Shown here piece by piece: positions 1-64,000 of a DNA stretch of 64,000 nt. The stretch lies in contig JADFYJ010000002.1 in assembly GCA_015233115.1 (NCBI GenBank), positions 38,016-102,015 on the forward strand. Direction: 5' to 3'. Numbering within the stretch: the stretch's first letter is position 1; each line of letters starts with the position of its first letter. Origin of the DNA: Candidatus Omnitrophota bacterium. Its GTDB lineage: Bacteria > Omnitrophota > Gorgyraeia > Zapsychrales > Zapsychraceae. Position numbers and translations under genes: made by a program. Below the pieces are notes generated by a model. That model was not told the origin of the DNA and did no database searches. It was given only the letters and a program-made list of their open reading frames with translations.

Positions 1-611
1 TCCGTTGCCATAACCCGATTCAAATTTCCCAATGAATCAATATTGACATAAATCACATTTTTTTTGGTTTCAAAATGAATCTGCTTAGCCAAAGCATGCG
101 CGTATGTGGAACTGCCAGTTTTTCTAACCGGGCTGTACACGGAAATAATCTTGCTCTCAAACGCAGCAGCGTGCCCTTTGACTCTTCGTCGTAAACGCCG
201 GGACAATGCTTCGGAAAATTCAACGCCGAGCTTGGGTATAGTTTTTAAAACCTGTTGAAATTCATCTTTAGGAATCTGCAAAATAACGGAATCATTAATT
301 GCTTCAAATGTCATCGAATGCGTCTTACCGGTTAAAGCGGAGATAATCCCGAAATACATGCCGCGGTGGATAAAATCGACATTTTCTTTTCGCCCGTCAT
401 CCGCCGTAACATAAGCACGGATCCGTCCAGAGACGACACAATAAAAATTATCCGCAGGATTACCTTCCTGCCGGATCAAATCGCCCTTCCGATATTCTAC
501 GACATAGGATTTTCTAGCAATTTTATGCAGTTCCAGCCAATTAAGACTCGCAAAAACCGGAAGCTGACGCACAATATTAAACTGGCTGAAAAACGCGTTA
601 AATCCTTCCAT
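1..611 (-). CDS. cyclic-nucleotide-binding domain protein with downstream P-loop-like region (partial, runs off window start)
   Basis: Minus-strand translation from ATG (revcomp of 609-611) gives MEGFNAFFSQ...YRKGDLIRQEGNPADNFYCVVSGRIRAY, a cNMP-binding beta-barrel signature. It continues into ISVYSPVRKTGSSTYAHALA, a deviant Walker-A-like segment. No stop occurs before position 1. It is absent from the ORF track because it is truncated. The start overlaps the stop of the upstream gene (TAATG). Confidence 0.5.
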   Translation of the reverse strand, partial: MEGFNAFFSQFNIVRQLPVFASLNWLELHKIARKSYVVEYRKGDLIRQEGNPADNFYCVVSGRIRAYVTADDGRKENVDFIHRGMYFGIISALTGKTHSMTFEAINDSVILQIPKDEFQQVLKTIPKLGVEFSEALSRRLRRRVKGHAAAFESKIISVYSPVRKTGSSTYAHALAKQIHFETKKNVIYVNIDSLGNLNRVMAT

Positions 612-1687
612 TAATGACCTCCAAATTTTAGATTGACCAATGTTTCGATATGTTTGGTCCTTGGAAAAAAATCAAAGGGGATTACTTTTTGAATCTGCCA
701 TCCGTGGGGCGTCAGATCATTTAAATCCCTCGCTAAAGTCTCCGGATTACAGGACAAATAAAAAATTTGATCAAATCCTGCTTCGATAAGCATTTGCCGC
801 GACTGAACACTTAAACCTCCACGGGGAGGATCTATCATGGCCACTTTAACCTGACCGGTATATTTTTTCAGCGCGGCGGACAAATGTTTTTCCACCCGTC
901 CTTCTATCACTTCACAATTGGTCAGATGATGATAATCTACATTATATCGTGCTACCTGAATTGAAGCGACACACTCTTCAATTAAAATCGCCTGATCAAC
1001 TAAGTCTGCCACACACAAGGTAAAAAAACCAACCCCGCCATAAAGATCAAAAAATACCGGTTTTTTAACCCAGACCTCAAAGGAACGCAGGACCTCAAAC
1101 AAACGCGGCAAAATAGAAGTGTTAGGTTGAAAAAACGTGTCTAAAGAATAAAATATCCGGCAACCATTAATTTCGGTCCAAAAATAATTTTCCGGTTTAA
1201 GACGGGTTGACAACTTACCTATGCCGCCCCACAACACCTTCCCCTCATCGCCAGCCCGCACGCTTAAATTCGCCATACGGTATTTAGGTGGTAATTTTGG
1301 TATAGCCTCTTTTTTCAAGCTGGAAAGAAATTGTGAAACAGGCTCCACCGCAATAGGGCATTGTGTCACTTCGACCACGCCCCGGCCTTCTACTGGAGTA
1401 AAACCGACTTCAATGTTTCCAGTCGATTTATATTTTTTTAATTGCAGATTTAAACGGTTTCGATAATGATAAATTTGCGGAGATGGTTCAATGGGCGAGA
1501 TTAATTGAGGATCAACCAGTCCCTTGGCGCACAGTAATTCACGAATTTTTCCATCTTTGATCTTCAATTCTTCTTCATATGAAATATCCTGATAACAACA
1601 TCCGCCGCAGTTGCCGAAAGCGGGACATAGGGGAATCGCCTTGATATCAGCCATGTCGATTTTATCTCGTAATTTTAAACGATTCAA
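611..1687 (-). CDS. 23S rRNA (uracil-5)-methyltransferase, RumA/RlmD (TrmA) family
   Basis: N-terminal Fe-S cysteine cluster CPAFGNCGGCC. SAM-MTase motifs DLYGGVGFF and IDPPRGG. C-terminal catalytic region SCNPETL. The true start is probably M of MADIKAI (~1654), which removes the overlap with the upstream ORF. Confidence 0.75.
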   Translation of the reverse strand: MNRLKLRDKIDMADIKAIPLCPAFGNCGGCCYQDISYEEELKIKDGKIRELLCAKGLVDPQLISPIEPSPQIYHYRNRLNLQLKKYKSTGNIEVGFTPVEGRGVVEVTQCPIAVEPVSQFLSSLKKEAIPKLPPKYRMANLSVRAGDEGKVLWGGIGKLSTRLKPENYFWTEINGCRIFYSLDTFFQPNTSILPRLFEVLRSFEVWVKKPVFFDLYGGVGFFTLCVADLVDQAILIEECVASIQVARYNVDYHHLTNCEVIEGRVEKHLSAALKKYTGQVKVAMIDPPRGGLSVQSRQMLIEAGFDQIFYLSCNPETLARDLNDLTPHGWQIQKVIPFDFFPRTKHIETLVNLKFGGH

Positions 1688-2255
1688 TCATCCGGTCATA
1701 TGAATCTGAATACAAATCAAACGTTGACACATTCCCTGCGCAAGTAAATTGATAACCTTTATTATTCACAATTGTCCAAATATGCTTCATCTTAAGGTTT
1801 CCTTTACCAGGAAATTTGACAATATAAGAAAATAAATACGCGGGTTGGCCTGATAATTGAGTAGGTTTTGATTCAATGACATCGATATTGTCTTTAAAAA
1901 CAACCCGTACCTGATTGATTGCCGTATCCGTATACTGATCTAATTGTTTGGGTGATTTTTCTAAATTATCAACCACAATATTAACTGATTCGGGAATAGG
2001 TAATGGCTTAGATCTCAAATTTTTAATCTTAGCTATAAACTGTGAACTCACACCAGGGACTGGGGGTGAAACAAGCCAATCCTCCGGATATATCAGGCTA
2101 TAATGATCTTTATCGCTTTTATAAATTTGGTACCCTTCAGGCGCGGTTTGAGTATTTCCCTTAAATAAAAAAAATCCAACAATGATAACAACAACCAGCC
2201 CTACTCCCAGCAAAATAAAAGTCAATTGATCTTTCTTTCTCATGTTATCCTCCAA
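1662..2255 (-). CDS. hypothetical membrane-anchored protein
   Basis: Single N-terminal TM helix (LTFILLGVGLVVVIIVGFFLF) followed by a ~165-aa soluble domain. No motif recognised. Confidence 0.4.
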   Translation of the reverse strand: MEDNMRKKDQLTFILLGVGLVVVIIVGFFLFKGNTQTAPEGYQIYKSDKDHYSLIYPEDWLVSPPVPGVSSQFIAKIKNLRSKPLPIPESVNIVVDNLEKSPKQLDQYTDTAINQVRVVFKDNIDVIESKPTQLSGQPAYLFSYIVKFPGKGNLKMKHIWTIVNNKGYQFTCAGNVSTFDLYSDSYDRMIESFKITR

Positions 2256-3022
2256 AATACCGCGTCGCCATCATGTTCAAAATTTTTGGGCGCGGTTAAT
2301 TTTTGAGCCGCGTCTTTATCTAAAAAATAATTGATTTTCCCCAGCCGAGGATGAACGCGTCCGGCAGGGACATCAATGTGGTCTTCGAGCATTTTCTTTA
2401 CAATATCTGCTTTCTGCCTTCCTGTTACCAAAAAACCAACTTGACTGGCGCTATTAATCGCAGAAAAAGTTAAAGAAATCCTTTTATGCTTGACCCGTGG
2501 ATCCTCAACGGCGCAAACCAAATCTTTTTTAATTTCATCCGGCAGATAATCAGGAAATAATGATGCGGTATGCCCGTCTTCTCCCAAGCCCAAAATGACC
2601 AAATCAAAATAGGGAGCAACACCTATTTTCTGAAAAAATTCCATCATATGCTTCTGAGATAAAGCCGCAGCTTGTAAAACATCTTTAGCTTCTGTAACAA
2701 AAGGATGAACATTCCCCTGAGGAATTGATAAAAAATCTAATAAACATTCCTTCTGTATCCGGTAATTGCTTTCTGAACTGTCTGGTGTAACAAACCGTTC
2801 ATCGGTCTGAAAAACCTGCACCCGGTTCCACAAATCCATATCACCAACACCGGCTAATTTCGAAAAAAACTCAATAGGGGTTTTACCGCCGGGCAAGGCC
2901 ACCATAAAACAGCCGCGGGCTTGAATAGCTTCTTCAGCCGCTTTAAGCCATAATTTCAGAAGATGATTGGTCAGCTTATGAGTATTATCAAAAATGAATA
3001 ATTCTTGAATGGGAAATGGCAT
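2240..3022 (-). CDS. pgl: 6-phosphogluconolactonase (NagB/6PGL family)
   Basis: ILGLGEDGHTASLFP motif, characteristic of 6PGL and glucosamine-6-P deaminase. Lies next to transketolase (pentose-phosphate context). Confidence 0.65.
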   Translation of the reverse strand: MPFPIQELFIFDNTHKLTNHLLKLWLKAAEEAIQARGCFMVALPGGKTPIEFFSKLAGVGDMDLWNRVQVFQTDERFVTPDSSESNYRIQKECLLDFLSIPQGNVHPFVTEAKDVLQAAALSQKHMMEFFQKIGVAPYFDLVILGLGEDGHTASLFPDYLPDEIKKDLVCAVEDPRVKHKRISLTFSAINSASQVGFLVTGRQKADIVKKMLEDHIDVPAGRVHPRLGKINYFLDKDAAQKLTAPKNFEHDGDAVFWRIT

Positions 3023-3035
3023 TCTTAATCTTGTC

Positions 3036-3117
3036 GTAGGGGCGATCTCCCGATCGCCCGCATAAAAATTATTAAAATTTTATATTTAATCGGACAGGTC
3101 GGGGACCAGTCCCTACG
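3036..3117. repeat. degenerate copy of GC-rich palindromic MITE-like element (family A)
   Basis: gtaggggcgatctcccgatcgcccgc, then an AT-rich spacer, then gtcggggaccagtccctacg. The left TIR is identical to those of the elements at ~4098 and ~38326. Confidence 0.55.
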
Positions 3118-3131
3118 CAAATCAATAAACA

Positions 3132-4073
3132 TTATTTTAATTTTCTCAAAACCGCTTTTTTTGCTGTATCGGCGATATTAACCGCTCTCAAGCCATATTT
3201 CGCCAACAATTCATCCGGCGAACCGGTTTCTCCGAAGGAATCATGGACCGCCACCATTTCCATTGGCACCGGATAATTTTGAACCACAACTTCAGCGACA
3301 GCGCTTCCTAAGCCGCCGGCCATCTGATGTTCTTCGCTGGTCACAATCGCGCCGGTTTCTTTGGCGGATTTGATAATTAAATCTTTATCAATAGGTTTGA
3401 TCGTATGCATATTAATCACTTTAGCCTGAATGCCTTGCTTGGCTAAAATTTCAGCAGCTTCCAAAGACTCGGAAACCATGAGCCCGCTTCCGATTAAAGT
3501 CACATCTTTCCCTTCGCGCATGACAATGCCTTTACCAATTTCGAAAGGTGTTTTTTCGTCTGTCAAAACCGGCACAGCATTGCGGCTTAGCCGTAAATAA
3601 AACGGTCCAAACTGTTCTGAAATAGCTTTGGTCGCTTTAGCTGCCTCGACAGTATCCACCGGACAAATGACCCGCATGTTCGGCAGGACGCGCATTAAGG
3701 CGAGATCTTCTAATGATTGGGCTGATGCCCCGTCTTCACCCACAGTCAACCCTGCATGCGTGCAAATAACCTTGACGTTTGTGTTGTTGTAACACACGTC
3801 CATGCGTAACATATCATACGCACGGTTAGTCATGAAAACAGCGAATGAATTAATGAATACTGTAAACCCTTGGAGAGCTAATCCAGCGGCAGTGCCGACC
3901 ATATCCTGTTCAGCGATACCAACGCTAAAAAACCGTCCAGGAAATTCTTTTTTAAAATATTCAGCGCGAGTCGCGTCTTCCAAATCCGCAGACACCATAA
4001 CAATTTTATCATTAACTTTCCCAAGCCTGACTAATTCTTCCCCAAATCCATCTCTTGTCGCAACTGGTTTCAT
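3132..4073 (-). CDS. transketolase, C-terminal subunit (pyrimidine-binding plus C-terminal domain)
   Basis: Sequence typical of the transketolase central and C-terminal domains (GIAEQDMVGTAAGLALQG, ICTHAGLTVGEDGASAQ). Split transketolase with the N-terminal subunit encoded directly upstream. Confidence 0.85.
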   Translation of the reverse strand: MKPVATRDGFGEELVRLGKVNDKIVMVSADLEDATRAEYFKKEFPGRFFSVGIAEQDMVGTAAGLALQGFTVFINSFAVFMTNRAYDMLRMDVCYNNTNVKVICTHAGLTVGEDGASAQSLEDLALMRVLPNMRVICPVDTVEAAKATKAISEQFGPFYLRLSRNAVPVLTDEKTPFEIGKGIVMREGKDVTLIGSGLMVSESLEAAEILAKQGIQAKVINMHTIKPIDKDLIIKSAKETGAIVTSEEHQMAGGLGSAVAEVVVQNYPVPMEMVAVHDSFGETGSPDELLAKYGLRAVNIADTAKKAVLRKLK

Positions 4074-4097
4074 TAATTTCTCCTGATAAAGTACTTT

Positions 4098-4227
4098 GTA
4101 GGGGCGATCTCCCGATCGCCCGCTTACAAAATATTCGCTTTTTTATTTCAATAAAACAAACAAAAAAACCTGAAATGTTAAATTTATAAATCTTTTATAG
4201 TGCGGGCGATCGGGAGATCGCCCCTAC
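4098..4227. mobile_element. MITE-like element, family A (~130 bp, 26-bp perfect terminal inverted repeats)
   Basis: gtaggggcgatctcccgatcgcccgc, then an ~80-bp AT-rich core, then gcgggcgatcgggagatcgcccctac. About 90% identical to the copy at ~38326-38468. Each TIR is itself internally palindromic. Confidence 0.7.
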
Positions 4228-4247
4228 TACAGCGTCATTATTTACTC

Positions 4248-5069
4248 TCAACTTAACTCTTTCAAAGCCGCAGCAAGTTGTTCATTATTCGGCGCTTTGC
4301 CGTGCCACGCTGATTTTAATTCCATAAATGATACGCCTTTACCTTTGATAGTATTAGCTATAATCACATAGGGTTTGCCGGCGTTTATTTTACCGAAATC
4401 CTGATATGCTTTTAAAACCTCTTCAATTTTATTTCCGTCGATTTCAGCGACCACCCATCCGAAACTTTCCCATTTGGCTTTCAAAGGTTCCAGATTCATG
4501 ATGTCATTGACCATGCCGTTTTCCTGAACCTTATTATAATCAACAATCGCGCACACATTATCGAGTTTAAACTGCGCCGCGCTCATGGCCGCTTCCCAAA
4601 CCGACCCTTCCTGAATTTCTCCGTCGCCCATCAAACAATACATTTTCTGGTCTTTTTTAAGCAATTTAGCGCCGATCGCCAAACCATTAGCCACAGCTAA
4701 ACCATGCCCTAAAGAACCCGTGTTGAATTCCACGCCCGGCGTTTTTGTGGTCACATGGCCTTGCAAAATCCCGCCTAATTTGCGGTATTTTTTATATTCA
4801 TCTTTGGAAAAATATCCCGCGTTTGCCAAAACCGAGTAAACAACCGGCGACACATGGCCTTTGGAAATAATCACCATATCGCGGCCCGGCCAGCGGGGAT
4901 TTTTCGGATCATGACGAAGCTGACAGTCATATAACGCGACTAATATTTCCACTGCGGATAAAGACCCACCCGGATGGCCTGAACCAGCCATATTCGTCAA
5001 TTCCAAAATCTCCTGACGCACTAACAGCGCCTTTTGTTTTAATGCGTTAATGTCACAACAATTTTGCAC
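4248..5069 (-). CDS. transketolase, N-terminal subunit (TPP-binding)
   Basis: GSGHPGGSLS and GDGE..EG TPP-binding motifs. 273 aa. Confidence 0.85.
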   Translation of the reverse strand: MQNCCDINALKQKALLVRQEILELTNMAGSGHPGGSLSAVEILVALYDCQLRHDPKNPRWPGRDMVIISKGHVSPVVYSVLANAGYFSKDEYKKYRKLGGILQGHVTTKTPGVEFNTGSLGHGLAVANGLAIGAKLLKKDQKMYCLMGDGEIQEGSVWEAAMSAAQFKLDNVCAIVDYNKVQENGMVNDIMNLEPLKAKWESFGWVVAEIDGNKIEEVLKAYQDFGKINAGKPYVIIANTIKGKGVSFMELKSAWHGKAPNNEQLAAALKELS

Positions 5070-5170
5070 AGTTTCACCTCATAAATATTAGGATTGATAT
5101 ACGATAAAATAGGACTTTAGGATACACCTTTTTGAAAGGAGCGTCAATGAGTTCTTATGAAAAAATTCAG

Positions 5171-5398
5171 GTCACAAGGACACAAAGTCACAAGGTCACA
5201 AATAAAAATAAAAGTACAAAATAAAAAAACGACTGGTAAGCAGTTAACACCGAAGATAACTCAAACTGGTGATAAAATTTTGTTACATGTTTGACAAGTT
5301 ATGACTTTGCGTATATTTTTTTTGGCATTATTATTCGTTTTTTCCGAATCTTTTCTATCCTTTGTGACCTTGTGACCTTGTGACTTTGTGACTTTGTC
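5171..5398. repeat. IR-flanked intergenic element, family B (TIRs are tandem gtcacaaR octamers)
   Basis: Left arm ggtcacaaggacacaaagtcacaaggtcacaa. Right arm cctttgtgaccttgtgaccttgtgactttgtgactttgtc. About 160-bp AT-rich core. The right arm supplies the stop codon of the large REC-domain gene. Confidence 0.6.
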
Positions 5399-8300
5399 TA
5401 CGCTTTACTTCCAGCCTTATCATTCATCAGTTCCGAGAAGATCGGCAGGCTGGAAGGCGCTATGGGTTTGATATCAATTATATACGGACTTAACCCGTCA
5501 ATTTTGATGCTATTGATATCCTGCATTTCCACGGGTAAAGGCACACCATTGCCATCGCGTTTAATCTGCATATTTAACATAGCCGCGTTTAAGTCGATAC
5601 CACCGACGTCGTCTCTTTTTAATTGCGCGCTATCGGATTCATTTTTCTTTTGAACAAATAAAGCGGCTATAGGATCTACCGCGGCATAAATGGCATTAAT
5701 ACCATCCAATTTAGAAACTAAGCCATCAATTTTTGCTCGCGATACCGCCAATTTAACTTCATCCGTATATGCGTTAGCACTTATAATAATTGATTTCACG
5801 GCGTCCATTCCAGGAATTTTCCGTATTGATTCAATCATTTGAACGCCAGTTTTATTTTTCATGTTATAATCCGAAAAAAGCAATTCAGGTTTAAATGCGC
5901 CATCTGATATTATTTTTTCAGCCTCTTCTGGAGAGCTGGCAAGAACAACTTCATAGCCTCTATCTTTTAAAACCATCTCATACAATTCTCTGGTAAATTG
6001 ATTATCATCCACCACCAAAACCTTCATGGCGCGATCAGCAGCACCGGCAGCAGCTAATTTAGGGCCAATAAGCCATGGTGTTTTTGGAGCAGTTGTAGCT
6101 TTAATATATTTAAATGTCATTTCAGCAATAGCCATAAAAAATTTTACGTTTGAATCAGAATCGAGATTTTTACCTTCAGGCGAATCCAAACGTTTTTGAA
6201 TATTTCCGATTGAAATATAAGAACTTCCGCCTTGCATTATTAGAGCAGCCCTAATTTGCGAATCTGTAGCATCAGCTAAGGCCACTACGTTTCCAGTCTT
6301 GGCTGCTTCCGCCGCTACCATAGGTTTTAAATACTTATTCACTTCATCAACTAATGTTTTGACAGTTTCATCCTTGATCGGTGTGAATGCACCCTTTTTC
6401 CCCAGCATAGCCTGATCTTGCTCTAATAGCCTCACAATTTCTTCCACAACCATATACCCAAACAAAGTTAAATCTTCTGTATCCTCCGGGTTTTCCCCAT
6501 AATTAAAAGTTTTGTAATTAACTATAATTTTTTCTCCCTTATCCTTCGCTTCTCGTAATCTCTTGGCTACAGCGAGTACAGCTTGTTCTTGTTTTTCTTC
6601 AGCACTATTATAATCTAAACCTGCTATATGAATTTCAAATTCTACCTGGGACTCTAATATACCGCTAATCGCTTTCGGCGAACGCATAAGCACCTTAAAT
6701 GCCTCAGCAAGTTCCCCTTCTTTCAAAGGTGCGGCTGTTAGCATAGCATTATCATTAAAAATGCCAGCTTGTATAACCGGCCTAAGCAAATCAGTCCCTT
6801 CTACATCTGTTTTTCCTTTTGCGTCAGTTACTAATCCTGATATAACATTTCGTCCATTGGCACTTAAATCAAAAAATACTTCAACTTTCGGATGCTTTAA
6901 TAGAAAATTTATAAAAGCTCTTATCTCTCTTTCATTTTCTTTGTTTGCTCCATTATTAAGGGCCGTTTGTAATTCATTAATCAATTTTTTATTATCCTGA
7001 ACGCCCGCCATATGATTGACAAAATTATGACCTTCTGTTTTCATAAATCGAACCAGTGAAGATGCCGCCTTCTTGATATCTCTTCCCGGATTCCGGCCGG
7101 TCAGCCCTTCATAAAGAAAAAAGTTCATAGCAGAAAATAAAATCAGAACCGCTAAGATCCGGGTTGTTCGGTTAAAATTAATCCCCTTATCAAGAGCACG
7201 AATTATAAAATCATCATCTTTATTTTCATTTTTCTGATAAGTCTCGTTAATGTGTTGAGCAATTGCAGTCGATAAAAGCTGGGGGGAATTTAAAATTTGC
7301 TCAAAAGTATAATATTTATTCTTATTTTGCGCATCCTTGACAAACTTCCCCTCACTTTTTTTTGATTCTTGATCAATTGCCAAACATGCTCCAATAATCA
7401 TTCCATCTAAACTAAATAGTACTGTCCTCACTACTGCGAGAGGTTCTTCACTCAATTGTTTTCTTACTGATTCCCGCACTAGCTCAGGGTCATTCGTCTT
7501 CAAAATTTCTTCCAACATGGCGCGATCTGCCTCATTAGGTATGAGGGCATTCAACTCAGTTTGTATACGCGGTTCTTCACCTGATGATTCAAACATTTTT
7601 GAATAACGAGTGATTAATTCCAATCCATTTGGTTTTTGAGAAATTCTTGACCGCTGACGATCCAAACTAATACCGACTTCATCGATCGTTCTTTTTGTTC
7701 CATATATCTCCAGCAATTCTCTCTCTCGGGCAGTTAAGCTATCTTCTCTTTTTACTAATAAAGCATTGTCCATCTTACCTATAACCCCACCTGAAAAATA
7801 TTTTCTGGGGATCACCTGCTGACTGGTTGGGTCGTATTCTTCCTTGATATAGTCGTACACGCCTTTTTTAAAGGCTTCTAAATACTGTTCATAAATTTTC
7901 TGATTGGCTTCTTTGTCCGTTAAATCCACACCTTTGACTTTGGTTTTATCCGCGTAAATTTTGCCTAAAAGGCTTTGTTTTAAAGTACGTTTATACCAAG
8001 CGGCTAAGATCATGGACTGATAGATCTGGCGCAATAAGGCGAAATGTTCTCCGGAATTAACTTCTTTTTCCAGGGCCGGAATAATGATTTCCCTCACGAC
8101 TTGAGTGGTTACTGTGCTGGACTGATCAAGTTCAGATGCCTGCATTTGATTCGCGCTAATGGCTTCATTATTTTTGTTTTTCTGCAGGGCAACATAATCT
8201 TTGTCCAACATCACTTTTAAACTGCTGTCTACAATCCAGGCCACATTGTCTTTTTCATAGACCACAGCTTTTTGCGGGACAATCCACACCTTATTAAAGG

Positions 8301-8832
8301 TATTCATCGGCAGTTCAGTCACGCCGTATTTTTGAGCAGCTTCTTTATAAACTTTTTCCCAAAATTTTTTACCTAATTCATCTTCCGGGTACATTAAAGA
8401 CGCGGTTAATTGCTTAAGAATGTAATCCTGGCTTAAAAGATCGCGGCCCATTTCTGTCTGGCCGAAATCCTGCGCAATAATGCGGTTATTTTCATAGGGC
8501 GACAAGTTGACCCATTGGTTATTTTCAGGGACAGTTAAAGAAGCCAAGAAATATTTGACTAATTTTTTATATTCATCTTCCTGTATGGAACCGGTTAAAG
8601 GCTTATCTCCGGCTTCAATAAGGAATTTCATCTGCAAAGGATTTTTGGTGTCAATTTCAATACCGCGCACTAAAGCAGGATTAAATACAGCGGATGATTT
8701 GACCATAGTTCCAGCTGGAGGCATGAACATAGCAACCTGCGCCATAGCCCGGGACTGGAAACACGAAGTCCAACCAAAGGTTATAATAAGAAAACTACAA
8801 ATAAATTTGAATAACAAAGTTTTTTTATACAT
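5398..8832 (-). CDS. large (~1144 aa) signal-peptide/TM-anchored protein with C-terminal response-regulator receiver (REC) domain
   Basis: The track ORF extends to 9015. The likely start is MYKKTLLFKF at ~8832, preceded by GGGGG. N-terminal hydrophobic segment, ~900 aa without a motif I recognise, then KVLVVDDNQFTRELYE...LLFSDYNM...SIIISAN...KIDGLVSKL (REC). Confidence 0.5.
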   Translation of the reverse strand: MYKKTLLFKFICSFLIITFGWTSCFQSRAMAQVAMFMPPAGTMVKSSAVFNPALVRGIEIDTKNPLQMKFLIEAGDKPLTGSIQEDEYKKLVKYFLASLTVPENNQWVNLSPYENNRIIAQDFGQTEMGRDLLSQDYILKQLTASLMYPEDELGKKFWEKVYKEAAQKYGVTELPMNTFNKVWIVPQKAVVYEKDNVAWIVDSSLKVMLDKDYVALQKNKNNEAISANQMQASELDQSSTVTTQVVREIIIPALEKEVNSGEHFALLRQIYQSMILAAWYKRTLKQSLLGKIYADKTKVKGVDLTDKEANQKIYEQYLEAFKKGVYDYIKEEYDPTSQQVIPRKYFSGGVIGKMDNALLVKREDSLTARERELLEIYGTKRTIDEVGISLDRQRSRISQKPNGLELITRYSKMFESSGEEPRIQTELNALIPNEADRAMLEEILKTNDPELVRESVRKQLSEEPLAVVRTVLFSLDGMIIGACLAIDQESKKSEGKFVKDAQNKNKYYTFEQILNSPQLLSTAIAQHINETYQKNENKDDDFIIRALDKGINFNRTTRILAVLILFSAMNFFLYEGLTGRNPGRDIKKAASSLVRFMKTEGHNFVNHMAGVQDNKKLINELQTALNNGANKENEREIRAFINFLLKHPKVEVFFDLSANGRNVISGLVTDAKGKTDVEGTDLLRPVIQAGIFNDNAMLTAAPLKEGELAEAFKVLMRSPKAISGILESQVEFEIHIAGLDYNSAEEKQEQAVLAVAKRLREAKDKGEKIIVNYKTFNYGENPEDTEDLTLFGYMVVEEIVRLLEQDQAMLGKKGAFTPIKDETVKTLVDEVNKYLKPMVAAEAAKTGNVVALADATDSQIRAALIMQGGSSYISIGNIQKRLDSPEGKNLDSDSNVKFFMAIAEMTFKYIKATTAPKTPWLIGPKLAAAGAADRAMKVLVVDDNQFTRELYEMVLKDRGYEVVLASSPEEAEKIISDGAFKPELLFSDYNMKNKTGVQMIESIRKIPGMDAVKSIIISANAYTDEVKLAVSRAKIDGLVSKLDGINAIYAAVDPIAALFVQKKNESDSAQLKRDDVGGIDLNAAMLNMQIKRDGNGVPLPVEMQDINSIKIDGLSPYIIDIKPIAPSSLPIFSELMNDKAGSKA

Positions 8833-8942
8833 ATTTTTGCCCCCTTCTATAATAATCGGCCTACACTGAAAATATATACTATATTTGGAGAAAAACAAGA
8901 GCTGTAGGAAGATTATAAGAAAGCGGTTACAATAAAAAGTTA

Positions 8943-8973
8943 TAAAGGTGGTAAAGGTATAAAGGTGATAAAG
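8943..8973. repeat. tandem nonamer repeat (taaaggtgR x3.5), family G
   Basis: ataaaggtggtaaaggtataaaggtgataaagg. The reverse complement recurs at ~61366-61395. Confidence 0.4.
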
Positions 8974-8983
8974 GAAAATAAAA

Positions 8984-9030
8984 CTAAAAATAAAAAAGCC
9001 GCAGGTTGTGAACAATTATCCAACCTGCGG
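8984..9030 (-). terminator. rho-independent terminator downstream of the SET/speH-like operon
   Basis: Perfect 10-bp stem ccgcaggttg/caacctgcgg, followed on the minus strand by cttttttatttttag. Confidence 0.5.
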
Positions 9031-9054
9031 TTTGAATGACTCGTTGACTGATCC

Positions 9055-9510
9055 TTATCTCGCAAAAGCCGGAGCTAACGCTTCTTCTCGGCTGGATACG
9101 TATCCGCGGCAATTAGGCGCGCCACAGGAACAGTTGAACGGCTTAAACAGCACATCTTCTGTTTGTAGGTAATCCATGGTGATCAGTTCGCCCGGGTTAA
9201 TCGCCTGCACAGCAATGAATTGCCGTGTTTCCATGTTGCAGTACGTATTAGGATTACAACAATGCAAAACTTTACCCATAAAAAATGGGTCGTGCACATG
9301 TAAACCATTGCGATAACGCAAGGAATACTGAGTGATCTCAGTGACTAAAAACCCTGTAAACGCGAACACAATGTCGCCAGGCAGAAATGACTTTAAAGCC
9401 ATAACGCCGTTGCCGACACTGTCACCGATTTTTTGAATACGGAAATCTCCTGGTTTAGGCTCATAAGGAAATTCAGGTAATGAATCTGGATAGAATCGAT
9501 TTTTTATCAT
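9055..9510 (-). CDS. SET-domain protein (putative protein-lysine methyltransferase)
   Basis: GNGVMA (GxG). HCCNPNTYC matches the NHSCxPN motif. GELITMDY matches ELTFDY. Post-SET CSCGAPNCRG is present. Confidence 0.8.
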   Translation of the reverse strand: MIKNRFYPDSLPEFPYEPKPGDFRIQKIGDSVGNGVMALKSFLPGDIVFAFTGFLVTEITQYSLRYRNGLHVHDPFFMGKVLHCCNPNTYCNMETRQFIAVQAINPGELITMDYLQTEDVLFKPFNCSCGAPNCRGYVSSREEALAPAFAR

Positions 9511-9884
9511 CTTAATAGCACCTGGTAATTTGTGGTTGTTGGTCCAAAAGTTTTTTTCAAGAAGTCAACTACGGCTTCTTCCGAAAAAGTCTTGCAACTA
9601 AAGACATCCAGATACATATCGCCCGCCTGGTCATTGGTATGCATGGTGATAGCGCTGGTCTCGATTAATTGTACGCCTGAGATACCGGTTTGCACTCCTT
9701 TGCCAAAACGTTCGACAACAGGGTCACCAAAGGCAACCATATCAATCAATTTGACAAGTTTCGTTATCCAACCTGAAATAACTTTTTTGTCCAAAATATT
9801 GTCATTGCAGCCACGGGCGGTAATGATCAAATGTTTGCCATAATAAACAACCCCATCATATTTAATACATCTATATTCCTGCAT
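9507..9884 (-). CDS. S-adenosylmethionine decarboxylase proenzyme-like protein (SpeH/AdoMetDC family)
   Basis: GKHLIITARGCN, VQLIETSAITMHT and YLDVFSCKTF align with SpeH GRHLxAEFYxCD, ESHxxIHTWPE and DxFTCG. The canonical ES|H processing site is replaced by E-T-S. 4-nt overlap (ATGA) with the SET gene. Confidence 0.6.
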   Translation of the reverse strand: MQEYRCIKYDGVVYYGKHLIITARGCNDNILDKKVISGWITKLVKLIDMVAFGDPVVERFGKGVQTGISGVQLIETSAITMHTNDQAGDMYLDVFSCKTFSEEAVVDFLKKTFGPTTTNYQVLLR

Positions 9885-10097
9885 TAGTTTTATTCATCCT
9901 CCATAACTAAAGTTAATTTTATATCGCAAATCCCTATTCATGCGTGTAAGGCATAAACAGAAAGTACTTTCTCATCTCCCTTTAAATATTTTAGCGTTAA
10001 ATACCTAACTAATTTACAACATTCGGATTATTAGTTGAGGTCCTTATCGATAAACCCTCCTTTTATTAGGTTAACCAAACCCGCAATCTGGGTCAAT

Positions 10098-10583
10098 TTA
10101 TTTTGCAGCCGGAGCCGGTTCTGTCATGCCTGTTGGAGCAGAATTAGCCGGTTCTTCTTTTGTTGTGTCTGATTTAGATATCATTTTCGCAGTTTTTTTA
10201 CCATTCAAATCCTGATATACTACTTCTATCACATCTCCCGCTTTAAGATCCGCCAACCCAGCGATGCCTTCATAGGCTGTTTCCGCATCAGCCACAGTTT
10301 CTGTGTCAGTAGCTTTTCCTGATACATCGTCTTGTTCTGTCACAACAATGGTATTTCCATTAATACTTTTTAAACTTCCAAAAGCGAATCCCAAATTTTC
10401 ATCTGTCGCGTCACCGCCTTGAGTCGTTTCTTCCGGAGCAGCGGCTGTATCAGGTGATTTATCTGCCGGCGCTGTTACCGCAGCCGCGTCAGGGGCAGCC
10501 GTTGGAGCAGTTTGAGCGAACAACAAAGAACCAGTCAAACACACACCCATCACTGCCATCCATAATATTGTCCATTTACGCAT
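10098..10583 (-). CDS. secreted low-complexity Ala/Pro/Thr-rich protein
   Basis: Signal peptide (MRKWTILWMAVMGVCLTGSLLFA) then an APT-rich acidic region. Confidence 0.45.
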   Translation of the reverse strand: MRKWTILWMAVMGVCLTGSLLFAQTAPTAAPDAAAVTAPADKSPDTAAAPEETTQGGDATDENLGFAFGSLKSINGNTIVVTEQDDVSGKATDTETVADAETAYEGIAGLADLKAGDVIEVVYQDLNGKKTAKMISKSDTTKEEPANSAPTGMTEPAPAAK

Positions 10584-11130
10584 ACCATCTTCTCCTTTGT
10601 TTGAAACGCATCACTTTAAAATTTCTATAACCCAAAATAAAAAACGCATCCGAATTTTTCAAAAGCCACTAAGCCCATCTGGTAAGCACAGGGTTAACAA
10701 CTTTAAAAAATTTAAATGCGTTCAACTTTCTTTCCTCGTCAGTCCCAAATATTTGTTTGGCCTGATACTAAGCATTACACCTAGATTTTTCGGGAACTTC
10801 GCTCCTTCTTCATCTTTATGATGTTATTAAAGCAAATTTAAAACTAATGTCAAAAAGAAATACATTTATTTTTAAAATATTTTCAATGCCATAATCACGG
10901 TCGAAAAGTAATTGGAAGTATAACATAAATTCAAAAAAAAACATCTTTTTTTAAAAAATAAATTTTGCGCGTTTTTTAAAGACACAGAAATATCTCGCGC
11001 CTTACGCATATTTTAAAAATTCACTTGCTTAACCAATCGCTTTATCGTAAAATTCCAACCTAAAGTGGAATGCACAGCATGAAATGGTGAGCGTAGTCGA
11101 ACCATTGAATGCGAAATCGGCAACAGACTG

Positions 11131-11142
11131 TTTGGTATATAG
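11131..11142 (+). promoter_or_regulatory. candidate extended -10 promoter element for the tRNA gene
   Basis: tggtatatag fits TGnTATAAT and lies ~10 nt upstream of the mature tRNA 5' end. No good -35 found. Confidence 0.25.
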
Positions 11143-11151
11143 TTTTTTCAT

Positions 11152-11227
11152 GGCGGGGTAGCTCAGCTGGTAGAGCATACGGTTCATACCCGTAGCGTCG
11201 AGAGTTCGATCCTCTCCCCCGCCACCA
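11152..11227 (+). tRNA. tRNA with CAT anticodon (Met elongator or Ile2-lysidine type), CCA encoded
   Basis: 76-nt cloverleaf. Acceptor ggcgggg/ccccgcc. D-arm gctcagctggtagagc. Anticodon stem tacgg/ccgta with loop ttCATac. T-arm gagagttcgatcctctc. G1:C72 argues against initiator tRNA. Confidence 0.85.
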
Positions 11228-11244
11228 TTTCTACGAGGGCTCTT

Positions 11245-11916
11245 ATGAAACTCTGGGGCGCAGTCGTCGCAATATTATATGTTTTTATTTTGCTATTCCT
11301 ATTTGCTCCGCTTTCGGCATTTCTGTTGTCTTCTAGTAATTCCCCCATTTCGGCACAAACTATTCTTTCCGTCTATAATTCAGCTGGTGTCAGTTTATGG
11401 TATTTCGCCGCAGTCATGCTTATCGCAGAAAGCGCACTCTTATCTATACCTGTCAGTATTAACGAAAACAGGCCCATAAATAAACGATCAATTATTCCCC
11501 TTGCCCTTGCCTCTTCACTAATGATGACCCTTTTATTGACCGGAATGCTGTTAACGCTATGTGAAGTTTTTGCACCAAAATTATCCGGTGGGACTCAAAA
11601 CGGAAGATTTTTTTTAATCTTATGCGCAGTGCTTTGGATTTTTTGGTCCATTATCTTTTTTCTTTGGAGCAAGAAAAATGAACCGATGCCCTTTATTAAA
11701 ACATTATGCCGGTTATTATACCGGGGAAGTATTTTAGAATTATTGATAGCTGTTCCATCTCATATCTATGTAAGACAAAGGAATGAATGTTGCGCCGGCA
11801 TTGGCACATTTATCGGAATAGCCGCGGGTATTTCCGTCATGCTCTTTTCGTTCGGTCCCGGTGTATTTTTTCTCTTTAAAGAACGATTAGAACATCTCAC
11901 CAAAAAATCTAAATAA
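11245..11916 (+). CDS. hypothetical polytopic membrane protein
   Basis: Several predicted TM helices, 17 nt downstream of the tRNA. No motif recognised. Confidence 0.45.
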   Translation: MKLWGAVVAILYVFILLFLFAPLSAFLLSSSNSPISAQTILSVYNSAGVSLWYFAAVMLIAESALLSIPVSINENRPINKRSIIPLALASSLMMTLLLTGMLLTLCEVFAPKLSGGTQNGRFFLILCAVLWIFWSIIFFLWSKKNEPMPFIKTLCRLLYRGSILELLIAVPSHIYVRQRNECCAGIGTFIGIAAGISVMLFSFGPGVFFLFKERLEHLTKKSK

Positions 11917-12034
11917 AAATTTAATTTTTTTGCTAATAATTTTCCATCTTCAACAGTTTTTTATGTATCGTAGGACTTTTTTAAATTGTCAATTGGTCAT
12001 TTTTATTTAGTTTTTGTCCCATCAATCGCTTTTT

Positions 12035-12069
12035 CTTTGTTACTCTGTTACTCTGTCACTCTGTTACTT
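12035..12069. repeat. solo arm of family C repeat (tandem gttactcN heptamers)
   Basis: ctttgttactctgttactctgtcactctgttactt, preceded by cccatcaatcgctttt as at ~14651. Overlaps the radC stop codon. Confidence 0.5.
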
Positions 12070-12755
12070 TATAACAATCCTTCATCCGCAAAACTGAAGT
12101 ACTTTTCTTCGGCAATAATGATATGGTCCAGAATTTTAACTTGGAGAGTCTCTCCTGCCATTTTAAGGCGCTCAGTAAAAACTTTGTCTTGTCTACTCGG
12201 AGTAGGATCGCCTGACGGGTGATTATGCGCGCAAATAACTGATGACGCGAAACACTCCATGGCTTTTTTATATATTTCACGAATAATAGGATTAACCTGA
12301 TTCACTGTTCCGGTTTGCTCTTCGCAAATATTTAAAATCCGGTTTTGGCTATCCAGATAAATAGTTTTAAAAATTTCAATTTTTAGATGACACACCTGTG
12401 GATAAATAATTTCAAATATTTGCTGTGATGATGAGATTTTAATTTTGTTATCCTGCCGCTCAACTTCCAAAAACCTGCGGCCGATTTCAATAGCCGCTTT
12501 AATCTGGGCTAATTTGGCCGGACCAATGCCTTTTATTTCTGTCCACTCTTTAACTGTCGCGCAACTCATATTACGGAAGGTTTTGAAGCGATCTAGTATG
12601 CTCCGGGATAAATCCAGCGCGGATTGCCCCCTAACACCTGTCCTCAATAAAATAGCCAAAAGTTCAGAACTTGATAGATTCTTTTCGCCGTATTTCGATA
12701 ATTTTTCCCGCGGACGGTCGTCAACAGGCCATTGATTAATTGGATAAACAGACAT
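12069..12755 (-). CDS. radC: RadC-like JAB-domain protein
   Basis: HNHPSGDPTPSRQDKVFTERL (JAMM/RadC motif). N-terminal helix-hairpin-helix-like region. Confidence 0.8.
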   Translation of the reverse strand: MSVYPINQWPVDDRPREKLSKYGEKNLSSSELLAILLRTGVRGQSALDLSRSILDRFKTFRNMSCATVKEWTEIKGIGPAKLAQIKAAIEIGRRFLEVERQDNKIKISSSQQIFEIIYPQVCHLKIEIFKTIYLDSQNRILNICEEQTGTVNQVNPIIREIYKKAMECFASSVICAHNHPSGDPTPSRQDKVFTERLKMAGETLQVKILDHIIIAEEKYFSFADEGLL

Positions 12756-12827
12756 ACTTCTCCCTTGTAATTCTAGGGAAGTATCTTGGTGGGGAAATGT
12801 GAGGAAAATTAATTATATCAAGTGAAA

Positions 12828-12981
12828 GGTCAGAAGTCAAACGTCAGACGATAAATAAGGGATGTGGGGCAAAAACGATTGCGTGAAAAACGATAATTTT
12901 GTTGCGGGAGATCAGGAGATCTCCCCTACGAAAAAAACGAATATCTTATTTCGCCTTTAAACTATTTTCCCTTTGTGACCT
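12828..12981. repeat. composite of repeat fragments (family B-like arms flanking a family A right TIR)
   Basis: ggtcagaagtcaaacgtcagacg ... gcgggagatcaggagatctcccctacg ... cctttgtgacc. Confidence 0.45.
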
Positions 12982-13006
12982 AAATAAGTTGGTTTCACAT
13001 ATACGA

Positions 13007-13309
13007 TTAGGTGAAAAAAATAACATATAACAAAATTAAAACAGCCACACCCATGGCCATATAAAAACGGTTATAATATATCAAATCCTGAATACGTTCT
13101 TGGGCGGAATATTCATACTGTACTGTTTCAACTTTAACAGAACCAACATTTTTTAAGTCCAAGACTTCTTCGTGCTTCAAACGCAAAAATTTATTCGCGA
13201 TTTTATATGCCTGTAATTTGCGTTCTTCAATCAGATCCATGACCTTGCGCTCGGTGACACCTAGCAATTGCGCGCTTTCCCGGACTGAAATATATTGAGG
13301 ACTATTCAT
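13007..13309 (-). CDS. excisionase/MerR-type HTH protein with C-terminal TM anchor
   Basis: The likely start is MNSPQYISVRESAQLLGVTERKVMDLIEERKL (HTH_17-like). C-terminal hydrophobic helix MAMGVAVLILLYVIFF. The track ORF begins earlier, at 13342. Confidence 0.45.
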   Translation of the reverse strand: MNSPQYISVRESAQLLGVTERKVMDLIEERKLQAYKIANKFLRLKHEEVLDLKNVGSVKVETVQYEYSAQERIQDLIYYNRFYMAMGVAVLILLYVIFFT

Positions 13310-13314
13310 GTTTA

Positions 13315-13842
13315 TTAAGCTACTTTCGCTGATCCTGCCCAAATCTCAATTTTTTGCTTTTCAAAAAGCCACGCGCGTCCGCTTTTAATGCCCGGTATCT
13401 CTCCCGTATTCGCCATGCGTTCAATTTCTTCTCCGTCAATCTCCAAATAATGCGCGACTTCCTCCATGGATAAAAGACCTTCAACCATTTGGCATTTACC
13501 GTTAAAAATCGCGCCTTCGACAATATTCACCTTAGGCGAGACAATGTTTCCCAAAACAACTGCCGTCGGCAACAAAACCAACATTTTATGCGCCAGCACA
13601 TCGCCGGTGACTTTTCCGGCAATAATGACATTGTCACTGATAATGTTTGCATCCACTTCCGAAGTTTCGCCAATAGCTAGAGAACCATGGGTATCCAGAC
13701 TTCCGATAAATTTCCCGTTAATCTTCAAATTGACCGGGTCTTTAAATACCAAATTGCCCTGCATTTCCGCATTGATCTCGATGTTACGGCCCATTTCTTC
13801 AGAAGCATTATTCTTATCATCTCTACGCGGACGTAAACCCAT
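13315..13842 (-). CDS. bactofilin-domain protein with C-terminal excisionase-type HTH
   Basis: Beta-helical repeat region ending in EGAIFNGKCQM, which matches the bactofilin consensus EEGARFNGRCRM. C-terminal SMEEVAHYLEIDGEEIERMANTGEIPGIKSGRAWLFEKQKI resembles an HTH_17 domain. Confidence 0.7.
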   Translation of the reverse strand: MGLRPRRDDKNNASEEMGRNIEINAEMQGNLVFKDPVNLKINGKFIGSLDTHGSLAIGETSEVDANIISDNVIIAGKVTGDVLAHKMLVLLPTAVVLGNIVSPKVNIVEGAIFNGKCQMVEGLLSMEEVAHYLEIDGEEIERMANTGEIPGIKSGRAWLFEKQKIEIWAGSAKVA

Positions 13843-13859
13843 ACCAACTTCCTTTATTC

Positions 13860-14312
13860 TTATTGATGACTTTTATGTTTTTCTTTAAGTTTTGTTTCGA
13901 ACGGTTTAATTAAAATCAAAACAGAAGCCACGGCCGCCGTAATAAACATCGCCGTTTGATACATGCCGCATCCGACGGCAATACCTATTCCGGCTACAAT
14001 CCATAATGATGCCGCAGTGGTCAGCCCCATCACATGCGAATCACCCCGGAAAATCGCCCCGCCGCATAAAAAACCTATACCAGTAATAATTCCCGTGATA
14101 ATCCGGGCCGGATCCCCTTTAGTTGTCCCATTGTATATATCAGAAAGGTAAAAGGAAGTCAATACGAGGAGTGTCGTACTGACTCCGACCAAGATATGAG
14201 TGCGCAAACCCGCGTCTTTGAATTTCAGTTCGCGTTCTATTCCGATGACTCCGGACAAGAACATAATCAATCCCACCTTAGACATCACCTGCAAAATAGG
14301 CATTTCCGTCAT
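13860..14312 (-). CDS. mgtC: MgtC/SapB family membrane protein
   Basis: LIMFLSGVIGIERE..AGLRTHILVGVSTTLL is typical of the MgtC N-terminal domain. Confidence 0.65.
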   Translation of the reverse strand: MTEMPILQVMSKVGLIMFLSGVIGIERELKFKDAGLRTHILVGVSTTLLVLTSFYLSDIYNGTTKGDPARIITGIITGIGFLCGGAIFRGDSHVMGLTTAASLWIVAGIGIAVGCGMYQTAMFITAAVASVLILIKPFETKLKEKHKSHQ

Positions 14313-14324
14313 TGGTAACCTCCC

Positions 14325-14697
14325 TTATAGTAACCGAGTAACAAAGTAACAGAGCAAAAGCAAAAAACTATTGGTTTAAAAAACATAAAACCAAAAAGCC
14401 AGATTAACCGAATAACAAAGAAACCGAGCGAAAGTAGAAAACGATTGGTTTAAAACATACAAAACAAAAAAATCATAACTAAAAATTAATTTGAAAAAAT
14501 CAAATAAAGTAACATAAAAATCGTATTGAAAAACTTTGATAAAACAACTCGTAAACATCACTGTCTTTTATCTTTTAAAACCAATATTCCCATTCGTATT
14601 TAAATTTTTTCACCAATCTTTTTTTTCGCTGCCACTTTGACACGTTTTGTTTTTCACCCATCGCTTTTACTCTGTTACTCGGTTACTCGGTCACTTT
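14325..14697. mobile_element. IR-flanked element, family C (~370 bp)
   Basis: Left arm agtaaccgagtaacaaagtaacagag. Right arm ctctgttactcggttactcggtcact. Internal direct repeats aacNattggtttaaaa(a)cataNaaaac. The right arm encodes the last 6 codons and stop of tsaD. Confidence 0.6.
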
Positions 14698-15649
14698 TAA
14701 AATAGTATGCCAATCCCGCCACCATGGCCGCATTGTCTGTGCACAAGATCATGGGCGGAAAAAATACTTTAATCCCGCGCGTCTTTGCCTCTTCCGTCAA
14801 ATGATGACGCAAACACGAGTTAGCCGCAACGCCGCCGCCGATCACAATCGCCTTATTTTTTGTCTTTAAACACGCGTCAATGGTTTTACGAGTTATCACT
14901 TCAATAATACTTTCCTGAAATGAAAAAGCAAGGTCTGCTTTATTAAAATCAGGATCATGGCTGTGAGCTTTCAAATAATACAAAACCGCGGTCTTGATCC
15001 CGCTGAAACTAAAATCAAAACTATCCGGAAATGCCGCGCACTTTAAAGGGATACGTTGACCTTTGGACTGCTTTGCCAATTTATCAATCAAAGGGCCGCC
15101 CGGATATCCCAGCTCAAGAATCTTGGCCACTTTATCAAAGGCTTCGCCGACCGCATCGTCGCGCGACTGGCCCAGTAACTTAAAATTTTTAAAATCCTTA
15201 ATCTGGTAAATATTGGAATGCCCGCCGGAAACAACTAACCCGATACACGGCAAATCAGGGATTTCTTGCTTTTGTCCTTTAAAGGTAAGAAAATTCGCGT
15301 ATAAATGCGCCTTAATATGATCAATCAGAATAAGCGGTTTATTTAAGGCCAAACTTAAACCTTGGGCAAATGAGATGCCAACTAAAAGCGAGCCGATCAA
15401 ACCCGGATGCGAGGTCACGCTGAACGCGTCAATATCCGTCCAACGCAAACCAGCCTGCGACAAGCTTTCCTGTACCACGATATTAATGAATTCCAACTGG
15501 CGGCGGGAAGCGATCTCCGGAATCACTCCTCCGTACTTGGCGTGATCTTTAAGACTGGATGCTATCACGTTGGAATGGATTATTCTTCCATCTTCAACGA
15601 TCGAACATCCAGTCTCATCACACGAAGTTTCAATGCCTAAAATATACAT
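14675..15649 (-). CDS. tsaD: tRNA N6-adenosine threonylcarbamoyltransferase
   Basis: MYILGIETSCDETGCSIV N-terminus plus Kae1/TsaD family sequence throughout. Confidence 0.9.
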   Translation of the reverse strand: MYILGIETSCDETGCSIVEDGRIIHSNVIASSLKDHAKYGGVIPEIASRRQLEFINIVVQESLSQAGLRWTDIDAFSVTSHPGLIGSLLVGISFAQGLSLALNKPLILIDHIKAHLYANFLTFKGQKQEIPDLPCIGLVVSGGHSNIYQIKDFKNFKLLGQSRDDAVGEAFDKVAKILELGYPGGPLIDKLAKQSKGQRIPLKCAAFPDSFDFSFSGIKTAVLYYLKAHSHDPDFNKADLAFSFQESIIEVITRKTIDACLKTKNKAIVIGGGVAANSCLRHHLTEEAKTRGIKVFFPPMILCTDNAAMVAGLAYYFKSDRVTE

Positions 15650-15652
15650 TTT

Positions 15653-16972
15653 CTATTTTTCGAATTTTTTATACACCTTGATTCCATTCAATACATTGAT
15701 CGCGCCTTGAACCTGATTATCATTCAAAAGCTCGTCATGAATTTCAGCCGCGCGTTTTTTGGCCGCGTCTTGCTCCTGAACCGGAGCAGGCTTATTCGTC
15801 TTCTCTACATTTTCAAAAATAGAATCCACATCTTTTTCATTCGGATCTTTTTTCTTGGCATCTTCATCATCCTTCTTAGGATAAATCCGTTCGATCACCA
15901 CATCCGGAATAATACCCTTTTCATGGATCGAAACACCAGAAGGAGTAAAATACTTTGCCGTCGTTAAACGAAGACCGGAACCATCCGGCATCGGAATCAC
16001 GGACTGCACAGACCCTTTTCCGAATGATTTTGTACCTAAAAGAACCGCTCGTTTATTATCTTTTAATGCACCGGCTAAAATCTCGCTTCCGGAGGCGCTT
16101 CCCTGATTGATCATAACCACTGTCGGCCAAGGGACCACATGGTCTTTGTTCGTCGACAAAGCGATTGAATTCTGACTTTCTCTGCGTCCTTTGGTTGAAA
16201 CAATAGTCTTGCCTTCAGGTAAAAACTCTTCGGTAATGGCAATGGCTACATTCAACAGACCGCCCGGATTATTACGGAGATCCAGAATCAACCCTTCCGC
16301 TCCCTGAGTTTTTAACTGCTCAACTGCTTTATGAAATTCCTTATATGAATCTTCACGGAATTCCGTTAAACGGATGTATCCGATATTATCCTTTAAAATT
16401 TGGGTATTTTTAATGTCCTGGATATGTATGATTTCACGGGTTAACGTGAATTCCAAAATTTTCGAATCACTCTCCCTCAAAACCGTAATCGTGACTTTTG
16501 TGCCGGGTTCTCCGCGCAACTTTTTGACAGCGTCATTCAAGGTCATATCACGGGTGATAACATTTTCAATCTTAACAATACGATCGCCGGATTTAACACC
16601 TGCCCGCCATGCCGGCGTGTCTTCGATCGGAGTAATAATCGTCAACAAACCATCTTTGACCGTAATCTCAATTCCCAAACCTCCAAATTTTCCTTCTGTC
16701 TCGGTTTTCAAATCTTTGTACTCATCTGGATCAAGAAATTGACTGTGCGGATCCAGAGATGATAATAGACCTTTCAGCGAGCCATAGATCAAATCTTTCG
16801 GCTTAACATCATCCACATATTCCGTCTTGACCGTGGTTAACGCGTAGCTGAACAACTCGATTTGCGTGAACAAATCATCTTTAACCGCGCGGTCCATTTG
16901 TGAAACAGCCAATGTCCCTATCGATAAAACACCGACAATACCGATAATGGCTATAAAAATTTTCTTACGCAT
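15653..16972 (-). CDS. ctpA: carboxyl-terminal processing protease (S41 family, PDZ domain)
   Basis: Signal/TM N-terminus, PDZ domain (GDRIVKIENV) and S41 catalytic region (GSASGSEILAGAL...SFGKGSVQ). Confidence 0.85.
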   Translation of the reverse strand: MRKKIFIAIIGIVGVLSIGTLAVSQMDRAVKDDLFTQIELFSYALTTVKTEYVDDVKPKDLIYGSLKGLLSSLDPHSQFLDPDEYKDLKTETEGKFGGLGIEITVKDGLLTIITPIEDTPAWRAGVKSGDRIVKIENVITRDMTLNDAVKKLRGEPGTKVTITVLRESDSKILEFTLTREIIHIQDIKNTQILKDNIGYIRLTEFREDSYKEFHKAVEQLKTQGAEGLILDLRNNPGGLLNVAIAITEEFLPEGKTIVSTKGRRESQNSIALSTNKDHVVPWPTVVMINQGSASGSEILAGALKDNKRAVLLGTKSFGKGSVQSVIPMPDGSGLRLTTAKYFTPSGVSIHEKGIIPDVVIERIYPKKDDEDAKKKDPNEKDVDSIFENVEKTNKPAPVQEQDAAKKRAAEIHDELLNDNQVQGAINVLNGIKVYKKFEK

Positions 16973-18401
16973 CTAAAATCCTCCTTTTGATGATCTCCCC
17001 AATCATTTTAGGGTTTGCTTTCCCTTGAGTTTTTTTCATGGTTTGTCCAACCAAAAAACCTAATACATTTTCTTTTCCCGATTTTATTTCCCCTACTGCT
17101 TTAGGATTTTCTTTAATGATTTCGTCAACAATTCTAGTCAACGATTCCTGGTCTGACACCTGCGCCAGACCATTTTCCTGAATGATCTGTTCCGCGCTTT
17201 TGCCGGTATCCAACATAATTTTGAGGACATCTTTTCCAACTAAGTTGCTGACTACGCCGTCCTCAACCATTTTGATCAATCCAGCCAGAGAAGCTGGGAC
17301 TAATTTAAGTTCTGCCAAACTGGATTTGCGGTCACTGATTTCCCGTAGAAGTGGACCGTTAAGCCAATTAGCAATTTTTTTCGCCTCCGGATATAAAGCA
17401 ACGCATTCTTCAAAAAATTGCGCAATTGTTTGATCCAGTACTAAGATGAAAGCGTCATACCCATTTAAATTATATTGATTTTTAAACCGTTCTAATTTCG
17501 CATACGGAAGCTCAGGCAATGACTGACGGATCTCTTTAATCTTGTCCGCTTTAACCACAAACGGCACTAAATCCGGGTCAGGAAAATAACGGTAATCATG
17601 CGCCTCTTCTTTACTGCGCATAGAAAGCGTCATTTGTTTGTTATCGTCCCACAGCCGGGTTTCCTGCACTATTTTTTCGCCCGATAAAATAACTTGCGTA
17701 TGACGAATCACTTCATATTCCAAAGCCGCTTTGACAGCTTTAAAAGAATTCATGTTTTTTATTTCCGACTTGGTGCCCAGCTTGGTCTCTTCTCTAGGCC
17801 GGATCGAAACATTCGCGTCGCAACGTAAACTCCCTTTTTCCATGTCGCAATCAGACACATTCAAATATTGCAGCGTCAATTTCAAAACCTGCAGATAATC
17901 ATACGCTTCCTGCGGCGACCGCATATCTGCTTCAGTCACGATTTCTAACAGCGGCGTACCTGTGCGATTATAATCGACCAGAGTTCCGTCCGCTTCATGC
18001 GTTAATTTCCCGGCGTCTTCTTCTAAATGCGCGCGATTAACCCGAATTTTTTTTAACTCGCCTTTTTCCATCGGGATCATTACCAAACCATTTTTCGCAA
18101 CTGGAAAATCATATTGCGAGATTTGATACGCTTTAGGCAAGTCAGGATAATAATAATTCTTGCGGTCAAATTTGATGTACGGATTAATTTCACAGCCCAG
18201 GGCCAAACCAACCTTAATCCCATACTCCAAAACTTTTTTATTCAAAACCGGTAAAGTCCCGGGTAATCCCAAACAGACTGGGCAGGTCAAAGAATTTGGC
18301 TGTTCACCAAATTGATTCGCGCAAGCGCAAAATATCTTCGTCGCTGTTTTCAGCTGAAGATGCACTTCCAACCCAATAACTGTTTCAAAATCCATTGACA
18401 T
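16965..18401 (-). CDS. gatB: Asp/Glu-tRNA(Asn/Gln) amidotransferase subunit B
   Basis: MSMDFETVIGLEVHLQLKT and overall GatB architecture. Confidence 0.9.
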   Translation of the reverse strand: MSMDFETVIGLEVHLQLKTATKIFCACANQFGEQPNSLTCPVCLGLPGTLPVLNKKVLEYGIKVGLALGCEINPYIKFDRKNYYYPDLPKAYQISQYDFPVAKNGLVMIPMEKGELKKIRVNRAHLEEDAGKLTHEADGTLVDYNRTGTPLLEIVTEADMRSPQEAYDYLQVLKLTLQYLNVSDCDMEKGSLRCDANVSIRPREETKLGTKSEIKNMNSFKAVKAALEYEVIRHTQVILSGEKIVQETRLWDDNKQMTLSMRSKEEAHDYRYFPDPDLVPFVVKADKIKEIRQSLPELPYAKLERFKNQYNLNGYDAFILVLDQTIAQFFEECVALYPEAKKIANWLNGPLLREISDRKSSLAELKLVPASLAGLIKMVEDGVVSNLVGKDVLKIMLDTGKSAEQIIQENGLAQVSDQESLTRIVDEIIKENPKAVGEIKSGKENVLGFLVGQTMKKTQGKANPKMIGEIIKRRILDA

Positions 18402-18420
18402 ATTTAGCCTTAAAAATTAA

Positions 18421-18680
18421 TTGTAACAATGTGCGCCGTCCGCAGGAGCTCCCGGCACTACTCGGACATTACGTCCTCGGTCGCAGTGTAACAATGCCAA
18501 AAAAACTTGAAAAACAAATCTATTAACCGCGTGCCCAAACTCAAGGTTGGCGTTAAAACCGAATCCCCGAGCGAGTTTCCTTGGCGCTTCGCCAAGGTTG
18601 TTTGAGCGAAGGATTTGGTTTAAATGCAAACCGCCCTCCCACGCGCTTCATTAAAAAATAACAATGTAGCATTGTTACGT
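18421..18680. repeat. structured intergenic insert between gatB and gatA carrying a family E repeat unit
   Basis: ggagctcccggcactactcggacattacgtcc is the reverse complement of the gacgYaatgtccg..agtagtgccg..agctccc units at 38476-38558. tgtaacaatg direct repeats, an aacaatgtagcattgtt palindrome, and a ccttggcgcttcgccaagg hairpin. Confidence 0.5.
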
Positions 18681-18682
18681 TT

Positions 18683-20092
18683 TTATCGATTTTGCTCATA
18701 CGTATAGCCAATTCGAAACAGTGTTTCTTCCGCGAAGGGTTTGGCCATAATCTGCAAACCAATCGGTAATCTGTTTTTTGAAAACCCACACGGAATCGAG
18801 ATGGCCGGGATACCGCTTAAATTCGCGGGTGTTGTAAAAATATCGTTTAAATACATACTGATCGGATCATTCATTTTCTCACCTAATTTAAACGCAGTCG
18901 TTGGCGCAGTCGGCGTAATAATCGCGTCCACCTCTTCAAACGCCCGATCAAAATCCATTTTAATCATGGTACGGACTTTTAAACCTTTCAAATAATACGC
19001 GTCATAATAACCTGACGATAATGAATACGTTCCCAGCATAATCCGACGTTTAGCTTCATTCCCAAAACCCTGATCGCGCGTTTCTTCATACATGTCCACC
19101 AGATTCGTTTTCCTCACCTGTGACGGCTGCGCGCGCAAACCATATTGCACACCGTCAAACCGCCCCAAATTAGAACTCGCTTCAGCTGTCGCCACAATGT
19201 AATAACACGCGATCGCGAACTTGCTATGTGGCAAAGAAATTTCTTTAAACTCAGCACCGCAAGATTTCAAAAGCAGAACAGCATCCATGACTTTTGTTTT
19301 AACTTCCGCGTCTAAGCCTTCGATAAAATATTCTTTAGGCAGGCCGATCTTTAAACCCTTCACGTTCTTGACCAAAGCCTTGGTATAATCCGGGTTGGGC
19401 ACATTAGCGGACGTCGAATCTTTAGGATCATAACCGGAAATAATATTCATGAGCAGAGCTGAATCAGTCACATCTTTAGTAATAGGACCAATCTGATCCA
19501 AACTCGACGCGAACGCTATTAAACCAAAGCGGGAAACCCTGCCGTAAGTGGGTTTAAGCCCAACCACACCGCAATAAGCGGCAGGCTGACGTATAGAACC
19601 GCCAGTATCTGAACCCAACGCCCATATGGCTTCGTTCCCTGCTACAGCCGCCGCTGAACCACCGCTTGATCCACCCGGAACTCGCGACAAATCCCAGGGA
19701 TTTCTGGTTGGACCATAACATGACGTCTCTGTTGACGAGCCAAAAGCAAACTCATCCATATTCGCGTGTCCGACAAAAATCGCGCCGGACTGTTTTAATT
19801 TTCCAATAACTGTCGCGTCATAAGGCGCTATAAAATTTTTTAAAATTTTAGAACAGCAAGTTGTTTCTGTGTCCTTGATGCAAATATTATCTTTAATCGC
19901 AATCGGGATAGGAATATTCTTCCCATTAAATGCTGGAAGCTTATCCCCAGAAAATACTTGCGCATAAGCGTGGATATCTTTTTCACTCTGGCTAATTTGC
20001 TCCAGCACAGAACCAACTACGTCGACAACCTTAAGCTGTTGCGCGGCGTATTGATCTAAAATTTCATGAGCGGTAAGCTGAGCTATTTTCAT
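18683..20092 (-). CDS. gatA: Glu-tRNA(Gln) amidotransferase subunit A (amidase signature)
   Basis: [12 protein letters not shown] amidase signature. 469 aa. Confidence 0.9.
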
Positions 20093-20376
20093 TACTCAAT
20101 AACTTTCGGAACTTTGTAACAGCCCTTGTCTTTCTGGACAGAAAATTGCAATGCTTCATCTTGGGACAAAGAGGGATTGACCACATCTTCCCTGAACACA
20201 TTTTGGAGAGGCAAAGCATGGCTAGTCGGCTTGACATCCGTGACATCAAGTTCGTTTAATTGGTCAATATATTTTAATATACATTCCAAATCATTTGCCA
20301 ATAACTGCGCTTCCTCCTCTTTGAGGTGAATCCGCGACAAACTGGCAATTTTTAAGGCGTGTTCTTTAGTAATCAT
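20092..20376 (-). CDS. gatC: Glu-tRNA(Gln) amidotransferase subunit C
   Basis: 94 aa. [22 protein letters not shown]. Start/stop overlap with gatA. Confidence 0.8.
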
Positions 20377-20489
20377 AATTCAAGTCTCATGGTCACAAAA
20401 ACAAAAAAAATTAATGAAAAAACGGATGAAAATTAGTCCATATCATAACATCGGGATACCGGATTGACAAGAAAAAGTAAAATAGAAAA

Positions 20490-20855
20490 TTAAACTAACT
20501 TCACTTTTATATCATCTGGAATAACGGCTGGTTTAAAATCATGAGTCAAGCAGACCAACGTAACTTCCGCTTCTACCAAAAGACGACCATCAGATTTGGC
20601 AATAATATTTTGTTGAAAAAAAATCTGCGCGGCTGTGACTTTTTTTACTTCAGCAGAACAAACAATAATATCCCCATACCGGGCCGGGGAACGGTACTTC
20701 ACATGGCATTGACGCACAGCGTAAAGAAAGGCGCCTAATGGAATTTCCCGATCCAATAAATATTGAGTCCGTGCCTCTTCCATATATTTCAAATAATTAG
20801 CATAATAAACCACACCGCCCGCGTCAGTATCGTGGTAATAAATCCGTTTTTCCAT
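20490..20855 (-). CDS. acyl-CoA thioesterase, 4HBT/YbgC family
   Basis: YYHDTDAGGVVYYANYLKYMEEART (hot-dog fold thioesterase N-terminus). Confidence 0.7.
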   Translation of the reverse strand: MEKRIYYHDTDAGGVVYYANYLKYMEEARTQYLLDREIPLGAFLYAVRQCHVKYRSPARYGDIIVCSAEVKKVTAAQIFFQQNIIAKSDGRLLVEAEVTLVCLTHDFKPAVIPDDIKVKLV

Positions 20856-20926
20856 AAAAATCCTTTCTCTGTGAATTTGATTTTATTTCATTTGAATCAT
20901 TTTCGCCACATGTATTTAAAATATTA

Positions 20927-21047
20927 GGCCTGTTGAAAAATGTCCAGATGCAAGGCATTCCCGAGTGAACGCGGAGACGTACTGTAGATGTACGTCGCAC
21001 AAGCGAACGAGGGAATAACGCCGCAGATGGGCATTTAGCAACAGGCC
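20927..21047. other. nested three-stem inverted-repeat element (candidate structured RNA or regulatory site) in divergent promoter region
   Basis: P1 ggcctgttg/caacaggcc. P2 attccc/gggaat. P3 gacgtac-tgtagat-gtacgtc. cagatg half-sites lie in both inter-stem linkers. Confidence 0.3.
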
Positions 21048-21204
21048 ATTCGTATTTTTCTTAAAATACCCGAAATACTACTTGCACGATGCATAGTCCG
21101 GTGCTATATTCACAATTGCCACGGAAACTTAAATTTATAGAAGTTAATGTGGCTTTTTTTATGCATTCACATTAACTCGAACCATTGAATGAGGGGGACA
21201 TGAA

Positions 21205-21627
21205 ATGGAAAGAGCAGAAAAACCACAATCTGGACTTATGCGTGATTCCGACGACCGCTATTTGCCTCGGTGGGAAGTCGAGAATAAAGTTCTATATCAA
21301 ATAGACGACGATATAGGAATCCGCGAAGCTGCGACCAAAGATCTCAATTGCGCAGGCACTTGCCTCCGCACTCAAAATGAATTTCATACTGATCAAAAAG
21401 TCAAATTAACGATCTATCTTGATGACAATACGCCGGTCACGATTCACGGGCAAATCCGCTGGATTAAAGATTCAGACCACAAACACCCGCAAGAAAAAGA
21501 AGTTGGTATCAGTTTTTTCAATACTCCAGAGACAGTACAAAACCTGATCTTGCAATACGCGTTTGAACTGAATGAAAAAAAGCTGGCTAATTATTGGTTT
21601 AAAGATTGGAATGGCTCAGCTAAATAA
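21205..21627 (+). CDS. PilZ-domain protein (putative c-di-GMP receptor)
   Basis: RYLPRWEV (RxxxR) and DLNCAG (D-x-S/N-x-x-G) spaced as in PilZ domains. One of the few plus-strand genes. Confidence 0.5.
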   Translation: MERAEKPQSGLMRDSDDRYLPRWEVENKVLYQIDDDIGIREAATKDLNCAGTCLRTQNEFHTDQKVKLTIYLDDNTPVTIHGQIRWIKDSDHKHPQEKEVGISFFNTPETVQNLILQYAFELNEKKLANYWFKDWNGSAK

Positions 21628-22408
21628 CTCTTAGCGCCTCTGCGATTTGGATAAATTGCCCTAAGTTCACATCTTCGGCCCTATCCTGTGGATCAATTCC
21701 TAAACCCTTAAAAATCTGCTCAAGCGTTCTTTTATCAGCAAAAATATTTAATGAATTAAGAATTGTTTTCCGGCGCTGTTGAAACGCGGTTCGGATGACG
21801 TGAAAGAGCTGTTTTTCATCCGCAGTTTTCCAGGGAAGATTAGAATACAAGTCATACTTGATAAAACATGATTGCACTTTCGGCATCGGCTGAAACGCCG
21901 ATCGGCCTATTTGAAACAAAATATCCGGCTTCCCATAATATTGAACGAAACAACTGAACGATCCATAGGCTTTCGTGTCAGGAACAGCACATATCCTCTG
22001 TCCATACTCCCATTGCACCATCATAAAAAACTGAGTAAATTTTAAACGATATCCGATAACTTTTTCAATAATGGGTGTGGCGATATTATACGGCAAGTTG
22101 CTGATAATCTTGATGCCATCCGGCAATTGCTCAAACGGAAACTTCAGGATATCCGCGTCGTAAACCGTCACGTTACGATCTTTAAATTGCATTTTTAAAT
22201 GATCCGCCAATACCCGATCCGTTTCCACAGCAAAAACCTGTTTGACCCGCTTCGCAATCCCCTCTGTGATCGCACCCTTCCCCGGCCCGATTTCTAAAAC
22301 AATATCGTCACTCTTCAATTCACAAACATCAATAATCTTTTGAATAATATTCCGGTTGATTAAAAAATTTTGCCCCAGAGATTTTCGTGGTTTATGGGCA
22401 GGAATCAT
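21620..22408 (-). CDS. rsmA: 16S rRNA (adenine1518/1519-N6)-dimethyltransferase
   Basis: SLGQNFLINRNIIQKI and LEIGPGKGAITE. KsgA family. Confidence 0.9.
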   Translation of the reverse strand: MIPAHKPRKSLGQNFLINRNIIQKIIDVCELKSDDIVLEIGPGKGAITEGIAKRVKQVFAVETDRVLADHLKMQFKDRNVTVYDADILKFPFEQLPDGIKIISNLPYNIATPIIEKVIGYRLKFTQFFMMVQWEYGQRICAVPDTKAYGSFSCFVQYYGKPDILFQIGRSAFQPMPKVQSCFIKYDLYSNLPWKTADEKQLFHVIRTAFQQRRKTILNSLNIFADKRTLEQIFKGLGIDPQDRAEDVNLGQFIQIAEALRVI

Positions 22409-23349
22409 GAGGATAATTCAAATGCCAGTTTAATTGCTTCACACATTGACGCCGGATCCGCCATATTTTTCCCGGCAATATCAAATGCGGTTCCGTGCGC
22501 GGTTGATGTCCGGATAAACGGCAGACCAATCGTCAAATTAACCAGATTAGGAAAAAATAAAGCTTTAATCGGACCTAAACCTTGATCATGGTACAAAGAA
22601 ATAATCGCGTCATATTTTTTCGCGTTATGAGGCACAAACAACGTATCCGCGGCAAACGGACCGCAAATTTTCATTTTTTGTTTTTGAGCCGCTAAGATAG
22701 CCGGCAAAACCACCTTAATATCTTCCTTGCCAATCCGTCCGCCTTCACCCGCATGCGGATTCAAACCGCAAACCGCGATTTGCGGATCTTTAATCTTAAA
22801 CATACTCTTAAGAATATGATGAGTCATGGCAATGGTCCCGCCTAAATTTTTCCTGGTTACTGCCGTCGGCACTTGTGACAAAGGAATATGCCGCGTCGCA
22901 ATAATCACCCGCCATGTTCCAGCTACAAAAAGCATTTCCACATTCTTCACGCCAAAAGCTTCCGCTAAATATTCCGTATGTCCATGGAATCCGGGTAGAC
23001 TAAAAGAAACCCATTCTTTACTCAAGGGCCCAGTCACCAGCGCATCAATTTTTTTGGCTTGAATCAATTCAACACTGGTTTTTAAATATTCCAACGATGC
23101 TTGACCACTCTCCAAAGATGGCTTCCCCAATTTCCATTTATTTTTAGGCAATAAATTCACGTCTAAAAAAGTACAATTTTTCAAATTGCGGATCGGAAAA
23201 TGTTCCATCACAAAATAATCACCGATAATAACAAAATGGCCAAGCCGCTGAATATCCGGCCGGCTCAAAGCTTGGGCGGTTATCTCCGGGCCAACGCCGC
23301 AGGGATCGCCTAACGTGATTCCGATAATTTTATTTTTTGATTTCAACAT
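22405..23349 (-). CDS. pdxA: 4-hydroxythreonine-4-phosphate dehydrogenase
   Basis: IGITLGDPCGVGPEI and PdxA family sequence throughout. Classic surA-pdxA-ksgA arrangement. Confidence 0.85.
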   Translation of the reverse strand: MLKSKNKIIGITLGDPCGVGPEITAQALSRPDIQRLGHFVIIGDYFVMEHFPIRNLKNCTFLDVNLLPKNKWKLGKPSLESGQASLEYLKTSVELIQAKKIDALVTGPLSKEWVSFSLPGFHGHTEYLAEAFGVKNVEMLFVAGTWRVIIATRHIPLSQVPTAVTRKNLGGTIAMTHHILKSMFKIKDPQIAVCGLNPHAGEGGRIGKEDIKVVLPAILAAQKQKMKICGPFAADTLFVPHNAKKYDAIISLYHDQGLGPIKALFFPNLVNLTIGLPFIRTSTAHGTAFDIAGKNMADPASMCEAIKLAFELSS

Positions 23350-24265
23350 ACGTTTTCGCTTTTAATTTCAGTAACCATTTTTCAAACTTTTCTTTAAATT
23401 TTCGGCGGTAAACCACTTCATAGGCAAAATTTTTCACATCTTCATACGCCGCTATTTTTTCCGGCGAATGTCCTAGCAATTTAAAAATAAAATACCCATT
23501 TTCAACTTCAAATATGTCAGACGTCTCATCCATTTTAAGGGCCAATAATTTTGTTTCAATATCATCCCTTAATTGGCCGCGCTCAATCGTGCCAATGGAC
23601 GGCGTATCTGAATAATCCGCAGCAATCTTTTTAAAATCATCCCCTTTTTTGACTCTATCCAACGCCGCTTCAATCTTTTTCCGGGCCGCTTGTTTATTCG
23701 TGCCGAAAGCGATGTAAATCGAATCTAAACTTAACGATTCTTTGCGTTTAAATTGATCTTTGTTAGATGAAAAAAAATCTTCAACTTCTTTTGGGTTTAC
23801 GGTAATTTTTTCCCTTATTTCATTATCTATTATATATTTAATCTTTAGCTGATCTCGAATTTTATGGCGTAAATCTGTTAAATTGGACCCATTACTGACC
23901 AGATCCGTCATAAAATCCGCTTCTGAACGGTACTGAGATTTTAACTGATCAACCCGCTCATCTACTCCAGATTCTCGTATTTCCATTTTCTTTTCATTGG
24001 CATAACTCAAAATGATTTTATCTTCAATCATTTTTTCAATCCCATTCGCTTCCAAATCCTTCATCACCGCATCAATCTGCCGGGGATCCATACCATCCGC
24101 TACTAAACTGACATAGGTTGAATGTAGATAATCTTTAAGATCTTTCATGGTGATCAACTCTTTATTGACCACCGCGACAATCGCGTCATCCACCGCCTGA
24201 GCAGACGAAACCCAACCTCCTAGCAAAAATAAAATAACAAAAAAATATTTAAAAAAAGTTTTCAT
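23330..24265 (-). CDS. periplasmic chaperone/peptidyl-prolyl isomerase, SurA/PrsA-like
   Basis: Signal peptide, SurA-N-like region, degenerate parvulin domain. Conserved position upstream of pdxA. Confidence 0.6.
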   Translation of the reverse strand: MKTFFKYFFVILFLLGGWVSSAQAVDDAIVAVVNKELITMKDLKDYLHSTYVSLVADGMDPRQIDAVMKDLEANGIEKMIEDKIILSYANEKKMEIRESGVDERVDQLKSQYRSEADFMTDLVSNGSNLTDLRHKIRDQLKIKYIIDNEIREKITVNPKEVEDFFSSNKDQFKRKESLSLDSIYIAFGTNKQAARKKIEAALDRVKKGDDFKKIAADYSDTPSIGTIERGQLRDDIETKLLALKMDETSDIFEVENGYFIFKLLGHSPEKIAAYEDVKNFAYEVVYRRKFKEKFEKWLLKLKAKTYVEIKK

Positions 24266-24291
24266 GGTTAATCCTCAGTATTGTTAATTAA

Positions 24292-24450
24292 ACGTATATA
24301 GTATGTGGTATGTGGTATGTGGTATATCGTAAAAACGAGAATTAATAATTTTGATCAAACGACAAAAAAAACGTATTTTATTCCTAATAAATTCTTAATT
24401 TGTCTCACCAATCGTTTTTCACCACATACGACATACCACATACTACATGC
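24292..24450. repeat. IR-flanked element, family D (TIRs are tandem gtatgtR heptamers), empty copy
   Basis: Left arm gtatgtggtatgtggtatgtggtat. Right arm accacatacgacataccacatactacatg. About 95-bp AT-rich core. The right arm supplies the mfd stop and last codon. Confidence 0.6.
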
Positions 24451-26341
24451 CATTTTTATTAATTGTAACGTTTTTCTTCAAGTTTTCCACCGATTCTTTT
24501 AATAATCGGCAGTACAAATCAAACCCTATGCTGGCAATATATCCATGCTGTTCCTGTCCCAAAAGATTCCCCGCTCCCCTCAATTGCATATCTTCAAACG
24601 CAATCTTAAACCCTGCTCCTAATTCACTGTATTTTTCGATCGCGTCAATTCTCGCTTGGCTTTCCTGGCTTAATGATTTATAGGCCGGGATCAAAAAATA
24701 AGCATAGGCTTCGCGAGTGAATCTTCCAACGCGCCCGCGTAATTGATGCAAATCAGCCAAGCCAAAGTGATCAGCCCGGTTAATAATTAGCGTATTAGCA
24801 TTAGGAATATCTATTCCTGATTCGATAATAGTGGTCGAAACCAAAACATCAATCGAGCCATCTAAAAATTGCAGCATAATTTTTTCCAAATCACGCGCGG
24901 ACATTTGCCCATGCCCAATGGCTATCCTCGCTTGCGGGACCAAACGTTTGATGATTGCTCCTATGTGCGCAATATCTTCCACCCGGTTATGAATAAAAAA
25001 CATCTGCCCATGCCGTTTTAATTCCCTTTCAATAGCTTCTTTAATTAAATCTTCGTCAAATTCTCGGACAAACGTTTTAACCGGTAGACGTTTTTGCGGC
25101 GGCGTTGTGATCACAGACATATCTTTTGCCCCGACTAAAGACATATGCAAGGTTCGCGGAATAGGAGTCGCGCTTAATGTCAACACATCAGCCAAAAGGC
25201 GGAAATGTTTGAGCCGTTCTTTAGCCTTAACTCCAAAACGCTGTTCCTCATCAATAATAATCAATCCCAAATCTTTAAACGCGATATCTTTGGACAAAAG
25301 CCGGTGCGTCCCAATGACGACGTCAACCTGGCCATCCGCTAATTCAATAACCGTTTTTTGCTGTTCAGCTTTAGTCCTAAAACGGCTCAACATAGCCACG
25401 CGAACTGGATATTTTTCCATGCGTTTGACAAAATTATAATAATGCTGTTCCGCTAAAATCGTGGTTGGAACCAAAATGGCGACTTGTTTGTGGTCCATCA
25501 CGGCTTTAAAAACCGCCCGCATCGCTACTTCGGTTTTTCCAAAACCGACATCCCCGCACAGAAGCCGGTCCATGGGCAGTTCAGACTCCATATCTTTTTT
25601 AACATCCGTTATGGCTTTTTTTTGATCATCCGTCTCTTCAAAAGGAAAACCTTTTTCAAAATCTTTTTGCCATGGAGTATCAAGAGAAAATGAATGTCCA
25701 CGCAAACTGGCACGCATAGCTTGAGTATGCAATAATTCCGCCGCCATTCTCTGCAAACGTTTTTGAATCTGTTGTTTAAGCCTTTTCCATTCCGGACTGC
25801 CGAGTTTATAAATCCGCGGCGGCCGTTTGTTAAAACTTAAGTATTTTTGAATCAGATGAATATCATGTTTGGGGACGAATAATTTATCTCCTCCCTGATA
25901 CTCAATAACAAAATGTTCTTTAACTTCATCACGGATCTCAATGGTTTGCAAACCGATGAAGCGGCCAATACCGTGATAATTATGGACAACATAATCGCCT
26001 TTTTGAATATCGACAAAATTATTAAGAGGAACGTCTTCAGAAAAAACCGCATTTTTGTTTTCAGGTTTATGAGGCAGGATAATCGCGATCTTGTGTTCCC
26101 AGATCACCTTACCGGAACGGATATTGACACTGGCAATTTTTTGGATCTTCTCATCATCAAAATCAACTCGGATAGGACCGTCAAAATTGACGGGATATAT
26201 TTGCAGAATTTCACCGTGGTGGGCATACTCGCCTTCCTTTAAGGCGTGCCGCACATGCTGGTAATGCATGGCCGCCAAATTGTTGAGGACAATATCCAGG
26301 GCAATCGTCTGTCCAACGAAAAGTTCGAGTGATTGGAACAT
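24443..26341 (-). CDS. mfd: transcription-repair coupling factor, short form lacking UvrB-homology module
   Basis: CarD/TRCF RNAP-interaction domain (GDYVVHNYHGIGRF). SF2 helicase motifs (GDVGFGKTEVAMRA, DEEQRFGV). C-terminal TRCF domain. 632 aa, with only 44 nt to the upstream gene. Confidence 0.8.
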   Translation of the reverse strand: MFQSLELFVGQTIALDIVLNNLAAMHYQHVRHALKEGEYAHHGEILQIYPVNFDGPIRVDFDDEKIQKIASVNIRSGKVIWEHKIAIILPHKPENKNAVFSEDVPLNNFVDIQKGDYVVHNYHGIGRFIGLQTIEIRDEVKEHFVIEYQGGDKLFVPKHDIHLIQKYLSFNKRPPRIYKLGSPEWKRLKQQIQKRLQRMAAELLHTQAMRASLRGHSFSLDTPWQKDFEKGFPFEETDDQKKAITDVKKDMESELPMDRLLCGDVGFGKTEVAMRAVFKAVMDHKQVAILVPTTILAEQHYYNFVKRMEKYPVRVAMLSRFRTKAEQQKTVIELADGQVDVVIGTHRLLSKDIAFKDLGLIIIDEEQRFGVKAKERLKHFRLLADVLTLSATPIPRTLHMSLVGAKDMSVITTPPQKRLPVKTFVREFDEDLIKEAIERELKRHGQMFFIHNRVEDIAHIGAIIKRLVPQARIAIGHGQMSARDLEKIMLQFLDGSIDVLVSTTIIESGIDIPNANTLIINRADHFGLADLHQLRGRVGRFTREAYAYFLIPAYKSLSQESQARIDAIEKYSELGAGFKIAFEDMQLRGAGNLLGQEQHGYIASIGFDLYCRLLKESVENLKKNVTINKNGM

Positions 26342-26385
26342 ATGAAGAAGTCATCCCGCCGTTGGCGGGATGACTTTCAAAACTT

Positions 26386-28599
26386 TTAGATTTTTTTCTT
26401 TCCCGTATTTTCTTCCCAAGCAATAACAATGGAAGATGCTATGAATATGCTGGAATAAGTACCGAAAATGAAACCTACCATTAAACAGAAAGAAAACGCA
26501 TTTAACACTTCCCCTCCTTTAAAAAACAAAGCCAACACGACCAAGGTAGTCGCAAAAGAAGTCAAAATAGTCCGGCTTAAAGTTTCATTGACGCTGGTAT
26601 TAATCAATTGCGCCAAAGGTACTTTTTGTTTCTTAGTCATATTCTCACGAATCCGGTCATAAACCACAATCGTATCATTGATCGAATAACCAGCAATCGT
26701 CATAAGCGCGGTCACGACCAACAGATCAATTTGCCGACCAGACATAAGTAATACACCGAAAGATACAATAACATCATGGAATAAAGCAATAACACCAGCT
26801 GTCGCAAAATCAAAATGTTTAAACCGGAATCCGATATAGATCAAAATCCCAACCATGGCCAGCACAATAGCCCAAACCGCAGCCTGACGCAAAGCCTTTC
26901 CGACTACCGGGCCAACCTTTTCAATTCTTAAAACTTGAAATTGATTGTCTTTGAAATCTTTTTTAAATATACCAGAAACAGCATTAAAAGTATCATCTGC
27001 CGTACGGATCATAACTGTTTCCGGATTCTTCGCAAACTGTTGAATAACGGCATCTTTAATATTCGCGTCCTTTAATGCTTTACGAATTTCTTCAGCATTC
27101 ACTGCCTTAGCAAAACGATATTGCTGAATCTGTCCACCTGAAAAATCAATTCCATACGCGCTCTCACCTTTTTTATATAAAACGACTAAGCTGGTAATGA
27201 CCAAAATCGCGGAAAAAATCAACATGATATAGCGCAAGCCAACAAAATTAAAATTTGTATGCTTGAACAAATTACGCATTTTTAAAGATTTTATCCAGCC
27301 TCGCTGCATGGCTAATTCAAATAAATCACGGCTAACTAATACCGAAGTAAATAAACTGGCAGCCAGCCCGATGGATAAAGTCACAGCAAATCCCTTAATC
27401 GGACCAGAGCCAAATTGAAACAACATGAAAGCGGCAATAAAATTCGTAATATGGGTATCGATAATCGTGGTGATCGCCCGTTTAAAACCCGCGCTGACTG
27501 CCGCAGGCAAAGGACGGCCATTGCCCAACTCTTCTCTAATACGTTCGTTGATCAGAATGTTACCGTCAACCGCCATACCTAAGGTCAAAATAACACCGGC
27601 TATACCCGGCAAAGTCAATGTCAATGGTGATCCGGGCATCATTTTATTGATAAAACCCATGATCCCAAAAAGCATAATTAAATTAATGAGTAACGCGATG
27701 TTCGCGATAATACCGGATTCCCAGTAATACAACAGCATAAAAAAGAATACCGCCAAGCCGCCGATAATTGCCGCTGTAATACCATCACGAATAGAATCTT
27801 TACCAAGCAACGGCCCTATGGTTCGTTCTTCCTCAATACTCATAGGAGCAGGAAGGGCGCCGGAACGAAGTGATAATGACAGCACAGACGCTTCTTCAAA
27901 TGAAAATTGCCCATCAATACGGGCTGTCCCGCCCATGATTGGTTCTTTAATATTTGGCGCGGATAATACTTCGCCGTCCATGACAATAGCCAGCCTGCGG
28001 TTCACATTTTGCTGAGTTAAAGTCCCAAAATTTTTAGCCCCTTCCGCATTAAATTTAAGCGAAATATTCGGAGCGCCTAAATTCTGCGAATCATAATCCA
28101 CTCGCGCGTCGGCAACAGTATCACCCTTTAAGGCGACAGACTTTTCGATCAAAACCGGCGGAGCGCCGCCTTCTTTCTTGATATATTTCAGTTCAAAGCC
28201 TTCAGGAATATTACCTTTTAATGCTTCGCTGAGCTTGGTCGGGTCATCATTCACCAGATGAAATTCCAGTTGCGCAACTTTCCCAATAATCGCTAATGCT
28301 TTCTCCCGTTCGGTGACTCCAGGCAGCTGCACTAAAATCTCATTCTCGCCCTGACGCTGAATAACAGTTTCGCCTACGCCCAAACTGTCAATACGGTTGC
28401 GTAAAATTTCAATAGCCCGCAGTACCGCGTCATTTTTGGCATTAGCTTCAATTTTGCTGGAATCGACCAGCAAAACCAAATGCATACCGCCTTTAAGGTC
28501 AAGACCAAGATTAATATTTTTTTCTACCGGAAAAGTCAAAAACAAAGATACCGCAATAATCGCAGCGACAAATAAAAGTCTGTTACGCAAACTCTTCAT
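26386..28599 (-). CDS. secDF: protein translocase subunit SecDF (fused)
   Basis: SecD N-terminus LGLDLKGGMHLVL. 12-TM fused SecD plus SecF. 737 aa. Confidence 0.9.
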   Translation of the reverse strand: MKSLRNRLLFVAAIIAVSLFLTFPVEKNINLGLDLKGGMHLVLLVDSSKIEANAKNDAVLRAIEILRNRIDSLGVGETVIQRQGENEILVQLPGVTEREKALAIIGKVAQLEFHLVNDDPTKLSEALKGNIPEGFELKYIKKEGGAPPVLIEKSVALKGDTVADARVDYDSQNLGAPNISLKFNAEGAKNFGTLTQQNVNRRLAIVMDGEVLSAPNIKEPIMGGTARIDGQFSFEEASVLSLSLRSGALPAPMSIEEERTIGPLLGKDSIRDGITAAIIGGLAVFFFMLLYYWESGIIANIALLINLIMLFGIMGFINKMMPGSPLTLTLPGIAGVILTLGMAVDGNILINERIREELGNGRPLPAAVSAGFKRAITTIIDTHITNFIAAFMLFQFGSGPIKGFAVTLSIGLAASLFTSVLVSRDLFELAMQRGWIKSLKMRNLFKHTNFNFVGLRYIMLIFSAILVITSLVVLYKKGESAYGIDFSGGQIQQYRFAKAVNAEEIRKALKDANIKDAVIQQFAKNPETVMIRTADDTFNAVSGIFKKDFKDNQFQVLRIEKVGPVVGKALRQAAVWAIVLAMVGILIYIGFRFKHFDFATAGVIALFHDVIVSFGVLLMSGRQIDLLVVTALMTIAGYSINDTIVVYDRIRENMTKKQKVPLAQLINTSVNETLSRTILTSFATTLVVLALFFKGGEVLNAFSFCLMVGFIFGTYSSIFIASSIVIAWEENTGKKKI

Positions 28600-28627
28600 G
28601 TTGGTCCTCTCCTTTAAATGAGTGCCT

Positions 28628-28909
28628 TTATTTTTTCACGACACTGACAATAGCGTCTTTTTCAAATTCAATTTTCACATTTTCATCCACCCGCAAAACA
28701 ATGGTGCGGTCTTTAATTAATGTTACAATACCATGAATTCCCGACGAAGTAATGACTTCATCATTCTTCTGCAAGCTCTTGCGCTGCTTATCGAGATCCT
28801 TCTGGCGTTGATTCTGCGGACGGATCACTAAAAAATAAAAAATAAAAAAAACCGCAATAAACGGCACAATCTGGACCATAGGATTTGCTGCAGTCTGACC
28901 TGTAGGCAT
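28628..28909 (-). CDS. yajC: preprotein translocase subunit YajC
   Basis: 93 aa, single TM, LVIRPQNQRQKDLDKQ matches the YajC consensus. Downstream of secDF. Confidence 0.8.
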   Translation of the reverse strand: MPTGQTAANPMVQIVPFIAVFFIFYFLVIRPQNQRQKDLDKQRKSLQKNDEVITSSGIHGIVTLIKDRTIVLRVDENVKIEFEKDAIVSVVKK

Positions 28910-28937
28910 AGTTTCTCCTTTATATTATAAAACCACC

Positions 28938-28975
28938 GCGTCGGTGGTCCAAGGACCACCGATGCGGTGTTCCAT
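28938..28975 (-). terminator. stem-loop (17-bp stem) between rpsP and yajC, possible terminator/attenuator
   Basis: caccgcgtcggtggtcc-aagg-accaccgatgcggtg (one mismatch). On the minus strand it is followed by gttttat, then the yajC RBS aaggag. Confidence 0.4.
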
Positions 28976-28979
28976 GGGT

Positions 28980-29240
28980 TTATTTTGGAACTGCGGCCTT
29001 TTTATCTTTGCTGACGAGTGATTTGACTGTATCAGACATTCTCGCGCCTTGTTTAAGCCATTTCTCAACTTTTTCATGACGAATGACTAATTCAGCCGGT
29101 TTCTTGGTCGGATTATAGTGACCGAGGATCTCCAGATTTGCTGAATCGCGGCTTTGAGATTTGCTGATAGCCACAATACGGAAACAATTAGATAATTTGG
29201 TAATTTTGCCGATCTTCTGTAAACGAATACTGACTTCCAT
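28980..29240 (-). CDS. rpsP: 30S ribosomal protein S16
   Basis: VSIRLQKIGKITKLSNCFRIVAISKSQSRD...LGHYNP matches the S16 consensus. Confidence 0.85.
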   Translation of the reverse strand: MEVSIRLQKIGKITKLSNCFRIVAISKSQSRDSANLEILGHYNPTKKPAELVIRHEKVEKWLKQGARMSDTVKSLVSKDKKAAVPK

Positions 29241-29293
29241 GAATCTGTTTCTCCTGTTAATGTTGACTTAAACGATATATTTTTAAGGTCTCA

Positions 29294-29322
29294 ATAATAT
29301 ATTATATATAGATGGTTGTCAA
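29294..29322 (-). promoter_or_regulatory. sigma70-type promoter for rpsP
   Basis: Minus strand reads TTGACA, then a 17-nt spacer, then TATTAT, ~45 nt upstream of the rpsP ATG. Confidence 0.5.
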
Positions 29323-29344
29323 TTTTTTATTTTACACAAAAAGC

Positions 29345-31357
29345 TTAAGGGTGAATTTTTTTTATTTTGCTCAGCAAATCCAATAACTGAGGATTCTGCG
29401 GATTCAGGTTCAAACCAGCCTGCACAGCCGTAACGGCATCATCGTAACGGTTCATATGCTCCAAAAATTTAACGAGTTTTATATAGGCAGGCACATAAGA
29501 CTGATCGATCTTAAGTGCCTGGATATAAAAGTCAAATGCACAGACAGCCTTTTTTGCTGTTACACAAATATCTCCCGCATTTACTAAATTTTTTTTATCC
29601 TTCAATTCCCGCAATAGTTGTTGCGACCAATTTTGAAATTGCTCCTCATGCCCGGTAAGATAAAACATTCTTAATAAATTCAATTTGGTTAACTCATCAG
29701 CTGGCTCGATGTCCAAACTTTTTTCATACATTTGGGCCGCTTTTATAAAATTTTTTTCTTTTTCATAAATAGAGGCTAAATTATCAACGACTATCTTTTG
29801 ATCTGGGTCCAAAGCCATCGCTTTTTCAAATTCAATTTTTGCCATTTCATTGTTTTCCAAATCACGGTACGCGGCGCCCAAGTTGCTATAACTAATAGCT
29901 TGATGAGGTTCCACTGCTATGGCTTTTTTAAAATAAGTTACGGCTAAATCAATTTTTTTTTCGTTAGCCGCGATGACTCCCAAATTAACTAAATATTTCC
30001 ACTGATTAGGTAAATCGCCCAAAGATTTATTGAACAATTCATAAGATTCAGAATAATTTTTTTTATTAAAATAAGCGTTAGCCTGAAAACCATCAATCAA
30101 ATCAAATTTTTTAGTTAAAATATGTGACCGCCAAAAATTACAATAGTTAATTTCATCGCTCCAAATATTGTTCATAACCCACGACTGACTGATCAGAGCC
30201 ACCACCATGCTTGCGATCAAACCAGGCGTTAAAATTGTTGAAACTTTCTTCCCTAAATTATCCAATAACCATGCGGTTAATGCAAAAAAACCAATAGAAT
30301 TAAAAAATAACCAATGAGGCTCCAAAACGATTCCAACACGGCTAAACGACAAAGACGCCAAAAAAACCGGAATAATCCCTAGAATAAAAAATAAAAGCAA
30401 AAAACCATATACGTATATCTGCTGCTGCATCCATTTAATAATCATCCAACCCATTATGATAAAAAAGAACAACAACGCGGTAATCCACGCTGGCGCCCCT
30501 TGGACTACAACCGGCGTTCCCCAGATTAATACCACTCCCCTGGGATAAAATAATTGGCTCACATACCAAAACCAAGCTTTAGAAACCGTTGCTATAAACT
30601 GCCACGGAGAAATCCCCATAGTTTGATATATTTTCCAATACGAACCGCCCACGTCAGAAAATCTCATCCGGAATAATAAAATAAATCCTAAGATAATAAA
30701 AAATAAAGCACAATATTTAAATGTTTGGCGGATGGATAAGCGGTGAACCATCAAACACAACGCGGCCGCGTAAAATGGTAAAAAATACGCTGTTTCATGA
30801 CACAAGCAGGATAACAAATAAAAAATTCCCGCTAACCCCATCATGCCCCACTTAACCAGCCCTTTCCCCGAATATATGATACTTTTATGCATCAGCCACA
30901 AAGATGCCGCCATAAAAATCAACTGAACAATCAGCACGTTAGCCGTTATGTAATTCACTAACATCCCATTAATGGGGTGAACACAAAACAAAATTGCCGT
31001 GACCCCTGCCACCCAAAATTGGCGGGTCAAAGTCGACAAAAAAATGAAAATAAAAATACAAAGAATGGCAAAAAGGAAACAATTTAAAACATGATAACCA
31101 GTAGGATTATAGTGGAACAACGCAAAATATCCGACTTGCAGCACACTCCGTAAGGGACGAAAATGAGCAGAACCGCTGCTATCAGCTAATCCCTTGCCAG
31201 AAGCAAAAGCAAAAAATAAATTTTTGATATTATGCGTATGATAATTTGCTACAAAATGATTACCATCATCCATCATAAAGGCATTATGCAAACTATTGAA
31301 ATACGTCAAAAACGAAAGAAACAACAGCGTTACGATTATACCAATATTTTTTTTCAT
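29345..31357 (-). CDS. TMTC-like membrane protein: N-terminal GT-C (PMT/DUF1736-like) polytopic domain plus C-terminal TPR repeats, paralog 1
   Basis: LTYFNSLHNAFMMDDGNHFVANY..HFRPLRSV matches the YxNSLxNxFVWDD..HxRPL pattern of TMTC/PMT_2 family proteins. About 10 TM segments, then TPR motifs. Confidence 0.55.
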   Translation of the reverse strand: MKKNIGIIVTLLFLSFLTYFNSLHNAFMMDDGNHFVANYHTHNIKNLFFAFASGKGLADSSGSAHFRPLRSVLQVGYFALFHYNPTGYHVLNCFLFAILCIFIFIFLSTLTRQFWVAGVTAILFCVHPINGMLVNYITANVLIVQLIFMAASLWLMHKSIIYSGKGLVKWGMMGLAGIFYLLSCLCHETAYFLPFYAAALCLMVHRLSIRQTFKYCALFFIILGFILLFRMRFSDVGGSYWKIYQTMGISPWQFIATVSKAWFWYVSQLFYPRGVVLIWGTPVVVQGAPAWITALLFFFIIMGWMIIKWMQQQIYVYGFLLLFFILGIIPVFLASLSFSRVGIVLEPHWLFFNSIGFFALTAWLLDNLGKKVSTILTPGLIASMVVALISQSWVMNNIWSDEINYCNFWRSHILTKKFDLIDGFQANAYFNKKNYSESYELFNKSLGDLPNQWKYLVNLGVIAANEKKIDLAVTYFKKAIAVEPHQAISYSNLGAAYRDLENNEMAKIEFEKAMALDPDQKIVVDNLASIYEKEKNFIKAAQMYEKSLDIEPADELTKLNLLRMFYLTGHEEQFQNWSQQLLRELKDKKNLVNAGDICVTAKKAVCAFDFYIQALKIDQSYVPAYIKLVKFLEHMNRYDDAVTAVQAGLNLNPQNPQLLDLLSKIKKIHP

Positions 31358-33393
31358 TTATTATGTATTTTACTCTCGGCCTGCCATTGCCGTATTTCAC
31401 GCATCAATTGCAATAGCTGAGAATGGTTCGGATTCATTTTTAATCCCATTCGGACAGTCATTAAAGCGTCATCAAACCTCCCCATATTTCCCAATAACTT
31501 TCCAAACTCGACATATACCAAGGCATACGCCGGATCAACCTTCACGGCCTTTGTATAAAAATCCACGGCCAACATAACCTGGTTTGCCAATGCGCAAACA
31601 TCTCCAGCGGAAACGAGATTATTTTTATCATTCACTTCTTTTATCAGCTGTTCAGAATAACTTTTAAATTTTTCAATATTTTTTTCATTATAATACAATT
31701 TTAATAAATTTAATTTTAAGCCCTCTTCAGCCGGTTCAATCTCTAACGCTTTTTCATAAAGTTTTTCCGCCGCTTTAAAATTTTTCTCCTTCACATAACA
31801 AAGCGCCAAATCTTCAACTGTAGCCATTTCATTTGGATCCAAATCAAAAGCTCTTTCAAAGGCCAACCTGGCTTGATCATTCTTTCCTAACTCCCGATAG
31901 GCAACACCCAAATTCGTATAGATAGCAGCTTTATTAGGTTCCAAATCAATAGCTTTTTTAAAATAAGTTATGGCCACATCAAATTTTTTCTCATTAAGCT
32001 CAATTAAGCCTAAATTCACTAAACTTTTCCACTGATAAGGCAAATCAGCCAATGATTTTTCAAATAATGGCCGGGATTTGGAATAAAACTTTTTTTTAAA
32101 ATATGCCGTGGCTTGAAAAAAATCTATCAAATAAAAATTTCGGACTAAAATATTTGATCGCCAAAAATCACAATATTTTATTTCATCCCCCCATATACTG
32201 TTCATCACCCACGTCTGGCTTAACAGAGCAAAAACAATACTTGCGATTAACCCGAATGTTAATATTTTAGAAACTTTTTTCGTCAAACGAACCAACAACC
32301 ATGCCGCCACCACAAAAAAACCAATAGTATTAAAATAGACCCAATGCGGTTCCATAACAATACCTATGTCACGGAATAACATCGCAGCCAAAAACGTAGG
32401 AACAAAACCCAATGTCAATAACAGAACAAAAAAACCAAAAACATTTTTTTGATCACGAATTAATTTTAAAATCGCGAAAATAATCCCCCCCCAAAAAAGC
32501 ATTAACGCCGCGATCCAGACCCATACCATGCCAGAGACCACAGCAGGTGTGGCCCATATCAACACTACTCCTTGAGGATATAACAATTGGCCTAAATACC
32601 AAAACCAAACTTTTGAAACTGAAGCAAAATACTGCCCTGGATTTATTCCCATGCTTTGATATGTCTGCCATAACGAACCACCCACGTCAAAATACTTAAC
32701 CCGGAATAACAAAATTAAACCTAATACAAGAAAAAGAACAAAACAGTATTTTATAGTTTGACGAATAGATAATCGATGAACAACCAAACAAAGTGCTGCC
32801 GCATAAAAAGGAAGGAAATATGCCGTCTCATGACACAAACAAGACAATAAATATAAAAACCCAGCTAATCCAAGCAACCCACACTTAACAAATGTTACTG
32901 ACGAAGAAACAATACTCCGCTGGACTAAACCCAAAGATGCCATCATAAAAATCAACTGCACGATAAGTCCATTTGCCGTAATATAATTCACCAACATCCC
33001 ATTGATCGGATGAACACAAAATAATACCGCGGTTACTGCTGACACCCAGAAATCTTTGGTGAGATCCAGCGAAAAAAAGAAGATAAAAACACAAAAAATA
33101 AAGAAAAGAATGCAGTTTAAAACATGATAACCAAAAGAGTTATATTGGAATAAAACGAAGTTGATGACTATGATAATACTATGTAGGGGACGAAAATGCG
33201 TTGCCCCGGTTTCAATCACTGATCCCTTACTGGAGGTAAAAACTGAAAATAAATTTTTGATATTATGCGTATTATAATTTGACACAAAGTGACTAGCATC
33301 ATCCATCATAAACGCATTATGCAAACTGTTAAAATAAGTCAGAAAGGACACCAGCAGCAAAGCTAATATCAAAAAAATATTTTTTTTCGACAT
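31354..33393 (-). CDS. TMTC-like GT-C/TPR membrane protein, paralog 2 (tandem duplicate)
   Basis: Same architecture. By alignment with paralog 1 the likely start is MSKKNIFLIL (~33393); the track ORF begins at 33462. Stretches of >80% nucleotide identity to paralog 1 near the 5' ends. Confidence 0.55.
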   Translation of the reverse strand: MSKKNIFLILALLLVSFLTYFNSLHNAFMMDDASHFVSNYNTHNIKNLFSVFTSSKGSVIETGATHFRPLHSIIIVINFVLFQYNSFGYHVLNCILFFIFCVFIFFFSLDLTKDFWVSAVTAVLFCVHPINGMLVNYITANGLIVQLIFMMASLGLVQRSIVSSSVTFVKCGLLGLAGFLYLLSCLCHETAYFLPFYAAALCLVVHRLSIRQTIKYCFVLFLVLGLILLFRVKYFDVGGSLWQTYQSMGINPGQYFASVSKVWFWYLGQLLYPQGVVLIWATPAVVSGMVWVWIAALMLFWGGIIFAILKLIRDQKNVFGFFVLLLTLGFVPTFLAAMLFRDIGIVMEPHWVYFNTIGFFVVAAWLLVRLTKKVSKILTFGLIASIVFALLSQTWVMNSIWGDEIKYCDFWRSNILVRNFYLIDFFQATAYFKKKFYSKSRPLFEKSLADLPYQWKSLVNLGLIELNEKKFDVAITYFKKAIDLEPNKAAIYTNLGVAYRELGKNDQARLAFERAFDLDPNEMATVEDLALCYVKEKNFKAAEKLYEKALEIEPAEEGLKLNLLKLYYNEKNIEKFKSYSEQLIKEVNDKNNLVSAGDVCALANQVMLAVDFYTKAVKVDPAYALVYVEFGKLLGNMGRFDDALMTVRMGLKMNPNHSQLLQLMREIRQWQAESKIHNK

Positions 33394-33400
33394 AATATTA

Positions 33401-33757
33401 TCATTGGAGCGGTATGGTTCTATAAAAACACGATCTTTGATTAGTGTGACATGCGGCATCAACTTGTTCTACTTTAATTAAAAGGCAATCGCAGTCGCAG
33501 TCATAGCAGACTTCTTTGACAAATTGAAAATGCCCGGACGTCATGCCTTTAACCCAAAATTCCTGCCGAGAACGGGACCAATAGCACGCTTTTTTATCTG
33601 TTAACGTCCGACGAAGTGATTCATTATTCATCCAGGCCATCATCAAAACATCACCGTTCTTGACATCCTGAACGATAACCGGAATGAGCCCTTCTCGAGA
33701 ATATTTAAGCTGTTCAAGACTATCTATCGTAATTATTAATTCTTCAGGTTTGGTCAT
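33401..33757 (-). CDS. hisI: phosphoribosyl-AMP cyclohydrolase
   Basis: [30 protein letters not shown] and a Cys-rich metal site. Confidence 0.85.
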
Positions 33758-34509
33758 GATCTGATATTAATCCCTTCTTTATTTAAATACTGTTTAACCT
33801 GATTTATTGTCAATTCTCCATAATGAAAAACCGATGCCGCCAAAGCCGCATCAGCGGAGGTACGTTTAAAAATATCAGCAAAATCTTGCAATTTTCCTGC
33901 GCCGCCAGAGGCAATAACAGGAATGTTAACCGCCCGGCATACAGCGTCTGTCAACGCGACATCGAAACCATCTTTAGTGCCGTCCGCATCCATACTGGTC
34001 AAAAGTAGCTCACCTGCTCCCAATTCCTCAACCTGTCTAGCCCATTGCACAGCATCTTTTCCAGTTGGAATACGGCCTCCGTTTATGAACACTTCCCAAT
34101 GATCTCCCTGTTTCTTCGCGTCTATCGCGACCACGATGCACTGACTGCCAAATTTTTCTGCCGACTGACGAATCAAATCCGGATTTTTAATAGCCGCGGA
34201 ATTCATGGATACCTTATCCGTTCCGGCATTCAAAAGAACACGAATATCGTCAATAGAATTAATCCCGCCCCCCACGGTTAGAGGCATAAACACTTTCTCA
34301 GCCGTCCGCTTGACAACATCAATAATAATCGACCGTTTTTCGTGGCTCGCCGTGATATCCAAAAAAACAATTTCGTCGGCCCCAGCACGATCATACCCTT
34401 CCGCGATCTCAACCGGATCTCCGGCATCACGCAGATTAACAAAATTCACGCCTTTGACCACGCGGCCATCTTTGACATCTAAACAGGGGATAATACGTTT
34501 GGTTAACAT
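33754..34509 (-). CDS. hisF: imidazole glycerol phosphate synthase, cyclase subunit
   Basis: [20 protein letters not shown] and HisF TIM-barrel sequence. Confidence 0.9.
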
Positions 34510-34517
34510 AACAAACT

Positions 34518-35243
34518 CTACCTTATTTCCTGAGTCGCTTTCTTTAAATCAATCTTTCCTTCATAAATCGCCTTGCCTGTAATCGCACCAACCACACCCT
34601 TAAGCTCCAATGTTTTAATTTGTTTCAGGTCTTCGAGCGATGATACGCCGCCTGAAGCAATAATATTGACATGTTGAACACTTTCAGCTATAGCTTCCAA
34701 TGCGGCCATATTCGGGCCAGTCATCATTCCGTCGCGGGCGATATCTGTAAATATAATCCATTTAACACCGATTTGTTCTAATTCTTTGGCAAAAACAGTC
34801 GCTTTAACATCGGATGTGCTAACCCACCCATGCTGAGCCACCATTCCATTATGACAATCCAGGCTCACCGCGATTTTGTCTCCCCAGATGCCAACGATTT
34901 CTTTTAAAAAATTTAAGTCCTGAATAACCTTTGTTCCTAAAATCACCCGGCTCACTCCGCCGTCGATCAAACTTTTAATATCTTCTTTGGTGCGGATTCC
35001 TCCGCCCATCTCAATTGGTATTTTTACAGTCCGGGCGATTTGCAAAATAATATTTTTATTCCGGATCACTCCATCTTTAGCGCCATCTAAGTCCACAATA
35101 TGCAGCCACTCGGCGCCTTCAGTTTCCCAAAAACGCGCCATGACCACTGGGTCACGACCATATTCTGTTACCTGGTCAAACTTGCCTTGAACCAACCGAA
35201 CAACTTTGCCGTCTTTAATATCTATTGCGGGAAAAATGATCAT
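34518..35243 (-). CDS. hisA: ProFAR isomerase
   Basis: [20 protein letters not shown]. Confidence 0.9.
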
Positions 35244-35839
35244 ATTTTTATAAAATTTTCTAAAATTTTTATACCGATTGCCTGGCTTTTTTCCGGGTGA
35301 AATTGTACGCCAAACACATTGTGACTACACATTGATGAACAATAATCAATCCCGTAATTCGTTGTGGCCGCAACAATGGTTTCATCATTTGGTTTGACAT
35401 AATATGAGTGACACAAATATACGTTCGAACTGTTTGGCACATCCTTAAATAAAACACAATCTTTTTGCTGTATCTGAATTTGATTCCAGCCCATTTGCGG
35501 CACTTTTAACTGGGTGAATTTTTCAACTGTCCCTTTAAAAATGCCCAATCCTTTGACTTCTCCGCCTTCATAACTGGTTTCGAACAACAACTGAAAACCT
35601 AGACAGATACCTAAAAACGACTTACCACTTTTAATCGCATTCTTAATAACCGATATTAAACCAAGTTCAGTTAACTTGTCCATGGCTGGACGCATAGCCC
35701 CAACACCCGGAAGAACAATTTTCTTCGCGTTTTCAATATCTGAAATATTTTGGGTCACTATGGCAGCCGAACCGGCTTTTTCAAAAGCCTTCTGCACACT
35801 GCGCAAGTTCCCCATTCCATAATCGATAATGGCAATCAT
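35240..35839 (-). CDS. hisH: imidazole glycerol phosphate synthase, glutamine amidotransferase subunit
   Basis: MIAIIDYGMGNLRSVQKA and a GICLGFQ catalytic Cys. Confidence 0.9.
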   Translation of the reverse strand: MIAIIDYGMGNLRSVQKAFEKAGSAAIVTQNISDIENAKKIVLPGVGAMRPAMDKLTELGLISVIKNAIKSGKSFLGICLGFQLLFETSYEGGEVKGLGIFKGTVEKFTQLKVPQMGWNQIQIQQKDCVLFKDVPNSSNVYLCHSYYVKPNDETIVAATTNYGIDYCSSMCSHNVFGVQFHPEKSQAIGIKILENFIKI

Positions 35840-35866
35840 AATTTAATCCGAATTTTGATGGTTCAC

Positions 35867-36002
35867 GTATGTCGTACGTAGTATGTGGTATGTAGCGAAA
35901 AAAATCAAAATAATATTTTTAAAAAACTGGATTCCCACCTTCGCGGGAATGACAAGTCTAATCGTTTTTCGCTCTACATACGCATACCACATACTACATA
36001 CC
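35867..36002. repeat. IR-flanked element, family D, empty copy between hisH and hisB
   Basis: Left arm gtatgtcgtacgtagtatgtggtatgtagc. Right arm ctctacatacgcataccacatactacatacc. Internal attccc-acct-tcgc-gggaat hairpin. Confidence 0.6.
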
Positions 36003-36007
36003 ATTTT

Positions 36008-36619
36008 TTAATCAATTATTCCCTTCGTCGACGGGATCATATTGGGTCTGGAGGGATTGATACGGGTCGCTTCATGTAAAGCCAGACCCAAAGCCTTAAA
36101 AGCGGCTTCCATATTTGTATGCAGATCTTCGCTGGTTCCCTCGATCTTGACATTGATCGTCGCGCCAAGGTTATGCGCAAAAGATTCGAGGAAATGTTCC
36201 AGGTAAGCCATGGCGTAGCCATCTTCATTCTTAATATTAACTTTTTCCAAATTATCAATAACCAGGGTTAAATATCCCCGACCGCTGATATCCACAACTG
36301 CGCGGCCCAACGTCGATTCCATAGGCGCGAACGCGGAACCAAAACGTTTGATGCCTTGCATGTCGCCTAAAGCTTTTTTAAATAATTTACCCAGCACAAT
36401 TCCAATATCTTCATTGGTGTGATGAATATCAATTTCCAAATCAGCTTTTTTAACTGCCAAGTCTAAATCAAAACACGCGTGAAAAGCGAAAAGGTCCAAC
36501 ATATGATCTAACAAACCAATGTTAGTTTTAACTTGAGTCTTCCCTTGCCCGTCGATATTCAACGATGCAATAATCTCAGTTTCTTTGCTTTTTCTCTCAA
36601 TCTGTGCTGTTCGATTCAT
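36008..36619 (-). CDS. hisB: imidazoleglycerol-phosphate dehydratase
   Basis: RTAQIERKSKETEI...HH..ED IGPD motifs. 203 aa, monofunctional. Confidence 0.9.
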   Translation of the reverse strand: MNRTAQIERKSKETEIIASLNIDGQGKTQVKTNIGLLDHMLDLFAFHACFDLDLAVKKADLEIDIHHTNEDIGIVLGKLFKKALGDMQGIKRFGSAFAPMESTLGRAVVDISGRGYLTLVIDNLEKVNIKNEDGYAMAYLEHFLESFAHNLGATINVKIEGTSEDLHTNMEAAFKALGLALHEATRINPSRPNMIPSTKGIID

Positions 36620-36637
36620 ATGTTTTGTCCTATAAAA

Positions 36638-37073
36638 GTATGTGGTATGTAGTATGTCGTATGTAGTAAAAACTACAATTTTTTAATCAAAGCCTTTGTC
36701 ATTTTAGATACAGATTCGAGATCTTGCAATATCGGTTTCGATAATTCAGATTTTAAAAAACCTAATTCTACTGAAATTATAACCTGTGTTTCTAACTCAG
36801 CAACTGAACCCATAACAATATATAAAAACTGTCGATTTTTTTATTATGATATCTTCTAAAACCTTCTGCGATATTTGATGGTATCGAGATGGCTGCCCTT
36901 CGCATTTGAGATACTAATCCAAACTGTTCTTCTTGAGGATAATTTTTTGTGACTTTATAAATATTTTTTACTATTTCAACACCAAACTTCCAAATTCTTA
37001 AATCCTGATAAGTTGTTATCTTTTCGTCCATTGCTTTCCCACCACATACGACATACCACATACTACATACTAT
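36638..37073. mobile_element. IR-flanked element, family D, loaded copy carrying a four-helix-bundle protein gene
   Basis: Left arm gtatgtggtatgtagtatgtcgtatgtagta. Right arm accacatacgacataccacatactacatact. Same TIR family as the empty copies at ~24292 and ~35867. Confidence 0.6.
36680..37061 (-). pseudogene. four-helix-bundle protein (23S rRNA intervening-sequence protein family), frameshifted
   Basis: The track ORF 36792-37061 ends at ...AISIPSNIAEGFRRYHNKKIDSFYILLWVQLLS. The +2 frame continues QFLYIVMGSVAELETQVIISVELGFL...KMTKALIKKL, which is the conserved C-terminal half (GSxxELETQ). A single-nucleotide indel lies in the aaaaaaatcgacagttttt tract. Confidence 0.7.
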
Positions 37074-37075
37074 TT

Positions 37076-38299
37076 TTACTTAAATCTCACTTTAATCGAT
37101 TCTGAATGTTTATTTAAGCCTTCCAAAGTCGCAATTTGGATTATAGCATCTTTTACTTTGTCCAAAGCCTTTTTTGAATAAGAAATCACGTGGCTTTTTT
37201 TGACAAAATGATCTGTTCCTAAACCGGAAAAATATTTGGCTGAACCCATGGTAGGAAGAACATGACTGGGGCCTGCCGCGTAATCGCCCAAAGCTGTCGG
37301 GCTATAAGGCCCTAAAAATATTGCCCCAGCATTCACAATCTTCTTGGCAATCACATTCGGGTTGTTAGTCATAATTTCCAAATGTTCCGGCGCGATCTTG
37401 TTCGCGATTTCAATAGCTTCGTCCATATTTTTGGCATAAACCCCATATCCGGATGGAACACGGTTGCGTAATTGCTTTAATAATTGTTTTGACGTAGAAA
37501 TTAAAACTGCCAACCCTCCTAAATGTTCAATCTGCCCTTCCATATCTGCCGCGACAAAATCCGGATTAGAGCAGCGGTTAGCAATAATCGCTAATTCAGA
37601 CGGGCCGGCTAACATATCAATATCGACAAACCCAAAAACCTGTCGCTTGGCTTCAGTCACATAAATATTTCCCGGCCCAACCACTTTATGGACGCGGGGA
37701 ACAGTTTTTGTGCCAAGAGCCAACGCCGCAATCGCCTGAGCTCCGCCCACTTTGTATATCTCATTAACCTTCAACAAATTCGCGACCGCCAAAACGTATG
37801 GATTCACCTGACCATTTTTATTCGGCGGAGTCATGATGACAATCCGTTTAACGCCAGCTACCTTAGCCGGGATCACAGTCATGTATACGGTTGATACCAA
37901 GGGCGCGGTTCCTGCCGGAATATAAATGCCCACAGATTCCAGAGGCTGAATTGTTTCTTTTAAAATAACCCCTTCGTCAGCTTTCACAAAACACGGTCGT
38001 TGTCTTTGTGTTTTATAAAAAGTCGTCACATTTTTGATGATCATCTTCAAATTATCAACGAAATCATTGGTGATATTCTGAAACGCGGCGCTGATTTCAC
38101 CTTCAGGCACGCGCAGATCTTTGGCGGTTAATTTAACGCCGTCAAATTTCTTCGTGTATTTCAAAACCGCCTCGTCGCCATCTAACCTGACATCTTCAAT
38201 AATTTGGCGCACTTTATCGCTGACACTTTTTTTGTGCACCTGCGAATCACGATTATAAATATCCAGTAAACTTTTGCCGGTCTGTGTTAATATTTTCAT
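37076..38299 (-). CDS. hisD: histidinol dehydrogenase
   Basis: 407 aa, HisD family sequence throughout (VGPGNIYV, GPSHVLPT). Confidence 0.9.
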   Translation of the reverse strand: MKILTQTGKSLLDIYNRDSQVHKKSVSDKVRQIIEDVRLDGDEAVLKYTKKFDGVKLTAKDLRVPEGEISAAFQNITNDFVDNLKMIIKNVTTFYKTQRQRPCFVKADEGVILKETIQPLESVGIYIPAGTAPLVSTVYMTVIPAKVAGVKRIVIMTPPNKNGQVNPYVLAVANLLKVNEIYKVGGAQAIAALALGTKTVPRVHKVVGPGNIYVTEAKRQVFGFVDIDMLAGPSELAIIANRCSNPDFVAADMEGQIEHLGGLAVLISTSKQLLKQLRNRVPSGYGVYAKNMDEAIEIANKIAPEHLEIMTNNPNVIAKKIVNAGAIFLGPYSPTALGDYAAGPSHVLPTMGSAKYFSGLGTDHFVKKSHVISYSKKALDKVKDAIIQIATLEGLNKHSESIKVRFK

Positions 38300-38325
38300 T
38301 GTCTTGGAAATCCTTGTAAAGTGTT

Positions 38326-38468
38326 GTAGGGGCGATCTCCCGATCGCCCGCTTACAAAATATACGCTTTTTTATCTAGATAAAACAAACAAAAAAACTAA
38401 ACCTAAAAACCCTGGAATGTTAAATTTGTAAATCTTTTTGGTACGGGCGATCAGGAGATCGCCCCTAC
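38326..38468. mobile_element. MITE-like element, family A (~143 bp, 26-bp TIRs)
   Basis: gtaggggcgatctcccgatcgcccgc, then an AT-rich core, then gtacgggcgatcaggagatcgcccctac. Sibling of the copy at ~4098. Confidence 0.7.
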
Positions 38469-38475
38469 GACCAAG

Positions 38476-38558
38476 GACGCAATGTCCGCAGTAGTGCCGT
38501 AAGCTCCCTCGAACGGCCGACCGACGACGCAATGTCCGACCTAGTGCTGGAAGCTCCC
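38476..38558. repeat. two direct 33-bp family E units spaced 50 bp
   Basis: gacgcaatgtccgcagtagtgccgtaagctccc and gacgcaatgtccgacctagtgctggaagctccc. An inverted copy of this unit lies in the gatB-gatA spacer. The track ORF 38371-38589 is made of these repeats and is spurious. Confidence 0.5.
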
Positions 38559-38592
38559 GTGAGCAGGGCAACAGCATCCCATCTGTCATTCT

Positions 38593-41253
38593 CTATTCTG
38601 TACTTAATTTATCCTTCACTGTTCTATAAATCATATCAACCGCCTGATCTAAATTTTTGATTTCCTTGCTTCCCGCTTGGGCCATTTGCGGGCGGCCGCC
38701 GCCATTTCCTTTAATAAGTTCCGCAGCTTTCACGATCAATTCATGGGCATGAATGCCTTTTTTAACCAGATCGTCCGAAACCACTGCCAATATAAACGCG
38801 TTGCCATCATATCTTGAGCCAAAAATGGAAACCGCGGAACGGGCTTTTTGCTTAACAATATCCGAAAGTTTTTTTAACACATTGATGTCCACATCTTCAA
38901 AAACATGCACCACAATGCGGCTGTCTTTAATCTGATCCCCACGCTGAATGATCTGATCCATCATCCCTTTAACAGCTTCAAATTTAAATTGCTCAAGTTG
39001 TTTTTCTAATTCTTTAATGCGGTTCACCTGCGCCGCAGTTTTATCCGCCAATTCCCCAACCGGACATTTTAATAAACTGGAAATTTTATCCAAGGCTGTT
39101 TCCTGGACTTCAACAAATTCAAGCGCCCCTAAACCAGTCTTAGCTTCAATTCGCCGTATACCTTGAGCAATCGCGTTCTCCCCAATGATCTTAAACAAGC
39201 CGATTTCACCAGTAGAATCCAAATGAGTTCCTCCGCAAAATTCTTTAGAATAATCTCCGACGGATATAACTCTAACCACGTCTCCGTATTTTTCCGCAAA
39301 AAATGCCAGAGCCCCGGTTGATTTCGCTTCTTCAATTGGCAAATATTCTTTGGCAACGCCATCACAATCTAAAACCAATTCATTCACCCGGCGTTCCACC
39401 TTAGTCAATTCTTCTCTCGTGACTGCTTTGTGATGAGTAAAATCCAGCCGCAAACGATCTTCTGAAACATATGACCCCTGCTGTTGAACATGTGATCCTA
39501 ATACTTCCCGCAAAGCTGACTGCAAAAGATGAGTTGCGGTATGATTGCGCATAATCGCTAATCGTCGCTGAATATCAATTTCAGCCGCCACTAAATCTCC
39601 GACGCCGAATCTTCCTTTTTCCACTACGCCGACATGCAAAAATACCTCAGAAATTTTCTGCGTATCTGTGACTTTAATCGCGTTCTCCCCTTTTCGGATA
39701 TATCCCACATCGCCCACTTGACCACCGGATTCCGCGTAAAACGGAGAGCGGTCTAACACCACTTTAACCGCATCGCCTTCTTTCACTTCATGAACAGGCT
39801 TGTTGTCCTTAAATACCCGCAAAATCGTATCAGTCGTTTTAAACTGTTTATAACCGGTAAATTCAGTTTTAGGAATATTCAATTCCAAATTATTATTTGT
39901 AAAAACATCCCCGGTCATTTTACTCGACGCGCGGGACTTATCCTGCTGTTCTTTCATCAAAGAGTCAAATTCACTTTTCGCGGAGGTAAAAATTGTCTCA
40001 TTTGCGCCAAAAATTTTAATCACTGGTTCTTTCATAGTCTCTAATGTCAAACCAAATGTGTCACGAAAATTAAAAAGTACATTTCCGATATCTTTGCACG
40101 TTTGAACAGTTGCCAATTTTTTATCTTTGATAGCCGTCAATTCTTTTTCAAATTCCGGAATGCGTTCTTTGCGCAATTTGATATATGCCAGCTCAATGTT
40201 TTTAACCGCAGATTCGATATCCTTTTGTTTTAATTTAATATCCGGGTATTGTTCACCCATAGCCGCGATAACAGCCGGAATTAATTGATACACACACGGT
40301 TCACTTTTGCCGATACGGATCGCGATATCAGAGACATTAATAATTAATTTCTTCATCACATAACCGCGGCCTTCATTAGACGGGATAACACCGTCGGAAA
40401 TGCCGAAGGTGACAGCGCGGACATGATCTGCCATAATCCGTTTGTCCCGAAGCGGCAAATCTTTGCTGATATTCTGGTCAATCGCCTGCAATATAGGCGT
40501 GAACAATGTGGTTTCGAAATTATTATGTTTTCCCTGCATAACCGCAGTTAAACGTTCCAGTCCCATCCCGGTATCAATATTCTTACTGGGCAAAGCATCC
40601 AACACGCCGCCGTCTTTGCGGTCAAACTGCGTAAACACTAAATTCCAAATTTCTGAAAACCGGCCCATTTCATCATCCGGATCTTTCGGCGCGTCTTTGG
40701 TCCCGCGTTTTTCCCATTCATAATCATAAAATATTTCCGAACACGGACCGCACGGACCATTAGGGCCGTTAACCCTAGCATTCGATGGCCAAAAATTACT
40801 TTTATCACCCAAGCGGAATAATTTTATATCCGGGATTCCCACTGTTTTTAACCAAATTTGTTCCGCTTCTTTATCTTCTTTGTTGACCGATACCCACAAG
40901 CGTTCAGCTGGAATGCCTAATTCTTTGGTTAAAAATTCCCATGCCCAAGCAATGGCTTCGGGTTTGAAATAATCCCCAAACGAAAAATTACCCAGCATTT
41001 CAAAAAAAGTATGGTGAAAATCCGTTTTGCCGACTTCGTCCAGATCATCCGTGCGCAAACATTTCTGCGCGGTGGTGGCTCTGTGGAAATCGTCAATTTG
41101 CCCCAAAAATTGACGTTTAAATTGCTGCATGCCTGCGGTCGTAAATAATACCGTAGGGTCATCTTTGGGCACTAATGAATCACTGGATATAATTTTATGG
41201 CCTTTTGAAGCGAAAAAATTAAGATATTTTTTGCGGATCTCATTGGTGGTCAT
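38593..41253 (-). CDS. alaS: alanine--tRNA ligase
   Basis: 886 aa, MTTNEIRKKYLNFFASKGH, class II aaRS core plus editing domain (HTATHLL). Confidence 0.95.
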   Translation of the reverse strand: MTTNEIRKKYLNFFASKGHKIISSDSLVPKDDPTVLFTTAGMQQFKRQFLGQIDDFHRATTAQKCLRTDDLDEVGKTDFHHTFFEMLGNFSFGDYFKPEAIAWAWEFLTKELGIPAERLWVSVNKEDKEAEQIWLKTVGIPDIKLFRLGDKSNFWPSNARVNGPNGPCGPCSEIFYDYEWEKRGTKDAPKDPDDEMGRFSEIWNLVFTQFDRKDGGVLDALPSKNIDTGMGLERLTAVMQGKHNNFETTLFTPILQAIDQNISKDLPLRDKRIMADHVRAVTFGISDGVIPSNEGRGYVMKKLIINVSDIAIRIGKSEPCVYQLIPAVIAAMGEQYPDIKLKQKDIESAVKNIELAYIKLRKERIPEFEKELTAIKDKKLATVQTCKDIGNVLFNFRDTFGLTLETMKEPVIKIFGANETIFTSAKSEFDSLMKEQQDKSRASSKMTGDVFTNNNLELNIPKTEFTGYKQFKTTDTILRVFKDNKPVHEVKEGDAVKVVLDRSPFYAESGGQVGDVGYIRKGENAIKVTDTQKISEVFLHVGVVEKGRFGVGDLVAAEIDIQRRLAIMRNHTATHLLQSALREVLGSHVQQQGSYVSEDRLRLDFTHHKAVTREELTKVERRVNELVLDCDGVAKEYLPIEEAKSTGALAFFAEKYGDVVRVISVGDYSKEFCGGTHLDSTGEIGLFKIIGENAIAQGIRRIEAKTGLGALEFVEVQETALDKISSLLKCPVGELADKTAAQVNRIKELEKQLEQFKFEAVKGMMDQIIQRGDQIKDSRIVVHVFEDVDINVLKKLSDIVKQKARSAVSIFGSRYDGNAFILAVVSDDLVKKGIHAHELIVKAAELIKGNGGGRPQMAQAGSKEIKNLDQAVDMIYRTVKDKLSTE

Positions 41254-41717
41254 AGATTGTCAATTACCTTCTTGATTGCGGAGTAAGAAAATCCTCTGCG
41301 TAATAAAAAATTATAAATGCGCGGTTTGATTTTTTCAGGACTGATACGCGAAGAATGAGCAAGCTTCCGTTCCACCAGAGAACGGATAACCGGCAGTTCA
41401 TCATATTCGCCGCTTAGGGCTTGCAGTACTGATCCTACAGTCTCTTTGTCGATACCTTTTTCATAAAGTTCGCGTTTGATGCGCACTGCCCCAAAAGGCT
41501 TGTTCAACCGTGACGTAACCCACGCCTTAGCAAAATCCCGGTCATTAACCAAGCCAATCTTTTTAAAATATTCAATGACCTGGTCAACGACTTCGATTTC
41601 AAACTGCTTTTCTTTAAGCTTAACCCTCAACTCATATTCAGTCCGCGGCCGGTATTGCAACAGCCTAAACACCGCGGTTTTTCCTTCCTGCAACGATTTT
41701 ATCGTCGAAGGACTCAT
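41250..41717 (-). CDS. recX: regulatory protein RecX
   Basis: 155 aa helical repeat protein downstream of recA (AVFRLLQYRPRTEYELRVKL). Confidence 0.8.
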   Translation of the reverse strand: MSPSTIKSLQEGKTAVFRLLQYRPRTEYELRVKLKEKQFEIEVVDQVIEYFKKIGLVNDRDFAKAWVTSRLNKPFGAVRIKRELYEKGIDKETVGSVLQALSGEYDELPVIRSLVERKLAHSSRISPEKIKPRIYNFLLRRGFSYSAIKKVIDNL

Positions 41718-41720
41718 GTT

Positions 41721-42770
41721 TTATTTCAGTCCTAATTTGGACTTGATCTCTTTCTCGATCTTAGCCAAAATTTTCGGGTTTTCTTTCAGGAATTTCCGGG
41801 AATTTTCTTTCCCCTGCCCGATTTTTTCATTCTCAAACGCGAACCAAGCGCCGGATTTCACCACCACATTATTCTTCACCCCTAATTCCAGGAGATCTGA
41901 TTCACGAGAAATCCCTTCAGAAAAATAAGTCTCAAATTCCGCTTCTTTAAACGGTGCCGCGACTTTATTTTTTACAATCTTGGCTTTAACCAAATTCCCG
42001 ATAAACTCATCGCCCTGCTTCAAACTTTCAATTTTGCGGAGTTCAATACGCACAGACGAATAAAATTTTAAAGCCCGTCCGCCGGTCGTGGTTTCCGGAT
42101 TACCAAACATCACGCCGATCTTCATCCGAATTTGATTGATAAAAATGATACAGGTATTAGATTTACTAATCGCGGCCGTTAATTTTCTTAAAGCCTGCGA
42201 CATCAAACGCGCATGTAAGCCCATGTGTGAATCGCCCATTTCCCCTTCAATCTCAGCCCGCGGAGTTAATGCCGCTACAGAGTCAATGACGACCAAATCC
42301 AAAGCACTGGAACGTACCAAAGTTTCCGCGATTTCTAACGCCTGTTCCCCTGTGTCCGGCTGAGAAATGAGCAGATCTTCTAATTTAATACCTAACTTTT
42401 GAGCGTAATTCGCGTCAAATGCGTGTTCAGCATCAATGAATGCCGCTGTTCCGCCTGATTTTTGAACTTGTTTAATAATACTTAATGTCAATGTGGTTTT
42501 TCCCGAAGACTCCTGCCCAAAGATTTCAACCACCCGGCCGCGGGGCACGCCGCCCACGCCTAACGCGCAATCCAAGGTCAATGATCCCGTAGGTATGGCT
42601 GCGATATCCAAACACACACTGCCATCGAGCTTCATAATCGAGCCCTTACCAAACTGCTTTTCAATCGAGGCTAACGCCAACTCCAACGCTTTTTTCTTAT
42701 TTTCTACTTCCGCATTGGATTTTTTCTCTTCCGCCACATTGGATTTCTTTTCTTCCGCCACTTTAAACAT
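41721..42770 (-). CDS. recA: recombinase RecA
   Basis: [20 protein letters not shown], Walker [14 protein letters not shown]1/L2 loops. The N-terminus carries a tandem 8-aa repeat (VAEEKKSN x2), so the true start is uncertain. Confidence 0.95.
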
Positions 42771-42922
42771 CCTTTCCTACCTAAGGGGATTGCAGGGAAA
42801 TTTGAAATGGATTATACCCCACCCCCAAAATGTTGTCAACATATTCGGGACAGGCGCAATTACCGACGGAAAAATTTAAAATATTTTATAGCTTAAAGCT
42901 TAAATAATCTTATAATGCTTAT

Positions 42923-44710
42923 ATGAATTTCGCTAAAAATAAAAAAATCCAGTCTGTTTTCGCCGCGGCCCTGCTAGCCATCCTATGTTTTGTTGCCTAT
43001 AGTCCGACTTTAACCCATCAATTTATGATTGATGACTATTTATATACCACAAAACAAGTCTCTCATACATTCAACCAAATGTCGGATTATTTCACTAAAA
43101 CCGCGTCACATCATTATGAACCATTGAATATTTTTATCAATGTCACGCTATTTAAATTTTTAAAAACGCCCCCCCTGCTTTACCTGACGAATATAGGATT
43201 ATTTAGTTTAAACTGTTTCCTGTTTTTCATCTTAATTTTGCGCTTATCAAAAAATTTTATGCTGGCCCTTATTTCTGCTTTACTTTTTTGCCTTCACCCA
43301 TATAACGCGGATATGATACAACATATTACGTTTAACATTATCTTTGTGACTTTTACTTTTATGAGCTTAAGCCTCATCACGCTTGATCTCTCCTTAAACG
43401 ATCGACTGCTCAAACGATATTATTTCATCAGTTTATTTTTTTGCGTCTTAGCCGCACTCTCCCAGGAAATTTCCATAATATTTCCTGCTTATGTCGCCAT
43501 CCTTTTATACTACAAAAAAACTCCTCTAAAAAAAATTTTTATTCTTGCTCTGCCTTATTTTTTGATGAGTCTGATCCAATTTTCACTATGGTTTTTTCTG
43601 GCCAAACCGAAATTAATGATCATGAACCATGCCCATCGCTTCCAGTTAACTTTTGAAGCAAATATCGCCAACTTTTGTCACACTATCCAATGGTATTTAA
43701 GCAATTTTATCTATCCTCAGTCCATTGTCTTTATGTATAGTTTTGATCCTATAAAAAGTCATATCGGTTTATATTGTCTATGGTTTTTTGTTATCGCTGT
43801 TATTGTTATCATAACCCTTTTTCTTTTTCGAAAACGTTTTTATTCCTTCGCCCTACTTTTTTTCCTGACTGGTTTTATAATTGTTTTTCCTGCCTCCCGT
43901 TCCCGCCCTATTTATGGAATCCTCATGGAACCTTACTGGCTCTATTTTTCTTCCATCGGAATTTTTACCCTTACCGCTTTATTGATCACGTCCGTTTATA
44001 AAAAAATTAACAAAACTTTATATTGGCTGTTTTTATTAACCCTATGCGCTTTTCTTTTTTATCACTCACAAAAACAACTTGCTGTCGGCCGCGATGAATT
44101 AACTTATACGGAATACTGGTTAAAAAAATCTCCGGATAACCTTTTAGCCAGAGGCATCCTGGGAGAACTTTATATTTACAATCCCATCCCCATTTCAAAT
44201 GATTTGATTCTCCCTATGATCAATAACACTAAAATTTATGTCAGAGATAACCATCAAGATCTGGCGTTAAAATTGGGAGAAAAAATTTTATTGAAAACTC
44301 TTCCCACTGAACAACGCATTGATATGCTTAGCCTAATGGCGGCCGCCCATGAAAAAAATGGCGACCCCATAAAATCCCGTAAAATAGTCAATCAACTCAT
44401 CACCACAAATTCTAACCCAAACATTTACATTCAAATCAGTTCAATCTTCGACCAAGTGGCCATGCCGGATGAAGCTATAAAAATACTCGATCAATGTTTG
44501 AATGTTTATCCCCAATTTAAAGAAGCATATTTGTTAAAAGGAATTATTCTAGGCAATCAGGACAAATATGAAGCAAGCATCAAAGTATGGGAAAAAGGAC
44601 TCGAGGTTGACTCCAAAGATACTCGATTTATGCGGCTTATCGAAGATGCCCAAAAACTCTATTCTTTAAGGGAAGGACAAAGTTCGTCTCCGAAGGCTAT
44701 GCGCCAGTAA
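42923..44710 (+). CDS. TMTC-like GT-C/TPR membrane protein, paralog 3
   Basis: YSPTLTHQFMIDDY..HHYEPLN is the same N-terminal signature as the 29345 and 31354 genes. Polytopic domain plus C-terminal TPRs. 52-nt convergent overlap with rsmE. Confidence 0.5.
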   Translation: MNFAKNKKIQSVFAAALLAILCFVAYSPTLTHQFMIDDYLYTTKQVSHTFNQMSDYFTKTASHHYEPLNIFINVTLFKFLKTPPLLYLTNIGLFSLNCFLFFILILRLSKNFMLALISALLFCLHPYNADMIQHITFNIIFVTFTFMSLSLITLDLSLNDRLLKRYYFISLFFCVLAALSQEISIIFPAYVAILLYYKKTPLKKIFILALPYFLMSLIQFSLWFFLAKPKLMIMNHAHRFQLTFEANIANFCHTIQWYLSNFIYPQSIVFMYSFDPIKSHIGLYCLWFFVIAVIVIITLFLFRKRFYSFALLFFLTGFIIVFPASRSRPIYGILMEPYWLYFSSIGIFTLTALLITSVYKKINKTLYWLFLLTLCAFLFYHSQKQLAVGRDELTYTEYWLKKSPDNLLARGILGELYIYNPIPISNDLILPMINNTKIYVRDNHQDLALKLGEKILLKTLPTEQRIDMLSLMAAAHEKNGDPIKSRKIVNQLITTNSNPNIYIQISSIFDQVAMPDEAIKILDQCLNVYPQFKEAYLLKGIILGNQDKYEASIKVWEKGLEVDSKDTRFMRLIEDAQKLYSLREGQSSSPKAMRQ

Positions 44711-45420
44711 GCCAAAACACTTAATGCTGCCGTTTCAACTCGTAAAATAGTTGATCCCAGCGTGACCGGAGTACAACCTTTCTGAAATGCAAAATCATAT
44801 TCACCCGGAGTAAAATCCCCTTCCGGTCCAATCAAAAAAGAAAAATTATTTTGTTTAGCGGGTAATGACAACGCCTCTTTTAAAAGTTTCCGGTTACCTC
44901 TCAAGCTGGGAATAATGACAGTCGAACGGCTGATCAAAAAATCAATGGCAGGTTCAAATTTCATGAAATTGTGAATAATCGGCACACGGGCTCTTTGACA
45001 TTGTTTGCAAGCATTAATCGCTACTGTTTGATAACGTTCTAACTTATGCTCTGCTCCATTTTTATAGGCTGAGAATTCGGTTCTTTGAGTCAATAAAGGC
45101 ACAATTTCCGCAACGCCTAACTCTGTTGCCTTTTCAATAATCAGTTCAAACTTACTCTTTTTAGGGATGGCACAGGCTAAAATAGTCCGCGGTTTCGTTT
45201 CCTCTTGAATAGCTGAAAATTCTTTGATTTGGAAAGCAATCGCCGCAGGTTTAATTTGAGTAATAATCCCAATAGCTTCAACACCCTGGCCATTAAAAAG
45301 ACGGATTTCTTCTCCAGCCTTAACCCGCAAAACATTTTTTAAATGGTGGATTTCCTCGGAATTAATAATCTGATAAGTATTTTGTTCTAAAACCAAATTG
45401 GGCGTGAAGCTACTTTTCAT
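44659..45420 (-). CDS. rsmE: 16S rRNA (uracil1498-N3)-methyltransferase
   Basis: PUA-like N-terminus and SPOUT C-terminus, LIGPEGDFTPGE. Confidence 0.8.
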   Translation of the reverse strand: MKSSFTPNLVLEQNTYQIINSEEIHHLKNVLRVKAGEEIRLFNGQGVEAIGIITQIKPAAIAFQIKEFSAIQEETKPRTILACAIPKKSKFELIIEKATELGVAEIVPLLTQRTEFSAYKNGAEHKLERYQTVAINACKQCQRARVPIIHNFMKFEPAIDFLISRSTVIIPSLRGNRKLLKEALSLPAKQNNFSFLIGPEGDFTPGEYDFAFQKGCTPVTLGSTILRVETAALSVLAYWRIAFGDELCPSLKE

Positions 45421-45432
45421 ATTTAACCGGGG

Positions 45433-46005
45433 TTAAGAACAACTCTGCGCCTCTGGATAAGAACTCATATTAATTGCTGCTCGCGGATTCTTAATCGGAT
45501 CCCATGGATGAGTAGCATCTATAACTTGTGTCGGGTCTGCCTGCAAAGTTAAATCAATGCGAATTTTGCAACCCGTCCATTGAAGAGAAGCCGTCACTAC
45601 TTTCTTGGAAAGTATTTCCGCTCCTGCTACCGCGCAATTAGCCGGATTCTGAGTAGCCGAATTATCAAATCTACAAATTGTATTCTTTGTACTTCCGCTG
45701 GCATCATAACGGTAAACGACCCACTTTGAAACAGAAGCATCTTTTTGAAACGATATTTGATTGGCAGAAGCAACAATTGTAGGTGATTCTCCAACATTCC
45801 CTTGGGTCTCTAAAGCATCCTTACTAATCCGCGCTGCTATAGTCATAGCTTCAATTTTCAATGTCGCAGAAGTTTGTGTGGTAACGCCGAAACGTCTCAT
45901 GGAGATATCAAACCCAATGATACCAAGCATAACCACGCCGATCAAAGTCGTTGCGATTAGAAGCTCCGCTAGTGTAATCCCTTGTTTATTAAATTTTTTT
46001 ACCAC
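45433..46005 (-). CDS. minor pseudopilin with prepilin-type N-terminal domain (PilW/GspJ-like), copy 2
   Basis: KQG|ITLAELLIATTLIGVV prepilin cleavage/methylation motif with E+5. 190 aa. Confidence 0.6.
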   Translation of the reverse strand: MVKKFNKQGITLAELLIATTLIGVVMLGIIGFDISMRRFGVTTQTSATLKIEAMTIAARISKDALETQGNVGESPTIVASANQISFQKDASVSKWVVYRYDASGSTKNTICRFDNSATQNPANCAVAGAEILSKKVVTASLQWTGCKIRIDLTLQADPTQVIDATHPWDPIKNPRAAINMSSYPEAQSCS

Positions 46006-46029
46006 CTTTACCTCCTCATCCTCATTTTA

Positions 46030-46389
46030 TCAATTCGGCCAGGACACATTCATGTAAATATTTCTGGCTTTAGACGAATCATCTACCACATAATAATTGA
46101 TGGTACAGCTGGTATTTGAATCAGCGTTATATACTATCGTATGCGTGCCACTAGGCTTGAGTGGATTGCTGTTGTCATTCCAAATAGTGGCATCAATCGA
46201 TGTCCGGAATGTCGCTAAAATATATTTTGCCGCGTATAAACATCGCGTCTCGCTCGATGATTGGGTGACTTTAGGACGAAGCATAGTCGTGGTCGCCATT
46301 ATCCCTGCCGCAGCGATCAAAAAAATAACCGCTGTTATAACCACTTCGACCATGGATGCTGCTCCGCGCCTTTTAACAGATTTTAACAT
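46030..46389 (-). CDS. small pseudopilin-like protein (PilV/GspI-like), copy 2
   Basis: RRGAASMVEVVITAVIFLIAAAGI hydrophobic N-terminal helix. Paralog of 47007-47351. Confidence 0.5.
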   Translation of the reverse strand: MLKSVKRRGAASMVEVVITAVIFLIAAAGIMATTTMLRPKVTQSSSETRCLYAAKYILATFRTSIDATIWNDNSNPLKPSGTHTIVYNADSNTSCTINYYVVDDSSKARNIYMNVSWPN

Positions 46390-46440
46390 TTTATTAACCT
46401 ATTTTTACTCAAATTTCTGTACTATCTATTCATTATCTCT

Positions 46441-47019
46441 TCAAAAAGAACTCAACACACAACTAAACCCTCCGCTTGAAGTATAACGCGGATTTTTCAT
46501 GATATCAACTACATATCCTGGACTCATATCATAGACCAGAGTAATGGTCACTGAGACAGCATTTTGTTGCTGGACAATATTATATGCTTCAACATTGTCG
46601 AGTAATACCTCTGCCGTAGCCAGATTACACACGCCAGTATTGTCCGATGGGATACATCTTAACAGCCGATGATCATTCGTAAACCAATAAGTGATCCAAG
46701 TATCATCAGCATAGGTCGGAGTTGGGGTTGGGTTGCGGTCTACCCTCACAGTTAATTTGGAGGGCGGAAATACTTGCAAACCTTTATCTAATTTGGAGCC
46801 TATAGCCCGATAAACATTTCGGGACATATCCGCAAAAACACTATCTGCTCTAATGCGAAGAATGGAACTTCTTTGTTGAGTGGATTGAAACCTTTGGAGG
46901 GTCAAACTAAAGCCCATAACGCCTAACAAGATCACGCTGACTAAAACCGTAGCTGTGAGAAGTTCAGAAAGAGTCAGGCCTTTTTTTTGAGGTGCAAAAT
47001 TCATAATTAATCCGGCCAA
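46441..47019 (-). CDS. minor pseudopilin with prepilin-type N-terminal domain (PilW/GspJ-like), copy 1
   Basis: KKG|LTLSELLTATVLVSVILLGVMGF. Paralog of 45433-46005. Confidence 0.6.
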   Translation of the reverse strand: MAGLIMNFAPQKKGLTLSELLTATVLVSVILLGVMGFSLTLQRFQSTQQRSSILRIRADSVFADMSRNVYRAIGSKLDKGLQVFPPSKLTVRVDRNPTPTPTYADDTWITYWFTNDHRLLRCIPSDNTGVCNLATAEVLLDNVEAYNIVQQQNAVSVTITLVYDMSPGYVVDIMKNPRYTSSGGFSCVLSSF

Positions 47020-47351
47020 GTAGCGTTCAGATAAACATTTCTAGCGCCCGTCGTAGCATCATTTATGATCAGATAACTAATCGTGCAGCCGTCTATTGTT
47101 TTACTATATTTTCCTGGATATAAAGGATTGGTAGAACTGTCCCATGTGCTGGCATCAACATTAAACCGTAAAGAAGACAATATATTTTTGGCCGCATACA
47201 TGCATTCTACCTCTTTTGACGATTGAACAGCTTTAGGCCGCAACATAGAGGTTGTCCCAATAATCGCTCCGGCCGCGACCAAAAAAATAACCGCGGTAAT
47301 GACTATCTCAACCATAGACACTGTGCCGCGATTTTTAAGAGATTTTAACAT
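47007..47351 (-). CDS. small pseudopilin-like protein (PilV/GspI-like), copy 1
   Basis: NRGTVSMVEIVITAVIFLVAAGAI. 114 aa. Confidence 0.5.
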   Translation of the reverse strand: MLKSLKNRGTVSMVEIVITAVIFLVAAGAIIGTTSMLRPKAVQSSKEVECMYAAKNILSSLRFNVDASTWDSSTNPLYPGKYSKTIDGCTISYLIINDATTGARNVYLNATWPD

Positions 47352-47420
47352 ATTGCTTTTCTATAAATTTGGGGCTCTTTTTTATAAGGGTACACCTTCC
47401 GGAACCACTCGTTTTCTTTA

Positions 47421-47858
47421 CTAATTCGTCGGGCAATTACCACCCGTGCTGACACAGCCCGGATTTGCGGCCGTTATATCCCCATCCGTTAAAGTAAAAT
47501 CACAAATGTTAGCTCCTGACCTATGACTTAATCTTGCAGTATATCCTGGGTTATTATAAATATAAAAGGTTCCCGCAGTCGGGACCATATTGTTTATATT
47601 CAAATTCAAAACCATGTTAGTGTTTATAGTGGCAATGTCTGCCGTCGTGGCTGGATAAAACGTTCCTGCTTCCGAATGATAAATGGTGTTCGCGCCGCTA
47701 AACGCGATTAACTGGGCTTTGGCATTTCGACAGTCATTATTCCGGGAAGTTTTTTGATATCCGGGAATAGCAATCGTGGCCAATATTCCGATTATCACCA
47801 CCACGATCATCATTTCCATGAGGGTAAAAGCTAATTTATTTTTCATATGCCCTGCCAT
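47421..47858 (-). CDS. type IV pilin-like protein (third pilin)
   Basis: LA|FTLMEMMIVVVIIGILATIAIPGY class III signal sequence. 145 aa. Confidence 0.65.
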   Translation of the reverse strand: MAGHMKNKLAFTLMEMMIVVVIIGILATIAIPGYQKTSRNNDCRNAKAQLIAFSGANTIYHSEAGTFYPATTADIATINTNMVLNLNINNMVPTAGTFYIYNNPGYTARLSHRSGANICDFTLTDGDITAANPGCVSTGGNCPTN

Positions 47859-47916
47859 ATTCGCGCAAATTACTTGCCATCATAAACGCCGTTCAAGTCA
47901 TGCGCTCCTTTAAAAA

Positions 47917-48351
47917 TTAATGAGTACCCGCAAAGAAACCAGTCCCTGAACGGGTGATTCCCGTAGCTGTGGCAGTTAAAACAACTGTCCCTGTTTGACC
48001 ATTTTCAACTGTCGTATCGCGAGTGGCCGTAATGGTTACATTTTGCGCTGTATCAAGATTAGCTACTGCATACGTCCAATGTCTCCCTGCCACCCCATTT
48101 ACATTACCAATATCTAAGTTGGTCCCCCAGCTGGTGCTGGTCATACAGACAGCGGCCGTATTCCCCGTTATCACACACCGATGAAGCGAATTGCGGAGAC
48201 CATCAAAAGTTGCAAAAGCCTCTGCTGTACGGGATCTTTCGACAGTATTAAATAAATTCGGTAAAGCTAAACTGGCCAAAACACCGATAATAATAACTAC
48301 AATAATCAATTCTAATAGTGTAAATCCATTAATTTTTTTCATAGTTGTCAT
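47917..48351 (-). CDS. pilA: type IVa major pilin, copy B
   Basis: NG|FTLLELIIVVIIIGVLASLALPNL. About 90% identical to the adjacent copy. Confidence 0.75.
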   Translation of the reverse strand: MTTMKKINGFTLLELIIVVIIIGVLASLALPNLFNTVERSRTAEAFATFDGLRNSLHRCVITGNTAAVCMTSTSWGTNLDIGNVNGVAGRHWTYAVANLDTAQNVTITATRDTTVENGQTGTVVLTATATGITRSGTGFFAGTH

Positions 48352-48355
48352 TTTT

Positions 48356-48392
48356 TAAAAAGGGGAGAGCATGACCCTCCCCTCATAATTAA
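48356..48392 (-). terminator. rho-independent terminator between the two pilA copies
   Basis: Minus strand reads ggggagggtcatgctctcccc followed by ttttttaaaa. Confidence 0.5.
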
Positions 48393-48402
48393 CAAAATAG
48401 TT

Positions 48403-48834
48403 TTAATGAGTACCAGAAAAGAAACCAGTCCCTGAACGGGTGATGCCCGTAGCTGTGGCAGTTAAAACAACTGTCCCTGCTTGACCATTTTCAACTGTGG
48501 TATCGCGAGTAGCTGTAATAGTTACATTCTGCGCTGTATCAAGATTAGCGGCTGCATACGTCCAATGTTTCCCAGCTACAGTATTAACGTCGCCAATATC
48601 TAAGTTGGTTGCCCAGCTAGTGCTGGTCATACAGAGAGCAGCCGTATTCCCCGTCGTCACACACCGATTAAGAGAACTACGGAGACCATCAAAAGTCGCA
48701 AAAGCCTCTGCTGTACGGGACCTTTCTACAGTATTAAACAAATTCGGCAAAGCTAAACTGGCCAAAACACCAATAATAATAACTACAATAATCAATTCCA
48801 ACAATGTAAACCCTTTTTTATTCCTCATTTTCAT
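48403..48834 (-). CDS. pilA: type IVa major pilin, copy A (promoter-proximal)
   Basis: KG|FTLLELIIVVIIIGVLASLALPNL. 143 aa. Confidence 0.75.
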   Translation of the reverse strand: MKMRNKKGFTLLELIIVVIIIGVLASLALPNLFNTVERSRTAEAFATFDGLRSSLNRCVTTGNTAALCMTSTSWATNLDIGDVNTVAGKHWTYAAANLDTAQNVTITATRDTTVENGQAGTVVLTATATGITRSGTGFFSGTH

Positions 48835-48930
48835 TTAAAACTCCTTTCTTCTGTTTGACAGCGTTCATTCCTATTAAAACTATAACATATTCCTTTTAGA
48901 CAGTCAAAATAGTATTCTTATTAAATATGT

Positions 48931-50163
48931 TTACCCTCCTGTTGACATTTTAAACAAAGGCAAAAACATTGCCACTACAATGGTCCCTATGACTGCACCC
49001 ATAAAAACAATCATTACGGGTTCTATCATCGTTGAAACCCTTTTAATATATACTTCAACCAATTCTTGATAATATTTAGAAACATGTTTCAACATCTTAC
49101 TTAACTCACCTGTCTCTTCCCCTACACTAATAAGCTGAACACACATGGCAGGAAAAAAACCACTTTTTTCCATCGGTGTCACTATGAGTTCGCCCTTTTT
49201 TACTCCTTCTTTTATGCTCCTCACAATTTTCGAACAGGTAATATTATCCACTAATTTTTCGGCAATATCCAATGCCGCTAAAATAGGCACCCCCGCTTCG
49301 ATTAAAATAGCCATTTGCCCAGAAAATCGTTCCACGACTATGAGCCGAAATACTTGACCCACACTAGGAACTTTAAATAAAAAATGTTCAAACCCTTCTT
49401 TCCCATGCGGAGTTTTAATAAATTGAAGAAATAAATATCCTGCCACCCCGATACCCGCGACAATAAACATAAAATAATTCCTGACAAAAGCGAATATGGA
49501 TAACAAAATGATCGTAATCATGGGCAGTTTTATATTCATAGATTTAAATATAGACTCAAAACGTGGTCCAACAAACAAAGCGAAAAAGGCAATTGCTCCG
49601 CACGCGACACAAAATAATAAAATGGGATATATGAGACTGGATACAATGGTCGTCCTAAACCCATTTTGCTGATCCATGTAGAAAGTCAATTTATTCAAAA
49701 CAGTCGGCAAAGAGCCTGAAGCTTCTCCAACCTCAACCAAACTCACCCAAAATTGATTAAACGCCTTAGGATGCTTGGCCAAGGCTTGGCTTAAAGAAAG
49801 ACCTTTTTCCACATCTTCTTTAATCTTAGCGACAATCTTGCTCAAACGTTCACTTTCCACTTGGCCACTGATGACTTCCAAACTGCGCATGAGCGATACC
49901 CCAGCCTCGAGCATGGTGGCTAACTGACGGGCAAAAACAATAAGATCCTGAAGTTTAATGACTTTATGTTTGTGTTTGACTGTAACCCGATGAAGCGGCG
50001 CGCCTCTTTTCTGGCCTGCTTGCAAAGAGAATTCCGTAATACTAATAACAAAATATCCCTGCCGCTGTAACAAATCAGACGCAGTAATACGATCTGAAGC
50101 ATCAACAAAGTTCTCCACAGATCTACCATTTTTATCTTTAGCAATAAAACTAAAACGAGGCAA
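48931..50163 (-). CDS. pilC: type IV pilus assembly platform protein PilC (GspF family)
   Basis: MPRFSFIAKDKNGRSVE start. Two GspF repeats, 3 TM. Confidence 0.9.
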   Translation of the reverse strand: MPRFSFIAKDKNGRSVENFVDASDRITASDLLQRQGYFVISITEFSLQAGQKRGAPLHRVTVKHKHKVIKLQDLIVFARQLATMLEAGVSLMRSLEVISGQVESERLSKIVAKIKEDVEKGLSLSQALAKHPKAFNQFWVSLVEVGEASGSLPTVLNKLTFYMDQQNGFRTTIVSSLIYPILLFCVACGAIAFFALFVGPRFESIFKSMNIKLPMITIILLSIFAFVRNYFMFIVAGIGVAGYLFLQFIKTPHGKEGFEHFLFKVPSVGQVFRLIVVERFSGQMAILIEAGVPILAALDIAEKLVDNITCSKIVRSIKEGVKKGELIVTPMEKSGFFPAMCVQLISVGEETGELSKMLKHVSKYYQELVEVYIKRVSTMIEPVMIVFMGAVIGTIVVAMFLPLFKMSTGG

Positions 50164-50215
50164 TTTTAACTCCTGCTTAATGATTAAATTTTTCTTTGTG
50201 ACCCTGTGACTTTGC

Positions 50216-51958
50216 TTAGTCTACACTGACACAAATATTACAGACTTCTTCATAACTGGTGATGCCTTTTTCAACTAATTTTAAACCCGAATCAAATAAA
50301 GTGTCCATACCATTTTTTCTAGCCGCGTCTTTTATGTCTTGATATCCCGCGCTTTTCGCGATCAGGGAACGGATTTCTTGGTTAACTTCCAAAACTTCGC
50401 CAATGACAATACGACCTTTATAACCAGTATGATTGCATAATTGACATCCTTTGGCCTTATAAATCAAATCACTTTTAAATTTAATGTTCCCGTGGGTTAA
50501 CACATCCGGCTCATACGCCTCTTTACAGTTTTGACACAACCGTTTAGCCAAACGTTGAGCTAAGATCATAACCAATGACGGGGTCAGCAAATAATTAGGC
50601 ACTCCGATATCGATCAAACGGGTAATGGCTGACGGCGCGTCATTCGTATGCAAGGTACTCATAACAAGGTGCCCGGTTAAAGCCGCGCGCACGCAAATCT
50701 GTGCGGTTTCCAAATCGCGGGTTTCCCCTACCATCATAATATCCGGATCTTGCCGGAGAAACGCTTTAAGCGCAGTCGCGAATGTTAATCCGATATCGGG
50801 TTTTACGTTCACCTGATTAATCCCGTCTAATTTATATTCCACGGGATCTTCGACCGTGACTATATTCTTCCGCGGATCGCGGGTTTCATTCACCGCCGCG
50901 TAAAGTGTAGTTGACTTACCGCTTCCGGTCGGCCCCGTCACAAAAAATAATCCGAACGGCATTTTTAAAGACTTTTTCATCAAATCAACTTGCTTAGTAT
51001 CAAAACCTAACCCGGATAAAGCTAAAGGCACAGCGCCTTTATCCAAAATACGCATAACAACTTTTTCACCCCAAATCGTCGGAATAGTTGAAACTCTGAG
51101 ATCAACAGTGCGATCTTCCAATTTAGCAGAAATAGCTCCGTCTTGCGGTAGACGTTTTTCCGCGATGTCCATTTTCGAAAGAATCTTAATCCTGGAAACA
51201 ATCGGCAACAATAAATGCGGAGCAGGCGGCGGCAAATCAACTAAACTGCCATCAATACGATACCTTAATTTAATCTTGCTTTCAAAAGGTTCAATATGAA
51301 TATCACTGGCTTTTGAATCAATGGCTTGACGGATTATAAGATCTACCAGTTTAATAACCGGGGCTTCTCCGGCTTTGGCAATAATCTTATCCATGCTCAA
51401 TTCAGCCGCCATTGACTTGGGCATAACGGATGAATTATCTTCCGATTCCTCGGAATAAGAGTTTTCAACCGCCCGGTCCAGCATGCTCTGATCTGAAGCA
51501 TAACCCGAAACGCTGGGAAAAAGTTCGCTAATCGCTTTTTGTATCGACGTTTTAGTCGCAATAACTAAATTTAGTTCACATCCAGTCATGCGCCGTAAAT
51601 TATCAATCAAAAGCAGGTCTAACGGATCAGCCACAGCGCAGGTTAAAGACTTAAGATGGCGGGATAAAGGAATAATATCATTCTTACGGGCAAAAGTTTC
51701 CGAAATCAGTTTTTTTAAATCTTCCCGCTGATCTTCCTCAGGCAAAAGCAATTGATTGTTATCCGAAGAATAAAACGGTATCCCCAGTTGAGAACCAATG
51801 GCTTGGGTCATATTCTCTTCCGTCACAAAACCCAAACGGACCAGAATTTCCCCGATCCTGCCTTTCTCAACTTTCTGCACCTGAATGGCTTTATCCAATT
51901 GATCTTTAACGATAAAGCCTTGATTAATTAAAATCTCACCTAATTTTAACCGCGTCAT
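50216..51958 (-). CDS. pilB: type IV pilus assembly ATPase PilB (GspE family) with N-terminal MshEN/GspII_E domain
   Basis: Walker A GPTGSGKSTT, Asp/His boxes, tetracysteine CQNC..CQLC. N-terminal LGEILINQGFIVKDQLDKAIQ domain. Confidence 0.9.
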   Translation of the reverse strand: MTRLKLGEILINQGFIVKDQLDKAIQVQKVEKGRIGEILVRLGFVTEENMTQAIGSQLGIPFYSSDNNQLLLPEEDQREDLKKLISETFARKNDIIPLSRHLKSLTCAVADPLDLLLIDNLRRMTGCELNLVIATKTSIQKAISELFPSVSGYASDQSMLDRAVENSYSEESEDNSSVMPKSMAAELSMDKIIAKAGEAPVIKLVDLIIRQAIDSKASDIHIEPFESKIKLRYRIDGSLVDLPPPAPHLLLPIVSRIKILSKMDIAEKRLPQDGAISAKLEDRTVDLRVSTIPTIWGEKVVMRILDKGAVPLALSGLGFDTKQVDLMKKSLKMPFGLFFVTGPTGSGKSTTLYAAVNETRDPRKNIVTVEDPVEYKLDGINQVNVKPDIGLTFATALKAFLRQDPDIMMVGETRDLETAQICVRAALTGHLVMSTLHTNDAPSAITRLIDIGVPNYLLTPSLVMILAQRLAKRLCQNCKEAYEPDVLTHGNIKFKSDLIYKAKGCQLCNHTGYKGRIVIGEVLEVNQEIRSLIAKSAGYQDIKDAARKNGMDTLFDSGLKLVEKGITSYEEVCNICVSVD

Positions 51959-53523
51959 TTTTGGTCGCCTAGCTGTTCAATTGAAGCCAAATCACGATTA
52001 ATATTGTCTAACCGGGAAACAGGAATATCCTGTTCCCGCACTAATTGATCATAGCCATTCGCTTTCGCTAATTGTGGAGATTCGCGAATAATGTGCGGCG
52101 TTAAAAAAACCACCAGCTCTCTATCTGTCACTTTTTTATCCTTATGCCTGAAGGCCGCGCCTATAATAGGAATCTTACTTAAAACAGGCAAACTATTATT
52201 GGTAACAGATTCATCTTTTCGAAGCAATCCCCCTAAAACAATAGTATCCCCATCTTTAACCCTTAAAGTGGATTTTGTGCCACGCTCTTCCGGATCTTTA
52301 AAAGATACAGTTAAAGGATTTTTCGGATCTGAGGAATCAGTGATAGTATCAATTTTAGTGTCTACTACTCTCGGCCTGATCGCCATAGTCACTTCATTGG
52401 TTTCCAAATTAATTTGCGGAGTTACTTTTAAAGAAACTCCCGTCTCATAACGTTCAGCAGTGGTAGCACTGCTCCCTCCTGTTACAGATGCCGTACTGCT
52501 GGAAACCCCAATGGCTTCCTGCGTGGTGATTTTTATTTCAGCCATTTCATTATTCAGTGTAATAATGCGCGGCCTAGCCAAACTTTTGGTGTCCGATTTT
52601 GATCGTAAAAGATTTAACGTCGTCGGAACACTATTCCCTAAGGTCAACGTACCCTCATTCCCTTGCAAAAGTTGGCCCACATTCGCCGTTGGAGTCAAAA
52701 AAAACGGAAACCGGATACTATTAGGAAGCGAAGGCAGACCCGCCGAAACCAAAGGATTACCCCAATTCACACCCAATGAATCAGATACTTGTTTCGAAAT
52801 ATCCAATAATTCCGCTTCTATTAAAACTTCCGGAACAGACACATCCAACTTAGCAATGGCCGCATCAATGATCGGCATTTGCGAAGCAATATCAGAGATA
52901 ATGATGCTATTAGTCCGCGGATCTTGCGCGACAGTTCCATCTTTAGTCAGCATAGATTTCACGATCATAATGATATCACTATTTTCTTTAGCTCCAGCCA
53001 AATTGTCTGTACTCCCGCCACTTGAGCTTGCAGATGAAGATGCGGATGAAGATCCGGATGAACTCGTTTCATTTTGATCGATCGAATACGTTGATTTTAT
53101 TTTGGATGATGGTAATGTCGCGTATTTCAAAGTATATACTTTAGTGACAACCTCTTTTTCCGGTTTAGGAATATTTTTTACAATAAAAATATTACTTCCG
53201 GATTTTAACTCATAGGTCAATCCGTTCGCAGCCAAAATCCGCTCTAATGCCTGCTCAACTGGAACTTTATCCAAATAAATATCAACATTCTTATCCGCGA
53301 TCGCTGAATCCGCGATAAAATTTAATCCTGACTGCTGTGAAAAAATCTTCAGCACATCATTTAAGCTGGCTTTTTTAAAATCCAAAGATATGGTTTTACT
53401 TTGATCCACATCCATTAAGCGCTTGATATCATTATCAATTTCATAATAAGACGCTTGACACAAATATGGCAAACACCCGATCAACAGGGTCACTGCCAAA
53501 ATAATAAATTTTTTATTTATCAT
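51955..53523 (-). CDS. pilQ: type IV pilus secretin PilQ
   Basis: C-terminal secretin signature VLGGLLRKDESVTNNSLPVLSKIPIIGAAF..VFLTPHII. Ser-rich linker. AMIN-like N-terminus. Confidence 0.85.
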   Translation of the reverse strand: MINKKFIILAVTLLIGCLPYLCQASYYEIDNDIKRLMDVDQSKTISLDFKKASLNDVLKIFSQQSGLNFIADSAIADKNVDIYLDKVPVEQALERILAANGLTYELKSGSNIFIVKNIPKPEKEVVTKVYTLKYATLPSSKIKSTYSIDQNETSSSGSSSASSSASSSGGSTDNLAGAKENSDIIMIVKSMLTKDGTVAQDPRTNSIIISDIASQMPIIDAAIAKLDVSVPEVLIEAELLDISKQVSDSLGVNWGNPLVSAGLPSLPNSIRFPFFLTPTANVGQLLQGNEGTLTLGNSVPTTLNLLRSKSDTKSLARPRIITLNNEMAEIKITTQEAIGVSSSTASVTGGSSATTAERYETGVSLKVTPQINLETNEVTMAIRPRVVDTKIDTITDSSDPKNPLTVSFKDPEERGTKSTLRVKDGDTIVLGGLLRKDESVTNNSLPVLSKIPIIGAAFRHKDKKVTDRELVVFLTPHIIRESPQLAKANGYDQLVREQDIPVSRLDNINRDLASIEQLGDQK

Positions 53524-53535
53524 AAAACACTCCTT

Positions 53536-54030
53536 TTATGGTTTAAGTGTGTAAGTCTCGCCTTGAAAAGAAACAGCCACGCCTTCTTTTGTTATCGATA
53601 GAATCTTAATAATTAAATCTTCCGAAGTCGATTGTTCAGAACCTTCTGGTATTCCCACATTATTTTTTGGGGCAGACGTCGATATCGTTGACGTATAGGG
53701 TAACACATCGCCCACATTATATACTTTATTGTCAATAATAGCTTGAGGCCGATCTGAATTCCAAACTAAACCTTTCACCACAAAAGGTGGCAAAGAAAGC
53801 TTCACCGGAGGAGGTGGAGGCGGAGTCGGTTCCGGAGCAGGTGTTGGCTCCGGATTCAGGTTCGGGTTCGGCGTTGGAGCCAGATTCGGTTCAGGCGCGA
53901 GAATTGGTTTCTCTGCTATAGGCATTTGAACCTCAAAAGGATCTTTTTCAAATTCAATTTCTTCAGCCCAAGAAATAACCGGCCAAATTAAAATCATTAC
54001 TGAAATTATAAAAATAATTTTCTTATTCAT
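53536..54030 (-). CDS. PilP-like pilus assembly lipoprotein (putative)
   Basis: Signal peptide, Pro-rich linker, C-terminal beta domain. Assignment by position between the PilO-like gene and pilQ. Confidence 0.4.
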   Translation of the reverse strand: MNKKIIFIISVMILIWPVISWAEEIEFEKDPFEVQMPIAEKPILAPEPNLAPTPNPNLNPEPTPAPEPTPPPPPPVKLSLPPFVVKGLVWNSDRPQAIIDNKVYNVGDVLPYTSTISTSAPKNNVGIPEGSEQSTSEDLIIKILSITKEGVAVSFQGETYTLKP

Positions 54031-54622
54031 TGTGTAACGTGATTGTCCTTAAAGAAACGGTTGCCCGGATATAAGGCTCTGCCCCTTTAGAATCCCGTCC
54101 TTGATCATAATTAACCGGAGTACAACTCATTCTATCTACAAGAACGGTATATTCTGTTTTTTCTAACGCTTTAATAAATTCACCTAAATTTTTATAACGG
54201 GCAGCGGTTAATTCCAACTGCATCGAATCTGTATAATAATAAGTGCTATCATTTTTTTGCCACGGAGAAAACGTGGTAATATCAATTCCATTTTTCAAAG
54301 CCAGACCAGAAACAAGACTGGTTAAAAGATCAGTATTACCGATTTTGTGAAAATTCTTTTTAATATCATCTCGTTTTTTTTCAATCACCTTTAGCTTATC
54401 TAATAAATCTTTCTTTTTTTCACCTTCCGTAATTAACGATCGAGTCCCTTGTATTTCCTGTTTAGGCCCCGAACTTGAATTCAGACAAAAAAACAACCCC
54501 ACCACAATGATAGCAACATTGATCAAAATATCCGGACGCCGTCTCAAATATTCTTTGACCATTGCCGGATCAATGTTCTTCAAATCATCCATGGAAACAT
54601 TTTTTAAACTGTTTAGATCCAT
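54023..54622 (-). CDS. PilO-like protein (putative)
   Basis: Single TM, coiled coil, C-terminal alpha/beta domain. Positional call. Confidence 0.45.
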   Translation of the reverse strand: MDLNSLKNVSMDDLKNIDPAMVKEYLRRRPDILINVAIIVVGLFFCLNSSSGPKQEIQGTRSLITEGEKKKDLLDKLKVIEKKRDDIKKNFHKIGNTDLLTSLVSGLALKNGIDITTFSPWQKNDSTYYYTDSMQLELTAARYKNLGEFIKALEKTEYTVLVDRMSCTPVNYDQGRDSKGAEPYIRATVSLRTITLHNE

Positions 54623-54626
54623 AAAA

Positions 54627-56180
54627 TTATTTCTTCATCTTGATTGAAAAGGCCGTTACTTTGCGGCCATTAAGTTCTCTTGATGTCATATCTTCCCTAT
54701 ATATCGCATTCGGCTGAAAATATGATGTTAATTTAGGACTAGTTTTAAGATTTTGCAAATATTCCGAAATCAAACTGATCTGGTTGGCTCCAGACTCGTC
54801 ATACACATAACCCGCAATCGATATATTCGGCACATAAGCTTTTTCTTTTTCCTGATTGATATCTAATGATCGGCCGGTTTCGTAATCAACCGCAATGCTC
54901 GTGAGCCAAACACCCTTATTGGGCAGAGCAGAAGGAATCGCATTAATAAAAGAATACACATTACTTTTAATCGGCACTCGCTCTAAACCAGCAAGAGTAT
55001 CTTCAGCATCCTTTTTTTTCTTTTCTAAATTGTCAACAGTCAAAGATGAAGACGATCCCAATGTTTGGTTAAGTAAACGGATATCCGCTCTGGCTTTTTC
55101 CAAAGGAATCCGTTGAGAAATTTTTACCAAAATACAAAGCGCTAACGCAATGATCCCTAAGATAGCGGTTATTTTATAATTAGGCGGTTTAATGGCCCCA
55201 AACTCAAACTTAATATCCTCATCATTTTTTATATCGATCTCTTTGATTGCTAAATTAAAGACGGCGGGTAAATTGACATCTAAACATGTTCCCACCGCAT
55301 TTAAATATGATAAATTTTCAATAATTTGATCATCAAAAATTGTGCGCGACTGACAACTGCGCACCGCGATACCTAAATCCGTCGTAAGGGCATTTTGCAG
55401 CGGCCCTTCCTCGGCGGAAGATATCAATACCGCTTCTTTGACTGGAATGCTATTATCTTGGCGGGAAAAATAATCTAACGACACTCTGGTCTCATTAATA
55501 AATTTCTGGACAGTGTCCGCCTTCTCTGTGCCGGAACTAACCGCCACATGGAAATCACGGACAAATAACGGAATTCCTTTGTCAACCACCGTAATTTTTC
55601 CATTTTCTCCATCACATTCAATCAACGCCACAGTTTTTTCTGCGGTCACCTTATTTTTTGTAATCAAAATTTTTAAGAGACTATTGACGGATGGCTCAGT
55701 CAAATTAATACTGATCCCGATCTTATGAAACAAATTTTCATATTTTTGTAATGTGGAATACCGGATCGCGACGAAAATCACTTGAATTTTTTTCATCCCG
55801 CCGATATTTACCGGACTCCAATGATAGACGTGCCGTAATTCTTCGATCCGGAATGGAATATATTTATTAACCTCAAATTGTATAACGCCATCCAATTCAT
55901 TCGGCTGCATCCACGGAACAATAAAAGAACGGAAGATAATATCTTTTCCCGGCAAAGACAAGTTTGCGTCTTTAGTGGTAATTTGATGTTCCGCCAAACA
56001 GACGTTAATCTTGTCAGCTAAATTATGCGAAGGTGACAAAAGCTGGCTGGTTTCAAGTTCGTTGAAATCATCTTGAGTTAAAGGCAAGACAAAAGATTGC
56101 GCAATTCTTCCGCTGGAAACTTCCGCAAAATAGACGGAATCCTGGCCGAAATAAATGCCGAGTTGTTTTTTCTCCCCCAT
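54627..56180 (-). CDS. PilM-PilN fusion protein (actin-like ATPase domain, TM, periplasmic PilN-like domain)
   Basis: The likely start is MGEKKQLGIYFG, preceded by ggggagag. About 340-aa PilM/FtsA-like domain, a TM helix (ITAILGIIALALCILV), then an ~160-aa C-terminal region. Confidence 0.6.
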   Translation of the reverse strand: MGEKKQLGIYFGQDSVYFAEVSSGRIAQSFVLPLTQDDFNELETSQLLSPSHNLADKINVCLAEHQITTKDANLSLPGKDIIFRSFIVPWMQPNELDGVIQFEVNKYIPFRIEELRHVYHWSPVNIGGMKKIQVIFVAIRYSTLQKYENLFHKIGISINLTEPSVNSLLKILITKNKVTAEKTVALIECDGENGKITVVDKGIPLFVRDFHVAVSSGTEKADTVQKFINETRVSLDYFSRQDNSIPVKEAVLISSAEEGPLQNALTTDLGIAVRSCQSRTIFDDQIIENLSYLNAVGTCLDVNLPAVFNLAIKEIDIKNDEDIKFEFGAIKPPNYKITAILGIIALALCILVKISQRIPLEKARADIRLLNQTLGSSSSLTVDNLEKKKKDAEDTLAGLERVPIKSNVYSFINAIPSALPNKGVWLTSIAVDYETGRSLDINQEKEKAYVPNISIAGYVYDESGANQISLISEYLQNLKTSPKLTSYFQPNAIYREDMTSRELNGRKVTAFSIKMKK

Positions 56181-56422
56181 ACTCTCCCCGAATCTTTTAT
56201 ACACGGAACACAACACAAATTTCAGTGGCTGATTTTTAGTTTTTGGTTTTTAGAAAAAAATATATTTGATTAGCAACAACAACCAACCAACGACCAACAA
56301 CCAGTATTACTGTATTGTGCCCCAAGTTTTAAGATTGCATATGTATCTTATGTAAAAAAAAACAATAAGTCTATAATATTCTAAAAAATTTTTTGCTTTG
56401 TGCAAATGAATCCTCCTACTCA

Positions 56423-56851
56423 TTATGGATTACATACCACACTTATCGGAAATGTTCCCTCAGCATTAGCGACTGAACTCTTGGTGAGCCTGAGCAGATA
56501 CGAAAATGTAACAGGAGTTCCGCCCGCCATATCTGTTGTAGCCGTTAATGGAATCGTATACTCTTTACAATAATCAAGTTTTAGTGCCGCGTTATAAGCA
56601 AGCCCCGGGCACGACCACGATCCAGCCGCAGGATACAATGGAACAACTTTGGTTGTGTATTGGGATTGAAATAAATTCAAAATTCCTTCGGTCATTAATT
56701 CGCATTTTAATTTTTTATTTTCTTCTTTACTAACCACACTTTGGCTGACGTTTAAACTAATCATACTAACGACCAAAATCATCATAACCGTAATTATAAT
56801 AATAACTGTGACGAGAACAATCCCAGAATCATTTTTTAATTTTTTAATCAT
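56423..56851 (-). CDS. PilX-N-like minor pilin/pseudopilin (putative)
   Basis: The likely start is MIKKLKNDSGIVLVTVIIIITVMMILV, which resembles the PilX N-terminal domain. The track ORF begins at 56956. Confidence 0.35.
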   Translation of the reverse strand: MIKKLKNDSGIVLVTVIIIITVMMILVVSMISLNVSQSVVSKEENKKLKCELMTEGILNLFQSQYTTKVVPLYPAAGSWSCPGLAYNAALKLDYCKEYTIPLTATTDMAGGTPVTFSYLLRLTKSSVANAEGTFPISVVCNP

Positions 56852-56861
56852 GGCTTTACCC

Positions 56862-57089
56862 CTATTGAGCGTTAATAAAACATTCACATAATGGACAGCG
56901 CATAAAAGCCGCACGACCTGCTTCCTTATTAAAAAATACATGCCCGCAATATTCACACTGACAGAAACAGTTTACTGGTCTCACAACTTTCCTTCTTTTT
57001 AAAGTATAAAATAGAGGAAAAACAAACACAAGAATTAACATTAAAATAACCAAAACAACGACTGCACTGTCAAATCGGATAGGGATCAT
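56862..57089 (-). CDS. small membrane protein with C-terminal Cys-rich zinc-ribbon-like motif
   Basis: TM helix, then CFCQCEYCGHVF..CPLCEC. Confidence 0.35.
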   Translation of the reverse strand: MIPIRFDSAVVVLVILMLILVFVFPLFYTLKRRKVVRPVNCFCQCEYCGHVFFNKEAGRAAFMRCPLCECFINAQ

Positions 57090-57517
57090 TTTAAATCCAG
57101 CCGTAAAGGTTTATATGGTTCGACAGATATTTTTTCCATATCAAGGTCAGCTCTAGGTAAAGCTGACTTTTTTTCCAAAGCAGAACGTTCAAACATCGCA
57201 ACCGCGGATACCTGCGGATTATTTTTAATTTTAGGCAAGGATGGTTTATTCCGCGGTTTATCCTCCGTTGGTGGACGATCAAACACAGAATTAACAGAAA
57301 CCAGATCAACATTTGACACTGACCCAGTTGATTTGGAATTTATCGTCTTTGGATCCAAAATACCCCCGATAGAAATCAAAATCGGACGCAACGCTGACGC
57401 GTGATTCGGAATAATAATAGTAAAAAAACATGCCAGACAAATGTGGATGCCCAAGGCCAACAGCAAAGCTTTGGTAAAAAATAAGCCAGAAGATATTGTT
57501 ATGTTTGGAAATCGCAT
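57086..57517 (-). CDS. TolA/TonB-like TM plus Pro-rich protein (putative, positional)
   Basis: N-terminal TM, RPPTEDKPRNKPSLPKIKNNPQ Pro/Lys-rich stretch. Directly downstream of tolR. Confidence 0.3.
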   Translation of the reverse strand: MRFPNITISSGLFFTKALLLALGIHICLACFFTIIIPNHASALRPILISIGGILDPKTINSKSTGSVSNVDLVSVNSVFDRPPTEDKPRNKPSLPKIKNNPQVSAVAMFERSALEKKSALPRADLDMEKISVEPYKPLRLDLK

Positions 57518-57586
57518 TTCATTTGGAATATTTGGTTTTTAATTTTTAACACCAATCATTTTTTTGACTTTATGACTTTACGTTTT

Positions 57587-57994
57587 TCATTTAATGATCT
57601 GCGTTGTCGCGATATTCACCTTCTCTATTCCTAGATCCCGGCATAAATCCCAAATATCAATAACGCGCCCCACTGATGCGCGGCGGTCAGATTTAATCAA
57701 AAAGGATCGATTCTGCAAATTTTTCTCTTTGAGCTCCCGCCCCAACTCTTTAATTGTAAAAATCTTGTTATTAAAATAAATAACATTCTCGCCGGTAATC
57801 ATGACCACCATGCTGTCTTCTTTGACAATGCGACTGGTCACGGCCTTCGCAAGTTTCACATTAATTCGGGCAGCGGATGTAAATAAAGGAAGCAAAAAAA
57901 CAAAGACGGCTAAAAGTAACGCGACATTGATCAAGGGAACAACCGTGATCCATCCTAACCCGTATTCACAATTTAAATTCTGTTTAAATTTCAT
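57587..57994 (-). CDS. tolR: biopolymer transport protein ExbD/TolR
   Basis: 135 aa, single TM, ExbD-like periplasmic domain. Confidence 0.75.
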   Translation of the reverse strand: MKFKQNLNCEYGLGWITVVPLINVALLLAVFVFLLPLFTSAARINVKLAKAVTSRIVKEDSMVVMITGENVIYFNNKIFTIKELGRELKEKNLQNRSFLIKSDRRASVGRVIDIWDLCRDLGIEKVNIATTQIIK

Positions 57995-58043
57995 AGTATA
58001 AAAATAAACTTAATAGCTTTTGACTTTTAGTTTTTGGTTTTCT

Positions 58044-58706
58044 TTATTCTGCGTACTCTCTATTCTGCCCTTTACCCATGATACTGCTCATCAAATCCAT
58101 CAATTCTGACGCGGCACGCTGCATTTCCAGAACAAAAAACCTGACTCTCTGTACACAATAATTATACGCAACAACCGCGCCAATTGCGACTAGCAACCCC
58201 GCCCCCGTTGTTATCAACGCTTGCCAAATTCCTCCTGCCAAATCACCCATAGTTAATAAACTCAGGGCATTAATTTTCATCTCAATACCACGAAAAGAAA
58301 TAACCAGACCGGCGACGGTTCCTAATAAACCCAAGAGTGTGCTGATTTGCGCCATAGCCGGCAGGATCGTTAAATTGGTTTCCAATTGAGATACAACTAA
58401 TAAACTTTCGCTTTCCATTGATTCTTTGGCTTCCTGACGGGAAAATCCTAATTTAGACAATCCTGCCATCATAATTTTTGCCGTTGGCGAATTGTTGGTT
58501 TCACACAACACATAGGCCTCTTTGATTTTGTTCTGGCGGATCAGATCAAAAACCCGGTCTTTTAATAATTGGACATCGCAGCGGACTGAATTAAAATAAA
58601 AAATCCGTTCAAGCACGATCGTTAAGACCAAAATAGAACAAAAAATAATCGGCACCATAAGTAACCCACCGAGTTTGATTAAATCAAAAATGTTTAATGA
58701 CATGTT
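58044..58706 (-). CDS. tolQ: MotA/TolQ/ExbB proton-channel protein
   Basis: The likely start is MSLNIFDLIKLGGLLMVPI. Three TM helices and a conserved TolQ C-terminal region. The track N-terminal extension (to 58781) is encoded by a family C repeat. Confidence 0.75.
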   Translation of the reverse strand, partial: NMSLNIFDLIKLGGLLMVPIIFCSILVLTIVLERIFYFNSVRCDVQLLKDRVFDLIRQNKIKEAYVLCETNNSPTAKIMMAGLSKLGFSRQEAKESMESESLLVVSQLETNLTILPAMAQISTLLGLLGTVAGLVISFRGIEMKINALSLLTMGDLAGGIWQALITTGAGLLVAIGAVVAYNYCVQRVRFFVLEMQRAASELMDLMSSIMGKGQNREYAE

Positions 58707-58790
58707 GTTATCCTTTTGAAAGTAACCGAGTAACAGAGTAGCAGAGAAACAAAGCAAAAAAATAAAGTATCTAAAAACCAACCACTATTT
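58707..58790. repeat. solo left arm of family C repeat
   Basis: agtaaccgagtaacagagtagcagagaaacaaagcaaaaaa, which matches agtaaccgagtaacaaagtaacagagcaaaagcaaaaaa at 14331. Confidence 0.55.
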
Positions 58791-61275
58791 ATTGATTAGT
58801 CATTACTTTATTATTGATCCATTCCAGCCGCTCTTGAGCGAATTTTTTTTCTTCGGTGTTATAATTCAGGACTTTTTGATATATCTGCTTCGCCTTAATC
58901 CAATCGTCCTGATCTTCGAAAATACGGGCCACGCGTAAATAGGCCTTGACCGCCCAACTCGGCTGATCGGCGTATAAGTAAGGGATTTTTAAATATTCGT
59001 CGAGGGCCTTATCCGTATTATTTAACAACTCAAAATTATCCGCTAAACTAAAACAAATTTCAGCGTCAGATATCCTGCCTTGCCCTTTAATGGCTTTGAG
59101 TGCCTTATCATAATATTGGGTGGCTTTTTGATAATCATTTTGATTTTTGTAAATCTCCGCAATTTTAAATAAAGCGTCTTTCGCGAAGCCTGGAACTTTT
59201 TCTAGCAAGGTTTGATACGTCGCAATGGCCGCTTCAGGCTCCATTTTCTGTGAAAGGATCTCCGCAATGGCAGTCTTGGCTTTCACAAAAATATCGGGCG
59301 AACCATCTTGGGAAATATTTTTGAATGCCCCAATCGCGGCGGTATAATCATTGTTCGCCTTATATGCCTGCCCCAATGAATAATATACTTCTACCAACTT
59401 TTTACTGCCTGGAAATTTTTTAATAAATTCCTGATAATGATCAATGGCATAATTATAATCACCCGCTTCCAAATAATGATCGCCTAACCAAAACAAAGCT
59501 TCTTGGGCGGCATCAGAATCAGGATATTTCGTCGCAATCAAACGAAAGCGCTTCAACGCCTCATTTATGTTTCCGTTTTTATAAAAACATTTGGCCACAT
59601 GCAACTCGGAATTCTTAATAATATTAGATTCGCCGGGATATTCCTTAATAATTTTTTGAAACACCGGCATTGCCTCGGAATATTTTGACAAATTAAAATA
59701 TGACAGCCCCAAAATATAGTAGGCTTCAGAACGAAATTCATTTCCATCGCCGGATTCTTTAAGAAACGCGTTAGACTGTTCAATAGCTGTTTGCCACTGA
59801 TTTTGTTTAAAATACGCGACCGCTAAATAATATTTAGCATCTTTTAAATATTTACTATGAGGAAAATTTGACTGTAAACTTTGAAAAGATAACGTCGCTG
59901 CGTCGATCTTATTCTGTTTTAACAAAGCAATCGCCTGGCGGTACTGCACATAATCCGTGTAAGGACTTTCAGGAAATTGCTCCAAAACTTTATCATAAAC
60001 ATCGACCGCTTTATCCCACTGGCCAGCGTCTTGATATGCGTCACCAATCTGTGTCATAGCACTGATCCGGACAGTATTATTCGCCGTTTTAGTTTTAAGC
60101 GTCTCAAAGGTATGAATGGACAAGTCCAACGCTCCTGCTTTGAGATAACTCCAGCCTAAAGCAAAATAAGCTTTTTCCACAATTTCCATAGCATCAGCTG
60201 TGGAGTCATATTTATTGATGATCATCCGATAATCTTTGATAGCTGCGTCATAATTTTGTTTCTGATAATAAATATTCCCCCTGCCTAGTAAGGCTTCCGG
60301 GACCCGCTGGCTGTCCTGATATTTCGTAATAACATCTGTATACGCTGACACCGCTTTGTCAGAATTATCCGTCTCTGAATATAAGGATGCCAGCCCCACA
60401 TAAACATCATCCGGGGTCAAACCTTTACTCTGCGCAAAAGTTAAGGCGTCATTAAAATTCTTCTCGGATAATTCATATTTCCCAAGTTTTAAATAACACC
60501 AGCCCAGGCTGATTTTAGAAGCGAAAATCGTTTTGTTATCATAAGATATATCGGCGGATTTGGCATAAAAACTAATCGCGTCCAAGGGGCGGCTCAAATA
60601 ATAATACGACTCACCAATATAAAAATATGCTTCGGGGTGCTTAACCGAATCCGGGTAAGTTTTAATATATTTTATGAAAAGATCAGCTGCCTTTTCATAA
60701 TTTTTTTGAGTATAAAGGATCTCGCTAATTTTAAACGCCGCATCTTCGGCCAATTGATGCTCAGGAAACTTTTTCAAAATTTTTTCAAACGTCGCTTGTG
60801 CCTTTTCAAAATCATTTTGTGAATAATATGTCCATCCCAGCGAATAATAAGCCTGCGGGGTATAGGTGGAATCAGGATACGCATCAATGACCTGTTTATA
60901 CATCTCTTCAGCTTGTTTGTAATCTGACCCTTTCAGATAAGTCTCCCCCAGCCAAAACAACGTCGCGTCTTTAAATTGAGGATATTGCAGGGTTTCTTTA
61001 AAAAAATTATAGGCCTTCAAATATTCACTTTTAAAAAAATAACATTGACCTAAAAGTAATTTTGATTCAATAATCTTGGTCGTTTGAGGATATTCCTTCA
61101 TCAGCTGTTCGATATAACGAATCGATATATCATAAAACCCGTCGTCAAACGCCTTTTGCGCGACTAGAAAAAGTTCTTCATCACTGTTAGCGGCAAAAGT
61201 GCTGGTCGGATGATTTAATAGACAGCAGCCAGCTAAAACAATTATAAACATTAAGGACAAGAGTTTTTTTTTCAT
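58789..61275 (-). CDS. periplasmic tetratricopeptide-repeat protein (828 aa)
   Basis: Signal peptide, then about 20 TPR-like repeats. Sits upstream of tolQ/tolR, as CpoB/YbgF-type TPR proteins associate with Tol systems. Confidence 0.7.
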   Translation of the reverse strand: MKKKLLSLMFIIVLAGCCLLNHPTSTFAANSDEELFLVAQKAFDDGFYDISIRYIEQLMKEYPQTTKIIESKLLLGQCYFFKSEYLKAYNFFKETLQYPQFKDATLFWLGETYLKGSDYKQAEEMYKQVIDAYPDSTYTPQAYYSLGWTYYSQNDFEKAQATFEKILKKFPEHQLAEDAAFKISEILYTQKNYEKAADLFIKYIKTYPDSVKHPEAYFYIGESYYYLSRPLDAISFYAKSADISYDNKTIFASKISLGWCYLKLGKYELSEKNFNDALTFAQSKGLTPDDVYVGLASLYSETDNSDKAVSAYTDVITKYQDSQRVPEALLGRGNIYYQKQNYDAAIKDYRMIINKYDSTADAMEIVEKAYFALGWSYLKAGALDLSIHTFETLKTKTANNTVRISAMTQIGDAYQDAGQWDKAVDVYDKVLEQFPESPYTDYVQYRQAIALLKQNKIDAATLSFQSLQSNFPHSKYLKDAKYYLAVAYFKQNQWQTAIEQSNAFLKESGDGNEFRSEAYYILGLSYFNLSKYSEAMPVFQKIIKEYPGESNIIKNSELHVAKCFYKNGNINEALKRFRLIATKYPDSDAAQEALFWLGDHYLEAGDYNYAIDHYQEFIKKFPGSKKLVEVYYSLGQAYKANNDYTAAIGAFKNISQDGSPDIFVKAKTAIAEILSQKMEPEAAIATYQTLLEKVPGFAKDALFKIAEIYKNQNDYQKATQYYDKALKAIKGQGRISDAEICFSLADNFELLNNTDKALDEYLKIPYLYADQPSWAVKAYLRVARIFEDQDDWIKAKQIYQKVLNYNTEEKKFAQERLEWINNKVMTNQ

Positions 61276-61365
61276 ATAAGTTCTTTCTCAAATTTTTATT
61301 CAGGAGGGTCGGGGACCCTCCCCTACGCTTTCTTTTCTCACTAATCGTTTTTTATCATTTTTTTT

Positions 61366-61395
61366 TCCTTTACCACCTTTATACCCTTACCACCT
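61366..61395. repeat. family G tandem nonamer repeat (reverse complement of the 8943 copy)
   Basis: cctttaccacctttatacccttaccaccttta. Overlaps the uvrA stop and the last codons. Confidence 0.4.
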
Positions 61396-64000
61396 TTAGC
61401 ACTTTTTTCAAATACTGTCCTGTATAAGATTTCGGACATTGCGCGACTTCTTCAGGTGTTCCGGTCGCCATGACTTCCCCACCTCGATCTCCGCCTTCCG
61501 GACCGAGATCAATAATATAATCGGCATTTTTAACTACATCCAAATTGTGCTCGATAATTAAAACTGTATTTCCCAGCCCAACTAACCTTTGCAGGACCTC
61601 CAATAATTTTTCTACGTCCGCGAAATGCAAACCTGTGGTTGGCTCATCTAAAATATAAAACGTCTGCCCGGTCGAATGCTTACATAATTCGCTGGCCAGC
61701 TTAACCCGCTGGGCTTCTCCGCCGGATAAGGTGGTCGCGCTCTGACCGAGTTTAATATACCCTAAACCCACATCATTCAAAGTTTCCAGAACCCGTCGTA
61801 TCTTAGGAACATTTTCAAATATAGCAAGACCTTCCGTCACCGATGTATTAAGGATATCATTAATGTTTTTCCCTTTAAACTGAACTTCCAAAGTCTGATC
61901 ATTAAACCGGCGGCCGCCGCACACTTCGCATTGAACATAAACATCCGGCAAAAAATGCATCTCAATTTTTTTAATTCCGTCGCCGTTACATGCTTCGCAC
62001 CGCCCCCCTTTGACATTAAAACTGAAACGTCCCGGTTTATATCCCCGCAATTTTGATTCGGGCATCATGGTAAAAACATTACGGATATGGTCAAAAACAC
62101 CGGTGTAAGTGGCTGGATTGGAGCGCGGGGTCCGTCCGATCGGCGACTGGTCCACTACAATAAATTTATCAATCCATTCCATGCCGGTTATTTTCTTTAC
62201 CTTGCCTGGCTGGTCTTTTGACCCATAAAATTTCTGCGCAAGTGATTTATGAATAATATCATCCACCAACGTCGATTTTCCAGAACCGGATACTCCGGTA
62301 ATACACGTAAAAGTTCCTAAAGGAATCGATAGATTAATATCTTTAAGATTATGTTCCGCTGCCCCCAATATTTTTAATTGTTTCTTTGGATCAATCGGGC
62401 GCCGTGTAGCAGGAGTTGAAATAAATTTTTTACCGCTTAAATACTGGCCAGTCAAAGAAGTTTCCGATTTCAGCAAAGCAGGAACATCTCCTTCAAAGAT
62501 AATCTCGCCTCCAAATTCACCGGCACCCGGACCTAGGTCAATCACATGATCAGAACGACGAATGGTTTCTTCATCATGCTCAACCACGATCAAACTATTG
62601 CCCATATCCCGCAAGGCATGCAAAGTTGATAATAAACGGTCATTATCCCGTTGGTGCAAACCAATACTCGGTTCATCCAAAATATATATCACGCCAACCA
62701 GCCCTGACCCCACTTGAGTAGCTAAACGGATCCGTTCTGCTTCCCCGCCTGATAATGTACCGCTCCGACGGTCTAAGGTTAAATAGTCAAGCCCAACATT
62801 AATGCAAAAATCCAAACGGCGGATGATCTCTTTTAAAATCTGAGCGCTGATAATCTGCTGATCTTTGGTCAGCTTTAGTTCCTGGAAAAATTTTTTCGCT
62901 TCCTTGATTGAAAGCTGAGATACTTCCGAAATATTCTTATCATTAATTCTAACCGCCAAAGATTCTTTTTTTAAACGAGCGCCGCCGCAAGAAGGACATG
63001 GCTTTAAGGACATATACTGGCTAATTTCGTCCTGCAGCCATTCACTGTCAGTATCCTGAAACATCCGTTCCAGATAACGTAAAATACCCTCAAATTGCCT
63101 GCCCCAGATTTCATCATCTGAACCGTGCAATATAATTTTCTTAAACGCCGGTTTCAAATCTTGATATGGAGTATAAGGATCAAACCCATGCAATCCGGCA
63201 ATTTCCCGCATCACAGCACGGTAATACATTAAATAATTACGCCGGCCCCGTTTCGAGGGCGCGATCGCGTTGATCCAGGGCTTGGTTTCATCTGGAATTA
63301 AAATATCCGGATCGATTTCCATGCGCGTGCCTAACCCGTTACAGGTCGGACAAGCACCGTAAGGAGAATTAAATGAAAAGGTACGCGGTTCGATCTCCAC
63401 AATACTAATCCCACAGTCGACACAGGCAAAATGTTCACTAAAAATTCGATCAGCCAGCTTACCTTGTTCTTCGACGGACACAATAATCAACCCCTTGCCC
63501 GCGTCCAAAGCAGTTTCAATCGAATCAGTCAGACGCTTGCGGGTTTCAGGTTTTATCGTGATGCGGTCAACAACTACTTCAATATTATGGACTTTAAATT
63601 TGTCCATCTTAATTTCATCTTCAGTTGTGTATATCTGCCCGTCTACCCGCAAACGTGAATAACCCGCTTTCGTGACCTCAGAAGCAATCTTGCGATATTC
63701 CCCTTTGCGTCCACGAATTAAAGGCGCCAAAATAACAATCTTGGTTCCTTCTTTATAGGAAAATAATTGTTCCACAATTTCTTGTGAATGCTGACGCTCG
63801 ATTTTTTTACCGCAATTCGGGCAATACGCTGTCCCGATACGCGCGAATAATAAACGCAGATAATCATTAATCTCAGTCTGAGTCGCTACGGTAGAACGGG
63901 GATTCTTACTGGTGGTCTTTTGTTCGATGGAAATTGTCGGAGATAATCCGTCAATAGATTCAATATTCGGTTTCTGCAATTGTTCCAAAAACTGCCGGGC
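61379..64000 (-). CDS. uvrA: excinuclease ABC subunit A (C-terminal ~870 aa; N-terminus beyond window end)
   Basis: Zn-finger CPNCG, ABC signatures LSGGEAERIRLA and LSGGEAQRVKLA, Walker A GVSGSGKSTL. The track assigns the start to an in-frame TTG; the gene runs off the window. Confidence 0.95.
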   Translation of the reverse strand, partial: ARQFLEQLQKPNIESIDGLSPTISIEQKTTSKNPRSTVATQTEINDYLRLLFARIGTAYCPNCGKKIERQHSQEIVEQLFSYKEGTKIVILAPLIRGRKGEYRKIASEVTKAGYSRLRVDGQIYTTEDEIKMDKFKVHNIEVVVDRITIKPETRKRLTDSIETALDAGKGLIIVSVEEQGKLADRIFSEHFACVDCGISIVEIEPRTFSFNSPYGACPTCNGLGTRMEIDPDILIPDETKPWINAIAPSKRGRRNYLMYYRAVMREIAGLHGFDPYTPYQDLKPAFKKIILHGSDDEIWGRQFEGILRYLERMFQDTDSEWLQDEISQYMSLKPCPSCGGARLKKESLAVRINDKNISEVSQLSIKEAKKFFQELKLTKDQQIISAQILKEIIRRLDFCINVGLDYLTLDRRSGTLSGGEAERIRLATQVGSGLVGVIYILDEPSIGLHQRDNDRLLSTLHALRDMGNSLIVVEHDEETIRRSDHVIDLGPGAGEFGGEIIFEGDVPALLKSETSLTGQYLSGKKFISTPATRRPIDPKKQLKILGAAEHNLKDINLSIPLGTFTCITGVSGSGKSTLVDDIIHKSLAQKFYGSKDQPGKVKKITGMEWIDKFIVVDQSPIGRTPRSNPATYTGVFDHIRNVFTMMPESKLRGYKPGRFSFNVKGGRCEACNGDGIKKIEMHFLPDVYVQCEVCGGRRFNDQTLEVQFKGKNINDILNTSVTEGLAIFENVPKIRRVLETLNDVGLGYIKLGQSATTLSGGEAQRVKLASELCKHSTGQTFYILDEPTTGLHFADVEKLLEVLQRLVGLGNTVLIIEHNLDVVKNADYIIDLGPEGGDRGGEVMATGTPEEVAQCPKSYTGQYLKKVLKVVRV

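What the first reader, a model, noticed from the sequence alone, without database searches (positions are those of the whole stretch)
13007..13842. Bactofilin with a built-in C-terminal HTH, followed by an HTH protein with a membrane anchor
The 175-aa protein has a canonical bactofilin beta-helix (ending EGAIFNGKCQM) fused to an excisionase/MerR-type HTH (SMEEVAHYLEIDGEEIERMANTGEIPG...). The adjacent downstream gene encodes another HTH_17-like domain fused to a C-terminal TM helix. The pair could form a polymer-forming, DNA-binding, membrane-tethered assembly. That would be a minimal chromosome-anchoring or positioning module that does not need a ParB-like adaptor. The pair sits near radC, downstream of a tRNA gene, and is flanked by repeats.
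Basis: partly seen in the sequence, partly recalled or inferred. Interest (0 to 1): 0.55.

Follow-up and report, generated by a model that had tools for sequence, protein, structure and literature searches.

The report
Bactofilin–HTH fusion with membrane-anchored HTH partner
An uncultivated bacterial phylum (Omnitrophota) always encodes, side by side, a filament-forming bactofilin that ends in a small excisionase-type helix-turn-helix domain and a membrane-anchored protein with a similar domain; the pair is real, ancient and undescribed in the papers searched, but the sequence evidence argues against the bactofilin's own domain reading DNA in the usual way.

Summary
Gene A (13315-13842, minus strand, 175 aa) is Bactofilin (PF04519) plus HTH_17 (PF12728). 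Gene B (real start ATG 13309, 100 aa) is HTH_17 plus a C-terminal transmembrane helix. All three domain matches exceed Pfam's curated cut-offs.

The fusion is not an assembly artefact. At least 182 species-level genomes and 548 metagenome stretches encode relatives, and in all 164 loci fetched one reading frame carries both domains. B follows A in 80/80 close loci, in 67/72 distant loci with enough downstream sequence, and in a 33%-identical relative. The named genomes are almost all Omnitrophota.

The context is a conserved core-genome block, gatB-ctpA-tsaD-(mgtC)-A-B. It is not a mobile element: radC, the tRNA and the flanking repeats are specific to this genome.

In A's domain, helix 2 (the DNA-recognition helix of this fold) is acidic throughout the family, and the positions that contact DNA in BldC lack basic residues. 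That resembles the non-DNA-binding CbpM. B keeps a basic wing with an invariant Arg. No ParA or ParB signature motif was found in the flanks.

My preferred reading (confidence 0.4) is a membrane-bound bactofilin scaffold coupled to a tail-anchored adaptor through pairing of the two HTH domains. Any DNA contact would come from B. I found no publication describing the fusion.

The parts
13315..13842 (-). Gene A: 175-aa bactofilin with a C-terminal winged HTH (stop codon included)
   Evidence: (PF04519 79.8 bits, PF12728 31.9 bits), (AF2 mean pLDDT 82); 571 homologues, and the 120 listed all carry both domains.
13819..13842 (-). N-terminal tail of A (MGLRPRRD). The family motif M-A-[LFI]-R-x-[RK]-[RK] resembles the bactofilin membrane-targeting sequence.
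   Evidence: (logo from 81 sequences), compared with the published consensus MFSKKKK (PMC12448750). This is a resemblance only; membrane binding was not tested.
13489..13782 (-). Bactofilin beta-helix domain of A (aa 21-118), including F113, the polymerisation-interface Phe
   Evidence: One search aligns F113 with BacA F130 and TtBac F105 (mutants at these residues, F130R per PMC12448750 and F105R per the title of PDB 6ria). The residue is invariant in the 28-sequence alignment and hydrophobic (L/F/I/V) in the distant set.
13336..13476 (-). Excisionase/MerR-type winged HTH of A (aa 123-169), with an acidic helix 2 (EIDGEEIERMANTGE). It is joined to the beta-helix by only 4 residues.
   Evidence: BldC 6ama rmsd 1.7 A, RdfS 8dgl rmsd 1.3-1.5 A. 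(charges). (mapping onto BldC). (linker is 4 aa in 66/81 close relatives).
13007..13309 (-). Gene B: 100-aa tail-anchored winged-HTH protein (start ATG 13309, 5 nt after A's stop; stop codon included)
   Evidence: 118 homologues, nearly all 99-102 aa. (start and gap). (AF2 model).
13157..13294 (-). Winged HTH of B (aa 6-51), with a basic wing (net charge +4) and an invariant Arg43
   Evidence: PF12728 29.0 bits. (Pukovnik Xis 4j2n: target-normalised TM-score 0.82, rmsd 1.5 A; also RacA and BldC)..
13061..13099 (-). Aromatic motif of B next to the membrane helix (ERIQDLIYYNRFY here; family consensus [ED][RK][VIL]xDFFYFNDFY)
   Evidence: One search shows it conserved in both the close and the distant branch.
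13013..13066 (-). C-terminal transmembrane helix of B (aa 82-99); the protein ends one residue later
   Evidence: helix 81-99, pLDDT about 91; a hydrophobic 18-residue stretch near the C-terminus in 67/67 distant homologues. The topology (N-terminus in the cytoplasm) is inferred, not tested.
13860..14312 (-). mgtC-family membrane protein directly upstream on the same strand, 17 nt before A. It is a frequent but not obligatory companion, and here it is probably co-transcribed.
   Evidence: PF02308 116 bits. Present upstream in 49/80 close loci and in 44 of the 80 distant metagenome loci, many of which are too short to show it.

Best explanation
A and B form a conserved two-protein, membrane-associated scaffold of Omnitrophota.

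Shown or strongly indicated:
- A is a genuine bactofilin. The beta-helix fold is predicted and the polymerisation-interface Phe is conserved.
- A has a basic, hydrophobic N-terminal tail that resembles the bactofilin membrane-targeting sequence.
- Each A subunit therefore carries a small excisionase/MerR-fold winged HTH at the C-terminal end of its beta-helix.
- B is a tail-anchored protein with one winged HTH, a variable linker, a conserved DFFYFNDFY-type motif and a terminal transmembrane helix.
- The two genes are always adjacent and often overlap.

Inferred:
- A's winged HTH has been repurposed from DNA reading to protein binding, as in CbpM.
- Its acidic helix-2 face docks on the basic wing of B's winged HTH. 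This is the same kind of interface (helix-2 side against wing) that BldC uses for head-to-tail oligomers.
- The bactofilin polymer would thereby be coupled to, and would cluster, an integral-membrane adaptor. This is how RodZ's HTH couples MreB to the membrane.
- If the module contacts DNA at all, it does so through B's basic wing and not through sequence reading by A.
- The conserved housekeeping synteny suggests a constitutive role in cell-envelope or cell organisation. It does not suggest a mobile-element function.
For: Pairing:
- B is directly downstream of A in 80/80 genome loci. Gaps run from -4 to 120 nt, and 17 loci have a 4-nt overlap between A's stop and B's start codon.
- B is downstream in 67/72 distant metagenome loci, and also next to a relative of A that is only 33% identical.

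A as a bactofilin:
- Domain and fold.
- F113 aligns with the polymerisation residues BacA F130 and TtBac F105.
- The N-terminal motif M-A-[LFI]-R-x-[RK]-[RK] resembles the published consensus MFSKKKK (PMC12448750).

A's HTH as a non-canonical domain:
- Helix 2 has a mean net charge of -3.3 and -2.6 in two sequence sets, with a range of -5 to 0.
- The BldC contact positions K26, T27, T29, R30 and K33 (PMC5859096) correspond to E138, E139, E141, R142 and N145 here. In the close family the commonest residues are P, A or E, E, E and N. The R30 equivalent is acidic in 51/81 and 78/84 sequences.
- CbpM (3ucs) is found by Foldseek for both A and B. Its equivalent helix is VSEEELTEIVGLG.

B's wing is basic, +3.9 and +3.1 in the two sets, and R43 is invariant in both.

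The BldC head-to-tail interface joins residues next to and in helix 2 of one protomer to the wing of the next (PMC5859096).

Precedent for bactofilins that bind an operon-encoded HTH protein near its HTH and hold it at the membrane: BacR with BacE/BacF (PMC13649987).

Core-genome context: gatB-S41 peptidase-tsaD-(mgtC)-A-B in both the close and the distant branch.
Against: - No direct evidence of an A-B contact exists. A prediction of the complex could not be run.
- The net charges of A's HTH and B's HTH do not co-vary (rho 0.01).
- The mirror-tree correlation between the two HTH domains (r = 0.43) barely exceeds the within-protein control (r = 0.41).
- A already has a tail resembling a membrane-targeting sequence, so it may not need an anchor.
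- Both domains pass the curated HTH_17 and excisionase thresholds, and most members of that family bind DNA.
- The window's own protein has Arg at the BldC R30 position.
- B's helix 2 is also acidic in the distant branch. A simple model of an acidic A domain on a basic B domain therefore rests on B's wing alone.
- In the window's clade the HTH follows the beta-helix after only 4 residues. It might instead modulate the C-terminal polymerisation interface.
- B's membrane topology is inferred. The residues flanking its membrane helix do not give a clear positive-inside signal.
Confidence: 0.4

Rival explanations
1. Both winged HTH domains bind DNA. The bactofilin polymer arrays many weak DNA-binding domains along the membrane and B adds a transmembrane tether. 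The pair would then anchor or position the chromosome without a ParB-type adaptor. This is analogous to RacA-DivIVA, to BacNOP-PadC-ParB, or to the single-protein Par of plasmid pSK1.
For: - Both domains exceed the curated cut-offs of HTH_17 and TIGR01764.
- The closest solved folds are architectural DNA binders that act as oligomers: BldC, RdfS, Xis, RacA and pSK1 Par.
- Bactofilins are already known to organise chromosome segregation proteins in Myxococcus (PMC5703909).
- The wings keep basic residues. In B the wing is +3 to +4 with invariant R43. In A, K/R153 and R/K162 are conserved.
- Non-polar bactofilin filaments would bring two C-terminal HTH domains together at each C-C junction. This is an inference from the published filament architecture.
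- The window's A has Arg142 at the BldC R30 position.
Against: - A's recognition helix is acidic in all 165 sequences examined. It lacks basic or polar residues at the five BldC contact positions, and the whole domain has a net charge of -2.4 to -3.3.
- B's helix 2 is acidic in the distant branch (mean -1.8).
- No conserved DNA motif lies upstream of the operon.
- The 8-nt repeat arrays near the operon in this window are absent from the 80 related genome loci.
- No ParA or ParB signature motif was found in the flanks. This fits a ParB-independent model but gives no positive support for a segregation role.
Confidence: 0.3
2. A regulatory switch of the BacR type. B would be a membrane-tethered transcription factor, or an anti-factor. 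Its DNA binding or availability would be controlled by sequestration on bactofilin polymers through A's HTH. This would link gene expression to envelope or filament state.
For: - In Bacillus subtilis the HTH protein BacR is encoded in an operon with the bactofilins BacE and BacF. They bind it near its HTH, inhibit its DNA binding and hold it at the membrane (PMC13649987).
- B has the more DNA-competent HTH in the window's clade. S19, K21 and K22 are conserved and the wing is basic.
Against: - B is permanently anchored by a transmembrane helix and has no sensor domain. No release mechanism such as a protease site is evident.
- No conserved operator-like motif lies upstream of A or mgtC in the 56 intergenic regions of at least 20 nt that were tested.
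- K21 and K22 are not conserved in the distant branch.
- B has no detectable homology to DUF4004.
Confidence: 0.15
3. A's C-terminal HTH mainly acts in cis. Sitting 4 residues after the last beta-strand, it would cap or reshape the C-terminal polymerisation interface. It could limit A to dimers or short oligomers, or create a new HTH-HTH junction. B would be an independent client protein.
For: - The linker is 4 residues in 66/81 close relatives.
- The relative orientation of the two domains is uncertain in the model (pTM 0.59).
- Bactofilin polymerisation uses the C-terminal end of the beta-helix (PMC12448750).
Against: - In the distant branch the linker is typically 12-15 residues, which argues against an obligatory cap.
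- The interface Phe is conserved.
- The strict A-B adjacency is left unexplained.
Confidence: 0.1
4. The pair is cargo or an excisionase module of an integrated mobile element (tRNA, radC, flanking repeats), or the fusion is an assembly or gene-calling artefact.
For: - The HTH is of the excisionase type.
- tRNA-Met lies 1.8 kb away.
- radC is adjacent.
- Repeat arrays at 12039-12068 and 14329-14358 bracket radC-B-A-mgtC.
Against: - Synteny with gatB, ctpA and tsaD is conserved across deep divergence.
- radC is adjacent in only 2/80 loci.
- The repeats are absent from the 80 related genome loci.
- No integrase gene was noticed in the window's ORF map, which was judged by eye and by Pfam scans of 13 of its proteins only.
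- The single-frame fusion is found in 164 independently assembled loci and hundreds of database proteins.
Confidence: 0.02

Closest known systems
Canonical bactofilins (C. crescentus BacA, T. thermophilus TtBac; PF04519)
   Same: - The beta-helix domain matches: Pfam 79.8 bits and Foldseek hits to 2n3d and 6rib.
- The C-terminal interface Phe is conserved.
- The N-terminal tail is short, basic and hydrophobic, like the membrane-targeting sequence.
   Different: - Canonical bactofilins have disordered terminal tails (PMC12448750). Here a folded 50-residue winged HTH follows the beta-helix after 4 residues.
- The N-terminal motif (MALRxRK) differs from the MFSKKKK consensus.
BacNOP-PadC-ParB/ParA of Myxococcus xanthus (PMC5703909)
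   Same: A bactofilin scaffold linked to DNA-organising proteins.
   Different: - In Myxococcus the link to DNA goes through separate adaptor proteins (PadC, ParB). Here an HTH is built into the bactofilin.
- No ParA or ParB signature motif was found within 5-6 kb in 164 loci.
- The built-in HTH lacks the usual DNA-contact residues.
BacR (YhbD, DUF4004) with bactofilins BacE/BacF of Bacillus subtilis (PMC13649987)
   Same: An HTH protein is encoded in one operon with bactofilins. The bactofilins bind it near the HTH, hold it at the membrane and reduce its DNA binding.
   Different: - BacR is soluble, about 29 kDa and dimeric, and is encoded upstream of the bactofilin genes.
- B is a 100-aa tail-anchored protein encoded downstream.
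- No DUF4004 match was found.
- The Bacillus bactofilins carry no HTH of their own.
RodZ-MreB
   Same: A membrane-anchored protein whose cytoplasmic HTH binds a cytoskeletal filament and not DNA. This rests on my own knowledge of the MreB-RodZ complex structure (van den Ent et al. 2010) and was not checked here.
   Different: - RodZ has an XRE-type HTH, an internal transmembrane segment and a periplasmic domain.
- B has an excisionase/MerR-type winged HTH and ends at the membrane helix.
- There is no homology; this is an analogy only.
CbpM (PDB 3ucs), modulator of the co-chaperone CbpA
   Same: A MerR-fold domain with an acidic helix 2 (VSEEELTEIVGLG). It binds a protein, the CbpA J-domain, as the entry title states. 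Foldseek finds it for both A and B.
   Different: - CbpM is a free-standing 101-aa protein with a C-terminal helical extension.
- There is no sequence-level relationship beyond the fold.
- That CbpM does not bind DNA is from my own knowledge.
BldC, RdfS and Xis: small excisionase/MerR-like winged HTH proteins that oligomerise head-to-tail on DNA (PMC5859096, PMC11963761)
   Same: These are the best structural matches to both HTH domains (rmsd 1.3-1.7 A over about 50 residues). They have the same beta-alpha-alpha-beta-beta-alpha topology, and B passes the TIGR01764 cut-off.
   Different: - These proteins have basic recognition helices (BldC: K26, T27, T29, R30, K33).
- A has acidic or neutral residues at these positions, and B is intermediate.
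- No recombinase or mobile element is associated with the pair.
RacA (PDB 5i44) and pSK1 Par (PDB 8csh)
   Same: Both contain a MerR-like winged HTH that binds DNA (from the entry titles). From my own knowledge, in both the HTH is joined to a self-associating region and serves chromosome anchoring (RacA) or plasmid partition (Par).
   Different: - Their self-association uses coiled coils, not a bactofilin beta-helix.
- Their HTH domains are basic and are shown bound to DNA.
MamR (magnetosome protein, NF040990)
   Same: A small HTH_17/Xis-like protein that works in a membrane-organelle context. A negative surface patch is noted in its model (PMC3905215).
   Different: B scores only 21.8 bits against a cut-off of 100. 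MamR has no transmembrane helix in that description, and B is not a member of the family.

Membership tests
Bactofilin (PF04519) | Match to the family profile above the curated cut-off | tested here: met
   79.8 bits against a cut-off of 27.9, covering profile positions 3-98 of 98.
Bactofilin (PF04519) | Right-handed beta-helix fold | tested here: met
   AF2 model with strands across residues 19-118 and pLDDT 89-96. Foldseek top hits are BacA 2n3d and TtBac 6rib/6ria. This is a prediction, not an experimental result.
Bactofilin (PF04519) | Conserved hydrophobic residue at the C-terminal polymerisation interface (BacA F130, TtBac F105) | tested here: met
   F113 aligns with both residues. It is invariant in the 28-sequence alignment and is L, F, I or V in the distant set.
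Bactofilin (PF04519) | N-terminal membrane-targeting sequence (consensus MFSKKKK) | tested here: inconclusive
   The family motif is M-A-[LFI]-R-x-[RK]-[RK]. It has a similar character but a different sequence from the published consensus (PMC12448750).
Bactofilin (PF04519) | Nucleotide-independent polymerisation into filaments | not testable with these tools
   Needs purified protein with electron microscopy or sedimentation.
HTH_17 / excisionase-family DNA-binding domain (PF12728, TIGR01764) | Match to the profiles above the curated cut-offs | tested here: met
   A: 31.9 bits (cut-off 27) and 32.7 bits (cut-off 28.8). B: 29.0 and 32.1 bits. Nine distant relatives of A score 22.6-49.3 bits for HTH_17, eight of them above the cut-off of 27.
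HTH_17 / excisionase-family DNA-binding domain (PF12728, TIGR01764) | Winged HTH fold of the MerR/Xis type | tested here: met
   Secondary-structure order in the models. Foldseek hits to BldC, RdfS, Pukovnik Xis and RacA with target-normalised TM-scores of 0.6-0.86.
HTH_17 / excisionase-family DNA-binding domain (PF12728, TIGR01764) | Basic or polar DNA-contacting residues on the recognition helix (A's domain) | tested here: not met
   The positions equivalent to BldC K26, T27, T29, R30 and K33 are E, E, E, R and N here. In the close family the commonest residues are P, A or E, E, E and N. Helix 2 has a mean net charge of -3.3 and -2.6.
HTH_17 / excisionase-family DNA-binding domain (PF12728, TIGR01764) | Basic or polar DNA-contacting residues (B's domain) | tested here: inconclusive
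   K21, K22 and the wing residue R43 are basic in the window's clade. D25 and E28 sit at the BldC R30 and K33 positions. In the distant branch K21 and K22 are mostly E or D, but R43 stays invariant.
HTH_17 / excisionase-family DNA-binding domain (PF12728, TIGR01764) | Actual DNA binding | not testable with these tools
   Needs a gel-shift or fluorescence-polarisation assay with purified domains.
Recombination directionality factor (excisionase) of a mobile element | Linkage to an integrase or recombinase and a variable, element-like context | tested here: not met
   The housekeeping synteny gatB-ctpA-tsaD-(mgtC)-A-B is conserved in both branches. No integrase was noticed in the window's ORF map, which was only partly scanned with Pfam.
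Classical MerR transcription regulators | Long dimerisation coiled coil and C-terminal effector domain after the winged HTH | tested here: not met
   A ends 6 residues after the Pfam HTH match. In B the HTH is followed by a linker, an aromatic motif and a transmembrane helix.
ParABS or bactofilin-PadC-ParB type segregation module | Adjacent ParA-type ATPase or ParB-type protein | tested here: not met
   No deviant Walker A (KGGxGK[ST]) or ParB GERRxR motif in ORFs of at least 150 aa in 164 loci, 1.22 Mb. This was motif-based only, and genome-wide co-occurrence was not tested.
BacR / DUF4004 | Match to the DUF4004 profile | tested here: not met
   No such hit for B or A at E up to 1.
MamR (NF040990) | Match above the curated cut-off | tested here: not met
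   B scores 21.8 bits against a cut-off of 100.

The most novel reading that the evidence does not exclude
The most novel reading not excluded is this. Omnitrophota use a bactofilin polymer as a ParB-independent tether between the nucleoid and the membrane. B's basic wing would hold DNA at the membrane. A's acidic winged HTH would pair head-to-tail with B, as in BldC or Xis-type oligomers. One filament would then cluster many weak DNA-membrane links into a positioning device. This would be a new way to build a chromosome anchor, and the first bactofilin with a built-in excisionase-fold coupling domain.
Probability: 0.25. Interest if true: 0.75.

Novelty: new variant of a known kind. Interest (0 to 1): 0.5.

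Why it matters
Bactofilins are widespread cytoskeletal scaffolds. Known clients are recruited through disordered tails or separate adaptors.

This family has a folded excisionase-type domain fused to the polymer, and it always comes with a dedicated tail-anchored partner carrying the same fold. It is conserved across a whole uncultivated phylum of mostly ultra-small bacteria.

If the two HTH domains pair with each other, this is a clear case of a DNA-binding fold re-used as a coupler between a filament and the membrane. If they bind DNA, it is a minimal polymer-based DNA-membrane tether.

Either outcome can be tested with two small proteins in E. coli or in vitro. Either would give a first handle on cell organisation in Omnitrophota.

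The family is annotated only generically, as 'polymer-forming cytoskeletal protein' or 'excisionase family DNA binding protein'. The searches of the paper library turned up no paper describing the fusion (one search listed none).

Tried and rejected
1. Operator search. I counted k-mers in the tsaD-A gaps (30 regions) and the tsaD-mgtC gaps (26 regions of at least 20 nt). Only A/T-rich words, promoter- and Shine-Dalgarno-like sequences, and motifs shared by very close genomes stood out. There is no conserved operator.

2. Cis-element test. The 8-nt arrays GTTACTCK near the operon occur 13 times in the window against 0.24 expected. They occur in none of the 80 related genome loci, so they are not a conserved binding site.

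3. Charge compensation between A's HTH and B's HTH across 80 pairs: rho 0.01. Several other segment pairs gave nominal p < 0.02, uncorrected for 20 tests and for phylogeny, and I did not interpret them. The mirror-tree correlation between the two HTH domains was r = 0.43, against r = 0.41 between A's HTH and A's bactofilin domain. This is too weak to use.

4. Paralogy of the two HTH domains. hhalign gave 45% probability, E = 2e-4 and 11% identity. They share a fold family but are not a recent duplication.

5. ParA/ParB linkage. No motif hits in 164 loci.

6. Second bactofilin or second B-like gene in the window. None found with family HMMs.

7. Downstream third gene. It is not conserved: a small protein with a lipoprotein-type signal peptide, BamE-like by eye, in 21/67 close loci; a nuclease-like protein in 10/67; radC in 2. 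In the distant branch the common downstream genes look LarB- and LarC-like by eye.

8. Sequence searches of the PDB with the isolated HTH domains gave only weak hits (E > 0.05). Fold search was needed.

9. Tools that failed. The afdb50 fold library was unavailable. A record look-up for CAZMGY010000013.1 failed.

Full report
**What is in the window**

The finding covers two tightly linked genes on the minus strand.

Gene A (13315-13842, 175 aa) matches Pfam Bactofilin over residues 21-118 (79.8 bits, cut-off 27.9). It also matches HTH_17 over residues 123-169 (31.9 bits, cut-off 27). NCBIfam's excisionase-family DNA-binding domain TIGR01764 scores 32.7 bits (cut-off 28.8).

Gene B is listed mechanically as a 111-aa TTG ORF (13007-13342). 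Its homologues are almost all 99-102 aa, and the family alignment starts at MxxxQYISVRE. The real start is therefore ATG 13309, which lies 5 nt after A's TAA stop. B matches HTH_17 (29.0 bits) and TIGR01764 (32.1 bits), and it ends in an 18-19-residue hydrophobic helix.

The AlphaFold2 model of A (mean pLDDT 82) shows a beta-helix at residues 19-118 followed by a beta-alpha-alpha-beta-beta-alpha winged HTH at 123-172. B's model (mean pLDDT 70.6) shows the same winged HTH at residues 6-55, a poorly defined linker, and helices at 69-79 and 81-99.

Foldseek against the PDB matches A's N-terminal part to BacA (2n3d) and TtBac (6rib). It matches A's C-terminal part to BldC, the RdfS excisionase, Pukovnik Xis, RacA, CbpM and pSK1 Par. 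B's best matches are Pukovnik Xis, RacA and BldC.

**The fusion is real, old and nearly confined to Omnitrophota**

- The word-indexed protein search returned 571 homologues of A. The 120 listed all carry both Pfam domains within 163-185 aa, and every organism named by a source is Omnitrophica or Omnitrophota.
- A scan of one genome per species found 182 genomes that encode a relative. Among the 80 loci kept, most are labelled Omnitrophota. A set of MAGs is labelled 'uncultured Planctomycetales', two are labelled only 'bacterium', and one 8-kb contig comes from a 'Lysobacterales' MAG. Because they share the same synteny, I take these labels to be mislabelling or binning errors.
- The exhaustive search of 50%-identity cluster representatives found about 25 representatives that align across both domains, down to 33% identity. 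Nine distant ones were scanned and all have Bactofilin plus HTH_17.
- A metagenome scan with a distant sub-alignment found at least 548 further coding stretches.

The 'would refute' condition of a frameshift or gene-calling artefact is therefore excluded.

**The two genes are an obligate pair**

- B lies directly downstream of A in 80/80 genome loci. Intergenic distances run from -4 to 120 nt, and 17 loci have a 4-nt overlap between A's stop and B's start codon.
- In the more distant metagenome set, 67 of the 72 loci with enough downstream sequence have a B-like gene. All 67 have a hydrophobic C-terminus.
- Next to P0268, which is only 33% identical to A, the downstream gene is a 97-aa HTH_17 protein ending in a transmembrane helix.
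It is an aromatic motif next to the membrane helix, [ED][RK][VIL]xDFFYFNDFY, which reads ERIQDLIYYNRFY in the window.

**The context is core genome, not a mobile element**

Upstream synteny gatB, S41/PDZ peptidase (ctpA-like), tsaD, (mgtC), A, B is conserved in the close set. The counts there are TsaD 76, S41 71, GatB 67 and MgtC 49 of 80 loci. The same order recurs in the distant set.

radC is adjacent in only 2/80 loci. tRNA-Met (11152-11227) and the repeats are particular to this genome. The gene downstream of B varies.

Where mgtC is absent, sequences resembling sigma-70 promoters and Shine-Dalgarno sites precede A (judged by eye). This is consistent with A-B being an operon of its own.

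**Is the built-in HTH a DNA-binding domain?**

Fold and family say it is of the excisionase/MerR type. The residues say otherwise.

The BldC-DNA structures define the contacts. K26 and R30 read bases. T27, T29 and K33 hold phosphates. R47, R48 and H46 of the wing enter the minor groove (PMC5859096).

A profile alignment and a MAFFT alignment place these helix-2 positions at A residues E138, R142, E139, E141 and N145.

| Measure | Close set (81 sequences) | Distant set (84 sequences) |
|---|---|---|
| R30-equivalent position | E in 44, D in 7 | E or D in 78 |
| Helix 2 mean net charge | -3.3 (range -5 to -2) | -2.6 (range -4 to 0) |
| Whole HTH domain mean net charge | -2.4 | -3.3 |

None of the five positions has a basic residue as its commonest residue in either set.

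The known MerR-fold protein with this signature is CbpM. Its equivalent helix reads VSEEELTEIVGLG, and it was crystallised bound to the CbpA J-domain. That it does not bind DNA is from my own knowledge.

B is less clear. In the window's clade it keeps S19, K21 and K22 at the start of helix 2 and a strongly basic wing (+3.9) with invariant R43. It also has D25 and E28 at the BldC R30 and K33 positions. In the distant branch K21 and K22 are mostly acidic and helix 2 averages -1.8. R43 stays invariant and the wing stays at +3.1.

My estimates are about one in three that A's HTH binds DNA and roughly two in three that B's does. These are judgements, not computed values.

**How it most likely works**

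Shown:
- A has the bactofilin fold in the model.
- A has the conserved interface Phe. F113 aligns with BacA F130 and TtBac F105. BacA F130R is polymerisation-deficient according to PMC12448750.
- A has a basic, hydrophobic N-terminal tail, M-A-[LFI]-R-x-[RK]-[RK]. It resembles the membrane-targeting consensus MFSKKKK (PMC12448750).

Inferred:
- A forms membrane-associated polymers in which each 3-nm subunit displays a winged HTH.
- B is inserted by its C-terminal helix with its winged HTH in the cytoplasm.

In BldC oligomers the side of one protomer around helix 2 (F21, R22, V23, W31) packs against the wing of the next (I40, T42-G44) (PMC5859096). I therefore propose that A's acidic helix-2 face pairs with B's basic wing. 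This would couple the filament to an integral-membrane adaptor and cluster it.

There are two precedents:
- RodZ uses an HTH to bind MreB (my own knowledge).
- The Bacillus bactofilins BacE and BacF bind the operon-encoded HTH protein BacR near its HTH, hold it at the membrane and reduce its DNA binding (PMC13649987).

Any DNA contact would come from B's wing. I give this reading a confidence of 0.4.

**Rival readings**

It has the fold relatives on its side: RacA, pSK1 Par, BldC and RdfS are all oligomeric DNA organisers. It has to explain an acidic recognition helix.
- A BacR-like regulatory switch (0.15). It lacks a conserved operator and any release mechanism for B.
- A cis-acting role of the HTH at the polymerisation interface (0.1). 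It is suggested by the 4-residue linker in 66/81 close relatives. It is weakened by the 12-15-residue linkers in the distant branch.
- Mobile-element or artefact explanations (0.02). These are effectively excluded.

**Tests that gave nothing decisive**

- The net charges of the two HTH domains do not co-vary (rho 0.01).
- The mirror-tree correlation between them (r = 0.43) barely exceeds the within-protein control (r = 0.41).
- The two HTH domains are not close paralogues (hhalign probability 45%, 11% identity).
- No ParA or ParB signature motif occurs in 1.22 Mb of flanking sequence from 164 loci.
- A prediction of the A-B complex could not be run with the tools allowed.

**Novelty and score**

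Databases annotate these proteins only as 'polymer-forming cytoskeletal protein' or 'excisionase family DNA binding protein'.

In the paper library, no paper holds 'bactofilin' together with Omnitrophota or Omnitrophica. Of the 21 papers with 'bactofilin' and 'helix-turn-helix', the 17 listed do not appear, from their titles and abstracts, to describe such a fusion.

I class this as a new variant of a known kind. It is a bactofilin with a built-in excisionase-fold domain and an obligate tail-anchored partner. The pair is conserved across at least the large part of Omnitrophota sampled here.

Interest is 0.5. The anatomy is unusual and the hypotheses are directly testable with two small proteins. 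The function remains inferred, however, and the most exciting reading (a ParB-free chromosome anchor) is weakened by the residue analysis.

Noticed in passing
window 12039-12068 (+), 14329-14358 and 14403-14416 (-), 14666-14695 (+), 58721-58750 (-): There are short tandem arrays of an 8-nt unit, GTTACTCK, with 13 matches against 0.24 expected. The arrays at 14329-14361 and 14663-14695 form an 88% complementary inverted repeat. They bracket about 300 nt of an unusually long tsaD-mgtC spacer (362 nt here, a median of about 24 nt in related loci). The spacer also holds a 67-nt direct repeat (14331-14397 and 14405-14471). It looks like a small MITE-like insertion specific to this genome, because the pattern is absent from the 80 related genome loci. 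One arm overlaps the last codons of tsaD (...SDRVTE*).
   Followed up: partly
window 5398-9015 (-): A 1205-aa ORF in which Pfam recognises only a response-regulator receiver domain (aa 999-1113). The roughly 1000 residues before it match nothing.
   Followed up: partly
window 9055-9510 and 9507-9884 (-): A small SET-domain protein (151 aa; 24.1 bits, just above the cut-off) overlaps the end of a 125-aa AdoMet-decarboxylase-family protein. A paper on neofunctionalised AdoMetDC homologues mentions Omnitrophica (PMC10407285), but I did not read it.
   Followed up: no
loci L012, L018, L024, L029, L031, L032 and others (5-21 nt downstream of B); loci L016, L019, L025 and others: In 21 of 67 close loci a 115-140-aa protein follows B directly. 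It has a lipoprotein-type signal peptide and looks BamE/SmpA-like by eye. In 10 loci a nuclease-like secreted protein follows instead. In the distant branch, LarB- and LarC-like genes (by eye) follow in 26 and 19 loci. None of these was scanned against a family library.
   Followed up: partly
locus L081 3289-4946 (upstream of the distant A homologue P0268): In this divergent lineage the pair is preceded by a SPOR-domain protein and a TPR/PDZ protein, not by tsaD and mgtC. SPOR domains are usually associated with septal peptidoglycan (my own knowledge), which hints at a link to cell division or the envelope.
   Followed up: no
protein P0264 (231 aa, from the representatives search): A protein made of three tandem HTH_17 domains (122 bits in total) with canonical basic recognition helices (for example LSYPTVYKLAKQGKI). 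It is a useful contrast to A's acidic helix.
   Followed up: partly
loci L003, L004, L011, L014 and others, and L075: Many MAG contigs with the typical Omnitrophota synteny around A-B are deposited as 'uncultured Planctomycetales', and one 8-kb contig belongs to a 'Lysobacterales' MAG. These are probably taxonomic mislabelling or binning contamination in the public records.
   Followed up: no
window 45433-56216 (-): A run of small proteins have pilin-like N-termini (for example GFTLLELIIVVIIIGVLA). They are followed by larger ORFs that may encode the ATPase and platform proteins of a type IV pilus or type II secretion cluster. This was judged by eye only. Downstream are recA-, recX- and alaS-like genes, and a uvrA-like gene lies at 61379-63988.
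   Followed up: no

Follow-up and report, generated by a model that had tools for sequence, protein, structure and literature searches.

Gene layout and content of the gatA-gatB spacer

The gatCAB operon lies on the minus strand of the window, by which we mean the whole stretch of 64,000 nucleotides of an Omnitrophota genome that was analysed. Nearly all genes of the window are on this strand. The genes of the locus and the promoter ahead of them are arranged as follows.

20442-20470, minus strand: operon promoter upstream of gatC (TTGTCA, 17-nt spacer, TATGAT, extended -10 TG)
20092-20376, minus strand: gatC
18683-20092, minus strand: gatA, stop codon TAA at 18683-18685
18402-18682, minus strand: gatA-gatB spacer, 281 bp, a lineage-specific repeat mosaic
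16965-18401, minus strand: gatB, start codon ATG at 18399-18401

The gatC and gatA genes overlap and gatB is separated from gatA by 281 bp, just as the first-pass annotation of this DNA had described; the overlap measures 1 nt. The GatB protein listed at NCBI (P0001, 476 aa, 100% identical, from a MAG named 'Candidatus Omnitrophica bacterium') starts two codons later, which lengthens the spacer to 287 bp. Read from gatA towards gatB, the spacer contains the following features.

18650-18686, minus strand: AT-rich hairpin GUAACAAUG-cua-CAUUGUUAU followed by U6, beginning 4 nt past the gatA stop
18659-18677: palindrome TAACAATG-tag-CATTGTTA, adjoining gatA
18528-18645: imperfect palindrome X, 118 nt, CGCGTG...CACGCG, single copy
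18579-18597: perfect 8-bp hairpin CCTTGGCG-ctt-CGCCAAGG, the tip of palindrome X
18498-18527, minus strand: T-rich linker GTTAATAGATTTGTTTTTCAAGTTTTTTTG, leading into the right array
18487-18496 and 18422-18431: direct TGTAACAATG repeats
18487-18496, minus strand: right-array unit CATTGTTACA (M2)
18432-18483, minus strand: E unit as delimited by nhmmer (E = 1.9e-15)
18436-18480, minus strand: E unit core CCGAGGACGTAATGTCCGAGTAGTGCCGGGAGCTCCTGCGGACGG, in the sense direction of the gat genes
18422-18431, minus strand: right-array unit CATTGTTACA (M3)
18408-18411, minus strand: Shine-Dalgarno-like AAGG, 6 nt upstream of the gatB ATG

The 8-bp hairpin, the palindrome next to gatA and the direct TGTAACAATG repeats had been singled out in the first-pass annotation as signs of dense secondary structure. 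All three are present, and they are rarer in shuffled sequence: in 3000 dinucleotide-preserving shuffles a perfect 8-bp hairpin in the spacer has P = 0.034, a 10-nt direct repeat P = 0.04 and an 8-mer (not of low complexity) in at least four copies P = 0.0003. The whole spacer folds as RNA with z scores of -3.8 on the sense and -3.0 on the antisense strand. Palindrome X reaches -51.5 kcal/mol (z = -5.4) on the plus strand and -49.3 kcal/mol (z = -3.2) on the sense strand. No further copy of it was found in the window or in the fetched loci of relatives, a scan of viral sequences with the pattern of its tip gave 0 hits, and it has no significant similarity to the F elements of the closest relative (see below) or to any fetched locus.

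The AT-rich hairpin next to gatA has a 9-bp stem (-8.6 kcal/mol, z = -5.1). It contains 2 G-C pairs and is thus below the criterion of the terminator scan (at least 3 G-C pairs), while a U6 run is present on the sense strand; in shape the predicted structure could be a weak intrinsic terminator. The same segment may be read, with moderate support from its sequence, as a degenerate left array of 8-mers (GTAACAAT GCTACATT ...). The insert is bracketed by a perfect 10-bp inverted repeat (18488-18497 and 18669-18678, the M2 side against the gatA side) and by a 9-bp one on the M3 side (18423-18431 and 18670-18678), but an inverted repeat of at least 10 nt also turns up in 37% of the shuffles. Pairing of the 9-bp repeat closes the whole insert in the minimum-free-energy fold. 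The AAGG of gatB is unpaired both in this fold and in the centroid fold.

The spacer is absent from related gatCAB loci

A comparison with the gatCAB loci of relatives had been suggested in the first-pass annotation, and the spacer proves to be absent from them. In the closest relative, nDJH6bin14 (GCA_015233195.1, locus L001), GatB is 84% identical and the gatA-gatB spacer is 2 bp long; apart from inserts at junctions, the window is collinear with this locus over ~18 kb. A second relative (L014) has a spacer of 3 bp, and in a third the spacer is 109 bp and is filled by an unrelated double hairpin. We surveyed 66 loci with adjacent gatA and gatB genes (GatB identity 49-84%). The spacer is at most 9 bp long in 47 of them, 15-109 bp in 14 and more than 200 bp in 5; a 4-nt overlap is found in 25 of the 66. 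Since the three surveyed spacers that exceed 281 bp all hold open reading frames (99, 152 and 174 aa, respectively), the spacer of the window is the longest ORF-less one of the survey. Judged from these comparisons, it is a derived insertion into an ancestrally tight junction.

The collinearity of the flanks with relatives also bears on a technical explanation. Repeats abound in the genome, and assemblers of MAGs can mis-join contigs at repeats, i.e. the spacer might be an artefact of repeat-induced mis-joining. However, besides the collinear flanks, both gatA and gatB are intact, the insert lies precisely between a stop and a start codon, and the central palindrome, being single-copy, is itself no repeat junction. 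We consider an artefact extremely improbable.

Most of the longer spacers of the survey consist of strong hairpins that belong to unrelated families, including the TCATTCCCGCGAAAGCGGGAATCC family and an inverted array of 7/8-mers, and unrelated hairpin repeats are located between gatA and gatB in L013, L016, L022, L028, L035, L067, L045 and L056. Spacers of at least 32 bp occur at 16 of the 66 gatA-gatB junctions versus 6 of 48 gatC-gatA junctions; these are raw rates whose difference carries no statistical test, and we do not claim that gatA-gatB is a special hot spot of insertion. Within the collinear region, two more junctions of the window are longer than in the closest relative and filled with repeats, namely mfd-surA (177 bp versus 91 bp) and tsaD-mgtC (362 bp versus 12 bp). 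The closest relative, in turn, has extra material of its own at other places.

Repeat elements at other junctions of the window

Many co-directional junctions in the window carry repeats, and repeats are also present inside the his operon. One group comprises REP-like units in which GTAG is followed by GGGCGATC-N4-GATCGCCC. These units stand singly or as inverted doublets; an inverted doublet lies between the split genes for the N and C parts of transketolase, and a further doublet is found at the alaS-hisD junction.

38323-38471: REPIN-like doublet in the alaS-hisD spacer, adjoining the E units downstream of alaS

The commonest intergenic element of the genome, as seen in the sequence of the window, is what we call the array-inverted-repeat element. 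Its general plan is a series of tandem 7-8-mers directly after a stop codon and, at the other end, an inverted array; between the two lie the motif AAAAACGATTGG, an AT-rich core and a T-run, in this order. Such elements are located at mfd-surA, tsaD-mgtC, hisD-hisB, hisB-hisH and other junctions. The T-run ahead of the right array, which corresponds to the T-rich linker of the gat spacer, is present in the elements at 24266-24442, 35840-36007, 36620-37075 and 14313-14674.

The gat spacer shares with these elements the array units, their inverted arrangement, a start 4 nt past a stop codon and the T-run. In addition, its string CATTGTTACACTG recurs without a mismatch within an 8-mer array of the closest relative (L007:7850-7885), which reads GTGACAAT GTAACAGT GTAACAAT GTGACAAT on the plus strand. 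If the E unit is taken out of the spacer, the two TGTAACAATG copies come to lie ~16-17 nt apart, i.e. at the distance of two 8-mer units, even though the period after removal is 17 nt and not exactly 16, which counts against the array reading. The possibility that the TGTAACAATG copies are a 10-bp target-site duplication of E was rejected, since CTGCGA and CGCA intervene between them and E, and the copies match the 8-mer array of the relative. The direct TGTAACAATG repeats and the palindrome on the gatA side may therefore be best described as units (GTAACAAT / ATTGTTAC) of a degenerate array-inverted-repeat element. This membership is only moderately supported because the gat element lacks the inner AAAAACGATTGG motif and has a left array that hardly amounts to one unit.

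Some members of this group resemble the intervening sequences (IVS) of 23S rRNA. The inverted arms of the element between hisD and hisB (36620-37075) are 34 nt long and enclose a frameshifted gene for a 23S-rRNA-IVS protein (PF05635, E = 8e-22), and in a relative with 78% HisD identity (L097) inverted 7-mer arrays flank a PF05635 gene that is intact. In 23S rRNA, the terminal inverted repeats of the IVS form a 28-bp stem around the S23p ORF and are cut by RNase III (PMC4990558). Our literature search on Omnitrophota repeats and on PF05635 cassettes outside rRNA turned up the Coxiella IVS paper as the only relevant item. The sister array elements are thus similar to the rRNA system in their long terminal inverted repeats, two of them around a PF05635 gene, and they differ from it in that they lie between protein-coding cistrons, whereas the IVS sits in rRNA helices; moreover, an ORF is missing from the gat copy, whose arms are only 9-10 bp.

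One could suppose that the gat spacer itself acts as an IVS. In this scenario the insert would form a closed domain, RNase III would split gatCA from gatB-ctpB, and the cut would set the relative stability of the two parts. The scenario is compatible with an origin from mobile repeats, the rival part being that processing happens and matters. In its favour, along with the PF05635 elements and the rRNA precedent, the minimum-free-energy fold closes the insert by GUAACAAU/AUUGUUAC so that only 4 nt past the gatA stop and 21 nt ahead of the gatB start stay free, and the central hairpin spans ~118 nt. On the other hand, the helix that closes the insert has no more than 8-10 bp, the sense strand forms the central hairpin with interruptions while the clean long hairpin belongs to the antisense strand, and it is difficult to see a benefit of cleavage between gatA and gatB since none of the three subunits of the GatCAB heterotrimer is dispensable. 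We consider this scenario unlikely, and we return to the mobile-repeat reading below.

The E unit

The first-pass annotation had pointed out that the spacer holds an inverted copy of a 33-bp unit, termed E, that occurs twice downstream of alaS.

38468-38520, plus strand: E unit downstream of alaS (copy A), antisense to transcription
38518-38570, plus strand: E unit downstream of alaS (copy B), in tandem with copy A at a period of 50 nt, antisense to transcription

The inverted copy was recovered by BLAST, where it is identical to alaS copy A at 29 of 32 positions, as well as by nhmmer; the length of the unit has to be corrected to about 46-53 nt. Four copies are contained in the sequence covered (64 kb of the window and ~46 kb of the closest relative), of which the window has three and the relative one, all in intergenic positions. 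The copy of the relative lies in antisense orientation between a comFC-like gene and lptF/G. In total, four copies of E and one of X could be examined, a number that counts against the explanation we favour below.

All three copies of the window occupy junctions that are short in relatives; at alaS-hisD two relatives have distances of 44 bp and 32 bp, as against 293 bp in the window. In terms of sequence similarity, the gat copy and the copy of the closest relative are identical at 39 of 41 positions (95%), while the third codon positions of the gatCAB genes are 43-50% identical between the two genomes, whose synonymous sites, by this comparison, are saturated. E is therefore under constraint, or else ongoing copying keeps it uniform. 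The conservation across species could also mean that E has a function for the host.

The clearest information on the nature of E comes from a pair of paralogous 170-210-bp elements, termed F (L096:11256-11424 and L007:2556-2764). The two can be aligned over their full length, interrupted solely by a 49-nt indel which is exactly E. In the filled site there is a CGA on either side of E, and in the empty site CGA is present once (CCTGCGA|GAC). This pair of filled and empty sites is direct evidence, at the level of sequence, that E is a discrete insertion module, and the comparison of the two sites was used to set its boundaries. With these boundaries the flanks are CTGCGA|E|CGCA in the gat spacer (CTGCGA at 18481-18486, CGCA at 18432-18435), CTACGA|E|CGA in alaS copy A and CGA|E|CAA in alaS copy B. 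No target-site duplication was recognised at E, as the flanks share only the 3-nt CGA, and no terminal inverted repeats were found in it.

E consists of a left hairpin, GGAC-gyaat-GTCC, and a right half in which GTAG is followed by the imperfect palindrome GCCGGGAG/CTCCCGCG. GTAG is present in three of the four copies (gat, alaS copy A and the copy of the relative), and alaS copy B has CTAG. The complementarity of GCCGGGAG/CTCCCGCG is 6/8 in the relative, 5-6/8 in the gat copy and 3/8 in alaS copy A. The possibility that E is a structured RNA was rejected: the fold z scores of the four copies are ~0 on both strands, and what is conserved is sequence (AGCTCC, AATGTCCG) rather than base pairing. 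Conservation of this kind suggests that E is recognised by a protein. Neither a transposase nor a RAYT gene was found among the ~37 ORFs of the window that were scanned or among the ORFs around the copy of the closest relative.

A pattern search for E in a genome collection of 596 Gb gave 11 hits, ten of which were judged to be chance matches; by our own estimate, a pattern with 18 specified bases is expected in 596 Gb in a number of the same order as that found. The match at L011 extends a little further (27 bits), but it falls inside a 773-aa ORF of a betaproteobacterium and was set aside as a coincidence of pattern selection. The same scan gave 0 hits in metagenomes, and its single hit in viral sequences (L095) is a chance match.

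Transcription and search for RNA genes

The promoter upstream of gatC is strong and conserved in the closest relative, so the insert is most likely co-transcribed, i.e. carried passively within the gatCAB-ctpB mRNA, as far as this can be read from the sequence. Our promoter scan picks up the promoters of this genome, which match the sigma-70 consensus, and it detected no sigma-70-type promoter inside the spacer on either strand; the best candidate that we could read by hand, TTGAGT-16-TAGATT (18544-18517), agrees at 8 of 12 positions. The Rfam search that the first-pass annotation had proposed for 18402-18682 did not identify a family: nothing reached the gathering threshold, and at E <= 10 there was only snoRNA/sRNA noise far below it. 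The E units on the alaS side gave no Rfam match either; sub-threshold matches to generic long hairpins (miRNA precursors) are located on the REPIN-like doublet. Pfam found no match for the three ORFs of the spacer (70, 45 and 43 aa). By these criteria there is no sign of a dedicated regulatory RNA in the spacer, and no coding potential.

The first-pass annotation had offered three readings of the spacer, namely another mobile repeat, a processed RNA or an sRNA embedded in the operon. An independent sRNA or antisense RNA gene might be suspected since the plus (antisense) strand yields the cleanest hairpin (z = -5.4) and since the tip hairpin, together with the TTGTTTG behind it, has a terminator-like score there. 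Against this, the "terminator" is the tip of the long palindrome, neither strand of the spacer has a promoter-like site even though the scan detects the promoters of this genome, and no homologue was found elsewhere, be it in the viral scan or in the fetched loci. In addition, no Rfam family was matched, and E folds no better than its shuffles and occurs in both orientations. We regard such an RNA gene as highly improbable. For a processed RNA, the Rfam and promoter searches provided no positive evidence; the predicted hairpins may be processed after co-transcription.

A further reading is that the spacer is a dedicated cis-regulatory leader of gatB, such as an attenuator or a riboswitch-like or T-box-like element. 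Its fold is stronger than that of the shuffles, and a hairpin followed by a U-run directly past gatA would be in keeping with such a role. However, neither the closest relative nor most of the other relatives have the spacer, no Rfam family matches it, it is composed of units that occur at unrelated loci, and other lineages carry unrelated hairpins at the same place. We find a gatB leader very unlikely. The mobile-repeat reading, in contrast, agrees with the missing spacer in relatives, with the filled and empty sites of E and with the likeness of the spacer to the repeats at other junctions.

Comparison to known repeat systems

The spacer and its E unit can be compared to several known systems. 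One group is that of the REP, BIME and REPIN-RAYT systems of Enterobacteria, Pseudomonas and Stenotrophomonas: they too are short hairpin-forming repeats that lie between co-directional genes and inside operons and form mosaics with other motifs. REP and BIME sequences are co-transcribed with the flanking genes, as would be the case for the gat spacer. REP sequences are defined by a conserved 5' GT(A/G)G tetranucleotide with a palindrome immediately downstream (PMC3686654), and the right half of E, GTAG and then an imperfect palindrome, is comparable to the REP SM8 of S. maltophilia, GGTAGTGCCGGCCGCTGGCCGGCA (PMC3686654). REPs are also characterised by a high copy number and a nearly exclusive placement between genes, and a REPIN-RAYT system includes one RAYT (Y1 transposase) gene with its cognate REPs on either side. 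Clear units of GTAG with a palindrome, single and as inverted doublets, are also found in the window, as described above. Persistence of a family across species is among the properties described for REPIN-RAYT systems, and the E family is present in two species. There are differences, too. Firstly, E has an extra conserved hairpin module at its 5' side. Secondly, its palindrome is weak (6/8 where it is best kept, decayed downstream of alaS), and a single unit folds like its shuffles. Thirdly, no RAYT was seen in the ORFs mentioned above, and there are 4 copies of E in the sequence covered. E therefore qualifies only partly as a REP proper, having the GTAG head and a weak palindrome.

PATEs, which are derived from IS200/IS605 elements, have no terminal inverted repeats, carry hairpins near both ends and insert 3' of a short specific sequence. 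E is similar in all these respects: it lacks terminal inverted repeats, has hairpins near both ends, inserts directly 3' of (G)CGA and itself ends in a similar sequence. It differs in that no TnpA/Y1 transposase is encoded by the ORFs scanned and that the cleavage sites are putative. The copies in the window are in both orientations on what is apparently one replichore, which is at odds with a strict strand bias of the IS200/IS605 type.

MITEs are known to reside in operons, e.g. the Correia elements of Neisseria, BOX and RUP of pneumococci and ERIC of enterobacteria, where they can alter the stability, processing or termination of mRNA. The gat spacer is like them a non-coding insert of 100-300 bp that is bracketed by inverted repeats, would form long hairpins if transcribed, and is present or absent between close relatives. 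Unlike in MITEs, there is no known parent insertion sequence and no clear target-site duplication, and X is single-copy in the sequence covered. If multiple copies and presence/absence are taken as the hallmark of a MITE, E fits with its 4 copies and X has one.

Origin and meaning of the spacer

Taken together, we think it quite probable that interspersed hairpin repeats have built up the spacer as a derived, non-coding mosaic in an ancestrally tight, translationally coupled junction. Its base would be a degenerate array-inverted-repeat element with the units GTAACAAT / ATTGTTAC, the 118-nt palindrome X would be nested in the core of this element, and one E unit (~46-49 nt) would have been inserted into the right array after CTGCGA. 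We read E as a small non-autonomous insertion module, and we infer that it is moved by a trans-acting enzyme of the HUH/Y1 type (RAYT or IS200/IS605-like). The gatC promoter would drive passive transcription of the insert within the gatCAB-ctpB mRNA, and translation of gatB would use its own Shine-Dalgarno sequence. From what is known of REP, MITE and IVS elements we infer several possible effects on the mRNA: partial termination may occur at the AT-rich hairpin with its U6 run, the long hairpins may stabilise the upstream mRNA or take cleavage by RNase III, and the translational coupling of gatA and gatB may be lost.

As such, the spacer is nothing unusual in this genome, and it adds a new element to the known REP/BIME/MITE kind. 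A broader reading can be put forward as a speculation which we ourselves doubt, namely that two undescribed classes of elements may be active in this lineage and that the gat spacer nests both. The first would be IVS-like cassettes with inverted arrays of variable 7-8-mers, some with a PF05635 gene, that colonise the junctions of mRNA operons and are excised or cut by RNase III at the RNA level. The second would be the REP/PATE-like E module (46-49 nt), inserting after CGA and preferentially into other hairpin repeats.

For annotation, the case indicates that a conspicuous, structured gap in an essential and normally tightly coupled operon such as gatCAB need not be a regulatory RNA. Junctions of gat genes repeatedly take up unrelated hairpin elements, and in the present case the gap holds selfish-repeat debris. 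In this Omnitrophota MAG, many operon junctions are colonised by several families of repeats, and we point to the filled and empty sites of E and to the inverted-array cassettes tied to PF05635 genes as the more interesting leads.

Start of gatB and the gatA-gatB junction in relatives

The gatB start annotated by NCBI (18393-18395, protein MDFETV...) lies two codons downstream of another ATG (18399-18401) that gives MSMDFETV..., which matches MSQKFETV of the closest relative; the spacing to the AAGG Shine-Dalgarno sequence is also better for the upstream ATG than for the NCBI start. Three metagenomic relatives have inserted ORFs, not hairpins, between gatA and gatB:

L062:2166-2465, 99-aa CxxC...CxxC protein
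L077:2037-2495, 152-aa protein, NUDIX-like in appearance as judged by eye
L027:509-1605, about 1.1 kb with several ORFs

At the other end of the locus, the thioesterase gene and gatC of the closest relative (MAG nDJH6bin14) are separated by an inserted Phd/YefM-ParE/YoeB-type toxin-antitoxin pair (L001:7680-8188), which the window lacks. Downstream of the pair, the promoter of gatC is conserved.

Hairpin repeats and a MITE-like family

REP-like units of two classes are found in the window:

3032-3062, 4098-4227, 12896-12932 and 38323-38471, GTAG followed by GGGCGATC-N4-GATCGCCC
3082-3118 and 61292-61328, second class, GCGTAGGG..GGTCCCCGACC

Units of the GTAG class occur both as single copies and as inverted, REPIN-like doublets, one of which separates the split transketolase genes (N-terminal part at 4248-5069, C-terminal part at 3132-4073). 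The mfd/surA junction of the closest relative carries GCGTAGGGGCACG..CGTGCCC. A hairpin, TTGTCATTCCCGCGAAGGTGGGAATCCAG, lies in the hisB/hisH spacer (35927-35955, minus strand) and is of the same family as the fillers of the gatA-gatB junction in two Omnitrophota-like contigs (L013:2894-2966 and L016:2425-2480). This hairpin family appears to be widespread.

MAG nDJH6bin14 also contains two copies of a MITE-like family of 170-210 bp, family F (L096:11256-11424 and L007:2556-2764), with the terminal inverted repeats GGTATTTCGCGGAACG / CGTCCGCTTAAATACC. One of these copies carries the E unit, the insertion module also present in the gatA-gatB spacer, and the other represents the empty site. No copy of family F was found in the window.

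Paralogous gene pairs

Two tandem paralogues (47917-48351 and 48403-48834) encode proteins that carry an N-terminal methylation motif of the pilin type (PF07963); the genes are 89% identical across 300 nt and belong to a stretch of similar small genes (45433-48834). Two neighbouring large paralogues (29345-31357 and 31354-33462) share about 72% DNA identity across more than 600 nt; their counterparts in the closest relative are TPR-repeat proteins (L096:16519-20590).

Array-inverted-repeat elements

Elements of this kind are located in the window at junctions between co-directional genes:

5070-5397
11917-12068
14313-14674
24266-24442
35840-36007
36620-37075
61276-61407 (partner 8934-8993)

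Their layout runs from the stop codon through tandem 7-8-mers, an AAAAACGATTGG(TGA) motif, an AT-rich core and a T-run to the inverted array. Note that the sequence of the 7-8-mers varies between loci, and the arms are 28-60 nt long with a complementarity of 75-93%.

The element between hisD and hisB (36620-37075) surrounds a frameshifted gene of the 23S-rRNA-IVS-protein family (PF05635, E = 8e-22). An intact PF05635 gene (144 aa) is found between hisH and hisA of a relative whose HisD is 78% identical, and inverted 7-mer arrays (AGACCGA... / TCTTCAG...) lie on both sides of it (region L097:4572-5087). The PF05635-bearing elements of the window and of this relative are IVS-like in design; however, as opposed to the IVSs of 23S rRNA, they are located in mRNA operons.

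Follow-up and report, generated by a model that had tools for sequence, protein, structure and literature searches.

Three GT-C-like membrane proteins with tetratricopeptide tails in an Omnitrophota genome as candidate envelope glycosyltransferases

Gene organisation in the window

The window analysed here is a 64 kb stretch (64,000 nucleotides) of a Candidatus Omnitrophota contig, and it carries three paralogous genes, here called A, B and C, which the initial annotation described as GT-C glycosyltransferase-like proteins with tetratricopeptide repeat (TPR) tails. ORF calls and translations confirm all three. Gene A (29345..31357, minus strand) encodes a protein of 670 aa consisting of a GT-C-like membrane domain and a TPR tail, its tandem paralog B (31354..33393, minus strand) encodes 679 aa, and the divergent, C-type paralog C (42923..44710, plus strand) encodes 595 aa. 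The ATG of A overlaps the stop codon of B (ATGA), while B starts 7 nt past the stop codon of hisI. For B, the ATG at 33393 agrees with both the public annotation (P0002, which B equals) and the N-terminus of A; the mechanically called ORF runs on to a TTG at 33462. The product of A is a 100% match to P0001, a 'tetratricopeptide repeat protein' of a Candidatus Omnitrophica MAG.

In A, residues 1-415 (30113..31357, minus strand) make up the predicted 11-helix GT-C membrane domain, with the codons of D30-D31 (31265..31270, minus strand) specifying an acidic pair in its predicted first periplasmic loop, and residues 419-668 (29354..30103, minus strand) make up about seven TPR hairpins that match Pfam TPR_1/2/8 and are predicted to be periplasmic. 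The C-terminal TPRs noticed at the outset are borne out: all three proteins have Pfam TPR matches beginning at about residue 425, those of C being weak. A multi-pass domain with about ten transmembrane (TM) helices had also been described; the domain is multi-pass, but the count is 11 by both the structural model and hydropathy, with 11 hydropathy peaks in B. Over ~400 aa of their membrane domains, A and B share 27-28% identity with C (E 2e-37 and 3e-34). The N-terminal signature YxNSLxNxFxxDD...H..PL, ascribed to all three proteins, is exact in A and B (HFRPL) but degenerate in C (AYSPTLTHQFMIDD ... HYEPL).

Directly upstream of B lies the his operon, hisD-(IVP)-hisB-hisH-hisA-hisF-hisI (33401..38299, minus strand; Pfam), and A and B are placed between this operon and rpsP, 14-16 kb away from the pilus genes. 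The latter form a type IV pilus/T2SS-like operon (45433..56216, minus strand), recognised by Pfam and NCBIfam matches and by pilin sequences, that contains pilM, pilO, a secretin, a pilB/gspE-type ATPase and pilC/gspF, then seven small ORFs, five of them with prepilin motifs. Gene C points away from recA and towards rsmE and the pilin operon. Rather than lying upstream of the pilin genes, as originally reported, it is found on the other strand, 722 bp past the 3′ end of the pilin operon. The 16S rRNA methyltransferase gene rsmE (44659..45420, minus strand; Pfam Methyltrans_RNA and PUA_4) separates C from the final pilin gene, and C overlaps the rsmE 3′ end by 52 nt. Within the 64 kb window, no GT2 donor synthase, GtrA-like flippase or sugar-nucleotide gene was found, and no D-Araf pathway genes were seen.

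The A-B pair had been read as a recent tandem duplicate because of its high identity at the 5′ end. That identity is real, at 80% across the first 130 nt and 87% across nt 46-135, but the pair is old: the proteins are 59.7% identical over 667 aa, the genes are 68% identical in nucleotides and 0.52 at third codon positions, and the Nei-Gojobori estimates are dN 0.27 and dS 1.55. With dN/dS at ~0.18, both copies are under purifying selection, as is the membrane-domain half considered separately (codons 1-420; dN 0.24, dS 1.49). Third-position identity reaches 0.70 in the first 60 codons vs 0.50 elsewhere (binomial p ~0.001, uncorrected for windows), which gives a weak hint of gene conversion between the copies; however, dS within these codons remains at 0.98, and two further 30-codon windows reach equally high values.

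Membrane-domain fold and relation to known families

Searched against Pfam and NCBIfam, the three proteins give TPR matches only, with no N-terminal match at E<=1. The HMM check first proposed, with PF08409 (DUF1736) and PF13231 (PMT_2), finds no match in the window proteins even at E<=1, and no curated GT-C model (Pfam clan CL0111) matches A, B or C, whose link to these models is only transitive. The initial annotation had staked its reading on the N-terminal domains matching GT-C families, and formally, by these scans, they fail to do so. The GT-C fold with a TPR tail is instead supported by structure and by transitive homology. An AF2 model of full-length A (pLDDT 90.8) comprises 11 membrane helices and 14 TPR helices. 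Foldseek searches with this model returned only TPR proteins, and a second model was therefore made of the membrane domain alone; its best 24 matches are all GT-C, with probabilities of 0.90-1.00, falling thereafter to mostly ~0.1. The fold matches include ArnT, AftA and EmbB.

The proteins thus pair a multi-pass membrane domain of GT-C fold with an acidic motif (DD/DE/DxD) in the first extracytoplasmic loop, D30-D31 in A, B and C, the two features expected of the GT-C superfamily. D30 and D31 are invariant in homolog alignments of 33 and 25 sequences, where P68, P128 and E188 are invariant alongside them, and are D in 95-96 of the 105 copies from related loci. The conserved set comprises D30-D31 and R67-P68 (loop 1), H127-P128-x-N130 (loop 2), H187-E188 (loop 3), Y265-x6-P272 (loop 4) and E346-P347-H348-W349 (loop 5), and all of the invariant or near-invariant residues fall within predicted outside loops. 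C departs from this set at R67E, H187Q and H348Y. In position and motif type, D30-D31 resemble the DD/DE of TMTC, PMT and ArnT as these are described in PMC7801869, and the pair is presumed catalytic. From the 11-TM, N-in topology, the TPR domain would be extracytoplasmic.

A word-indexed protein search found just 35 relatives for A and 6 for C, and an exhaustive search revealed the real size of the family, with 113,123 cluster representatives under an E-value limit of 1e-3 and 20,626 under one of 1e-30. The sequence bridge to known GT-C families runs through PMT_2, a Pfam family that we take to include ArnT-like lipid glycosyltransferases: it is matched by 3 of 25 aligned homologs, its gathering score is passed by P0022, P0026 and P0029, and PMT is matched by one homolog (E 7.5e-4). 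DUF1736 is absent at E<=1 from A, B, C and the 25 aligned homologs, and a faint match of 18.8 bits, vs a cutoff of 27, occurs in the distant homolog P0034. Against PDB sequences, the profile of the family membrane domain finds nothing, even at E<=10, and the matches of the full-length profile are dominated by TPR proteins.

TfpW is the pilin D-arabinofuranosyltransferase of P. aeruginosa group IV strains (Pa5196, PA7), a protein of 646 aa with 11 TM helices, a periplasmic TPR domain and an ArnT-like fold, whose gene lies directly 3′ of the major pilin gene pilA in Pseudomonas (bioRxiv 10.1101/2020.04.19.049825). Compared by description, its features of ~650 aa, an N-in orientation, 11 TM helices, a periplasmic TPR domain and a DDx in loop 1 are matched by the window proteins as predicted, and a Tyr/Pro-rich motif in loop 4 is likewise common to both. 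The gene orders differ, as A and B come after hisI, C faces the pilin operon from beyond rsmE, and none of the three stands behind a same-strand pilin gene. The loop-4 motif also differs, being Y-x6-P-x9-P in A and B and Y-x6-P-x10-P in C rather than Y-x6-P-F-x7-P; the shorter Y-x6-P is present in 75 of the 105 copies, and Y-x6-P-x9-P in 31, A and B included. Besides TfpW, we found no experimentally characterised bacterial GT-C-TPR protein.

In metazoans, TMTC1-4 (CAZy GT105) are ER protein O-mannosyltransferases with full-length prokaryotic homologues (PMC7801869), and TMEM260 provides an architectural precedent for the union of GT-C and TPR domains (PMC10214176). With TMTC, the window proteins share 11 TM helices followed by TPRs on the non-cytoplasmic side (the side being predicted here), the DD pair of loop 1, an H-x-(Y/F)-R-P motif in the same loop (HFRP here, SHKSYRP in TMTC) and an HP motif opening loop 2. 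Unlike TMTC, they lack the DUF1736 (PF08409) loop between TM7 and TM8. Three further apparent differences in A and B, read by eye through TMTC-like homologs against the published motifs (PMC7801869) and lying at residues described for TMTC as ligand-binding, are the replacement of the EL2 'GRAD' Asp by Leu/Asn, of the EL3 Lys by His (HE vs KE) and of the EL5 'AER' Arg before TM10 by His (EPHW vs AEH/AER). A bacterial polyprenyl-phosphate donor would stand in for Dol-P-Man. The likeness to PMT_2/ArnT and PMT (GT39) lies in the three homologs that pass the PMT_2 threshold; neither HMM matches A, B or C, no MIR domain is found here, and ArnT and the PMTs are without the TPR tail of A, B and C. 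PglL/TfpO, of the Wzy_C family, are also membrane enzymes, glycosylating pilins from lipid-linked donors, but the family is a different one, and the window proteins contain no Wzy_C match. A chance-level match to Wzy_C_2 (E 0.095) falls inside the TPR region of B.

Homologous loci and their neighbours

Related loci were located with a 14-sequence alignment, giving 77 loci with 105 copies. Omnitrophota loci often hold several copies, many as tandem arrays. At 64 of the 77 loci (83%), no pilus genes were found within 10 kb either side, although counts of pilus linkage are lower bounds, as the strict prepilin pattern caught 2 of at least 5 pilins in the window. One locus (L001) retains the same order his-GTC-GTC-rpsP-yajC-secDF without pili. 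In other genomes, pilin or pilC genes are adjoined by three different subfamilies. The pilin-then-GT-C/TPR order, as in the case of TfpW, is seen in L063 and L056, where the GT-C/TPR gene follows a pilin-like gene 15 and 61 nt later, and in L020, where it comes 42 nt after pilC and a pilin gene; it is nearly seen in L029, where a GT-C/TPR gene with a 23-nt overlap at the pilC stop codon precedes the pilin gene. In L024, a pilus operon is followed by four tandem copies, of which the third is C-type, and C-type copies stand at the tail of the pilus operon both there and in L036. C groups with these two (L024_11854 and L036_2941) at 36% identity and with common substitutions, while the C-type homolog P0171 has no pilus genes in its context. 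The pilus-recA-alaS-his block is syntenic across related genomes, and so the proximity of C to the pilin genes could be inherited gene order, not function.

Glycan-related genes lie near several homologs. GT2 (PF00535) genes are found within 1-5 kb of the homolog in 11 loci from diverse taxa, NAD-dependent epimerase genes occur in 6 loci, P0019 adjoins a DegT/PIG-L/epimerase/GT4 cluster, and YfhO is near P0004 and P0020. Polysaccharide gene clusters and a polyprenyl synthetase are also among the neighbours.

Proposed function and competing interpretations

Taking sequence, structural models and analogy together, we consider it probable (roughly 0.6) that A, B and C are inner-membrane GT-C glycosyltransferases with a periplasmic TPR domain, moving a polyprenyl-phosphate-linked sugar to a periplasmic acceptor. 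With 11 TM helices and a cytoplasmic N-terminus, the conserved residues would lie in periplasmic loops, where the membrane domain, by analogy with TMTC1-4, TMEM260 and TfpW, would take the sugar off its polyprenyl-phosphate carrier and pass it to an acceptor, most plausibly Ser/Thr of exported proteins, that the TPR domain may select. Some subfamilies form part of type IV pilus operons, where they probably act on pilins in the manner of TfpW. C belongs to a subtype that occurs at the tail of such operons and would be a rearranged member of it. Counting against this reading as a whole are the absence of a curated GT-C match in A, B and C, the apparent changes at TMTC ligand-binding residues (with R67E, H187Q and H348Y added in C), the lack of donor-synthase, flippase and sugar-nucleotide genes in the window and, for the pilus link, the many homologous loci with no pilus genes nearby and the syntenic pilus-recA-alaS-his block.

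A narrower reading makes all three proteins, or C at the least, pilin O-glycosyltransferases dedicated to the adjacent type IV pilus and functional equivalents of TfpW, and this we hold to be unlikely. It draws on the TfpW architecture common to A, B and C (bioRxiv 10.1101/2020.04.19.049825), on the three subfamilies that abut pilin or pilC elsewhere, on the C-type copies at pilus-operon tails in L024 and L036, and on the candidate major pilins of the window, pil6 and pil7, being rich in Ser+Thr (22-23%). However, A and B stand 14-16 kb off in a his-rpsP context that is kept in L001 without pili, C is on the opposite strand with rsmE intervening, 83% of related loci have no pilus gene nearby, and the exact TfpW motif YX6PFX7P occurs in 0 of 105 copies. 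The original idea, that a GT-C enzyme of another class than PglL/TfpO glycosylates the pilins, is right in setting the family apart from Wzy_C and finds partial comparative support in the homologs inside pilus operons elsewhere, but TfpW is a precedent, A and B in the window are without pilus linkage and C is a rearranged neighbour.

The acceptor may instead be a lipid or glycan (lipid A/LPS core, exopolysaccharide, peptidoglycan or a teichoic-like polymer), as with ArnT, YfhO and Emb/Aft, in which case the TPR would be a docking or chain-length module. ArnT, AftA and EmbB among the fold matches, the passage of the sequence bridge through PMT_2 with its presumed ArnT-like members, and the homologs near polysaccharide clusters, polyprenyl synthetase and YfhO all fit such a role, yet we regard it as doubtful. 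To our knowledge, characterised GT-C enzymes with a TPR tail are all protein-directed. Such action on proteins is described for TMTC, TMEM260 and TfpW (PMC7801869; PMC10214176; bioRxiv 10.1101/2020.04.19.049825), and multiple paralogs with divergent TPR tails better suit different protein clients. It is highly improbable that the proteins are non-catalytic scaffolds, in which a GT-C-like anchor (cf. PIG-U) holds the TPR for envelope or secretin assembly in the manner of PilF/PilW/Tgl. The best NCBIfam match of the TPR region of A is type_IV_pilW (E 6.9e-21, well under the cutoff), and some TMTC ligand-binding residues are substituted, as read via TMTC-like homologs; against this, the TPR matches are generic, the homolog alignments show no variation at the DD pair, P68, P128 or E188, genes for GT2 donor synthases are found near homologs, and purifying selection acts on the membrane half of A and B.

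For glycosyltransferases of the kind we favour, what is new here is added members of a known TfpW/TMTC-like architecture, the pilin GT-C-TPR enzyme itself not being new. The window is in this respect an ordinary finding, three paralogs from a common family. Bacterial GT-C-TPR proteins are very numerous (~10^5 cluster representatives), and the similar eukaryotic enzymes TMTC and TMEM260 are protein O-mannosyltransferases of relevance to disease. The Omnitrophota branch escapes current Pfam and NCBIfam models altogether, and so the public records examined carry only the label 'tetratricopeptide repeat protein', which conceals a probable capacity for protein glycosylation. More speculatively, and with little confidence on our part, Omnitrophota may have undergone a lineage-specific expansion of TfpW/TMTC-like GT-C-TPR enzymes that O-glycosylate proteins, with at least three subfamilies in pilus operons (in arrays of up to four) and a combinatorial decoration of pilins and envelope through distinct TPR specificities, C being dedicated to the pilus and A and B serving other exported clients. 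The recurring order of a pilin gene followed by a GT-C/TPR gene in Omnitrophota provides a concrete substrate hypothesis for this uncultured phylum.

Gene content around three GT-C/TPR genes

The window comes from a Candidatus Omnitrophica/Omnitrophota MAG and is gene-dense, with nearly all genes on the minus strand. GC skew stays below zero in all 2-kb windows from 1 to 64000, which together with this near-total strand bias is consistent with the whole stretch lying on one replichore. The three ORFs reported in the initial annotation, an observation that proved largely right, are recovered by ORF finding and translation as gene A (29345-31357, minus strand, 670 aa), gene B (31354-33393, minus strand, 679 aa) and gene C (42923-44710, plus strand, 595 aa). 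A and B have 100% matches in a collection of 5.8 billion proteins (P0001 and P0002, named "tetratricopeptide repeat protein" by NCBI). Gene C lacks any identical or nearly identical counterpart there, its best match being 39% identical, and it may have been left uncalled in public annotation, perhaps owing to a 52-nt overlap with the 3′ end of the convergent rsmE.

Genes A and B lie in the order hisD-IVP-hisB-hisH-hisA-hisF-hisI-B-A-rpsP-yajC-secDF, where 7 nt separate the hisI stop codon from the start of B, the ATG of A overlaps the B stop codon (ATGA), and rpsP follows A after 104 nt. IVP is an 89-aa ORF (36792-37061, minus strand) of the '23S rRNA intervening sequence protein' family (PF05635) inserted between hisD and hisB inside the his operon, and tblastn against the nearest genome, L001, recovers no copy. 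Gene C is divergent from recA-recX-alaS and, past rsmE, faces a minus-strand type IV pilus/T2SS-like operon in which Pfam and NCBIfam identify PilM, PilO, secretin, a PilB/GspE-type ATPase and PilC/GspF, alongside seven small ORFs (pil1-pil7), five of them with prepilin motifs. At its N-terminus the ATPase (50216-51958, minus strand) has a c-di-GMP-binding domain of the MshEN type (Pfam MshEN, E = 5e-17; NCBIfam c-di-GMP motif, E = 7.6e-17), which suggests that c-di-GMP controls the pilus. The putative minor pilins (45433-47351, minus strand) look as if a two-gene module had been duplicated (pil2 and pil4, 55% identity; pil1 and pil3, 28%). The region immediately upstream of the operon (57587-61275, minus strand) encodes ExbB, ExbD and a TPR protein of 828 aa with YfiO/BamD-like matches, and uvrA lies past it; parts of this block recur beside GT-C/TPR or pilus genes in three homologous loci (L029, L058 and L071). 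Elsewhere, a 1205-aa ORF (5398-9015, minus strand) has a response-regulator receiver (residues 999-1113) as its sole recognisable domain, its first ~1000 residues being without a Pfam match.

Fold and motifs of the membrane domain

Pfam and NCBIfam match A, B and C only as TPR proteins, in the C-terminal third. The HMM check proposed with the initial annotation failed, with no match to PMT_2, PMT or DUF1736 even at E ≤ 1, and a profile of the membrane-domain family matches no solved structure by sequence. The question is settled by the predicted structure. An AlphaFold2 model of residues 1-415 of A, computed with 25 homologs as input, reaches a pLDDT of 89.2 and a pTM of 0.91, and its top 24 Foldseek matches are all GT-C (probability 0.90-1.00), beyond which the probability drops mostly to about 0.1. 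The earlier GT-C call for the N-terminal domain was correct, though on these grounds rather than on HMM matches. Sequence bridges from relatives of A, B and C to known GT-C families also exist, as three homologs (P0022, P0026 and P0029) exceed the PMT_2 gathering score, one homolog matches PMT at E = 7.5e-4, and P0034 gives a faint DUF1736 match. Residues D30, D31, P68, P128 and E188 are invariant in the homolog alignments, and R67, H127, N130, Y136, H187, P194, R230, Y265, G327, P347, H348 and W349 nearly so. Given the predicted 11-helix, N-in topology, all of these residues would be in periplasmic loops, with the TPR domain likewise on the periplasmic side. We put the probability that A, B and C are GT-C glycosyltransferases with a periplasmic TPR domain at roughly 0.85; that the acceptor is a protein is slightly favored.

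The same architecture is found in TfpW, the pilin glycosyltransferase of P. aeruginosa group IV strains, a 646-aa protein of N-in orientation whose 11 TM helices are joined to a periplasmic TPR domain, with a DDx motif in loop 1 and a model resembling ArnT (bioRxiv 10.1101/2020.04.19.049825). Its loop 4 reads Y-x6-P-F-x7-P, whereas the motif here is Y-x6-P-x9-P. Compared through TMTC-like homologs with the eukaryotic TMTC O-mannosyltransferases (motifs from PMC7801869), A and B carry His where those enzymes have the loop-3 Lys and the loop-5 Arg, and the Asp of the loop-2 "GRAD" motif is missing from both; C is further still from the TMTC type. These appear to be subfamily-level differences, and the acidic pair is intact.

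Among homologs elsewhere, 11 taxonomically diverse loci have a GT2 gene within 1-5 kb of the homolog, and six have an NAD-dependent epimerase; a recurrent synteny group has the order hemN-GTC (1-3 copies)-polyprenyl synthetase with YfhO nearby, and another homolog adjoins a DegT/PIG-L/epimerase/GT4 cluster. None of these genes occurs within the 64-kb window. Such contexts fit a glycosyltransferase using lipid-linked sugar and do not identify its acceptor.

Age of the A/B pair

The tandem pair was initially taken for a recent duplication because of the likeness of its 5′ ~130 bp. That likeness is as described (80% identity over 130 nt), yet dS is 0.98 even there, and the inferred recency is wrong. 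Overall, A and B share 59.7% protein and 68% DNA identity, with a dN of 0.27 and a dS of 1.55, values that put synonymous sites close to saturation and indicate purifying selection on both genes. L001 has the identical his-GTC-GTC-rpsP arrangement, in which the downstream copy is the closest to both A (54%) and B (53%) and the upstream copy is only 32-34% identical to either. The pair therefore arose, by duplication or replacement, after the window and L001 lineages split, an event that was itself long ago, as flanking housekeeping proteins are only 72-89% identical. Much younger is the duplication of the candidate major pilin, whose tandem copies pil6 and pil7 (47917-48834, minus strand) are 89% identical in protein and DNA; both are Thr-rich, with 22-23% Ser+Thr.

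Pilus linkage and spread of the family

We annotated 77 homolog-bearing loci from species-representative genomes, mostly Omnitrophota, using tblastn, the membrane-domain HMM and a prepilin pattern. Pilus genes lie within 10 kb in 13 of the 77 and are absent from that range in 64. Where such genes do occur, they are tightly linked to the homolog. The GT-C/TPR gene of L063 comes 15 nt after a pilin-like gene and that of L056 61 nt after one; in both loci further pilin genes, pilM-like and other small genes, and a secretin gene come next. L020 has pilC, a pilin and, after 42 nt, the GT-C/TPR gene, while in L029 there is a 23-nt overlap between this gene and the pilC stop codon, with a pilin gene next in order. 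The arrangement in the pilus-linked Omnitrophota loci is the pilA-tfpW order of P. aeruginosa group IV strains. At the end of the L024 pilus operon, a papain-like protease gene precedes a tandem array of four GT-C/TPR genes. This papain-family cysteine protease (Peptidase_C1, E = 5.6e-15) is absent from the window and conserved at the pilin-operon tail in seven Omnitrophota loci (L017, L024 at 7282-8025, L032, L033, L036, L038 and L050 at 3925-4689), just before the GT-C/TPR genes where resolved (L024, L036).

A neighbour-joining tree of the homologs places one largely pilus-linked clade, with pilus-adjacent members in two other subfamilies. Pilin glycosylation, proposed in the initial annotation, is a plausible role for part of the family, though unproven and weakly anchored in the window. 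A and B are not linked to the pilus at all, and that these two act on pilins is improbable. Gene C groups at 36% identity with L024_11854 and L036_2941, both of which lie in arrays closing a pilus operon, and shares with them R67E/V/I, Y136H, H187Q, R230W and H348Y/N. The large block seen in the window recurs in L017 (pilins, GT-C/TPR, methyltransferase, rsmE, recA, recX, alaS and hisD), and from these relationships C is best read as a putative rearranged member of the pilus-tail set. The pilus-to-his block is, however, syntenic as a whole, so recA and alaS are equally "linked" to the pilus operon, and one C-type homolog has no pilus neighbours. That C acts on pilins is less likely than not.

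The family is large. In an exhaustive profile search the number of cluster representatives is 113,123 at E ≤ 1e-3, falling to 83,236 at E ≤ 1e-10 and to 20,626 at E ≤ 1e-30, and most of the best 150 matches are 500-700 aa long. Full-length TMTC homologues (GT-C plus TPR) have been noted in many uncharacterised prokaryotes (PMC7801869), as have bacterial relatives of TMEM260 (PMC10214176). In a Latescibacterota MAG, seven GT-C/TPR genes form one head-to-tail array (L069, 1283-14943), so tandem amplification of the family is not confined to Omnitrophota.
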